This document shows, one piece after another, positions 1-53,242 of a stretch of 53,242 nt of DNA. Below the pieces are notes generated by a model. It was not told the origin of the DNA and searched no databases. It saw only the letters and a program-made list of their open reading frames with translations. The stretch's first letter is position 1. Each line of letters starts with the position of its first letter. The position numbers and the translations under genes are program-made. Source of the stretch: Nemertoderma westbladi (lineage: Eukaryota > Animalia > Xenacoelomorpha); the NCBI GenBank assembly GCA_032718475.1, contig JAUCBJ010008090.1, positions 1-53,242 of the forward strand, read 5' to 3'.

Positions 1-1069
1 AAAGTACTGAAGTACCAGTAGGCAGTAGATATACTGCCAGACTGCTGTGTATGAAAATATGGGATTGCCAGATGACAAAGTACAGAAGTGCTTATGTTAT
101 ATATTGAATACTTGACTTTCCATAGGCCTGTAGGCCTACATATATATAAGTATATAATATCACTTAAGGGTAACTTAGATCAACACTGTACAGTTTGACA
201 AAAGAAATCGGTGTCTATCCCCACTAAATCGATAAATGCAGTTCAGATGAGCATTATTCTTGATTGTGAGGTAATTTTAATTAGGGATGTATTCTTTTTA
301 ATGTGCAATATCTCGAGAAATAATCACTCTAATCTTGATCTTAATCGATCATCGCAGTTCTAATGAGTTAATTTAATTAACCTATGGGTATCAGGTATAT
401 ACCGGTACCAAAAGTGGGTCATTCAAATTTTTATATTCTTTTTATAATTTATTTTTATAATATATTTTTATATTCTTTTAATAATTTATTTTTATACTTA
501 TGATGGATTTTATATTCATGCCAACTATTGCTATTTGGCACAATACAAACGACGTTGGTGGACCCAGTAAACATAAAGAATTTTCAGTAGACCTAATGTT
601 TCATTAAAATGAACCCAATAGCAGAAGTACGTATGATTATGTGAATGTTTTCAAAATTATAGGGCAAATGATGCTGATGCACCATATTTGTTTAGGTTAA
701 TGGTTGGTTGGTTGGGTATATTAGTTACTGGTAAAATACTTATCATCAAGTATTCACTGTCGCTATATACACCAGATTTACCCTACTAAATTGGTGAATT
801 AAGAAAAATGGCAAACATGAATATCAATTATATATCACATTTATTATTATTTTATATAGTAAAGTTATCCGTTCCCCGGACGGAATCTTTGCTTATATTC
901 CTGCACTATGGGTGGGGTTATGCCGCCGTGCATGGGTTAAGACTGAATTGCATTATTTAACGGCTGTATTTTTAATTGGCTGGCAGTTTTACCAATCAAA
1001 AAGTGTCAAAATGTTACCACCGGTGTTCTAAAAATATCCATGGTGTGGTGAGTGGTGACTTTTTCTATA

Positions 1070-2012
1070 ACCCCGATTTGTGGTGCCAAAATTTAAAACC
1101 GGAATTTAATTAACACAAACCATGGTTTCATAGGTTTTAAAACCTTAGTTTGAGGGACAAACCGTGCTTTCTTAGGTTTTTAACCCTCGGTTTGAGAGAT
1201 TCTACGAATTTAAACCTTGATATTAAAATTTTGGAACACCATTTTATTATGGTACCTAAATATAAAACCGTAATTTAATTAACACAAACCATGGTTTCAT
1301 AGGTTTTAAAACCTTGGTTTGAGGGACAAACCGTGCTTTCTTAGGTTTTTAACCCTCGGTTTGAGAGATTCCACGAATTAAAATTTGGAACACCATTTTA
1401 TTATGGTAGCTAAATATAAAACCGTAATTTAATTAACACAAACCATGGTTTCATAGGTTTTAAAACCTTGGTTTGATGGACAAACCGTGCTGCCATAGGT
1501 TTTTAACCCTCAGTTTGAGAGATTCCACGAATTAAAACCTTGGTATTATAATTTGTAACCTCATTTTGTTATGGCGCCTAATTATAAAACCGTAATTTAA
1601 TTAATCAAACCATGGTGTTCTAGGTTTTAAAACCTTGGTTTAAGGGACAAACCATGCTTTCATAGGTTTTTTAAACCTCGGTTTGAGAGATTAGCCACGA
1701 AATATAACCTTGGTATTTTGATTTGTAACCCCATTCTGGTATGGTACCCAAATATAAAACCTTAATTTAATTAACTCAAACCATGGTTTCAGATACTTTA
1801 AAACCTTGTTTTTGAGAGATTAACCACCGTTATTTGCTTGGAAAACCGTCCTTGTAGATAGGATCATAATTAATGAAACAACGGTTCTATCTGTTACTTT
1901 AACCGCCGGTTTCTTAAAATAACCCCCGGTAGTTTTGGTGTAAAAATACCCGGGGTTATTTTAGAAAACCGGCGGATTTTTTAGTTAAAACTAAGGTTTA
2001 TCTTTTTCTGTG
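1070..2012. mobile_element. Putative non-autonomous CMC/EnSpm-like element (right end only) carrying an internal tandem array
   Basis: Ends TTTTTCTGTG|TA (reverse CACAGAAAAA plus TA), a terminus typical of animal CMC/EnSpm-like MITEs. Subterminal 29-bp inverted repeat at 1903-1931/1947-1975. Left terminus not found. Confidence 0.45.
1095..1825. repeat. Tandem array of ~155-170 bp units built from ~42-bp subunits
   Basis: AATTTAATTAA(C)ACAAACCATGG-like landmark recurs at ~1104, 1272, 1426, 1593 and 1764. Related AAACC..GG..TAGGTTTT..ACC.TGGTTTGAG subunits occur within each unit. Confidence 0.9.
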
Positions 2013-2392
2013 TAGTTATAACAATCTTGCGCACATCAAACCCATCTCCTAATTTGATTGATCAAATGATAGGAATATTAAAGAATACAATACAGTTAAA
2101 GGAATAAATTTATATAAAATATACATTACTCTAACAATAGAATAATTGTTGTAAAAATAACACAATAAAAATTTATTATTAATGTAAATTAATAACTTTT
2201 TAATTTTCAGATAAAAATTCATCAGTTGGACAATCAAAAACGTATGAATAACGAGCCCAAAAAGAAACGCCGACACGAGAATTATACAAACTACCATCAT
2301 TAACAGTATGCCACGATCTGAGGGCAGAGAAGTTTGAGGCTATACAATACACAAACTCTACATATCAGTTACTAAGTTTGTGCAGATATTAT

Positions 2393-3927
2393 CGGCTATA
2401 TTTCGGATAGAATTTGAAATATAACAAAAACATTGATTTTTTCAATAATCTTTTCCATCCATTATCCCTTTTAGATAAGATCTGGAATGTTTCCATTCTT
2501 TAAACTCCAAATTTTGCGTTTTTTTAACATTTAAATTATTAATTTAAATAAACTAGATATTTATCAACTTAATCTACGCTACATACTACAATTAAGGGTG
2601 ATGGACCAGCGTTAAATTTGGTTAGTTTTTAAAAATTTAAAGGGTAAATCTAAATACTAAATTTATATTTATTTACGTAGTGTAAACACTACAACAGCCG
2701 CGAGCGATAATTAATTCTCATACATTGCAACCAAATTCTGTACCACCATTAAATCTTTCTTTTTTTATACATCATTATAAAAGAAAACAAAAGTACTGCA
2801 AAATAAAATTTTATCACCACACCACTTATATCACCACACCTGCCTTCTCCAATCGTTGCACCCACTGCACTTATATCACCAGACCCAGTGCCATCTCCAA
2901 TCGTGGCACCCGATGCACTTATATCACAAGACCCAGTGCCATCTCCAATCATGGTACCTGGTGCACTTATATCACCAGACCCAGTGCCATCTCCAATCAT
3001 GGCACCCGCTGCACTTATATTACCAGATCCAGTGCCATCTCCTAGATCTTTTAGCGGTAGGTAGGCTTACTTGCACATTTATTTAACAAGGCTTTGGTGG
3101 AGCAAGTGGGTATCTTTTAGCAGTAGGTAGGCTTACTCACACATATATTTCATTATTAATTATAATTGAATATTTGCACAGTAAATTTAAGTAATTAAGT
3201 GAATGAAGGCCTACGTGTAAGAATGACACTAAAAAAGTGGCAGTGGAATAAGGGTAACATCAGTACAGATGTGAGGTGTGAAAGTACTATGAGCGCTATT
3301 AAAATTAAAATTGAACTACAAGATATGAGTTGTGAATCATACCAGTAACTACCGGGTTCACAACCCAAAGAGACTTAAATGAATGTGTGAAGTACCGGTA
3401 CATGCTTTAGATAGAAAGGTCAAAGTAGCAAAGGAACCAGCGGCCAAACCAAGGAGGTATCGTGTTTATATTCTTATTTTATCACCAGTTTTTAAATGCC
3501 TTTTTTTACCTGGTTTTTACTATTCATTTTTTCTTTATTACCTATAAAAGTTTTGACTTTCCTTTTTAATTACCATGATTTACTTGCCTTTTTTTACTGT
3601 TTCTAACTACCAAATCATTTTCTTCAATACCAGTTTTTAATTGCCTTTTTTTCGTATTGGTTTTTCTTTCCATTTTTTTTTAATATTGCCTGGACTATCG
3701 CTAAGCAGCCTTAAGTGCTGCTCCGATTCGCCTCAGATTATAAAAATATTATTCAATCTCTTGATAAATTGATATAATTATATATATATAGATTTTGTAG
3801 GTTTTGCAGCAGCAGAACCAGTACTGTGGCATTCCACATTTAGCGGTAGTAGTGTTGTGAAACCGGGATGAGAGTATCTGAAATACAGCAGGAGGTAGCT
3901 GTGAGCCGCGGCCAACTGCTAGTATTA
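2393..3927 (+). repeat. ~1.55-kb duplicated segment, copy 1
   Basis: Near-identical to 9457-11038, from CGGCTATATTTCGGATAG to CCAACTGCTAGTATTA. Confidence 0.95.
2815..3042. repeat. 48-bp minisatellite (TGCACTTATATCACCAGACCCAGTGCCATCTCCAATCGTGGCACCCGA-like)
   Basis: Visible tandem units. The second segment copy (~9880-10155) has one extra unit, shown by ORF lengths of 106 vs 122 aa (16 codons). Confidence 0.95.
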
Positions 3928-5790
3928 CTACTACTAGGATCGGCATGCTGCATTGCAGCTGCATTTTTAAGAATGCTGTGCCGGCTTGTCAACAAAATTG
4001 CACCGCCACAACTCCCTATCACCCATGACATTTGCTAGATAATCCGCATCTTTAAGGCCAGTGTCCTTTAAGATGCGTCTCAAGAAAGTCATGGGCTGTC
4101 CACCATGCTTATTCACTCCATGAGGCTGCCAAAGTACAAGATTATGCACTGGCTGGTCCTCACGGCGAAAGCAATGTCCTGCAAAGCGGAGGCGATTTTG
4201 TTCTAGTGTCAAGCTTGGGGGAACCAATGAGACACCTCCAATGTTATATAGTGTCTGGTTGGAGATGTGTGCATTATACTTGACACAATGAACCCGGCGT
4301 AGCATTCTTGTGAATGTGCCATCCAGAGATTTGGTGTCCTCAGCAGTTAGAGCCCAGCATGGACTCCCGTAGAGGAGTACTGGAACTACTGCTGCTCTAA
4401 ATAATCGGACCTTAAGTTTCCGATTAATTCTCGGTGACTTCCAAATCCTGGAAAGCCTATTCAATGCTGCCCATGCCTTTCCCTTACTTATTCGAAGGTC
4501 CTCACCTGACTTCCGGATCCATGATCCCAGGTAACAGAAGTCGTCCACATGCTCAAGCATACCATCCTTTGAGCTTATGCTCATCCGATCACAGACTTGC
4601 TGAGGACTTTCTAAGTTAACTGTCAGAATTTTGGTCTTTCTGGAGTTAATAAAAAGACCAACACTAGAAGCAGCATGTTCTAATGAGCTGAGGAGCCGTT
4701 GGGCTCCCTCTAATGATTCTGAGAGTACTCCTAAGTCATCAGCAAAGTCTAGATCAGTTAGGTACTTGGCAGGATTTCCTCGACTTCTGGAGCCAGTAGG
4801 TGGAGTTATCATCACCCCATCATCATTATAATGATCTAAGGACATGCGTAGAACATAGTCAACCACAATAATGAACAAGAATGGTGCAAGTGTGTCTCCT
4901 TGGAGGACGCCCCATAACACTTCAAATGGTTCTGTGTCACCGTCAACAGTAGACACAAATGTTGTCGAACCATCATATACTGATCTGATTGCTGCAATAA
5001 TTTCATCAGGAATCCCATATAATGAAAGTATGCTGAACATACGTGAGCGAGAGACTGAATCAAAGGCCTTGAAGAAGTCAACAAAGATAACAGCCAGATG
5101 CCTGTCTTTCTTTTTTGATAACTCTTCAATTATCCTTCTAAGTGCCAAAATGGGCTCCATGGTCCCACGACCTTTACGGAACCCATTCTGATTTCCACGG
5201 AGCAGTCTCTCAATGGGATCCCTGATGCGATTTAATAGAATCATATTGTATAGCTTTGCAGCAATCGAGATCAATGAGATTCCCCGAAAAGAACCATAGA
5301 GTGTTAGGTTGCCCTTCTTGGGAACTGGCACCAACTTATTTGTTTTCATTTCTTGTGGGACTCTTGTTGTTCGGTACATGTCTACTATGATGGGATAGAT
5401 GAGCTTTAAACACTCAGGTATTTTAAAGAGCTCAGGGGGAACACCATCTACTCCACTGGCACGATTGGTCTTAATGCTCTTTGCAGCAGCCTTCACTTCT
5501 GCAAAGGAGATATCGCCAATGGGAATATCTGGGAGTACAGACTCAGACACTTTTACTTCTATAAAGTTATCAGGCAATACCCTGTCATTATTGAGGAGCT
5601 TTTCAAAGTGGGCTTTCCAACCATTGAGGCGATCGGCTGGTGATTCAGCCTTAACCTTCCTTGGTGGTTGGTTGGCTTTTCCGCCCAGTAAGCAGATTGA
5701 TCGATTTCCATGCCTGGGATGATTGCCTGCTGTCATCAGCATCATTGATGGCATCAACCTGTTGGTTTATTATCTCCTGTCGAAGAAGGT
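3928..5790 (-). mobile_element. RTE-clade non-LTR retrotransposon, 3' portion with reverse transcriptase and (TAG)n tail
   Basis: RT motifs PKKG..FRGISL, NQNGFR, FVDFFKAFDSV, GVLQGDTLAPFLF and LDFADD, plus RTE-type C-terminus RLRFAGHC. Tail CTACTACTAG at 3928. An alternate frame upstream reads AWKSINLLTGRK, so there is a +1 frameshift at ~5678. Confidence 0.93.
3967..5680 (-). pseudogene. RTE reverse transcriptase ORF (RT intact; first ~25 aa of the called ORF are out of frame)
   Basis: ORF track 3967..5757 has a full RT motif set. The true frame shifts in the A-run at 5677-5680. Confidence 0.88.
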
Positions 5791-6059
5791 GATTCATGTG
5801 CTGGGCTTAACATTAGTATCAACCAATCCAAAAATAGATCAGGTATTATTAGAAGTACAGTTCCATTGATAAATGCTAGTGCACAAACAGATCCAATCAA
5901 AATTACAAAGCCAGCTATTAGAAATTAATTAATTAAGTCGACATTAATAATTCAAAAATCTTCCCAGTAACAATCTTTTTCCGCTTAAAATCAGAAGTTA
6001 CCTTTCCAGCACCACTAGATACTAGAGTTGCGGAGAGTAATAGTACAGAAGATTGTACA

Positions 6060-6281
6060 TAACGTGTCTCTACATATCTTGTAGAGAGCTCCTGTACTTC
6101 CTACGAAACAGAATATGGTCTATCTGAGACTTGTGACCACTGGTTCCACTATGAGTCCATAGCTTTCCAGTTCGCTTCTTGAACTGGGTTCCAGCCGAAA
6201 ACAATCCATTTCCAGAGATAAAATCCTGAAGATGGACGGAATTTCGGTTGACACTATTGCTATAGACCCAGGGCAATGTAG
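6060..6281 (-). pseudogene. Fragment of RTE AP-like endonuclease (C-terminal part)
   Basis: NRNSVHLQDF..NGL...TQFKKRTGKLWT....KSQIDHILFRRKYRSS matches the end of RTE APE domains. Same strand as, and upstream of, the RT. Confidence 0.8.
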
Positions 6282-6660
6282 CCCAGTAAAAAATCCGCAT
6301 TCGTAACGCATGCGGTGGCGCATATTTCACGCATTCATAACGCATTCTGAAATGTTACATAGATGAACCATGCGATACGAATGCGAAAACCGAACCAATA
6401 CGCATCATTTATTCGCATATCCAATGTAATACGAACCTTATTCGAATCCCGCACATTCTACGAATGCGTCGGCCGAATGCTATAGGAATCCCACACATTA
6501 TACGAATGCGTTCCGAATGTTATATGAATGCGTTCCGAATGTTATACGAATGCGTTCCGAATGTTATACGAATGCGTTCCGAATGTTATACGAATGCGTT
6601 CCGAATGTTATACGAATGCGTTCCGAATGTTATACGAAGGCATTCCGAATGTTATACGAA
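6282..6660. repeat. Element starting CCCAGTAAAAA with a 22-bp tandem array (TTATACGAATGCGTTCCGAATG) at 6498-6660
   Basis: About 7 direct units visible, with degenerate inverted CGCATTCG motifs upstream. CCCAG terminus resembles CMC-type MITEs; the other end was not found. Confidence 0.75.
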
Positions 6661-7071
6661 ACCAAAACCAAAAACCATTCATTTCGATATGTATTCAGTG
6701 ATATCTGGAGCTGTATTCTTAAGTATCTCACTAGCCAAAGGTAGTTAGTTATTACACATTTTAAATAAAAAAAGTTTACCTAACTCAATACCAAGTTGGT
6801 GCCATTTTGGCGGATGACCAATGGCTAGTGAGATAAAATAGTATAGCACAATAATTCTGAAAATATTTATTAATTTTAAATAATTTATTAGGAAGTAGTT
6901 ATAGGCGAGTAGATCGGCTAAGACTTAAAACTTTCTATATCCAGTTTCTGTCCGATTCATCAAAATCGAAAATGACAATTTATTTTCAAGTTTACATGTC
7001 TCTTTCGTGATACCTTTTCGCTGACTAATGGAAATGCATGTTAGTTCTTGCCCACCCGTAAAGTTACCTAA

Positions 7072-7532
7072 GGGGGCGTTCATAAAGTATGTCACGCACT
7101 AGGGGGGGGGGGGGGGGGATCGAGCTTGCGTGACATTTTGTGACAGGGGGGGGGGGGGGGGGGGGGTTGACTGTTGTGACGGTCACGGCGATGTTCTACG
7201 GTATGCTTTAATGTTAGCTTGACTTTGACTAACACATTTGTAGATGAGTGGGAAACTTTAAGGGAAAAAACAATAAACTCAATAACATTGGATTTAATCC
7301 CTAACATTAACAGGCACCCCTGTCTAATCTGCCTTGTACATGTACAGTACTGTAGTTTGAAGCTGCTAAAGTATGTAGGGGGCCTACTTCAGTCAAAATG
7401 TTTCACTTTATATTGTGCTTTCTAACTGTTATTAAATTAGGGTCGAGCTTGCGTGACACTTTGTGACAAAGGGAGGGGGGGGGGGGGTCAAAAAACTAGA
7501 AAATTTGCGTGACATACTTTATTAACGCCCCC
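7072..7532. mobile_element. PIF/Harbinger-like MITE
   Basis: TIRs GGGGGCGTTCATAAAGTATGTCACGCA / TGCGTGACATACTTTATTAACGCCCCC, flanked by TAA on both sides (7069-7071 and 7533-7535). Confidence 0.88.
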
Positions 7533-8440
7533 TAACGACTTACTTGTGCGCATACAGCTAGAACATAGTATCAGAACTTTGAAAAAAAAAATAGAACAAT
7601 TTTCAACAATTTTAATTCATCGAGACCAGATATTTATTCACCGAGATGAGATTTATTTTCAATAAAAATAGTCATATCAAAATATCAAAAATGAGTTTAA
7701 ATTGGTGAGTTCGGTGGCATTTGAAATATTAAAAAATTACAGAATTTAACTATAAATAGACAGAAATATTAGATATAAAAGGTTTTAAGTTTTAACATTT
7801 AATCGGTTAAGTTCTTTCAAAATACAATTAGTATTCGTGGTAACAATATTATTATTTATTAAATTATTATAATTCAACAATTATATAAAATAATTAAATT
7901 CAAAAGTTACACAAGTTACAATTCAATTGTTACAATAAATTCAGTGAACTGATTAATTTTAGATTCAACAAAATAAATCAAACAAGATCAATCAGACAAG
8001 ATAAATCCAACAAAATACAACTTCCAAGAAAATAACTTTCAATAAACAACACAGTTACAACCTATGCTCAAAGTTTATTATCAAACAAGAAGCATAAATG
8101 TTTTCTAGGATAAGTTTAGGATAAATACATTATTAAGCAATACCGAAATCTCATCAGTCGGATTGATGAGTGGCTGATGAGATTCGCTTAATGACGCCAA
8201 TATATCATCAAGTGCCGCACATTGATTTTCGGTCAGTTGGAGGTTTCGGTCTGTGGGAGGGTTTATACCTGCATAAGACAAAAATAACATATTTTAATAA
8301 TTCGAGCAACATGTCCCGAATTCGCATTAGGGCACAGAAACTGACGGATCGTCGCGAATTTCGCAAACGTAGGAAATTTTTTTCTTATGTAATCTACATG
8401 CATCGTAAACGTCGAGATTTAAAAAAAATGTTGACTCGTT

Positions 8441-9222
8441 AAGCAAAAGGGTCCCAAATAAGTTTTTTAACATTTATTTTTTTGTGTTTTTGAGTAATTT
8501 TTTAGATTGGTGAATGTTCTAGAACCTTAGTACTAGTAGATGTTTTTATGTGGTAACTAGTGTTTTTTTTTACCAGCTAGTATTTTTTGAAAATTATTTT
8601 GGTCATTAATATATTCAGCAACAGTTTAAACCTGAAATATCCATATTTTCAAATTTTTTTATATATTCAAAAAATACTCGGTAGCAAAAAATACTAGATT
8701 CACATTCACATTCACCAATACCAAAGAAGCATTAAAAAAAAACTAAAAATTGAGTGGTGAAAGTGATAGGGGTGTCGACAGGGCGAAGTAGGGATCCTTT
8801 GGCTTAAGGAGTGTCCAATATTTTGACACTTGTCAAGCAAAAGGGTCACAAAAAGAGATTTTTTCTAATGCAAATTTTATACTTGGAAATACCTTATAAA
8901 TTGATTCTAGCATGTTTTATTACTGTTCTAGAAAATTAGTAGATATGTTTTTTTTTATGGTAGCTAGTGTTTTTTGACTAGCTAGTATTTATTGAAATTA
9001 TAAAAATGTGAAAACATTGATATTCCAGGTTTAAACTACAACAGGTTAACCAACTGTTTATATTACTTTTTTAATTTTCAAAACTTACTAGCTCGTAAAA
9101 AATCCAAAATATAAACATCTACGAATTTTCTAGAACATTCACCAATACCAAAAAAGTATTAAAAAAAACTGGTGAAAAAATGGCAGGGGTGTCGACAGGG
9201 CGAAGTAGGGACCCTTTTGCTT
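8441..9222. repeat. Two tandem foldback-like units with inverted ends
   Basis: AAGCAAAAGGGTC(C/A)C at 8441 and ~8835, with inverted GGGA(T/C)CC(T)TT(T/G)GCTT at ~8790 and 9208-9222. Internal TGGTGAATGTTCTAGAAC (8508) / TTCTAGAACATTCACCA (9128-9144). Confidence 0.75.
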
Positions 9223-9456
9223 TACTAGTGCCAATATTTTTACCTACCGGTAACAAAAAATTCCCGGCGTTTGTGAAATCCGTGAAAATCGTGCACCTAC
9301 GTTATAACAATTAGAGACAGGGAAGGGGGGGGGGGGGGGGGGGGCTGGACGCAAAACCCGCCTTGGCGAATTAATATCCCGCCTCAATGTTAAATTCTCA
9401 ATTTAGGGAAAAGAGAAGGAAGCGAAATATAGCGAAATTGGAGAAGGCTATAAAAA

Positions 9457-11038
9457 CGGCTATATTTCGGATAGAATTTGAAATATAACAAAAACATTGA
9501 TTTTTTCAATAATCTATTCCATCCATTATCCCTTTTAGATAAGATCTGGAATGTTTCCATTCTTTAAACTCCAAATTTTGCGTTTTTTTAACATTTAAAG
9601 TATTAATTTAAATAAACTAGATATTTATCAACTTAATCTACGCGACATACTACAATTAAGGGTGATGGACCAGCGAAAAATTTGGTTAGTTTTTAAAAAT
9701 TTAAAGGGTAAATCTAAATACTAAATTTATATTTATTTACGTAGTGTAAACACTACAACAGCTGCGAGCGATAATTAATTCTCATACATTGCAACCAAAT
9801 TCTGTACCACCATTAAATCTTTCTTTTTTTATACATCATTATAAAAGAAAACAAAAGTACTGCAAAATAAAATTTTATCACCACACCACTTATATCACCA
9901 CACCTGCCTTCTCCAATCGTTGCACCCACTGCACTTATATCACCAGACCCAGTGCCATCTCCAATCGTGGCACCCGATGCACTTATATCACAAGACCAAG
10001 TGCCATCTCCAATCATGGTACCTGGTGCACTTATTTCACAAGACCCAGTGCCATCTCCAATCATGGCACCCGCGGTACTTATATCACCAGACCCAGTGCC
10101 ATCTCCAATCATGGCACCCGCTGCACTTATATTACCAGATCCAGTGCCATCTCCTAGATCTTTTAGCGGTAGGTAGGCTTACTTGCACATTTATTTAACA
10201 AGGCTTTGGTGGAGCAAGTGGGTATCTTTTAGCAGTAGGTAGGCTTACTCACACATATATTTCATTATTAATTATAATTGAATATTTGCACAGTAAATTT
10301 AAGTAATTAAGTGAATGAAGGCCTACGTGTAAGAATGACACTAAAAAAGTGGCACAGTGGAATAAGAGTAACATCAGTACAGTATGTGAGGTGTGAAAGT
10401 ACTATGAGCGCTATTAAAATTAAAATTGAACTACAAGATACGAGTTGTGAATCATACCAGTAACTACCGGGTTCACAACCCAAAGAGACTTAAATGAATG
10501 TGTGAAGTACCGGTACATGGTTTAGATAGAAAGGTCAAAGTAGCAAAGGAACCAGCGGCCAAACCAAGGAGGTATCGTGTTTACATTCTTATTTTATCAC
10601 CAGTTTTTAAATGCCTTTTTTTACCTGGTTTTTACTATTCATTTTTTCTTTATTACCTATAAAAGTTTTGACTTTCCTTTTTAATTACCATGATTTACTT
10701 GCCTTTTTTTACTGTTTTTTACTACCAAATCTTTTTCTTCAATACCAGTTTTTAATTGCCTTTTTTTCGTATTGGTTTTTCTTTCCATTTTTTTTTTTAA
10801 TAATACCTGGACTATCGCTAAGCAGCCTTAAGTGCTGCTCCGATTCGCCTCAGATTATAAAAATATTATTTAATCTCTTGATTGATATAATTATATATAT
10901 AGATTTTGTAGGTTTTGCAGCAGCAGAACCAGTACTGTGGCATTCCACATTTAGCGGTAGTAGTGTTGTGAAACCAGGATGAGAGTATCTGAAATACAGT
11001 AGGAGGTAGCTGTGAGCCGCGGCCAACTGCTAGTATTA
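9457..11038 (+). repeat. ~1.58-kb duplicated segment, copy 2
   Basis: Near-identical to 2393-3927, with one extra 48-bp unit. Not followed by the RTE. Confidence 0.95.
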
Positions 11039-11765
11039 TAGTACTATTGTAGTATTAATTAGTATATACTATTGCTGCTGTAGTATTACTACAGCTAGCG
11101 TTACTTGCAATTTAGCTATAATATATATTTGTATTAGTATATAGTACTATAGCTATCGTACTGTAGCTATGTTAAATCATGGAAACCGGGCATTAGTTGT
11201 TGATTTATTAGATTAATTTAAAGTACCACCATACCACTACCTGGGTGGTTGGGTGCCTTCCAGTGCACAATTCCACTGCTTCCAAACCACAGAACCAATA
11301 CTGGTGGCCTAACAGCCTAAGTATTGGCCTATCATGTACTGAACTGATATAGCATAGAAGCAACAGGTAGACAGGCCTATGTTTACAAAGTACTTATGCT
11401 TACACCTAAAATCAAAGCAATTAATTAATATAAATATACGGTTATTATTATTGTTATTGTTTATTGACAATTCTATTATTGTAGAGTTAATATACATACC
11501 ATAATACACAAATCAAAAAATATAAATACAAATTTAAAGTTCAATTATGGGCACAGTAGTCACCAGTTTAAATTCTAGAATAGTCCAATACTCAATCATA
11601 TATAATTATATAGTATTCAATAATACACAGAAGTAATTAAACGATATTTCATGCATATATATCCAAAAGTATGTTACAGTATGCTACATTTGCTACCTGC
11701 CTTGCCTTGCCTTGCTGAGATAGGCCTAAAAACAAATATGAAGAAAAGTGCGATTGATCTACATT

Positions 11766-13209
11766 TGTGATAGTACGTCTCATAGGCTGCCTCATCCTGG
11801 GGATATTGGTTGAGTTGATTTGGGATATTGTGCAGAGCTCTATTGTGGACCCAGATGGAAATGTGTCACTCTATTGTTAGGCTTACCGCTAACAGCCTGT
11901 ATTCACTTAACAGCCTATTGTTAGGCTTACCGCTATACCGCTATACCGATACGCCATTTTTTTCGTCCTCGGGTTACCTATCATATTTTGGGTAGTGAGT
12001 TGTACATATTATTTATATTTTTGTATAATATTACTTTTTACGATCGACCTATAATAACGAGATATGTGATATATTATATGTATGTATTGTATGTACGACG
12101 TACTAACAGTACCGATAGTAGTTTGGCTCATTATTGGCATTATAGCGGTGTGGTTAATTGTTGTTAGTTATGTTGGTTGTTATTTGCTTTAGCCTAAAGC
12201 TACGCGGTACGGTTACCGGTATTGATTACCCCGTTGATTGATATCACGATATTGTTATTTATTCGTATTTATGCAATAATACGGTTACTGTATGTAAAAT
12301 GTATATTGATTAAGTTTAAGCAACTGTGTGCAGATATTATATTTATTGATAGGTATATTGATATCAGCTCAGCATAGGAGTAACTTTGGCTTGTAAGCTA
12401 TGTAACTGTTTTGTATAGTTACAATTGCAAGGGATTTATATAGGTGCATTTGCTGGTCGTAACCTGCAGTACTTATGTATTTGTTACACATTGTGTGTAG
12501 GTAGATGATATAACCTGTGTAGGTAGATGATATAACCGAGCCTAGATGGTATATGAGCGGCTTTACTTTCACTTTAGGATTTTACTCCTTTGAGCTACGC
12601 CTACTGTTTTCATTATATTACTGCAATATCGTTTATATGGTTTAGCTTGATATATATACTGTATGTAGCTATTTGTTAGATATATTTTTTTCCGGTAACG
12701 TACAAATATGTTTGAGGGGGGGATATGATAGCTCGAGGACGATACTTTTTAAGGAGGGGGGAGATGTGATAGTACGTCTCATAGGCTGCCTCATCCTGGG
12801 GATATTGGTTGAGTTGATTTGGGATATTGTGCAGAGCTCTATTGTGGACCCAGATGGAAATGTGTCACTCTATTGTTAGGCTTACCGCTAACAGCCTGTA
12901 TTCACTTAACAGCCTATTGTTAGGCTTACCACTAACAGCCTGTATTCACTTAACAGGTAAAACAGCTGTGGTTTACATCTATTTGGAGCTCTGTGCACAG
13001 GGTTTGATATAGGCAGTACTATACCGAGAGTGTAGAGTCCGAGGTTGTGGGTTGGTGTAGGTTTTGTTTTTGTATTTATGTAGTATTTCTGTATGTATTG
13101 TCGCTGATACTTTTAGCAAATGAAAATAAAGTCTGTAACTTTAAGAAATTGTATATTTACGACGAACCATATCGACCCTGAATCCCGGGACCTGGGGTGA
13201 ACTCTCACA
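11766..13209 (+). mobile_element. Internally deleted Ty3/Gypsy-like LTR retrotransposon
   Basis: TGTGA start at 11766 and TCACA end at 13209, flanked by CATT on both sides. The 5' LTR remnant (11766-~11935) matches the start of the 3' LTR. PPT AAGGAGGGGGGAGA lies directly before the 3' LTR. No coding remnant seen. Confidence 0.88.
12765..13209 (+). repeat. 3' LTR (445 bp)
   Basis: TGTGA...TCACA ends, preceded by PPT, AATAAA at ~13125. Confidence 0.85.
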
Positions 13210-13529
13210 CATTCAGACCATTAGCTATATATATAAAATAACGCAATACCCAGACCCAGAACAGTAATAATGTAAAGAATATTGTTGTTGGTTTGCTTAT
13301 AGGCAGTGCAGGCATAACAGGTAACCAAATGATAGCCAATAGTTTAGCCAATCAATGAAGGGTGCTGGAAAAGCTATCTGCTGGTGAGTCATTAGTAGCA
13401 GAGTGGAATTATTTGCTGTAACCATCGAAATTCATAGGCTCTTCATGAAGGTAGAGAAGTTAACTAATATTGGTTAGATGTAATACAACAGGTTCTATAG
13501 GGAGATAGTATAGAACACATTAGTTTGGT

Positions 13530-14135
13530 ATATACTGTATTATACTACATTATATTTGGATTAGAGGAATGGTGGTTCTGAGTTATCAGCAATTGATTAA
13601 TGTATCATAAATAGTTATGATTTTATTTAAGGGTAGTATTTTTATAAAAAATTTTTGAAGAATTTGAAGATTGAGAGGTTGAGACCTGATTCAAATCCCA
13701 CCTCAACGCATTAATATCTCGTCTCTATTAAAACTAACAATTTAGGGATAGGTGCAGGTTACAGTGGTACATTCTAGCCTAAAAACAATAAACTAAAGTC
13801 AATATACAGTTATTGATCGATACAGTTATTATTCAGATATTATTTGCGTCTATTTTCCATTCCACTGGAGAGGGATGAATTTTGATATTTTGAATTAATT
13901 CATTATGTCCGGTGATGTTATCTTTTTATGTCCGCGGAAATTGCTACGGTAATGCTGCTCTCTTAGGCTATTTGTATGGAGCAGTATACTGTAGGTATAA
14001 AGCCTTACAAATATACTGTATTATACTACAATATATTTGGATTAGAGGAATGGTGGTTCTGTGTTAATCAACAATTATTTATTAATGTATCATAAGTAAT
14101 AATGATTTGATTTTAAGGGATGTATTTTTATTTAA
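13530..14135 (+). repeat. Pair of diverged ~110-bp direct repeats (~13530-13645 and ~14010-14130)
   Basis: Shared TATACTGTATTATACTAC..ATATTTGGATTAGAGGAATGGTGGTTCTG..TTAATGTATCATAA. Confidence 0.8.
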
Positions 14136-15143
14136 GTATTTCAATGTATGTTGTTGCTGAAGTAGTTATATTTGTTATAATGTGGTCGATACAGGATTTA
14201 CTCCAGGGAGTTACTCGGGTAGGATCGTGTATTAGTTGAATGAAACCGTAGGTGTTTAGAATGTTTATGTATTCAGTAGGTTTGTCTTTAGAAGTTGGTA
14301 GTAGGTCGATGTTACTGTCACCAGTAATAATTACGTCGCATCTGGTGTTAGCTAGAGTAGAAAGAGTCGAGTCAAGAAGAGTGAAAAAATCGTCGCGTTT
14401 CATAGTTTCCGGTCGGTATAGAGTTCCTACAAGTAAAGGTTTGGATTTGGGGCGTTTAATTTCTATCCATGAGTTTTCAAGGTCCTTCATTTTCAAATCT
14501 TGTCTTTCCGAAACCTCAAAATGTTCCTTCACATATATTGCCGTACCACCCCTGTCAAGTTTACCTGCTTTACGATTATCTATAAAAATGGTGTTTTGTA
14601 GCCATTTATTTTCAGTTGGTCTATGTTCGATTGGTCCTTTAAAAATGTTTCTGAGAAAGTTAGTACGTCAAATTTTTGATCAATTAATAATAAAAAGTCA
14701 GTTACAGATGATATATTTTTTGGGAGGCTACGGCAATTAAAATTAAAAATAGAAAATGAAGGAAAATTATTTTGATTTTTGATTTCTGCATTGAAACTTT
14801 GTTCTGTGTAGGTACCTCCATTTATATTAAGGTATGTGATATTATCATCAGCGTCTAAATGTGAAAAAGTTTGGTTCAATATATTTGAGTCAGGTAAAAC
14901 ATCGGGAATTGGGAAAATATCTGGGTCGTTGATTTCTACAGAGGAAAATGGAAAAATTAGTGGAAAACAGTGAATACAGTAAATATTGGTACCACAGCGC
15001 ACAGCGTCAGTCAGTTCGGATGGGAGTAGACATGAGCCGCAGGGTAAATGAAAATGATTTTTACAAATAGAACAACTAAATTTATGATCGGAGGATTCGA
15101 ATCTCGAGAAGCAGAAAGAACAAGATTGTGTTATGTGGGGCAT
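14128..15143 (-). pseudogene. CR1/L2-type LINE ORF2 5' part: PHD finger plus AP-like endonuclease, frameshifted, RT missing
   Basis: C4HC3-like CSFC..CSIC..HFHLPC..CIHC, then FNCRSL, FSETFL, RGGTAIYV, LYRP, IITGDSNID, PTRVT and CIDHI. The two ORFs join by a frameshift at ~14585. Confidence 0.85.
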
Positions 15144-15791
15144 GGGAAGAGAGAGGGGGGGGCGGGGGGGGGGGGTTATAGAAAATAATAATACACAAAA
15201 CTATCTATAGATAAAACACAAGTTATTTAGCTAATAAATGGAGATTGGTAAGTATTTGGTAGAATTCCCAAATACCTGATGTCGTACGTTAAATACCCGG
15301 AACCGGTAGACCCGAGAACAGCATTAAATATTAGAATACCTTCTAATATACGTACAGCAAAAAAAAAAAATAAAATAAAATACCCACATAAGCAAATAAC
15401 ATGAATGAATTTTGCAAGTACATATTATAGAAACGGATTTCTCAGCTTGATTTGATTAAACTGGCACTTATTACCTGATTAATCACCTGATAGTGCTATG
15501 GGACTCCAACCTAGAAGTTCAATATTTTCAATAAAAAAAAAATATACCTATTAATATATCTCCTACAGTTAACAGTTATTTTGGTTCTGTTGCTCGCACT
15601 ACAATATAAATACAATACCAAAACATGCACACTAGACATCAATCAATCAGTCCTAAATCAAACTAAACATTGTTTAATCCCACACTTCTTCTCCCAATGC
15701 CGCTGACCATTGTATCTCTTCTATTTATACTTCTTTTTCTTTCGCTTTCTTGTCTCAAAAATAAAGCCCCTATTCCTGTATTAACAATATC

Positions 15792-15920
15792 TTATATAAT
15801 GTTCCCTTTCCTCTCCTGGGAAGCAATGCGCTTTTATAAAAGGACACTGTACTATTTATATAATGTTCCCTTTCCTCTCCTGGGAAGCAATGCGCTTTTA
15901 TAAAAGGACACTGTACTATT
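15792..15920. repeat. Perfect 64-bp tandem duplication
   Basis: TTATATAATGTTCCCTTTCCTCTCCTGGGAAGC...CTGTACTAT occurs twice. Confidence 0.9.
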
Positions 15921-16036
15921 TTTTCGTTCGGGAAGTTCTTTAGTTCTTATAATTCTAGTTCGGGAAGTTCTTATATGTCTTATATATCTATCTGAATGAA
16001 CCCTATGAGTAGCATCAGATGGGCATATAAGATATT

Positions 16037-16160
16037 CCCTGTCCTTTGTACCAAAATGCTAACTTATTATTTAATAGAAAACTTGAGTAAGAATATATCA
16101 TATCCCTGTCCATTGTACCAATATGCTAACTTATTATTTAACAGAAACCTTGAGTAAGGC
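16037..16160. repeat. ~66-bp imperfect tandem duplication
   Basis: CCCTGTCC.TTGTACCA..ATGCTAACTTATTATTTTAA.AGAAA.CTTGAGTAAG occurs twice. Confidence 0.85.
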
Positions 16161-16887
16161 AAACTTAACTTTAATGTTATTTAAAAAAAGAAATGTTATG
16201 AATTAATTTTTATGTGATTTTTATTTATTTAGAAGGCTGTAATTTTAATGGAATTTCACTGGGAATTTTGTGGCAAATGCTGATGACGGATTGAAGTTAA
16301 GTGACATTATTATAACAGAATAATAAAGAAAAATCTAACTGCTTTTCATTTACATCCGCCAATTTAAAGCCAGTAAAAAAATATTCCTATTGGAATTTAA
16401 CGTATCATATGAACTATTCGATTAATGCGAATATTCTCAGAAACACTTAAACTTTAATATATTAATGAATATTAATAAATTAGTACTGTATATGAGTATG
16501 TTCCAAAAAACTCCTACTGCGCAAAAAAAAGGATTCAAACAATCAATTTACAATTTGAAATTTCTAAATTAATTTATATGAATTCCATCTAATTGCAAAC
16601 AACAAAAAACAGGTGTAAATCGAAAATAGAGATGTTACAAATCATATTTCATAAAATGAAATATGATAAATTGTTATACTATTATAATAATATATATATT
16701 AACTATTATAAACTATTTGATATAAACTATTATTAACTATTGATAAACTATTATAAAAAACGTAGGTCCTTCATAAATTACAGAATATTATATTATATTG
16801 TAATATAATAAAAACTATTTACATACGGTAAAATTGAACATATGTTAAAATTGTTCGGTAAAATGGTAATTATATTAAATTATATAC

Positions 16888-17112
16888 GATGAGTAGCTCA
16901 GTTGGTTGAGCGCCGGGCCTGCAATCTATTGGTTGTAGGTTCAGCCCCGCCATGGTCCACTCAGCCTTTCATCCACTGGGGTCGATGAAATGAGTACCAG
17001 TTAAGTAACTGGGAGCAAATCTTGGGATAGGAGTAGCACCCACCCCTACCCTTGGGTAGCTGCTATCGAAAGAGGAGCCTTCGGGTCGCCTCTGGCTTTG
17101 GCCGAACGAACA
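16888..17112 (+). mobile_element. tRNA-derived SINE with Nin-type central domain
   Basis: A box TAGCTCAGTTGG (16894), degenerate B box GGTTCAGCCCC (16938), followed by ACTCAGCCTTTCATCC..GGTCGATGAAATGAGTACCAG resembling the conserved Nin/Sauria-type SINE core. Confidence 0.75.
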
Positions 17113-17849
17113 TTGGTAGTGCGTGTAAATTAAGCCACAACACTGTAAAGTTATGGGATCAAACACTGTAAAGTTATGTACAGGTATCGTTATTATCTAT
17201 TCCTTTTAAATTTCTTGCGCTATAGCGTTTCTTACGCTGTGACATGCGCTCTCTCTTTTGATGTTCATAAAGAGAGAGAATCGATAGGTCATCTGCGTAG
17301 GGACACCAAATACTGCTGGCTTCGTTCCCCACAGCGATATTCCGATGTACTTGCCCATCTGGTGCTTCATGTTTGGCAGTAAAATATCAGTGGTAAACTA
17401 GGCACTGCCGCTTCCCTTTAAAGATACATCTGGCCCCAAACCAAATTCTATCAATTTCATGAATCAATCTTGCCACTAGAATACTCTGTCTTTCTGAGCC
17501 TGGTGAAGATGTGGTGGTGTCGTTGCTAATTCTCCAATGCCCTCTGTGAGTACAGCTGGGGCGATATTTACCTCAGGGACAGGTGGTTCACGATGAAAGG
17601 CTGTTGTAGCAGCTCTTGATGTCCCCTGGACAAGGAGTTCCCCCAAGTCCTTGATCTACGTCAGTGGAATCTTTATTCTCAGTTCCATAATTAGACGCCA
17701 GATTGTGCTTCTTCTGCCTGTCAAGTAACCAGTTCTTTGCTAAAGCAGAAGAAAATTATAGAACAACAGAAGAACTTTGTCTCTTATGGCAGCCTGGGTA
17801 CATTCCTGGGTAGTCTTTTGGTACAAGGACATAGCCTTATCGGGAAGCA

Positions 17850-18924
17850 GGACAATTCGGTCCCGGACAATTCGGTCCAGACAATTTGGTCCCGGACAAT
17901 TCGGTCCCGGACAATTCGGTCCCATTAATTTTATGTTTTGGGACCGAATTGTCCGGGACCGAATTGTCCGGATACTGACTAGGACAATTCGGTCCCAAAA
18001 CATGCATATTAATGGGACCGAATTGTCCGGGACCGAATTGTCCAGGACCGAATTATCCGGGACCGAATTGTCCGGGACCAATTTGTCCGGGACCAAATTT
18101 AATTGGTACTATATAATGGTGAATGTTCTAGAACCTTAATATATATTATTATATGGTAGCTAGTATTTTTTTTTGCTAGCTAGTATTTTTTTTTTTTAAT
18201 AAAAAAAAATTTACTTTTTTTGTTAACATTATTATTTATGGTAGCTATGGTGTTTTTATGGAGCTTGTTAATTATTTACTAGCTAGTAATAGTATGTATT
18301 TAAACTATTTAAAGCTGATTTTTTTTAATATATTGCGTAAGTATACTGTATGTGTTGTTGGTTGGATAACAAGCCTAAATTATTATCCTAGATAATAGCT
18401 GGATCTCATTCATATTTATAATATCATCAATATTGTTGGTAATTAATATAATCAGCAACAGTTTAGGCCTAATTCTGAAATATCAATGTTTTCACAGGTA
18501 TTTTTATAATTTCAAGGAAATACTAGCTAGTAAAAAAAAACACTAGCTACACCTTAATAAATAATATATAATAATGTTCTCGAACACTACCAATAACAAA
18601 AATAAAAAAAAATACAGTATTTTTAAAATTTCAAAAAGTTCTAGCAAGTATATAACACTAGCTACCATAACAAATATCTCTACTAATGTTCTAGAACATT
18701 CACCAATTTCAAAAAAGCACTAAAAAGTTGCTATCAGGAACTGGACAATTCGGTCCCGGACAATTCGGTCCCGAACAATTCGGTCCTAGGACAATTCGGT
18801 CCTAGGACAATTCGGTCCCGAACAATTCTGTCCCGGACAATTCGGTCCCATTTATTTAGTGTTTTGGGACCGAATTGTCCGGGACCGAATTGTCCGGGAC
18901 CGAATTGTCCGGACCGAATTGTCC
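17850..18924. repeat. Composite foldback element: two palindromic arrays of 15-bp GGACAATTCGGTCCC units around an AT-rich core
   Basis: Direct and inverted units at 17850-18096 and 18743-18924. Core bounded by TGGTGAATGTTCTAGAAC (18117) and GTTCTAGAACATTCACCA (18688-18705). Confidence 0.85.
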
Positions 18925-19086
18925 GGTATAAGCTAGCACTTAAAAGTGCTGTTTGGGTTGGATATATAGCAATGCCTGTCATATACTGCGTTATAAGCTA
19001 GCACTTAAAAGTGTTGTTTGGGTTGTAGGGAACCATTCTTAGTGATAACTTTATAAATTTTGATGTAGGCCTCGGCATATGACAGA

Positions 19087-19500
19087 TACTACTACTAGGT
19101 CGAGCGAACTCGGACAGTGGAAATGAGATCCTTTCAGACTTCCTGATTCTCCATAGTTGTCGCAATTTCGTTTCTCCCAAGTTCAGTATCCCTTTCAAGT
19201 TGATCTATATATGTTATGGCCGGTCGTCCACGACTTTGCTTTCCATGAGTTGGTTGCCAGAGAAGTAGATCTGGTATGACCTCGTCTTTACTTCGCCAGC
19301 AGTGCCCACTGAATTTTAATCTGCGTTCACAGAGGGTGGTTGATACAGGTGGTATTGTACCATAAAGCTCGGCGTTTGTCATGTGTTGTCTCCAGCTGAT
19401 GTTTAGGGCTGCCCTTAGTATAGTAGTCTTGTGTAGCAACCATTAATTCGTTTTCAAGTGATTTAGTCAGTGTCCAGGTCTCACCCCTGTATAAAAATAC
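19087..19500 (-). mobile_element. 5'-truncated RTE LINE (second family), 3' end with (TAG)n tail
   Basis: VFLY.GETWTLT, LRAALNISW.QH.TN.ELYG, RRLKFSGHCWR, LLLWQPTHG..RGRP. Tail TACTACTACTAG at 19087. Confidence 0.85.
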
Positions 19501-22500
19501 ACTAGTTTACCAGGTTCCATATTGTTACGTCGTCCCACGCCACTAGTTTACCAGGTTCCATATTGTTACATCGACCCACGCCACTAGTTTACCAGGTTCC
19601 ATACTGTTACGTAGACCCACGCCACTAGTTTACCAGGTTCCATATTGTTACGTCGTCCCACGCCACTAGTTTACCAGGTTCCATATTGTTACATCGACCC
19701 ACGCCACTAGTTTACCAGGTTCCATACTGTTACGTAGACCCACGCCACTAGTTTACCAGGTTCCATATTGTTACGTCGTCCCACGCCACTAGTTTACCAG
19801 GTTCCATAATGTTACAGCGACCCACGCCACTAGTTTACCAGGTTCCATAATGTTACAGCGACCCACGCCACTAGTTTACCAGGTTCCATACTGTTACGTA
19901 GACCCACGCCACTAGTTTACCAGGTTCCATATTGTTACGTCGTCCCACGCCACTAGTTTACCAGGTTCCATATTGTTACATCGACCCACGCCACTAGTTT
20001 ACCAGGTTCCATACTGTTACGTAGACCCACGCCACTAGTTTACCAGGTTCCATATTGTTACATCGACCCACGCCACTAGTTTACCAGGTTCCATACTGTT
20101 ACGTAGACCCACGCCACTAGTGTACCAGGTTCCATACTGTTACGTAGACCCACGCCACTAGTTTACCAGGTTCCATATTGTTACATCGACCCACGCCACT
20201 AGTTTACCAGGTTCCATATTGTTACGTCGTCCCACGCCACTAGTTTACCAGGTTCCATATTGTTACATCGACCCACGCCACTAGTTTACCAGGTTCCATA
20301 CTGTTACGTAGACCCACGCCACTAGTTTACCAGGTTCCATATTGTTACGTCGTCCCACGCCACTAGTTTACCAGGTTCCATATTGTTACGTCGTCCCACG
20401 CCACTAGTTTACCAGGTTCCATATTGTTACATCGACCCACGCCACTAGTTTACCAGGTTCCATACTGTTACGTAGACCCACGCCACTAGTTTACCAGGTT
20501 CCATATTGTTACGTCGTCCCACGCCACTAGTTTACCAGGTTCCATATTGTTACATCGACCCACGCCACTAGTTTACCAGGTTCCATACTGTTACGTAGAC
20601 CCACGCCACTAGTTTACCAGGTTCCATATTGTTACGTCGTCCCACGCCACTAGTTTACCAGGTTCCATATTGTTACATCGACCCACGCCACTAGTTTACC
20701 AGGTTCCATACTGTTACGTAGACCCACGCCACTAGTTTACCAGGTTCCATATTGTTACGTCGTCCCACGCCACTAGTTTACCAGGTTCCATATTGTTACA
20801 TCAACCCACGCCACTAGTTTACCACGTTCCATACTGTTACGTAGACCCACGCCACTAGTGTACCAGGTTCCATACTGTTACGTAGACCCACGCCACTAGT
20901 TTACCAGGTTCCATATTGTTACATCGACCCACGCCACTAGTTTACCAGGTTCCATATTGTTACGTCGTCCCACGCCACTAGTTTACCAGGTTCCATATTG
21001 TTACATCGACCCACGCCACTAGTTTACCAGGTTCCATACTGTTACGTAGACCCACGCCACTAGTTTACCAGGTTCCATATTGTTACGTCGTCCCACGCCA
21101 CTAGTTTACCAGGTTCCATATTGTTACATCGACCCACGCCACTAGTTTACCAGGTTCCATACTGTTACGTAGACCCACGCCACTAGTTTACCAGGTTCCA
21201 TATTGTTACGTCGTCCCACGCCACTAGTTTACCAGGTTCCATATTGTTACATCGACCCACGCCACTAGTTTACCAGGTTCCATACTGTTACGTAGACCCA
21301 CGCCACTAGTTTACCAGGTTCCATATTGTTACGTCGTCCCACGCCACTAGTTTACCAGGTTCCATATTGTTACATCGACCCACGCCACTAGTTTACCAGG
21401 TTCCATACTGTTACGTAGACCCACGCCACTAGTTTACCAGGTTCCATATTGTTACGTCGTCCCACGCCACTAGTTTACCAGGTTCCATATTGTTACGTCG
21501 TCCCACGCCACTAGTTTACCAGGTTCCATATTGTTACATCGACCCACGCCACTAGTTTACCAGGTTCCATATTGTTACGTCGTCCCACGCCACTAGTTTA
21601 CCAGGTTCCATATTGTTACGTCGTCCCACGCCACTAGTTTACCAGGTTCCATATTGTTACGTCGTCCCACGCCACTAGTTTACCAGGTTCCATATTGTTA
21701 CGTCGTCCCACGCCACTAGTTTACCAGGTTCCATACTGTTACGTAGACCCACGCCACTAGTTTACCAGGTTCCATATTGTTACGTCGGCCCACGCCACTA
21801 GTTTACCAGGTTCCATATTGTTACATCGACCCACGCCACTAGTTTACCAGGTTCCATACTGTTACGTAGACCCACGCCACTAGTTTACCAGGTTCCATAT
21901 TGTTACGTCGTCCCACGCCACTAGTTTACCAGGTTCCATAATGTTACAGCGACCCACGCCACTAGTTTACCAGGTTCCATACTGTTACGTAGACCCACGC
22001 CACTAGTTTACCAGGTTCCATATTGTTACGTCGTCCCACGCCACTAGTTTACCAGGTTCCATATTGTTACATCGACCCACGCCACTAGTTTACCAGGTTC
22101 CATACTGTTACGTAGACCCACGCCACTAGTTTACCAGGTTCCATATTGTTACGTCGTCCCACGCCACTAGTTTACCAGGTTCCATATTGTTACATCGACC
22201 CACGCCACTAGTTTACCAGGTTCCATACTGTTACGTAGACCCACACCACTAGTTTACCAGGTTCCATACTGTTACGTAGACCCACGCCACTAGTTTACCA
22301 GGTTCCATATTGTTACATCGACCCACGCCACTAGTTTACCAGGTTCCATATTGTTACGTCGTCCCACGCCACTAGTTTACCAGGTTCCATATTGTTACAT
22401 CGACCCACGCCACTAGTTTACCAGGTTCCATACTGTTACGTAGACCCACGCCACTAGTTTACCAGGTTCCATATTGTTACGTCGTCCCACGCCACTAGTT

Positions 22501-25500
22501 TACCAGGTTCCATATTGTTACATCGACCCACGCCACTAGTTTACCAGGTTCCATACTGTTACGTAGACCCACGCCACTAGTTTACCAGGTTCCATATTGT
22601 TACGTTGTCCCACGCCACTAGTTTACCAGGTTCCATATTGTTACATCGACCCACGCCACTAGTTTACCAGGTTCCATACTGTTACGTAGACCCACGCCAC
22701 TAGTTTACCAGGTTCCATATTGTTACGTCGTCCCACGCCACTAGTTTACCAGGTTCCATATTGTTACGTCGTCCCACGCCACTAGTTTACCAGGTTCCAT
22801 ATTGTTACGTCGTCCCACGCCATTAGTTTACCAGGTTCCATATTGTTACATCGACCCACGCCACTAGTTTACCAGGTTCCATATTGTTACGTCGTCCCAC
22901 GCCACTAGTTTACCAGGTTCCATATTGTTACATCGACCCACGCCACTAGTTTACCACGTTCCATACTGTTACGTAGACCCACGCCACTAGTTTACCAGGT
23001 TCCATATTGTTACGTCGTCCCACGCCACTAGTTTACCAGGTTCCATATTGTTACATCGACCCACGCCACTAGTTTACCAGGTTCCATACTGTTACGTAGA
23101 CCCACGCCACTAGTTTACCAGGTTCCATATTGTTACATCGACTCACGCCACTAGTTTACCAGGTTCCATATTGTTACGTCGTCCCACGCCACTAGTTTAC
23201 CAGGTTCCATATTGTTACATCGACCCACGCCACTAGTTTACCAGGTTCCATATTGTTACATCGACCCACGCCACTAGTTTACCAGGTTCCATATTGTTAC
23301 ATCGACCCACGCCACTAGTTTACCAGGTTCCATAATGTTACGTAGACCCACGCCACTAGTTTACCAGGTTCCATACTGTTACGTAGACCCACGCCACTAG
23401 TTTACCAGGTTCCATATTGTTACATCGACCCACGCCACTAGTTTACCAGGTTCCATATTGTTACGTCTTCCCACGCCACTAGTTTACCAGGTTCCATATT
23501 GTTACATCGACCCACGCCACTAGTTTACCAGGTTCCATACTGCTACGTAGACCCACGCCACTAGTTTACCAGGTTCCATACTGTTACGTAGACCCACGCC
23601 ACTAGTTTACCAGGTTCCATATTGTTACGTCGTCCCACGCCACTAGTTTACCAGGTTCCATATAGTTACGTCGTCCCACGCCACTAGTTTACCAGGTTCC
23701 ATACTGTTACGTAGACCCACGCCACTAGTTTACCAGGTTCCATATTGTTACGTCGTCCCACGCCACTAGTTTACCAGGTTCCATATTGTTACATCGACCC
23801 ACGCCACTAGTTTACCAGGTTCCATACTGTTACGTAGACCCACGCCACTAGTTTACCAGGTTCCATATTGTTACGTCGTCCCACGCCACTAGTTTACCAG
23901 GGTTCCATATTGTTACGTCGTCCCACGCCACTAGTTTACCAGGTTCCATACTGTTACGTCGTCCCACGCCACTAGTTTACCAGGTTCAATACTGTTACGT
24001 CGTCCCACGCCACTAGTTTACCAGGTTCCATATTGTTACATCGACCCACGCCACTAGTTTACCAGGTTCCATATTGTTACGTCGTCCCACGCCACTAGTT
24101 TACCAGGTTCCATATTGTTACGTCGTCCCACGCCACTAGTTTACCAGGTTCCATATTGTTACATCGACCCACGCCACTAGTTTACCAGGTTCCATATGTT
24201 ACGTCGTCCCACGCCACTAGTTTACCAGGTTCCATATGTTACGTCGTCCCACGCCACTAGTTTACCAGGTTCCATATTGTTACGTCGTCCCACGCCACTA
24301 GTTTACCAGGTTCCATATTGTTACGTCGTCCCACGCTACTAGTTTACCAGGTTCCATATTGTTACGTCGTCCCACGCCACTAGTTTACCAGGTTCCATAT
24401 TGTTACGTCGTCCCACGCCACTAGTTTACCAGGTTCCATATTGTTACGTCGTCCCACGCTACTAGTTTACCAGGTTCCATATTGTTACGTCGTCCCACGC
24501 CACTAGTTTACCAGGTTCCATATGTTACGTCGTCCCACGCTACTAGTTTACCAGGTTCCATATTGTTACGTCGTCCCACGCTACTAGTTTACCAGGTTCC
24601 ATATTGTTACGTCGTCCCACGCCACTAGTTTACCAGGTTCCATATTGTTACGTAGACCCACGCCACTACTTTACCAGGTTCCATATTGTTACGTCGTCCC
24701 ACGCCACTAGTTTACCAGGTTCCATATTGTTACGTCGTCCCACGCCACTAGTTTACCAGGTTCCATATTGTTACGTCGTCCCACGCCACTAGTTTACCAG
24801 GTTCCATATGTTACGTCGTCCCACGCCACTAGTTTACCAGGTTCCATATTGTTACGTCGTCCCACGCTACTAGTTTACCAGGTTCCATATTGTTACGTCG
24901 TCCCACGCCACTAGTTTACCAGGTTCCATATTGTTACGTCGTCCCACGCCACTAGTTTACCAGGTTCCATATTGTTACATCGACCCACGCTACTAGTTTA
25001 CCAGGTTCCATATTGTTACGTCGTCCCACGCCACTAGTTTACCAGGTTCCATATGTTACGTCGTCCCACGCCACTAGTTTACCAGGTTCCATATTGTTAC
25101 GTAGACCCACGCCACTAGTTTACCAGGTTCCATATTGTTACGTCGTCCCACGCTACTAGTTTACCAGGTTCCATATTGTTACGTCGTCCCACGCTACTAG
25201 TTTACCAGGTTCCATATTGTTACGTCGTCCCACGCCACTAGTTTACCAGGTTCCATATGTTACGTCGTCCCACGCCACTAGTTTACCAGGATCCATATTG
25301 TTACGTCGTCCCACGCCACTAGTTTACCAGGTTCCATATGTTACGTCGTCCCACGCCACTAGTTTACCAGATACTGTTACGTAGACCCACGCCACTAGTT
25401 TACCAGGTTCCATACTGTTACGTCGTCCCACGCCACTAGTTTACCAGGTTCCATATTGTTACATCGACCCACGCCACTAGTTTACCAGGTTCCATATTGT

Positions 25501-28500
25501 TACGTCGACCAACGCCACTAGTTTACCAGGTTCCATACTGTTACGTAGACCCACGCCACTAGTTTACCAGGTTCCATATTGTTACGTTGTCCCACGCCAC
25601 TAGTTTACCAGGTTCCATATTGTTACATCGACCCACGCCACTAGTTTACCAGGTTCCATACTGTTACGTAGACCCACGCCACTAGTTTACCAGGTTCCAT
25701 ATTGTTACGTCGTCCCACGCCATTAGTTTACCAGGTTCCATATTGTTACATCGACCCACGCCACTAGTTTACCAGGTTCCATATTGTTACGTCGTCCCAC
25801 GCCACTAGTTTACCAGGTTCCATATTGTTACATCGACCCACGCCACTAGTTTACCACGTTCCATACTGTTACGTAGACCCACGCCACTAGTTTACCAGGT
25901 TCCATATTGTTACGTCGTCCCACGCCACTAGTTTACCAGGTTCCATATTGTTACATCGACCCACGCCACTAGTTTACCAGGTTCCATACTGTTACGTAGA
26001 CCCACGCCACTAGTTTACCAGGTTCCATATTGTTACATCGACCCACGCCACTAGTTTACCAGGTTCCATATTGTTACGTCGTCCCACGCCACTAGTTTAC
26101 CAGGTTCCATATTGTTACATCGACCCACGCCACTAGTTTACCAGGTTCCATATTGTTACATTGACCCACGCCACTAGTTTACCAGGTTCCATATTGTTAC
26201 ATCGACCCACGCCACTAGTTTACCAGGTTCCATACTGTTACGTAGACCCACGCCACTAGTTTACCAGGTTCCATATTGTTACGTCGTCCCACGCCACTAG
26301 TTTACCAGGTTCCATATTGTTACGTCGTCCCACGCCACTAGTTTACCAGGTTCCATATGTTACGTCGTCCCACGCCACTAGTTTACCAGGTTCCATACTG
26401 TTACGTAGACCCACGCCACTAGTTTACCAGGTTCCATATTGTTACGTCGTCCCACGCCACTAGTTTACCAGGTTCCATACTGTTACGTAGACCCACGCCA
26501 CTAGTTTACCAGGTTCCATATTGTTACATCGACCCACGCCACTAGTTTACCAGGTTCCATATTGTTACGTCGTCCCACGCCACTATTTTACCAGGTTCCA
26601 TATTGTTACATCGACCCACGCCACTAGTTTACCAGGTTCCATACTGCTACGTAGACCCACGCCACTAGTTTACCAGGTTCCATACTGTTACGTAGACCCA
26701 CGCCACTAGTTTACCAGGTTCCATATTGTTACGTCGTCCCACGCCACTAGTTTACCAGGTTCCATATTGTTACGTCGTCCCACGCCACTAGTTTACCAGG
26801 TTCCATACTGTTACGTAGACCCACGCCACTAGTTTACCAGGTTCCATATTGTTACGTCGTCCCACGCCACTAGTTTACCAGGTTCCATATTGTTACATCG
26901 ACCCACGCCACTAGTTTACCAGGTTCCATACTGTTACGTAGACCCACGCCACTAGTTTACCAGGTTCCATATTGTTACGTCGTCCCACGCCACTAGTTTA
27001 CCAGGGTTCCATATTGTTACGTCGTCCCACGCCACTAGTTTACCAGGTTCCATACTGTTACGTCGTCCCACGCCACTAGTTTACCAGGTTCCATATTGTT
27101 ACATCGACCCACGCCACTAGTTTACCAGGTTCCATATTGTTACGTCGTCCCACGCCACTAGTTTACCAGGTTCCATATTGTTACGTCGTCCCACGCCACT
27201 AGTTTACCAGGTTCCATATTGTTACATCGACCCACGCCACTAGTTTACCAGGTTCCATATGTTACGTCGTCCCACGCCACTAGTTTACCAGGGTTCCATA
27301 TTGTTACGTCGTCCCACGCCACTAGTTTACCAGGTTCCATACTGTTACGTCGTCCCACGCCACTAGTTTACCAGGTTCAATACTGTTACGTCGTCCCACG
27401 CCACTAGTTTACCAGGTTCCACATTGTTACATCGACCCACGCCACTAGTTTACCAGGTTCCATATTGTTACGTCGTCCCACGCCACTAGTTTACCAGGTT
27501 CCATATTGTTACGTCGTCCCACGCCACTAGTTTACCAGGTTCCATATTGTTACATCGACCCACGCCACTAGTTTACCAGGTTCCATATTGTTACATCGAC
27601 CCACGCCACTAGTTTACCAGGTTCCATATTGTTACGTCGTCCCACGCCACTAGTTTACCAGGTTCCATATTGTTACGTCGTCCCACGCCACTAGTTTACC
27701 AGGTTCCATATTGTTACGTCGTCCCACGCTACTAGTTTACCAGGTTCCATATTGTTACGTCGTCCCACGCCACTAGTTTACCAGGTTCCATATTGTTACG
27801 TAGACCCACGCCACTACTTTACCAGGTTCCATATTGTTACGTCGTCCCACGCCACTAGTTTACCAGGTTCCATATTGTTACGTCGTCCCACGCCACTAGT
27901 TTACCAGGTTCCATATTGTTACGTCGTCCCACGCCACTAGTTTACCAGGTTCCATATGTTACGTCGTCCCACGCCACTAGTTTACCAGGTTCCATATTGT
28001 TACGTCGTCCCACGCTACTAGTTTACCAGGTTCCATATTGTTACGTCGTCCCACGCCACTAGTTTACCAGGTTCCATATTGTTACGTCGTCCCACGCCAC
28101 TAGTTTACCAGGTTCCATATTGTTACATCGACCCACGCTACTAGTTTACCAGGTTCCATATTGTTACGTCGTCCCACGCCACTAGTTTACCAGGTTCCAT
28201 ATGTTACGTCGTCCCACGCCACTAGTTTACCAGGTTCCATATTGTTACGTAGACCCACGCCACTAGTTTACCAGGTTCCATATTGTTACGTCGTCCCACG
28301 CTACTAGTTTACCAGGTTCCATATTGTTACGTCGTCCCACGCTACTAGTTTACCAGGTTCCATATTGTTACGTCGTCCCACGCCACTAGTTTACCAGGTT
28401 CCATATGTTACGTCGTCCCACGCCACTAGTTTACCAGGTTCCATATTGTTACGTCGTCCCACGCCACTAGTTTACCAGGTTCCATATGTTACGTCGTCCC

Positions 28501-31500
28501 ACGCCACTAGTTTACCAGATACTGTTACGTAGACCCACGCCACTAGTTTACCAGGTTCCATACTGTTACGTCGTCCCACGCCACTAGTTTACCAGGTTCC
28601 ATATTGTTACATCGACCCACGCCACTAGTTTACCAGGTTCCATATTGTTACGTCGACCAACGCCACTAGTTTACCAGGTTCCATACTGTTACGTAGACCC
28701 ACGCCACTAGTTTACCAGGTTCCATATTGTTACGTTGTCCCACGCCACTAGTTTACCAGGTTCCATATTGTTACATCGACCCACGCCACTAGTTTACCAG
28801 GTTCCATACTGTTACGTAGACCCACGCCACTAGTTTACCAGGTTCCATATTGTTACGTCGTCCCACGCCATTAGTTTACCAGGTTCCATATTGTTACATC
28901 GACCCACGCCACTAGTTTACCAGGTTCCATATTGTTACGTCGTCCCACGCCACTAGTTTACCAGGTTCCATATTGTTACATCGACCCACGCCACTAGTTT
29001 ACCACGTTCCATACTGTTACGTAGACCCACGCCACTAGTTTACCAGGTTCCATATTGTTACGTCGTCCCACGCCACTAGTTTACCAGGTTCCATATTGTT
29101 ACATCGACCCACGCCACTAGTTTACCAGGTTCCATACTGTTACGTAGACCCACGCCACTAGTTTACCAGGTTCCATATTGTTACATCGACCCACGCCACT
29201 AGTTTACCAGGTTCCATATTGTTACGTCGTCCCACGCCACTAGTTTACCAGGTTCCATATTGTTACATCGACCCACGCCACTAGTTTACCAGGTTCCATA
29301 TTGTTACATCGACCCACGCCACTAGTTTACCAGGTTCCATATTGTTACATCGACCCACGCCACTAGTTTACCAGGTTCCATACTGTTACGTAGACCCACG
29401 CCACTAGTTTACCAGGTTCCATATTGTTACGTCGTCCCACGCCACTAGTTTACCAGGTTCCATATTGTTACGTCGTCCCACGCCACTAGTTTACCAGGTT
29501 CCATATGTTACGTCGTCCCACGCCACTAGTTTACCAGGTTCCATACTGTTACGTAGACCCACGCCACTAGTTTACCAGGTTCCATATTGTTACGTCGTCC
29601 CACGCCACTAGTTTACCAGGTTCCATACTGTTACGTAGACCCACGCCACTAGTTTACCAGGTTCCATATTGTTACATCGACCCACGCCACTAGTTTACCA
29701 GGTTCCATATTGTTACGTCGTCCCACGCCACTAGTTTACCAGGTTCCATATGTTACGTCGTCCCACGCCACTAGTTTACCAGGTTCCATATGTTACGTCG
29801 TCCCACGCCACTAGTTTACCAGGTTCCATATTGTTACGTCGTCCCACGCCACTAGTTTACCAGGTTCCATATTGTTACGTCGTCCCACGCTACTAGTTTA
29901 CCAGGTTCCATATTGTTACGTCGTCCCACGCCACTAGTTTACCAGGTTCCATATTGTTACGTCGTCCCACGCCACTAGTTTACCAGGTTCCATATTGTTA
30001 CGTCGTCCCACGCTACTAGTTTACCAGGTTCCATATTGTTACGTCGTCCCACGCCACTAGTTTACCAGGTTCCATATGTTACGTCGTCCCACGCTACTAG
30101 TTTACCAGGTTCCATATTGTTACGTCGTCCCACGCCACTAGTTTACCAGGTTCCATATTGTTACGTCGTCCCACGCCACTAGTTTACCAGGTTCCATATT
30201 GTTACGTCGTCCCACGCCACTAGTTTACCAGGTTCCATATTGTTACGTCGTCCCACGCTACTAGTTTACCAGGTTCCATATTGTTACGTCGTCCCACGCC
30301 ACTAGTTTACTAGGTTTCATATTGTTACGTAGACCCACGCCACTACTTTACCAGGTTCCATATTGTTACGTCGTCCCACGCCACTAGTTTACCAGGTTCC
30401 ATATTGTTACGTCGTCCCACGCCACTAGTTTACCAGGTTCCATATTGTTACGTCGTCCCACGCCACTAGTTTACCAGGTTCCATATGTTACGTCGTCCCA
30501 CGCCACTAGTTTACCAGGTTCCATATTGTTACGTCGTCCCACGCTACTAGTTTACCAGGTTCCATATTGTTACGTCGTCCCACGCCACTAGTTTACCAGG
30601 TTCCATATTGTTACGTCGTCCCACGCCACTAGTTTACCAGGTTCCATATTGTTACATCAACCCACGCTACTAGTTTACCAGGTTCCATATTGTTACGTCG
30701 TCCCACGCCACTAGTTTACCAGGTTCCATATGTTACGTCGTCCCACGCCACTAGTTTACCAGGTTCCATATTGTTACGTAGACCCACGCCACTAGTTTAC
30801 CAGGTTCCATATTATTACGTCGTCCCACGCTACTAGTTTACCAGGTTCCATATTGTTACGTCGTCCCACGCTACTAGTTTACCAGGTTCCATATTGTTAC
30901 GTCGTCCCACGCCACTAGTTTACCAGGTTCCATATGTTACGTCGTCCCACGCCACTAGTTTACCAGGTTCCATATTGTTACGTCGTCCCACGCCACTAGT
31001 TTACCAGGTTCCATATGTTACGTCGTCCCACGCCACTAGTTTACCAGATACTGTTACGTAGACCCACGCCACTAGTTTACCAGGTTCCATACTGTTACGT
31101 CGTCCCACGCCACTAGTTTACCAGGTTCCATATTGTTACATCGACCCACGCCACTAGTTTACCAGGTTCCATATTGTTACGTCGACCAACGCCACTAGTT
31201 TACCAGGTTCCATATTGTTACGTCGTCCCACGCCACTAGTTTACCAGGTTCCATATTGTTACGTCGTCCCACGCCACTAGTTTACCAGGTTCCATATTGT
31301 TACGTCGACCAACGCCACTAGTTTACCAGGTTCCATATTGTTACGTCGTCCCACGCCACTAGTTTACCAGGTTCCATATTGTTACGTAAACCCACGCCAC
31401 TAGTTTACCAGGTTCTATATAGTTACGTAGACCCACGCCACTAGTTTACCAGGTTCCATATTGTTACGTAGACCCACGCCACTAGTTTACCAGGTTCCAT

Positions 31501-31622
31501 ATTGTTACGTCATCCCACGCCACTAGTTTACCAGGTTCCATATTGTTACGTAGACCCACGCCACTAGTTTACCAGGTTCCATATTGTTACGTCGTCCCAC
31601 GCCACTAGTTTACCAGGTTCCA
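19501..31622. repeat. Satellite array, 41-bp monomer ACTAGTTTACCAGGTTCCATATTGTTACGTCGTCCCACGCC, ~295 copies
   Basis: Uninterrupted head-to-tail monomers with three main variants and no unique spacers. Confidence 0.99.
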
Positions 31623-31925
31623 CAGGCCCGTATGGTGATCATAATATCTGGGGGGGCAGAGGCCAAATCTGGGGGGGCAAACCCATAACTGGGATTTGGG
31701 GAGCATACAACAAAGTGAGAGTTAATTTAGTATATAAAGTATAATCAATATTGTTGAAAGGTGTGTGGGGCAAGCCACGAAGTTGGCGGAGTCTTGGCGA
31801 ATTGACACTGTTAAGGAGAATGTCAATAATGGCAAATAGTTGTTGACATTTGACATTAAATCTTTGTCAGATTTAAAGCTGTCGAATTGAAAATTTGTAG
31901 GCATAAATATGTTTTTATTTTTTTA

Positions 31926-32408
31926 TTTGATTTGGGGATGACAGGAAATATTCCCACAGGCACATGGCCAGTTCCCGCCCTTGGTGCAAGTGATTCATAT
32001 TCCCCATTTTTGTGATGATCAACTTCTATTATTCCTACTGCATTGATATTTATGCTCAATAGAACCGATATGACCGATTTAGTTGTTGTAGACACCTTCA
32101 AAACAAGCATAGAGCGAATAGTTTTTGAGATATTGCAGATAATGTGAAGTGCGATAATGCGAATTAGCGCCTTGATGCGATATTGACAAATACCTGACAA
32201 ATATCTCAAAAACTATTCGCTCTATGCTTGTTTTGAAGGTGTCTACTACAACTAAATCGGTCATTGCGGTTCTAAATGAGCATAATATCAATGCAGTAGG
32301 AATACTAGAAGTTGATCATCACAAAAATGGGGAATATGACTCACTTGCACCAAGGGCGGGAACTTGCCATGTGCCTGTGGGAATATTTCCTGTCATTCCC
32401 AAATCAAA
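31926..32408. repeat. Long inverted repeat, ~209-bp arms with 65-bp spacer
   Basis: 31926-32134 is the near reverse complement of 32200-32408, as reflected in the mirror ORFs 31856..32209(-) and 32224..32469(+). Confidence 0.93.
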
Positions 32409-33110
32409 ATTTTGGTATCTATTGAAGTTTGGGCTCATTTTATTACATCTGATTTGCGAACTGAGTTGAAATTCAAAAAAGTTTTTCGTTGATATTGAAT
32501 GGTACAGGTACAAAACACGATGAGGTGAAGTTTGACCTCAAAGTCAATATGTGTAGGCCCCTATAAATTGTAAAATTGAATAGACCCCCTTGCAAATTTG
32601 TACATTTTTGTTTTTCTAATTGGAGGTAGGCTACTATAAAGTAATAAATGTCACAAAATTTCGAGATAAAATATCAATGTGTGATAAAATTGTGTAAGTT
32701 TAAATCTTCGATGGGTCAATAATGACCCCAAAGAGAGCACAAGGGTTAAATCGACTGCAGTTTTGCAAGCCTCTGGCTGGTGTAAAGTGATCAAGGGCAT
32801 CTGCTTAGATTTTGCGTATTTTTCTTTCAAGATTACACTTACATAAGTTTATATTACGTGCTGCGCGAAGGATCCACTTCAGGTATAATATGGTTAAGGT
32901 TAAGTTACAACAAATTATAGCTATGGATACCAGCGCAATCAACCCTCAGCGCCAAGCCTTTTAGCTGCAAGCTGGCTCCCAAACTACAAACAATTAGACA
33001 ATGGGTCAACAACAAACAACCCCTCCACCCTGGTAGCCAATGAGAGAACCTTAGAGCTTTCGAGTATTTTTAGTAATTACAGGTAGGTAGGTATATTAAT
33101 GTCATGTAGT

Positions 33111-33171
33111 ATTATAGAATTGGACCAAATGGAATGGTTCCCCACCATTCCATTTGGTCCAATTCTATAAT
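33111..33171. repeat. Perfect 28-bp-stem palindrome with 5-nt loop
   Basis: ATTATAGAATTGGACCAAATGGAATGGT-TCCCC-ACCATTCCATTTGGTCCAATTCTATAAT. Confidence 0.95.
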
Positions 33172-33369
33172 GGGTCAGTGTGTAACGTGTAAAGTGTGTA
33201 TAACGGTCAGTGGGCAGGAGTATGTGAATCCAATTTTATTGATTACCAACAATATTATTATTAATTAATTGTGAATAAGACGAGTGAACAATACATGTCT
33301 GGGGGGGGGGCAGTGGGTCTTGTCTGGGGGGGCAGTGCCCCCAAAGCCCCCCCGCACGATACGGGCCTG

Positions 33370-33440
33370 AGGTTCCATATTGTTACGTCGACCCACGCCA
33401 CTAGTTTACCAGGTTCCATATTGTTACGTGGTCCCACGAC
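33370..33440. repeat. Terminal ~1.7 monomers of the 41-bp satellite
   Basis: Array resumes in register after the hAT-like element and decays at GTGGTCCCACGAC. Confidence 0.95.
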
Positions 33441-34479
33441 ACCTATAAGTCTCTACACGCCCTGTAAGCGTCGTCCTTCCATCGTAGCTGCAATGAACCT
33501 GTAAGATAATATTATATGAAATTATAATTTGTGTCGATAGAACGCGAGCTGTACAGAGTAGATCTACAGCAAATAAACCAATAATAATAATAACATAAAA
33601 TAATATCATTAGTGTTATGTTAAGTTATTATTATTATAGCAGGTGTTGTTAGTGGTATTACTATTACGTAGTATTCGTCTCCAAACTTCGTTGGGAGATT
33701 GTTAATCCGCCGTCTCTTAATTCACACATCGAAGATTGGGACTCATAATCCCTCGGATTAATAGATTGCAAATTCTCACGAAAATCAATAGATATAAACA
33801 AACAGTTAATACAAACAAAGTTCAAACCACGATGGGGGGGGGGGGGGGGGGTTATATTGCAAGGGGCCGGTTCTTAAAATACTAAAGTACTAAGTACTCA
33901 CGGCAGTACCGATGCCGTAATCGAACGACCATCGGGTTCACTTTGTTGGATCCGCCGAATAACACATCGCATGTCGATCAGCCCACTCGCCAACATCTCA
34001 CCCGTTGGTAGGCCGGCGAACTGGTTCACTCGTGTATGTGCGGATCCGACTTATCTAACAAAGAAAACCAACAGTTTAATACGAAGATCCTCGAATAAAC
34101 TTCCTACCGGTAACGCAGTAACAGTAGCTGACAACCATACAAACAACCAGCTAATAACTACCGTACTCGGCGTACTGCCGTATTCGGGAAATTAAACTCA
34201 CCGATTTCATCGAGATCGCTCCTGTTTATCAATCGATTATACTCAGTAGAGGCATCCAATATTACCAACAACCATCCAAAAACTACAGAAAGTGCGCGGG
34301 AACTCCCAGCCAGCTAGCTCCACACCAGCAGAGACTTGACCAATAATGGGCAGGATTAAATTTGTAATCAATAATTGTGCCGTTTAATTACGTTTAGATC
34401 AATTAAAGACACATTTATTAAAGCAAATCACTTGAACTAATTAACACTAGAACGGCCAAATCTTATCACTACCAATTAA

Positions 34480-35331
34480 CCCTATTCCACCGGGGGTTGG
34501 GCAGAATCTGCCCAACACTTTTTATTTTTAGAAATTCATGATGATGATTTTTATGTATTATTATGAAATTCATTGACTTTTCCTAGAATTTAATTGGTTT
34601 TCTGATGGTATCAAAATATTTTTTTCATCATTTATACTTTTTGGGCTATGGTGTGTTTTTCATATCATAGTCACATTTTTTTATTATAATATCTTTATTA
34701 GCCTAACTGGTAGAAAAGATAATCCCTGGTTGGATAGTTCCCCTGGTCAACAAGCTAGAATGCAACCAATTACGTTCCAGGACATTCACTTGGCTGGGTT
34801 GTAAAGTTAAATTCAAACACAAGATTGTCTACTGCTAGGATTAGTACACATCAACACATCAATCACATTAATTTTTAATAACAAAATACTAAACTGACAG
34901 ATAAGCAAGCAATAAGTCTACTAGGATAAAACAACAACCACCATTGAACCCAGTATATTCCTAATGTAATACAGCAGACATAAACAGAGGTGAATAAATC
35001 TATTCAATAACAGCACCCCTGCAAGCAAAACTTGGGATGTCTGGCGCAGAGTTAGGCAGACAGTGGTGTTGGGAGGAGTATGTATAGTATTATCTCATCT
35101 TTTTACTATAATGGGTTATCTTCATGATAATTAATTTATATGGATATATTATTTTAAATTATGAATATATAAAACTCAGAACAGATGCATTATATATTTT
35201 TCTATAAACCTGCGAAAATTTGGAAAGTTTTGATAAAATTATCATTACTTTTTAGTATATAATAAACTGTTGGGCATATTATGCCCAACCCCAGGTGGAA
35301 TCTCGGATAAAAGAGCCCAGGTGGAATAGGG
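34480..35331. mobile_element. Non-autonomous piggyBac-like element
   Basis: TTAA on both sides (34476-34479 and 35332-35335), TIRs CCCTATTCCACC / GGTGGAATAGGG, and asymmetric subterminal GTTGGGCA..TGCCCAAC palindromes. Confidence 0.9.
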
Positions 35332-35891
35332 TTAAGCCGCGTACATCAATTGATGTAAATGCACGCTTTGCATCGAAGCACTTACCTACCAAATGGAATG
35401 CGTTTTTATTGAAGTGTGCATCGTGTATAATGCGCATATGATCAACACACCAACTACGTGTATATTGCACGAAAATATTATTATAACTACCGGTATGCCC
35501 ATATTATTATAAATATTATTACTATGCCCAGCCCCAGCCCAAATAACAGATTCAAAGATCCTTTTGCAATCTGCCACTTTTTACTATCCGTGTGGCATCT
35601 TTGTATATCAACCTAGTTTTATACTTGGTAGCCTGCATACAGCCTATATGCCTAGGCCTATACATATGCCAAGGTTTGTACATGTATATCAACCTAGGTT
35701 TATAGGCACTTTTTCGGTATTCCCCCGCATTTTTACTGTTTGTAATATACAAATGCTACCGGTACTGAATTTTAACAACAATATTTCAATATTTAGTGCT
35801 TCCTCGCATTCCCTTGGGGTTTCGGTTAGTTTTTTGGTTAAGGTTCATTGGTCAGGCCGTAACCGTAATTAAAAGTGTTATATAACCCTAA

Positions 35892-36265
35892 GGGGCCGTC
35901 CAAGTATGACGTCAGCACTTTAGGGTGGGGAGGGGGGTTGGGAAAATCTGATGACGTGCTGATGAGGGGAGGGGAGGGGGTCAGCCAAAATCTGACGTCA
36001 GCATTCTCATTTATAGGTGCTAGAAGAGATATAGCAGAAGAGTAAATAGCTTGCCTATTTTAATTGTTCGAAGCCCTAGAAGGCCCGTAGCACAACCTTC
36101 TGTTTCAGTTACCAGTCACCATATTTCAGTGATTAGCACGCGAAAATTTTTTTAATCTGATTTAGGGGAGGGGGTTGTCAACGCCTATCTGATGACATCT
36201 GATTTAGGGGAGGGAGGGGGTCAACATTTTGGAGAAAAGTGCAGACGTCATACTTGGACGGCCCC
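35892..36265. mobile_element. PIF/Harbinger-like MITE
   Basis: TIRs GGGGCCGTCCAAGTATGACGTC / GACGTCATACTTGGACGGCCCC with TAA TSD (35889-35891 and 36266-36268). Confidence 0.9.
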
Positions 36266-36356
36266 TAACCCTAAGTCATGACGCTCTAATTTAAGAAATT
36301 TTGTGGAATTTCGGACATATTGCTATTTAGCCCGATTTGGGCCGACACACTGTAAC

Positions 36357-39300
36357 CTGAAAGAATTGCTCAACTACATCGACGCCTTACGGCAAATTCT
36401 TCAGCTAAAGAAATGTATCAAATGCAGTTGAAGAAATTTATTAGCAAGGGATATGCGGAGCGAGTACCGGAAGAAACACCTATAACTGAGAGAACGTATT
36501 ATTTAACTCACCATTACGTTCCCAAACCCGGTAAACCTCACGAAGTACGAGTAGTGTTTGACGGCTCCGCCCTCTACATGGGTCAATCCCTTAATTCCGA
36601 ATTGTTACCCGGACCCAACTTACTCCAATCCTTGTTGGGAATACTCTTAAGATTAAGACAATATTCCGTTGCTTTCGCCTCAGATATAGAAGGCATGTTC
36701 TTACAAGTCAAGGCACTGGATAGGGATCGAGATAGCCTACGATTTCTGTGGTGGCCTGAAGGAGACCTCAACCAGAAACCGGTAGAGTACTGGATGACCA
36801 TCCAGGCTTTTGGAATAATCTCAAGCCCTTCAAACGCCTGTTCAGTGGTGCGTACCACTGCGGATGACAATCGGGAAGCCTTCTCTAAAGAGGTGATCGA
36901 CAATATCAAACGAGACATATACATGGACGATAATCTAAAGTCCCTTCCATCAGTCAAAGAAGCCATTGATGTCGCTAAAGGAACGGTAGAGTGCTTAAGA
37001 AGAGGTGGATTTCGATTAACTAAATTCACCAGCAACTCCCGTGAGTTTCTGGAATCGATCCCGGTGGAAGATCGAGGAGCGAAAGACTTAGACCTAATCA
37101 AAGATGATCTTCCAGAAACTAAGATACTTGGTTTGAAATGGGACACAGAGAAGGATATCCTGTTTTTCCAGCTAAAACAGCGAGATAATCCAGTTCGAAC
37201 TAAACGGATTTGTTTAAGTATCCTGAGCACTTATTTCGATCCATTGGGATTTATTAGCCCAGTTATATTGATTGCTTGGAGTTTAGTACAACAAATGTGG
37301 CTTGAAAACCACTCATGGGACGATCCACTTAAGGGAGAATTATTAAAGAAGTGGATGAAATGGGAAGATTCTTTACCAGCCATCGAGAACTTTATAATTT
37401 CCCGTTCATATTTTGGTCATGTTCTCCCTACGTATTCCTATCAACTCCATGTGTTTGGAGACGCTAGCGATATGGGAATAGGTATAGTAGCCTACCTAAG
37501 AGTGGAAACTCCAGATGGAATCAAGGTTGCCTTGGTTACCTCTAAGGCATTGATAAACAACAAGTTGAAGGTTCCTCGAGCGGAGTTAAAGGCGGCTCTA
37601 TACGCTACAGCCATCGGTCGGAATGTAACAGAACAGATCGATTATCCATTGGAGAAAACTGTCTATTGGACCGACGCTTTACTCGTGTTGGAGTATATAA
37701 CCAATGAAGTCTGTCAGTTCAGCGTCTTCGTTACCAACAGAGTAGCCATTATACTTAGTCGCACGACGATGGACCAATGGAGACATTGCCCCGGAACGAT
37801 CAATCCAGCCGACATCGCCTCCAGGGGAGCAACTCCACAAGAACTGGTAGATACTCCAGACTGGTTAGGTGGACCCGACTTCCTGTACAAAGAAGAAGAA
37901 GAATGGCCTCCTCATCTTACTACAGCAGAGATTAGACAGGCCAAGGGAGCGGAGAAAGTTAAACCTAAAACTCGGGCGAGTAAATCGAAGTTATTTAAAC
38001 CTATGGTAGACCTGTCCGTACTACATACTTCCGGAGACGACGCTTTGGATCAGAAACCCACAGCCGTAAACAAGCAGGTTATGGAAATCCGTGAGAAGGA
38101 TTGGAAATCTGGAATACCAGACGTTTCGCAAGGACTCTCACCTCTCCTGCAGAGAGCGATACATCACTACAGTTCCTGGAATCGGCTCTGTAAAGCCGTT
38201 ACATATTTGAAACGATGTTTTCATCATCACTACTCCGGGACAAAGACCAATAGTGATACAGCTCCACTGACATCGGTGCAGGTCCATGTTGCTAAAGATC
38301 TTCCCAAATATAAGATACCCGACAGGTTTCTGAAGGAGAAGATCAGTTATCAGGAGCATGAAGAAACCAACAAACAGATGCTGAGACTCCTGCAATGCTA
38401 TGAGGATTCCGATAAGTATTTCCTGTTGTTGAGAAATCCACAGATGCGCTTAAGGGATCGTTTCTCTAGAACAATGATAGATGGGTTAATACGTGTTGGA
38501 GGAAGATTAACGAATGCTCCATTATCCTTTGACACTAAGTTTCCCATACTCATTAGAAATCTTGAAATACAAGTCAAGATGATTGTAGATGTTCACAGCA
38601 AACTTTATCATGCTGGTATTGAACGAGTTCTTAGCGAAATTCGAACTCGCTATTATTTCTACAAACCCCGTAGAGCTCTGAACCAAGTTCTTAGGAACTG
38701 CATACCCTGTAGGAAAGCGTTCAGTAGGCCTTTAACACAGCGAGAGGCAGAATTACCTAGGGAAAGAGTAAGCTTCTATGAACCACCCTTTACTAATACC
38801 GGTGTAGATTTATTTGGCCCTATTGAAGTGTATCGTGCTAGAACTATAGTCAAGAGATGGTGTGTCATCTTTGTTTGTATGACTTGTAGAGCTATCCATC
38901 TCGATATGGTGAACGACTTGTCTACCAACAGCTTCCTATTAAGCTTACGACGACAGATCGCTCGCTTTGGAACTAGTAACACAATGAGATCTGATAAGGG
39001 AACGAACTTCATTGGTGCCAACAATGAAATCAAAGCTTACGTCAAGGATTGGAACCAAAGACAGGTGGATGATCAGCTAAGAGTAACAGCGTCTAGCTGG
39101 ACCTTCAATGCCGCCGACGCCCCTTGGTGGGGAGGAAGTTGGGAGAGATTGATTAGAAGTGTGAAGACTGCATTTCACGTTATAGTGCCTTGCCGCGCGT
39201 ATCTCACAGACGAACTTTTGCGGACGTTAATGGAGGAAATCGCCGCCTATCTCAACGAGAGACCGCTTATGCCAGTCTCATTGAGTCCCGATTCCCTGGA

Positions 39301-39772
39301 AGCGCTAACACCCGCGCATTTCCTACTGAAGAAACCTGTAGCCATGCTCCCACAATCGGAAATCACAGACGGAGACGAATACTGCCGGCAAACTTGGCAA
39401 CTTATGCAGTTGTTATCCCGTCGTTTCGCTGACCATTTCGAGAAACATTATCTGCCCACACTACAACTTCGAACTAAGTGGTTTGTGCAGCAAGAAAACG
39501 TCAGCGCTGGAGACATGATCCTTATTGTAGATTCAGATCTTCCACGTAAGCGGTGGCAGACAGGTCGTATCATCGAGACTCACATCTCGGATGACGGTTT
39601 GGTGCGATTGGTAGAACTCGTCGTCATGCGACGTAACTTCAAGAAACCAGGAATTGTCTTTGAGACACAGCAGCTCAATCGCCCAGTTGGTCGTTTGTGT
39701 TTACTGGAAAGAGACAGAGACTCTCCGGAAACTATGGAAGACAAGATACTCTTCCCACGACCACCTCCCTAA
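36357..39772 (+). CDS. pol: BEL/Pao LTR retrotransposon Pol (RT, RNase H/Pao A17 region, integrase), 5'-truncated; gag and protease absent
   Basis: YYLTHH, RVVFDGSA, SLN..L.PGPNL, DIEGMFLQV, YMDD, LHVFGDAS, YWTD, NPADIASRG, H..LYH..C..C, GVDLFGP, SDKGTNF, GGSWERL and W.TGRI. The frame is open upstream of ATG 36413 to ~36357. Confidence 0.95.
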
Positions 39773-40338
39773 TCCAACAAACATCTAGGGACTCCCCAGC
39801 TTAGTAGCATCTGGAGTGGGTGTATGACCATATTATTTTATATTCTTATTATTTTATACTTATGTATGCATTATTATGTAATTTTATTATAATCGTTTTA
39901 TTTAATTTTATTTAGTAGAATGTTATTTAGCGATTATTTAGTAGATTAGTGCAATATATATTTGCGTTTATTACTTAATTACTTATATATTATATATTTA
40001 GTGCGACGGCGAGAAATAATTCTTTTTTCTCTTTCCTTACTGTCCGTATTACATTACAAATACGTAACTACAGTAAGATGAAATGTCGGTACTTATTAAA
40101 GTACAATAAAGCTCCTACTATATTCAAGTATTATTGGTAGGCAGAGTATTAGGAATGCAAAGTTCAGATCCTCGTGTCTCGGCTAAGCCAAGCTCTGGGT
40201 AGACCTTGGAAACGACTTGCCTCTTCACACTGACATTGCTTCGTGCGATATTGCTCTCCTACCGTATATTAAATAATACATATAGTAGCGTGATGTCCCT
40301 TTAACAGTAGCGTATAACGCAAAATAAATCTGTTAAAC

Positions 40339-40620
40339 CCTTTGACCATCTGCAATTCTAGTCGATTAAGATATCGCGGCACCCACCGATATACTTGAAA
40401 GACAAATTTCTAGAATCAGTGGTTAACGTCCCCAGACAAATTCTGGAATAAACTGGTGCCCATCCTAAATATTAACTTTTAATATTTATAAAATCTGTCA
40501 AAATTTAGATCCTTTGAAATTCTAGTCGATTAAGATATCGTAGCACTTACCGATACTCTTAAAAGAGACAAATTTCCTAGAATCAAGGATCCCAGTCCCC
40601 AGACATGTTCTGGAATAAAA
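40339..40620 (+). repeat. Two ~110-bp diverged direct repeats between pol and the downstream ORF
   Basis: AATTCTAGTCGATTAAGATATCG..CCGATA..GACAAATTTC..TAGAATCA..GTCCCCAGACA..TTCTGGAATAAA occurs twice. Confidence 0.85.
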
Positions 40621-41438
40621 TTGTATCTATTTAACATTAAATAATAAAATTTACGGGAATAAATTTAAATTCATATTTTAATGAATTCCATAAATTGTCA
40701 TTTTATACAATTTATAACATTCCCAAAATTCCTTTAATTAATAGATCATGGGAGCGGAGATTCACCCTATTAAGTGTATTAGTGTGCGAGAATCTCCAAT
40801 ATATAGTCAATAGCCGATAAAATTCATAAAATCATGTATAAAGAGGATATTGACAATTAAAGAATTACTATTAAATAGCATCCCAGATCTGTATGCATGA
40901 GAATTACCCTAATTCTACCGCTAGCTTTCCATAATGTCACCATGGCAACAACCACGCTAGAATTAGAAGCGAGTTAAAAGGAACAATAGAAGGCTTGACC
41001 CATTGAATAGCATAGGGAATAAATAGCGCACTGCTAGTATCCAAGGATACATAATAATAAAGTGACATTCTGGAAGGCACTGACTAACGGACAAATGGCC
41101 CGAATGTGTACAGTTTGTAACAGTTGTGTTGAATTTGTGCGTTATAGGTGAATGTTACTACTAATGTGTGTTTACAGTAGCGAGTCGCAATTGTGAAAGT
41201 AGCCCTAACTCTCCAGAAAGAACCTGAAGTACATCTAAGCCTTTGGGACGGACAGTGGAGTGACTTGTGCCGGTTATCGTGGTCGTTGTGTAGCTACATC
41301 GTTGGCGAAAACACAGCGACGACGGTACATTGGCGCTGAGGATCTTGCACTGTCCGGGGGCAAAAGAGGGGTAGGCAGCGACGCCCGCTAGCCTAAAATA
41401 TAAACTCATTATAATATTGATAGACTCATATAGCAGAT

Positions 41439-41708
41439 ATGACTGAGTTGATAGAAGATTATCTTGGTATCAGGGAGCGATATACTCTACCTTTACAAGC
41501 GTTCGTCGATAGCTTGATACACGGTGATGTTGGTCCAACTACTACGGAGGACGATGGGCGTTATATCGAACCGCCAATGTCCCAGGAGCAACTTACGCGT
41601 GAATTGGACTATAGAAAATTCACCGCTCGCTATACGCATCGTAATGGTAAGTATATGGACTTCTTAACTACTGGTCATCCTATCGATTTACACGATATGG
41701 AAATGTAG
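41439..41708 (+). CDS. 89-aa ORF, probable N-terminus of the downstream long ORF split by a -1 frameshift
   Basis: Starts with ATG and overlaps the long frame, which is open from 41651 and has no ATG before 41789. Confidence 0.5.
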   Translation: MTELIEDYLGIRERYTLPLQAFVDSLIHGDVGPTTTEDDGRYIEPPMSQEQLTRELDYRKFTARYTHRNGKYMDFLTTGHPIDLHDMEM

Positions 41709-41770
41709 AAACATATACTACACAATATTTAAAGTATAGAGATCTACCTAATGCTAGCGAATGCGCTACC

Positions 41771-43954
41771 TTGTGGCATCCAGTGGGAATGACTCTCGAA
41801 AACGCCACTAAAGAGTGGAATGAGACTCTTGACGTTATCGAGATGTATTACGATAACGAAGGTAGCGTTCCGGTTGGAGAACTGGGAACTACGCGAATGA
41901 TACACATACGAGGACTCGCTGGTTCTACCCACGTATTTACTCGAGCGTGTTCCGATGTGATTGATTATTCTTTTGAGACTCTTACTGAGACACAAAAGAA
42001 ACTCCGACATGGACAATTCGAACTCGCGCAGCGTTATGTCACCGACACCGAGCGCAAACCAGCCATGGGCATCGATGGATCGATGTTACCCCAGCCCGTG
42101 CTCGAGATGTTGTTTAACGAAAGAATCCTTAAAATCGGCTCAGCTGTTTATGGAGATCTCCAAAACAACTTTCGGAACATGGAGAACATTCCTTATCCTT
42201 TCGTTGATACTCAGCTGATTGCTCCCTGGGCAGAAGGCAGAGGTTTCTTCCGCACTATGTATGCTAATACACCCAGCGGCATTACTAAAGTACAACGAAC
42301 CTCCATCGGACATCTTGCCTTTCAAGAATACGGATGGAATTTCAAGGTTGGAAATCCTACCAATTACCAACAAGTATATGGAGATCATTATTCTCGTTTA
42401 TACTTTGATGGACCATTGACCGCATCTGGTGCCGTATATAGCTTTATGAGTGTTCCACTTCGTCTCTCCTTAGCTATATACACGATCTTTGAAAACGCAG
42501 CACTTGCCGGTTGGCTAGCCGATGTGTGCAGTCGTACCATACGCGCCCATCCCTTAATACTTGGAACCAAACTCGCTAAACTAGATGAACACAATAAATT
42601 CATCCGCTTCGAATGTTTCAGGCGCTTTCTGACTCCGTTCCGTAACGTTGATAGTCAGTTCAAGGACCGCGCTCTGACCAAACTCAGCCTAAGAGACTCA
42701 GCTGCGGAGAAGCTAAACAGCGCGGGATTTGCCCTTTTCCAGGACGTTTGTATACAGAACTTACATTCATCTGTTATACAAAGACCCCGAATACCCACGG
42801 GCTATTCTGTCGTGGAAGTTCAGACAGTGGGTCCGCTCGCGGAGACAGCCGCACCTACCTCAGCTATGCAATTGAAAGACGAACCAATATGCTTAGAATC
42901 TGAGGCGATTCAGCCTACAGCGCCCCGGAGCAGCGATAACGACTACGTCTTAGAGTGGTATCAAGGTCCACAATGTCTCACTGCATACGATTATCGACAC
43001 GCCAACTATGTTTCTCGAAAACATTGTCGATTATGCGCATCGAGAGACCATTTCACCCCTATGGACTCAGACGTACCCTGCTCCTATTTCCACGAACAAC
43101 CGATGATGGAGATCTATTGTGCGTACTGCAGACTTAATAACTCGCATATTTTTGCAGTCTGCCCCCAATTTATGACTCAATGCCACCACTGTCAACTAAA
43201 AGGACATGCCAGTTATGATTGCCCTTTTAATCGCGATTTAGAAAGCGTAGATGAGATGATCACCCTGCGCTACATCCGGGCTTGGGAAGTGAACGTGGAT
43301 TTACATTGTGAGTCCCGCCATCGCTATTACCCTGGACGCGCTTACGAGGGAGTTTACGCGTTCCATCCTTATCTATTCGCGTCTGTTGAACAGAAAACAC
43401 GCACACCGAGTTACGAATTAATGAAGCGTGTTGGTGAGTGTATTTCCACCAAATTTGTGCGAAAATATCTCAGGAACGTCAATCCTAACGATATTACTTC
43501 ATACCATTTGATCAATTTCATCCGTCAAGACCCTGAGTATGGCGATTTATTTGTCAACTCACACCCTGAGTTACAAGAAGTATCTCGACGGCCCTACGAA
43601 TATCGAGCCCGAGAACGCGAACTGGAAAGAACCATTAAACCGAGAAAGTTTCTCACCACTCACGGTCTGCCTACCGCTAGTGTCCAGACGACTCGTCAGG
43701 GACCCGTAGGAGCTGCTGTCCTCAGACGCGCTCTAAAGGCCGTTAGACCTCGATCCACTGAAGTTGATATCAATCAACCAGGTACTTCGACTGGTGGATA
43801 CACCGACCGTAATCCTAAACCTTCTGATGCAATTGTATTGCACCCTTCACCCAGGAGTTACAGCCCTCCTAGTAAAGTGGCTCGCCCCAAAGAGAAAAGG
43901 ACTCTTGCTAGCCTCAAAAAACTGCGTAAACGCCGTCCGCGCAAGAAAGACTAA
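41771..43954 (+). CDS. Accessory protein: DEDDy (WRN/EXD/Mut-7-like) 3'-5' exonuclease-like domain, three CCHC zinc knuckles and a basic tail
   Basis: Uninterrupted 727 codons. Exonuclease-like motifs YYDNEG, LPQPVLEMLFNERILKIGSAVYGD, FVDTQLIA, SIGHLAFQEYGWNFK and PLTASGAVY. Knuckles CRLC..H..C, CAYC..H..C and CHHCQLKGHASYDC. C-terminal KKLRKRRPRKKD. Confidence 0.75.
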   Translation: MWHPVGMTLENATKEWNETLDVIEMYYDNEGSVPVGELGTTRMIHIRGLAGSTHVFTRACSDVIDYSFETLTETQKKLRHGQFELAQRYVTDTERKPAMGIDGSMLPQPVLEMLFNERILKIGSAVYGDLQNNFRNMENIPYPFVDTQLIAPWAEGRGFFRTMYANTPSGITKVQRTSIGHLAFQEYGWNFKVGNPTNYQQVYGDHYSRLYFDGPLTASGAVYSFMSVPLRLSLAIYTIFENAALAGWLADVCSRTIRAHPLILGTKLAKLDEHNKFIRFECFRRFLTPFRNVDSQFKDRALTKLSLRDSAAEKLNSAGFALFQDVCIQNLHSSVIQRPRIPTGYSVVEVQTVGPLAETAAPTSAMQLKDEPICLESEAIQPTAPRSSDNDYVLEWYQGPQCLTAYDYRHANYVSRKHCRLCASRDHFTPMDSDVPCSYFHEQPMMEIYCAYCRLNNSHIFAVCPQFMTQCHHCQLKGHASYDCPFNRDLESVDEMITLRYIRAWEVNVDLHCESRHRYYPGRAYEGVYAFHPYLFASVEQKTRTPSYELMKRVGECISTKFVRKYLRNVNPNDITSYHLINFIRQDPEYGDLFVNSHPELQEVSRRPYEYRARERELERTIKPRKFLTTHGLPTASVQTTRQGPVGAAVLRRALKAVRPRSTEVDINQPGTSTGGYTDRNPKPSDAIVLHPSPRSYSPPSKVARPKEKRTLASLKKLRKRRPRKKD

Positions 43955-44032
43955 CTGTTTAGAGTATTTTTATATTTTAGAAACTGTGATTTTTTATATT
44001 TTATAGAATTAAATCCCATTTTCTGGGAGCGG

Positions 44033-45224
44033 TGTAAAAGCTTTTGCGGGATTAGCTAGTCATTTTTTCCCCGCAAAGTACTCTGTAGATGTTTTAACGG
44101 ACATAAAAGCCGTTTCCTTACTGTACCGGTATTTTAGTGGACATAAAAAGCTATTCTTCTGTATGTGTACTTTGGTGGACATAACTAGCAATCTTATGCC
44201 GCAATACGCGATAATACTCTCTACACAGTGTAGTTCAGATTACGACATCTATCAGCTGATTTGCTGTACTCGTGGCATTTTTCTTTGTTCAGGCCCACTC
44301 TGTGCAATCACTCGACCAATCAGCGTGATTTTCAGTTTATTACACAGAGGCCTCCGGGAAATCGCGCAATGCATTATGGTTTATGTTTACCTTTTTCCTT
44401 ATGCCACGAAGACTGGCTTTGGAATCTTTGTGTTTTCAGGCTTTAGCCCAACATTAGTAGGCTTAATTATAGAACGTATATCTGTTATCATATCAATCCG
44501 GACCAAATCATACTTACTTATTTGATCATACATTTTTCCTAATTATATCTTAACATTAATACTGCTATTTACTGTCGGTTATTCATTATATCAGTTGATG
44601 GAATATTATATTTGGAATATCGATAAATAATAACAAACCCTCAATCTTCTTGATATACTGAAGGTAAGAGAGACCGGTTACATATAACGATTGCGACTTA
44701 CATTAAAGTGGTTTTGAAGTAAGTCTAATGCTATTTCATAGGCACTACGAGTATCAGTCGTTGTTCTCTTTATATGTGACTAAAATTAGTGAAGGTCGGC
44801 AGATTGGTGTGCAGTATTGTGCAGTAGTGTGTATGATTGATACTGATAACAAAGCATCTCCTAAAGAATGCGCCATATACGTGAATCTATAGCCATCCAG
44901 TTGTGTCTAGTTTAAGTCATAGCTCTGTTTACATATTTAGAGCGCCACGTCCTAAAGGAACTGTTAATATTTCCCGAAGGTGAATAATATTTGTCAGAGA
45001 TTATATATTACGAACAGTCGAATAATACAGTAGGCTTACACCGCAATAAGATTAAGCCCACGAATCCAGTCTCCCGGGTATATCCAGCGGGTGAATGGTC
45101 GCGCATAGACTGGCTTCGGCTAATGTAGTGTATCCAATACTCGTCATAGGCTAAAGTCGATTTATTATCTAGAAGACATCCTAATTTGGCAGGTTAAACT
45201 GCTAAAGGTCTGAAAGCGCGAACA
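44033..45224 (+). repeat. Candidate 3' LTR (~1.19 kb)
   Basis: Purine-rich GGGAGCGG directly before TGT at 44033. Non-coding, and ends CGAACA exactly where piggyBac coding sequence begins. No second copy in the window to confirm. Confidence 0.55.
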
Positions 45225-45226
45225 CT

Positions 45227-45847
45227 TATGTCCCTAATCCATATCTTACGATCGATGAACAACTCTTTCCATGCAAGACCAAGTGCCGCTTTACCCAATA
45301 TATGCCGGCCAAACCCGATAAGTTTGGGATCAAATTTTGGCTCCTAGCTGAAGTTGATTCAAAGTATTGTTGTGGCATGCGCCCATACTTGGGAAAAGAT
45401 GATACCCGAACTGAAGGGCTGGGAAGCCACGTTGTGAAGGAGCTGATGTGGCCACACCTGCGCAAAGGTTATAACGTCTGCACCGACAACTTCTTCACAA
45501 ACTTGGATATCGCACGGTATCTGAAAGACAATAAAACATCAATGCTGGGCACAGTAAGAGCCAATCGGCGAGAACTGCCTCCAGCTACAGTCACAGCCCT
45601 ATATTCCAGCAATTTTAAATCCAATACTGGCATCCAGTTGGTGGAATACAGAGCAAAGCGCACGAAGACCGTATGGATGTTGTCGTCGCTACACGCTGGC
45701 ATTGTCACTGGACCGGAGCCCAAATGCAAACCCCAATCTGTCATTGACTACAACAGCAACAAATGCGGCGTGGACATGCTGGATGCGATGGCAAGGCGAC
45801 GTACAACCAAATGTGGTACACGGAGGTGGCCTATGGCAGTGTTTTAC
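45227..45847 (+). pseudogene. piggyBac transposase catalytic core fragment (PGBD4-like)
   Basis: TIDEQL, YMPAKPDKFGIKFW, TDNFFT, GTVRANRRELP, YNSNKCGVDMLD and TRRWPM. Truncated on both sides. Confidence 0.92.
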
Positions 45848-46560
45848 TGCTGAGCTTGTTACTAACGTCCATCCATTTCCAATGTCATTGTACTTCATGG
45901 CAGTGTCTTCATGACAAATCCGATGTTCTTGGATGCAGATGATGTCAATGTTATATTCCATTGCCAGAGCAACCATGTCACCCTGTTTGCTCTGTGCTTT
46001 CAGTGTGCGTGCGTTCATTGTAGCAATCTTTAGTGTCTTTTTACATTTCAACAGGTTGGTTCTTCTTTCTTCTCTGTCTTCTGTTCCAGTAGCCAATTTA
46101 TCGACCCCAGCCTGGTGTACCACTGAGGGATGCGGTCCTTGTTGACCCGGGCGATGACCGAGCCTGTATTTCTCCTGGAGGGTTCTCATACTCATATCTT
46201 TCAGTTGCGGAAGTAAACCGCTTGTGGTCGCAACTCCTACAAGCGTCTTCGCAGTAGGTCGCTGTTGGTTGATTACCTTCCGCCGACCTTGTCAGCATGT
46301 CTAGCCGTTGGTTGATTACCTTCCGCCTATCCATGGCCTACAGCCCTGCTGCCGACTGTAGGGGTCCATTTGTTACACCCTGAACCAAGTGTGCCTCCTG
46401 GGTAAGGTTACCTAACACTGGTAGAGGAGCATCCAGTATAGACAGGGCGGGGCTTGTATCATCTCTAATGCAGATGCGTATCAATGGTGCCCTAGGCGCT
46501 ATAGCCCTCAATGACTTATTTAGTTGACGGGGCTGAACCAACCCACTCTTGATCAAATAA
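45842..46560 (-). mobile_element. 5' end of an RTE LINE (5' UTR plus N-terminal AP endonuclease), 3'-truncated
   Basis: ORF from 46195 reads LLKCKKTLKIATMNARTL, IDIICIQEHR and GWTLVTSSA. GC-rich UTR has a 21-bp direct repeat (46264-46284/46307-46327). The 5' boundary is approximate. Confidence 0.82.
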
Positions 46561-46607
46561 ATAATGAATAGGCTATGCTTATCGGGCCTGCCCTACTGGG
46601 CTGACAG

Positions 46608-47285
46608 CTACAGGTAGTACCACATTACTGCCATAGTGGTAGCAGGATCTGGGGACCTGACCTGATCTGAACATCCACTAACTATTCCCCTAGCATCCAC
46701 TAAGTAAGGCTCTACGTACACTACTTCAGGCTCCATTACCCCGGATTGCCACAATTCAAACAGTTCCGTGGCGACCCCCCATGCTCTATCACTCGCCAGT
46801 TCTCCCTGTCCAAAACGGACTAAATATCGAAAATGTTTATTCGACTCACCTAGCCTCTGATGTAGTTTAGGCTGGTCTACCATTCTCCCTTCTTTGGCCT
46901 CCTTAGGTAACTTCTTGGTGGCGTTGTAGGCCCCTCGTAGCCGATCACTCGTCCCGACGTCCTCTTTGCCAACTTCTCCTCCTCTCCTCATCCGGCGTTG
47001 TACCGGCGGCCCTACCGTCGCCGTTCCAGTGGGCCATCTGTTGCCCTTGGCCTGTGGCTGGCCGGCGACTTTGGTACTCCGACCGCCATCATGCGTCGAC
47101 TCGTCTCCCTCTTGTGGTTGACAGCCGCCCTCCGCTTGGGCAGCCGGATCGTCTCTCATTGGCAAATCCGGCGTGGCAGGCCAATACCGTCTCATCGCGG
47201 CCTCACGGATCGTTTGGTTGGTATCGTCCAGGGTCCGCGGCGGCGTGCTCTCTTCCTCTGATAATCGGGGCTCCCTATCGCTCAT
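46608..47285 (-). CDS. 225-aa ORF of unknown function, possibly the gag-like N-terminus of an LTR element
   Basis: GC-rich open frame starting ~90 bp after a candidate LTR end. Charged low-complexity N-half; no domain recognised. Confidence 0.4.
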   Translation of the reverse strand: MSDREPRLSEEESTPPRTLDDTNQTIREAAMRRYWPATPDLPMRDDPAAQAEGGCQPQEGDESTHDGGRSTKVAGQPQAKGNRWPTGTATVGPPVQRRMRRGGEVGKEDVGTSDRLRGAYNATKKLPKEAKEGRMVDQPKLHQRLGESNKHFRYLVRFGQGELASDRAWGVATELFELWQSGVMEPEVVYVEPYLVDARGIVSGCSDQVRSPDPATTMAVMWYYL

Positions 47286-47376
47286 CTCGATCTCTTTGTT
47301 CTTGCAGTCACAGTTTATTGGCAGGTGGTAAAGTTAATGACTGAGACGGGATCGGAGATCCCGACCGGGTTAGAAA

Positions 47377-47930
47377 TGTACGCGTCACCGTTCTGCTGGG
47401 GATCGTGCTACTAGCTTTGGCCGAGGCCGTCTGGGAAAAACAGTGAAAGTTCCTGTTGTCTCTCGATATTAATTAATATGGACGATAATAGCACATCAGA
47501 CTGATATAAGCAGAAAATACAGATTGATTGTTACTGGTATGGTGGTGGCGGTCATTAACTATGACCGGTGTGCACTCACTGAACTGAATAACACAACTGA
47601 CCAGTAAACCAGTAATGTAAGATAATATATGATTAATACATCGAATATTGGTTTACCTCCTACTCTACCTTTGGCCCTCTACCCAATGGATGCTTTCCTG
47701 TTCCTTATCACGTGCTTCCCTCCCCACTATTGGCTAATATACTACTTTGTCACTTTGGCACTCCCTGGGAGTGTTTCCCCTCCGCTGCTAGCCTCTACTA
47801 GCTGCCTTCCCTCCGAGGTGGTTTGACCTCTCACCTTTCTCTGTGGCTTTGGGGCTTGTGTCGCCCCCCCCCCCCCCCCCAATGTTGATTATGATACGAG
47901 ATTAATATTGGTAATCTCGTATCCCCAACA
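47377..47930 (-). repeat. Candidate LTR (554 bp)
   Basis: Minus strand reads TGTTGGGG...CGTACA, with a 12-bp hairpin at 47893-47923. No canonical TGG PBS and no partner LTR. Confidence 0.35.
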
Positions 47931-48732
47931 TATTGCTAAAATGCCACTAGTCCCATTTTCTGGTGGGTAATGAAGTGTAATTGAATCCGCTTACAGGCAG
48001 TTCCGCCTATGGATACATTAATATTTTATCTGGTACTTTCATACTAATTTTTTGCATTTTGTCTTTTAAATTATTCTATAACTTGTTAGCCATTGATTAA
48101 AGTAATCAATCCAATTCTAGGACAAAAATATTTCTTGTAGAACATATATTAACATGTACTAGAACAAATTTTTTTTCCAGAACAATTTTATTGCTTTCTA
48201 ATTTTGCAATTATTTAAATGTTTTGAACATGTTAGCTATATTTAAGTGAAATTAATGTTCTGGAATAAATATTATTTGTTCTAGAAACTTTTTTGGAATT
48301 ATAAGAACAAAATGTAGCCATGGGCGGAACGATACACCCATAAGAACGAAATCTACAAGAACATAATTAAATAATAATATTAATAAACTTATGTATAACG
48401 CTATGTTCTTGACGCTATAATACATTACAATATTTACACTAATAACTAATTAATTTATATATTATTCACTGCTAATGTTAAAACAATGAACGTATTAATT
48501 ATTTTCTTAAACATTTCTAAGAGCTCGAATTTCTGCCAACTAGTGGCGGCGCATTGTAATAAATAAATGTAGCCACAGACAGGTGGAACTTTAATATCTA
48601 TTTATCGTTATTAAGTTAGCCAACTTTTGTGAACTATACAAATTTTTACTTAAGTACATTAGTAAGCGTGCCATAACTAACTAGTACCACAGTCGTCGCA
48701 CTTAGATCGCGCTAAAATATCCCTCGCTCACA

Positions 48733-50152
48733 ATGATGGAACAAGATAATCTCGATGAGATGTTTGTTTCACTGAATGATGATTTAGTAACTACAGACGA
48801 TGATTTCATCAATGATGAAGACCTTCTGCGGCTCTCTCAAGAAATAGAAGATAAAAAACTATATTACCACCAATAAAAATAGCAACACAAACGAGGCAAC
48901 AAAGAGTGCAGTAGCAGCGCTAAAAAATTACCTGCGTCTCATCAAATGCACCAAAGAAATAACATGTATGAGTATGGAGGAACTAGCATACCACACAAAT
49001 AACATGTATGAGTATGGAGGAACTAGCATACCACACAAATAATTTCATTAAGAGGTACAAAAAAAAATCAGGAGAAAAACTGGAAACCTCGACCCTTAGG
49101 AGTTAATTCTATGGCCTATTACGTCATTACAAGGAACTATGTATTGGGAATGTTCTCGAGCTGAAAGAATTTAAAGACACAAAGGCGGTGTTTCGTGCCA
49201 GGCTGTCGCAGCTCAAGGCCGATGGCAAGGGTAATAACCCAAATGCCAGCGACCCAATGGATTCCCATGATTTTTCCATCATGAAGTCAAGTGGGCAGCT
49301 GGGACATTCTACCCCACAGGTGTTGCAAAACACATGTACGTTGTTTGAACAACACAATTTGGTTGCCGCCCTGGGTTAGAAATGAGAAACATGATGGTTG
49401 GTGATGTGAAGAAGTACTTTGACCAAAAGAAGGGTCTTCACTTCCTACAACTCAAAGAGCGAAATACTAAAACCAGAAAGGGTTCCACACCAGGTAGAGT
49501 GCTTATCCCAAAGGCGTACAAGGTACCTACAGACCGTGATGTATATCCGGTGTTCTTGCATGAAAAATACATGGAGAAACGGTACCCCAACGGGAAAATA
49601 ATAGATGAAGACCCCTATTGGGTTCGCCCGAAACCCAATCAACCTAAGGATGGCGCATCATGGTTTTGCAACCAGCCCGTTGGGACGAATACCTTCGGTC
49701 AGATAATGAAAGATGTTGTAAAATGCTCTGGAATCAACACGGATGGTTGCAAGATCACCCCGATGTCATATAGGAAGACAACTGCTCAAGCTATTGTTGA
49801 CCAACATTTACCAGCGACATATGCCCAGAAACAACTTGGCCATTCTAGTTTGGCCATGACATCCCGTTACATCGATGGTATTGGAACGGCACAGTACAGT
49901 GTGAGCAATGCCCTCTCAAACGTTATATCTGGCGGCAAAATTGCCTTAGATGCGGATAACAATACCACGACATTGCCTCAAGCTATGATGGCTTCCACCG
50001 CATCGACCACTACTACTTCCTTATCAACGACTACCAAGGTACAGTGTACTGATGGCTCTATAGAGAGGACCATGGACTCCATTTTTAGCAACAATAAGTT
50101 CTTTGGGAACGTGAACGTATACGATGGATCGCACCAGAATACTAATAATTAG
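48733..50152 (+). pseudogene. Crypton-type (DUF3504-like) tyrosine recombinase, disrupted
   Basis: Reconstructed NSNT...TKSAV, LKADGKGN.PNAS, GQLG.STPQ.LQNT, FGCRPGLEMR...GD, ERNTKTRKG, WFCNQPVG.NT, KITPMSYRKT, LGHSS and SRY. Lesions: 40-bp duplication (48961-49040), stop at ~49104, frameshifts at ~48870 and ~49345. Confidence 0.82.
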
Positions 50153-50403
50153 CTGCTGATACATCAACTATATATATATATATATTTATATACACACTAT
50201 GCTAAATTTTAAATATCCAGTTATAACTGCCATTCATCGGATTGCTCCGCATCCCATTTCTCTATCGGAGTTAATTACACACAAACAAATCAAGTTAAGG
50301 GAATGTTATAACACCAGGAGACCATCAAGTACCCGTAGAGGAGGCAGAATATAACGAAGCGAGAGGGCCAATAAACACAGACAGCTTGTTATATGAATGC
50401 TAC

Positions 50404-51092
50404 TACTACTACTACTACTAGGATCGGCATGCTGCATTGCAGCTGCATTTTTAAGAATGCTGTGCCGGCTTGTCAACAAAATTACACCGCCACAACTCCC
50501 TATCACCCATGACATTTGCTAGATCATCCGCATCTTTAAGGCCAGTGTCCTTTAAGATGCGTCTCAAGAAAGTCATGGGCTGTCCACCATGCTTATTCAC
50601 TCCATGAGGCTGCCAAAGTACAAGATTATGCACTGGCTGGTCCTCATGGCGAAAGCAATGTCCTGCAAAGCGGAGGCGATTTTGTTCTAGTGTCAAGCTT
50701 GGGGGAACCAATGAGACACCTCCAATGTTATATAGTGTCTGGTTGGAGATGTGTGCATTGCACTTGACACAATGAACCCGGCGTAGCATTCTTGTGAATG
50801 TGCCATCCAGAGATTTGGTGTCCTCAGCAGTTAGAGCCCAGCATGGACTCCCGTAGAGGAGTACTGGAACTACTGCTGCTCTAAATAATCGGACCTTAAG
50901 TTTCCGATTAATTCTCGGTGACTTCCAAATCCTGGAAAGCCTATTCAAGGCTGCCCATGCCTTTCCCTTACGTATTCGAAGGTCCTCACCTGACTTCCGG
51001 ATCCATGATCCCAGGTAACAGAAGTCGTCCACATGCTCAAGCATACCATCCTTTGAGCTTATGCTCATCCGATCAGAGACTTGCTGAGGACT
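50404..51092 (-). mobile_element. 5'-truncated RTE copy, same family as 3928-5790, with TSD
   Basis: Near-identical to ~3928-4610, (TAG)n tail, TSD TGAATGCTAC at 50394-50403 and 51093-51102. Confidence 0.95.
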
Positions 51093-51410
51093 TGAATGCT
51101 ACAAAGTGCACAGTGGGGGGTTACGCGAGTTTGAGTTGGGTTTGAGTAAACCTGACAGGTTTGAGTTAGTAAGAGTGAGGTAAGAGGTAAAGGTACCCAG
51201 TTTGAGAAACGGTATCTAGAATGAGATAGGGACTGTAGGTATATGTTTCGTTTCGTAGCTTATGTCTGTTGGTCGTCAGACCTGCGAGCTAGACGAATAA
51301 TATCGTCCTTTTATGACTGATTTGAGTAAAGTTCTGTCATTGAAACTTATATACTCTATGGGCTGTTTGCCTGATTTAGATACATGCAGTAATGTACACG
51401 GCCCTTACAT

Positions 51411-51750
51411 GCCAAAACCATCTAACTCAATTTTTTTGAAAAATGACATATGCATATATTTGCAATCAGAAAAACGAGGCGCATCTTTCTAGCCAAGTCT
51501 TAAGACGTAATTATGAAGTCCTAAGGAGTTACATTTTTGCCAAAACCGTCTATCTCAACATCTGTCAATAATAGTAAATCCCAAAACCATCTATCTTTAC
51601 TTAAATTGATTTGGGATTAAACACCAAGTTTGAATTTATGGTTTCCTTTATGCCGAAACCGTCTATCTGTGCATTCTGTCTACTTGTATTCCGTTCGATT
51701 TAATATCTAATAATTATTCTTTTGTATTTGCCAAAACAGTCTATCTCTAT
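51411..51750 (+). repeat. Five spaced copies of a GCCAAAACCGTCTATCTC-like motif
   Basis: Copies at ~51411, 51539, 51581, 51652 and 51730, probably subterminal repeats of an unidentified DNA element. Confidence 0.6.
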
Positions 51751-52853
51751 AATCTACAATACAATAATGACTCTAAACTTGCCTTATAGCCCACAATTAT
51801 GCTTTTACTATACCTAGTTTTACTAGTTTCATAAAATTTAATGGGCTATCCAACATCGCAAATGCCATTTATATAGCTACAGTATGTTAGTTTTCGTGCC
51901 ATGGTACCTTTCTGACACCCATCTCCAGATTTTTCGTGCTAAAAGTTTCAAAAGTTTTTATGACTAACTAAAATAAATTTATTTGTGATATATCGCGTTT
52001 TTTGGATGTTGATGACGATTGTAGAACTCAAATATAACATTCGAGAAAATTTGTAATTTTGAATGTGCCCCCCCCCCCCCCCCCCCCGGGGGGAGGGCAC
52101 GAAAAAACAAGTAGGCCTAATGATGATGAGTAATGACATGATAATGAAAAATCAGCATGAAATCTAGCCAATTTCATGACCTTTATTGAAATTCTTTATT
52201 TTTTTGGAGTGCTGATCACGAATATGACACTGAAATATATCGTACCTTGTTGAAAATGGCATTTTTAGAAATGTGTCAATGTGCGGCTCGAAAAATATAA
52301 ATGTACAGTCCCAATCCCAATAAACATTAACTTGGTCGTTTTGGCGGCCAAAATACCAAAATGGCCAAGTAAAAACTGCGGTATTCATGAAAGGAACTGC
52401 TGAGGCACGTTGGCTTGTCAATCACAGCCAGTGAATACAGGCTGAGTGTAAGTAAAGCCCAGCATGTTGGCGCTGATGTAGAGTTCTCTATACCTTTAGG
52501 TAGAGAGAAAGGCTCCAGTGTAGTAATGGCTGGGCTCGCCACTGTAGTAAACATGCCTGTAAGAGTGCAGTGTGAGGCGCCCTAACTTATTATTTTCTAC
52601 ATATTTTTTACTAATCTAATAATTAACACACCTTTACGGCTGTCACTTAGGTTACATGCAGTGTGCTAGCACTTGCAGCAGAATAATTAATTAATTATTT
52701 ACTTTTATTCTATTCGATTGGTAATAAAAATAACAAGTTCATATCTTCAATTCGTAAAAATTCTTTAAAATATGAGAAAAGTACTTTACACAGATTTTTC
52801 TTTATTTAGCTGTTTAGTACGCTATAATATAAATGCTCTCATAAATACAGTTA

Positions 52854-53105
52854 GGGGGGGGGGGGGGGGGGACTAGACGCAATAAAAATTCATCCCTCTC
52901 CAGGGGGAATTTGACGCAAATAACAGATGATTACTCTCAAAAATAAAACTGTAGCCTGTTCATTTATGTTTAATTTATTGTTTTGGTTCAAATAACGTGC
53001 CACTGTACCCTGCTCCTTTCCCTAAATTGAGAATTTAACATTGAGGCGGGATATCAATTCGCCAAGGCGAGTTTTGCGTCCAGTTCCCCCCCCCCCCCCC
53101 CCCCC
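52854..53105. mobile_element. Short interspersed MITE-like repeat with poly-G/poly-C ends
   Basis: (G)n-ACTAGACGCAA ... TTGCGTCCAGTT-(C)n. Inverted partial copy at ~9320-9420 and diverged inverted copy at ~13690-13885. Confidence 0.7.
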
Positions 53106-53242
53106 ATGTCTCGATAAATAATAATTACATCATCATAAATTCACCCAAATATGCCGACTCTGTTGACTGTTAGCACAGAGCCAGAGCCTGATATTATAAT
53201 GTTTTCAGTTACTATCGCCCTCGAATTCAGACCCAGCTACTA

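Follow-up and report, generated by a model that had tools for sequence, protein, structure and literature searches.

A BEL/Pao element with an additional gene

The 53,242-nucleotide stretch of Nemertoderma westbladi DNA analysed here (the window) carries on its + strand the pol gene of a BEL/Pao retrotransposon, a spacer of 2 kb, a long additional open reading frame and an LTR. The pol frame (36356..39772, +) encodes a Pao-type reverse transcriptase, RNase H and integrase in the order seen in BEL/Pao elements (Belpaoviridae), with Pfam matches to Peptidase_A17 (E 2e-35), DUF5641 (E 1.8e-19) and Integrase_H2C2 (E 1.9e-7). This copy is 5'-truncated: gag, protease and the 5' LTR are absent from the window, and a scan of the 65 other upstream frames, each at least 65 aa long, gave no match to gag or protease. 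Downstream of the additional frame, the purine tract and TGT mentioned in a preliminary description of this DNA are present at 44025-44035. They correspond to a terminal polypurine tract (PPT; 44025..44032, +), recognised from its sequence, and to the start of a terminal LTR of 1192 bp (44033..45224, +; TGT...ACA; hereafter B), which ends with ACA at 45224. Its size and setting are those of a BEL/Pao 3' LTR (0.2-1.2 kb, TG...CA, following a PPT of about 10 nt). Contigs from four of seven listed read runs (including X1, X3, X4 and X5, the last possibly RNA) were used to establish linkage and variants, and they also define the ends of B. Two X4 contigs diverge before 44033 into unlike flanks, with a loose end at 44032, two X5 contigs diverge after 45224, and in X1 and X3 the match of low-depth piggyBac contigs opens precisely at 45225; these loose ends and contig starts identify 44033-45224 as the true terminal LTR. 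Rfam gave 0 matches in 36000-46500, and the window holds no tRNA gene.

The additional frame (P0001; 41771..43954, +) encodes 727 aa, with an exonuclease-like N-terminal half, zinc knuckles and a basic C-terminal tail. It lies, as first described, intact and 2 kb downstream of pol on the same strand, and every peptide motif quoted in that description is present in its translation. The probability of meeting no stop by chance over 727 codons is ~1e-16. From stop to stop the frame is open over 41651-43954 (+; 767 aa); initiation at the TTG at 41771 gives the 727-aa product, and the first ATG, at 41789, gives 721 codons. The protein has a maximal 19-residue hydropathy (KD19) of 1.38 and no membrane segment, which argues against an env-like character, and no env family was matched in a Pfam search. 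P0001 is thus not a fusogen or env-like third ORF, having neither membrane anchor nor fusogen homology. Its tail (43910..43951, +), with 14 Lys/Arg among the last 27 residues, may act as a nuclear localisation signal.

Linkage to the repeat and selection

Summed depth in X1 lies at 1.7e5-1.3e6 in each of the 25 bins between 36234 and 45408, against 77 and 73 in the flanking bins (35500-35866 and 45409-45775), and X3 behaves alike; summed depth is not equivalent to copy number and cannot rank genes. Single X3 contigs reach depths of 6736 in pol and 7329 in the ORF, both ~81% identical to the window, against 23-37 for low-depth contigs. The pol gene, spacer, ORF and LTR form one continuous high-depth repeat, which ties the ORF to the BEL element, and the junctions between pol and the spacer segment described below (A), between A and the ORF and between the ORF and B all fall within high-depth sequence; among the contigs listed, none spans the whole unit from pol to LTR. 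The concern that the ORF might be a single-copy host exon lying beside a BEL remnant is largely ruled out by these depths. The ORF exceeds the low-depth flanking bins more than 1000-fold in continuity with pol and LTR, and many distinct contigs cover each site, so we regard a host exon as extremely improbable.

Differences between copies are mostly silent. Of the 40 best-supported substitutions out of 609, 33 lie in the ORF and 24 of these are silent, compared with a neutral share of 0.33 (transitions; p 5e-6), which indicates purifying selection, and in residues 1-260 the proportion is 11 of 15 from the same set. In pol, 14 of 21 are silent (best-supported 40 of 2227); neither set is a random sample. 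P0001 is almost certainly a real, selected gene. Some variation affects its length or frame: in other copies four extra codons stand at 41847/41848, just before D28, so that copies differ near the first candidate catalytic motif, and single high-depth X4 contigs carry one-base indels at 42925 and 43224. Deletions inside the ORF occur at low depth, and loose ends at 41701, 42876, 43082, 43520 and 43797 represent further copies dropping below 80% identity.

A single distant homologue

A search of 1.84 billion representative proteins returned one homologue, P0002 (E 6e-6), a protein of 648 aa that is a singleton and comes from an ENA contig of 9449 bp. It has the same order of domains, exonuclease followed by knuckles; the exonuclease core common to the two proteins was equalled by 0/1000 shuffles. 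P0002 itself matches HIV NC (E 1e-4), and its top ESM Atlas feature match is a Euglenozoa cluster (PF01612 + PF00098; 0.86), which serves as a lead only. Among 5.8 billion proteins, in a search confined to homologues of near-equal length, neither P0001 nor alignment A1 found a match and P0002 found just itself. Scans for related loci gave 0/125, 0/60 and 0/3 candidates in viral sequences and 0/40 in genomes; in metagenomes 1/424 was recovered, a short exonuclease-like piece (L001). Searches of PHROGs and of phage and plasmid sequences were empty or gave weak matches.

The middle of the N-terminal half resembles DEDDy exonucleases

The N-terminal half of P0001 had been likened by eye to DEDDy exonucleases. 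This likeness holds with statistical support for a core at residues 80-152 (42008..42226, +), which includes the ExoII aspartate D129 and the D146-x-Q strand; outside it the similarity is not significant. The main evidence comes from a custom HMM, for which 240 loci were gathered with a DNA pattern for what we take to be the ExoIII motif. The 149 loci with a full domain were retained, giving an input of bacterial and viral DEDDy domains selected on their ExoIII motif. The HMM matches P0001 over residues 62-152 (12.3-12.8 bits, E 3-5e-6 as a single comparison), in the ExoII region and away from the motif used for selection; 0/1000 shuffles reached the score of P0001, and the reversed protein and pol both scored below 0. 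Comparison of P0001 with a DEDDy profile in hhalign gave 87.8% over 72 columns, against 0.2% for the reversed control. The two NCBIfam matches (E 0.0064 and 0.046) fall on residues 108-152, and both are to RNase D. With ESM Atlas features for residues 7-330, PF01612 occurred in 26/30 matches (best 0.91, with 161 shared features), the top three being unnamed fungal clusters. The Pfam profile PF01612 itself did not match P0001 at E up to 1, the sole Pfam match being a weak zinc knuckle, and PDB sequence searches with P0001 and alignment A2 found nothing relevant.

AlphaFold reached a pLDDT of only 30 from the two-sequence alignment and 55 when 70 DEDDy rows were added. The latter model superposes on Nibbler, RNase D, Egalitarian, TbRND, EXD1 and WRN with Z 9-10; this match is circular, the model having been built on a DEDDy alignment, and is given little weight. 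Judged from the profile comparisons, P0001 very probably has a DEDDy, DnaQ-like fold.

Candidate catalytic residues and zinc knuckles

The catalytic positions can be placed with differing precision. The ExoII aspartate, D129, is invariant across 72 aligned sequences (column D123 of alignment A4). ExoI had been assigned to YYDNEG, a segment that falls outside the top four ungapped matches, among which DVIDYSFET (residues 62-70) scored best (p=0.056). Two registers are in play, a candidate D28-x-E30 (41852..41860, +) and an alternative S67/E69 (41969-41977), and neither is significant. The better-scoring one places Ser where the first Asp is expected; the D28/E30 register keeps an H-x3-L-x-G spacing common to P0002 (score 14, not significant), and the alignment of the two N-termini is likewise not significant (p=0.87). 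The earlier placement of ExoIII at PLT....VY (Y223/S227) puts Ser227 at the acid position and is probably wrong. The preferred candidate is P229-L...Y237...E241 (42455..42493, +), with the spacing of P221...Y229...E233 in P0002 (p=0.15 alone). Here Y237-x3-E241 has Glu in place of the Asp of Y-x3-D, as does P0002, whose four catalytic positions (D62, E64, D130 and E233) are all acidic. The catalytic set of P0001 is likely to be D-E-D-E.

The same observations bear on whether the protein is an enzyme at all. It could be a catalytically dead, RNA-binding adaptor in the manner of EXD1, Maelstrom or Egalitarian, serving to chaperone or transport the RNA of the element: S67-F-E69 occupies ExoI in the best HMM, MAFFT and AlphaFold register, ExoIII has Glu (or Ser in the earlier register) rather than Asp, and the circular model matches Egalitarian and EXD1 in a tie with other folds. 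The retention of D129 and D146-x-Q, the four acids of P0002 and the spacing kept by the D28/E30 register speak for activity, and we consider a dead adaptor unlikely. Members of this family are slightly more likely than not to be catalytically active.

The C-terminal half contains a zinc-knuckle region (43025..43222, +), described at first as three CCHC knuckles. The second and third (residues 450-464 and 471-484) fit CX2CX3-5HX4C; the first does not and is degenerate (C419-C422-H427-x9-C437). The region aligns with the knuckles of P0002 (0/1000 shuffles as good). Taken together, P0001 is probably a 3'-5' exoribonuclease of the RNase D kind whose zinc knuckles would bind RNA.

The spacer probably contains an internal LTR

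The ORF had been said to occupy the env position of the element. This is too simple, since the 2 kb spacer between pol and ORF has LTR hallmarks at both ends of a long segment and a primer-site-like sequence behind it. The segment, A (39821..41329, +), is 1509 bp long, runs from TGTA to TACA and is non-coding (longest ATG ORF 43 aa). Directly before its TGTA, 48 nt past the pol stop, lies a PPT-like tract (39810..39820, +) resembling the terminal PPT: 39810-39824 is within 3 edits of 44022-44036, a similarity found at 3 sites on the + strand of the window and expected 0.077 times per shuffled 7.6 kb. Within 100 nt downstream of the pol stop, such a mimic would arise with a chance of ~0.001. 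One base after the closing TACA is a primer-binding-site-like TGGCG sequence (41331..41343, +); the + strand of the window has no second TACA-N0-3-TGGYG site (0.038 expected per shuffled spacer). It presumably resembles the 3' end of tRNA-Ser. For Belpaoviridae, the ICTV gives tRNA-Arg or Gly as primers. Within A, a TATAAA (40837..40842, +) in an AT-rich region is a candidate promoter box, weak when taken alone, and an AATAAA with a GT-rich downstream element (41056..41061, +) is a candidate poly(A) signal. Downstream of the latter we counted 15 TG/GT dinucleotides, against no more than 8 at any of the remaining 12 A[AT]TAAA sites of this segment, and this best poly(A) context sits 270 nt before the end of A. 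A diverged X4 contig (41162-41573, depth 558) spans the end of A, the primer-like site and a small ORF that follows.

A and B show no detectable relationship (p=0.2; A against reversed B, p=0.91; no blastn match), and no R-like block common to both was found. The odds of an internal LTR are rough, because the motifs were chosen after being seen. A solo-LTR insertion at this position is unlikely, as no target-site duplication flanks A. On the motifs at its ends, A is probably LTR-derived, and the ORF is likely to be the cargo of a PBS-ORF-PPT unit of its own rather than a plain env-position gene. Placed behind a likely second, internal LTR, it may come from an RNA of its own.

The small ORF (41439-41708) is likely the first exon of the accessory gene, with a predicted coding exon at 41439..41646 (+). 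The GTAAGT donor at 41647 is the only one in 39700-41800, and acceptors at 41708 and 41783 both join it in frame, giving proteins of 817 or 792 aa; from the ATG at 41439, 4/6 listed variants are silent (p=0.10). None of the joints listed falls at the predicted intron, which speaks neither for nor against splicing.

Two other layouts have to be weighed, with odds that are separate from those on function. In the first, the spacer is a long UTR of the usual kind that contains a promoter, its PPT, TGTA, TACA and PBS are coincidental, and the gene is a plain ORF3. The lack of similarity between A and B agrees with this, as does the absence of loose ends at 39820 or 41329 among the 24 of 2627 listed, and TATA and AATAAA sequences are frequent in AT-rich DNA (A alone has 13 A[AT]TAAA). 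Such a coincidence would have to produce independent signals at both ends in the correct order and orientation (~0.001 for the PPT mimic, 0.038 for TACA-PBS), with the most favourable poly(A) context 270 nt short of the end of A, and we hold it to be rather unlikely. In the second, the ORF comes from another LTR element that is non-autonomous, A serves an ordinary A-gag-pol-A element as its 3' LTR, and what the window shows is two families recombined. Complexes with shared LTRs are indeed described (PMC1950507, PMC4079214, PMC11899658), and summed depth in X4, which cannot rank genes, is far higher at the ORF ends than in pol. Against this, the A-to-ORF junction and the ORF-to-B junction each occur in many copies, a unit whose two ends differ would be unable to copy itself unaided, and the 15 of 128 joints listed include none between the terminal PPT and A or between the end of B and the PBS; a two-family recombinant therefore seems improbable.

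A model for the element and its cargo

Under the internal-LTR layout, the full element in its simplest form would read B - gag-pol - PPT - A - PBS - ORF - PPT - B. In the 15 of 128 joints and the 24 of 2627 loose ends listed, no copy has A closing the ORF or B opening it, nor does any mark A as a terminus; this weighs little, given how few of them are listed. Such an element could have arisen from a three-LTR complex. Terminal LTRs become identical in every round of copying and an inner LTR does not (PMC1950507), from which we infer that an old complex could retain a diverged middle LTR; no longer homogenised, this would have been kept as the promoter of the cargo and possibly as a poly(A) site. 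The ORF is likely expressed from this LTR-like module between pol and ORF, with a cargo RNA that would begin in A and be spliced at 41647. As in TbRND, the knuckles may grip the 3' end of a single strand for the nuclease to trim, and nuclear entry of the protein may depend on the basic tail. The most likely benefit to the element would be a weakening of piRNA/siRNA silencing through trimming of guide RNAs or their 3' tails. An anti-silencing action is favoured because selection keeps the gene in a selfish element and because the gene is separate from Gag-Pol; small RNAs as the target of the nuclease are a tentative proposal, for which we would give somewhat less than even odds. For the account as a whole, in which a selected RNase D-like cargo expressed from an internal LTR-like module weakens small-RNA silencing, we estimate a probability of about 0.42.

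Alternatively, the enzyme could be packaged in the particle and trim DNA or primer ends (non-templated 3' bases, primer tRNA) during reverse transcription. DEDDy enzymes also act on ssDNA, the DEDDy domains of Dada transposons were proposed to process 3' ends (PMC3706591), and the CCHC knuckles resemble nucleocapsid, as the match of P0002 to HIV NC illustrates. Most BEL elements, however, replicate without such a gene (PMC8742986, PMC3118150), the gene is separate from Gag-Pol and the closest family matches are RNase D, so that a role in the particle appears doubtful.

If the poly(A) signal, PPT and PBS of A are all functional, a bolder version of the anti-silencing account would make this a segmented LTR retrotransposon with two co-packaged RNAs, the second segment carrying a TbRND-like nuclease that disarms small-RNA silencing. 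RNA 1 would run from B to the poly(A) signal of A and RNA 2 from A to that of B, each with its own PBS and PPT, and two cross-jumps would rebuild the whole unit. Each RNA having unlike ends, only the co-packaged pair would be reverse-transcribable. We regard this version as a long shot.

Discussion

Extra DEDDy ORFs have a precedent in rotifers, as the preliminary description stated: they are reported as ORF3s in Juno/Vesta and in Terminons (PMC5408684, PMC6431247, PMC5718144), and DEDDy domains also occur in Dada DNA transposons (PMC3706591). Like the bdelloid Juno and Vesta (Ty3/gypsy) and Athena/Terminon elements, the Nemertoderma element is an animal LTR retrotransposon with an extra DEDDy-type ORF after pol and without membrane segments in its product. 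It differs from them in its BEL/Pao host, CCHC knuckles, basic tail and purifying selection, in the placement of its ORF after an LTR-like module with a PBS-like site, and in its likely D-E-D-E set (DEED in the rotifers). According to PMC5408684, rotifer ORF3 messages are usually separate and spliced, ORF3 variation shows no departure from neutrality, and a role in silencing is weighed in the pro-silencing direction only. Nuclease cargo on animal LTR elements was found only for rotifer Ty3/gypsy elements and Terminons in the literature searched.

The closest likeness in domain layout is to Trypanosoma brucei RNase D (TbRND), which also combines a DEDD exonuclease with a following CCHC array and trims small guide RNAs; its four CCHC fingers bind the RNA that is trimmed by its DEDD domain (PMC7797062). 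TbRND is cellular and mitochondrial, with its four fingers near the nuclease, whereas P0001 has two to three fingers after a linker of ~160 residues, belongs to a mobile element and has no significant sequence match to it. With three-LTR complexes (Sabot and Schulman 2007, PMC1950507; Cassandra, PMC4079214; tandem LTR retrotransposons, PMC11899658) the element has in common two internal regions and an internal LTR between PPT and PBS, the latter here on motif evidence gathered post hoc. Those complexes have LTRs that are alike and internal regions that are similar; here the inner and outer LTRs are without detectable likeness and the second internal region consists of a single enzyme gene, unrelated and under selection. 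Third ORFs of BEL/Pao elements are env-like in roo, Tas, Atlas and the BELs with chuvirus glycoproteins, the cases covered by the papers examined (PMC8742986, PMC13524379, PMC3118150, PMC2774666). The present element agrees with these in the set and order of its pol domains, in LTR size (1.2 kb) and in its short PPT, but its extra ORF is not a fusogen. The word "exonuclease" has 0 occurrences in the main texts of PMC3118150 and PMC13524379. In the literature searched (mostly open-access, without Repbase or supplements) we found neither a BEL element with an exonuclease nor an LTR element with two RNAs.

The element is of BEL/Pao type and very abundant, and its extra gene is intact and kept by selection. 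Should both primer sites prove functional, the RNA genome of this retroelement would consist of two parts, an arrangement of which we found no description in the literature searched. An internal LTR that is unrelated to the outer one and has a primer site to itself suggests a route by which elements may acquire cargo genes and express them. A selected RNase D and knuckle protein in a BEL/Pao element would show repeated recruitment of this class of enzyme, and P0001 gives a testable candidate for a transposon-encoded anti-silencing factor.

Sequence context of the BEL/Pao element

The truncated pol has a MITE-like element with 31-bp inverted ends (35891-36266) close by on its left side. The short stretch at 36331-36352, which directly abuts the truncated pol, is possibly a transposon end; no partner for this candidate end was found within the window. 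On the right, the BEL/Pao element seems to have inserted into a piggyBac-like transposase relic at 45225-45853 (PF13843, E = 6e-38). This side also carries a frame with domain matches to tyrosine recombinase and DUF3504 (49349-50152), which we take to be Crypton-like.

LINE pieces with RVT_1, DUF6451 and endonuclease matches are located at 3916-5766, 14131-14667 and 50400-51093, and the pieces starting at 3916 and 50400 have a duplicated 694 bp in common at 98.4% identity. A satellite with a 41-bp unit occupies 19500-31622 (296.5 copies at 94%) and is broken up by an insert at 31623-33369, beyond which lies a separate 73-bp piece of the same satellite (33370-33442). The inverted ends of this insert were seen by eye, and an inner fold-back is present within it at 31926-32408. 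Arrays of a 15-bp unit at 17850-18926 alternate in orientation and thereby form several inverted repeats.

Variant and related copies

Within the internal LTR-like module, a tandem duplication of ~165 bp (40326-40653; 75% identical) resembles LTR enhancer repeats. Looking beyond the window, the metagenome locus L001 contains an exonuclease-like segment spread across two frames (700-1088) that matches the ExoII region of the accessory ORF and may belong to an intron-bearing eukaryotic gene. All four sequencing runs contain a form of the element in which a joint between 37959 and 39676 skips 1716 bases of pol, likely a non-autonomous derivative. In three runs (X1, X3 and X5), other copies diverge from the terminal LTR past its first 15 bases, at window position 44047; these copies represent a sister subfamily with a different U3.
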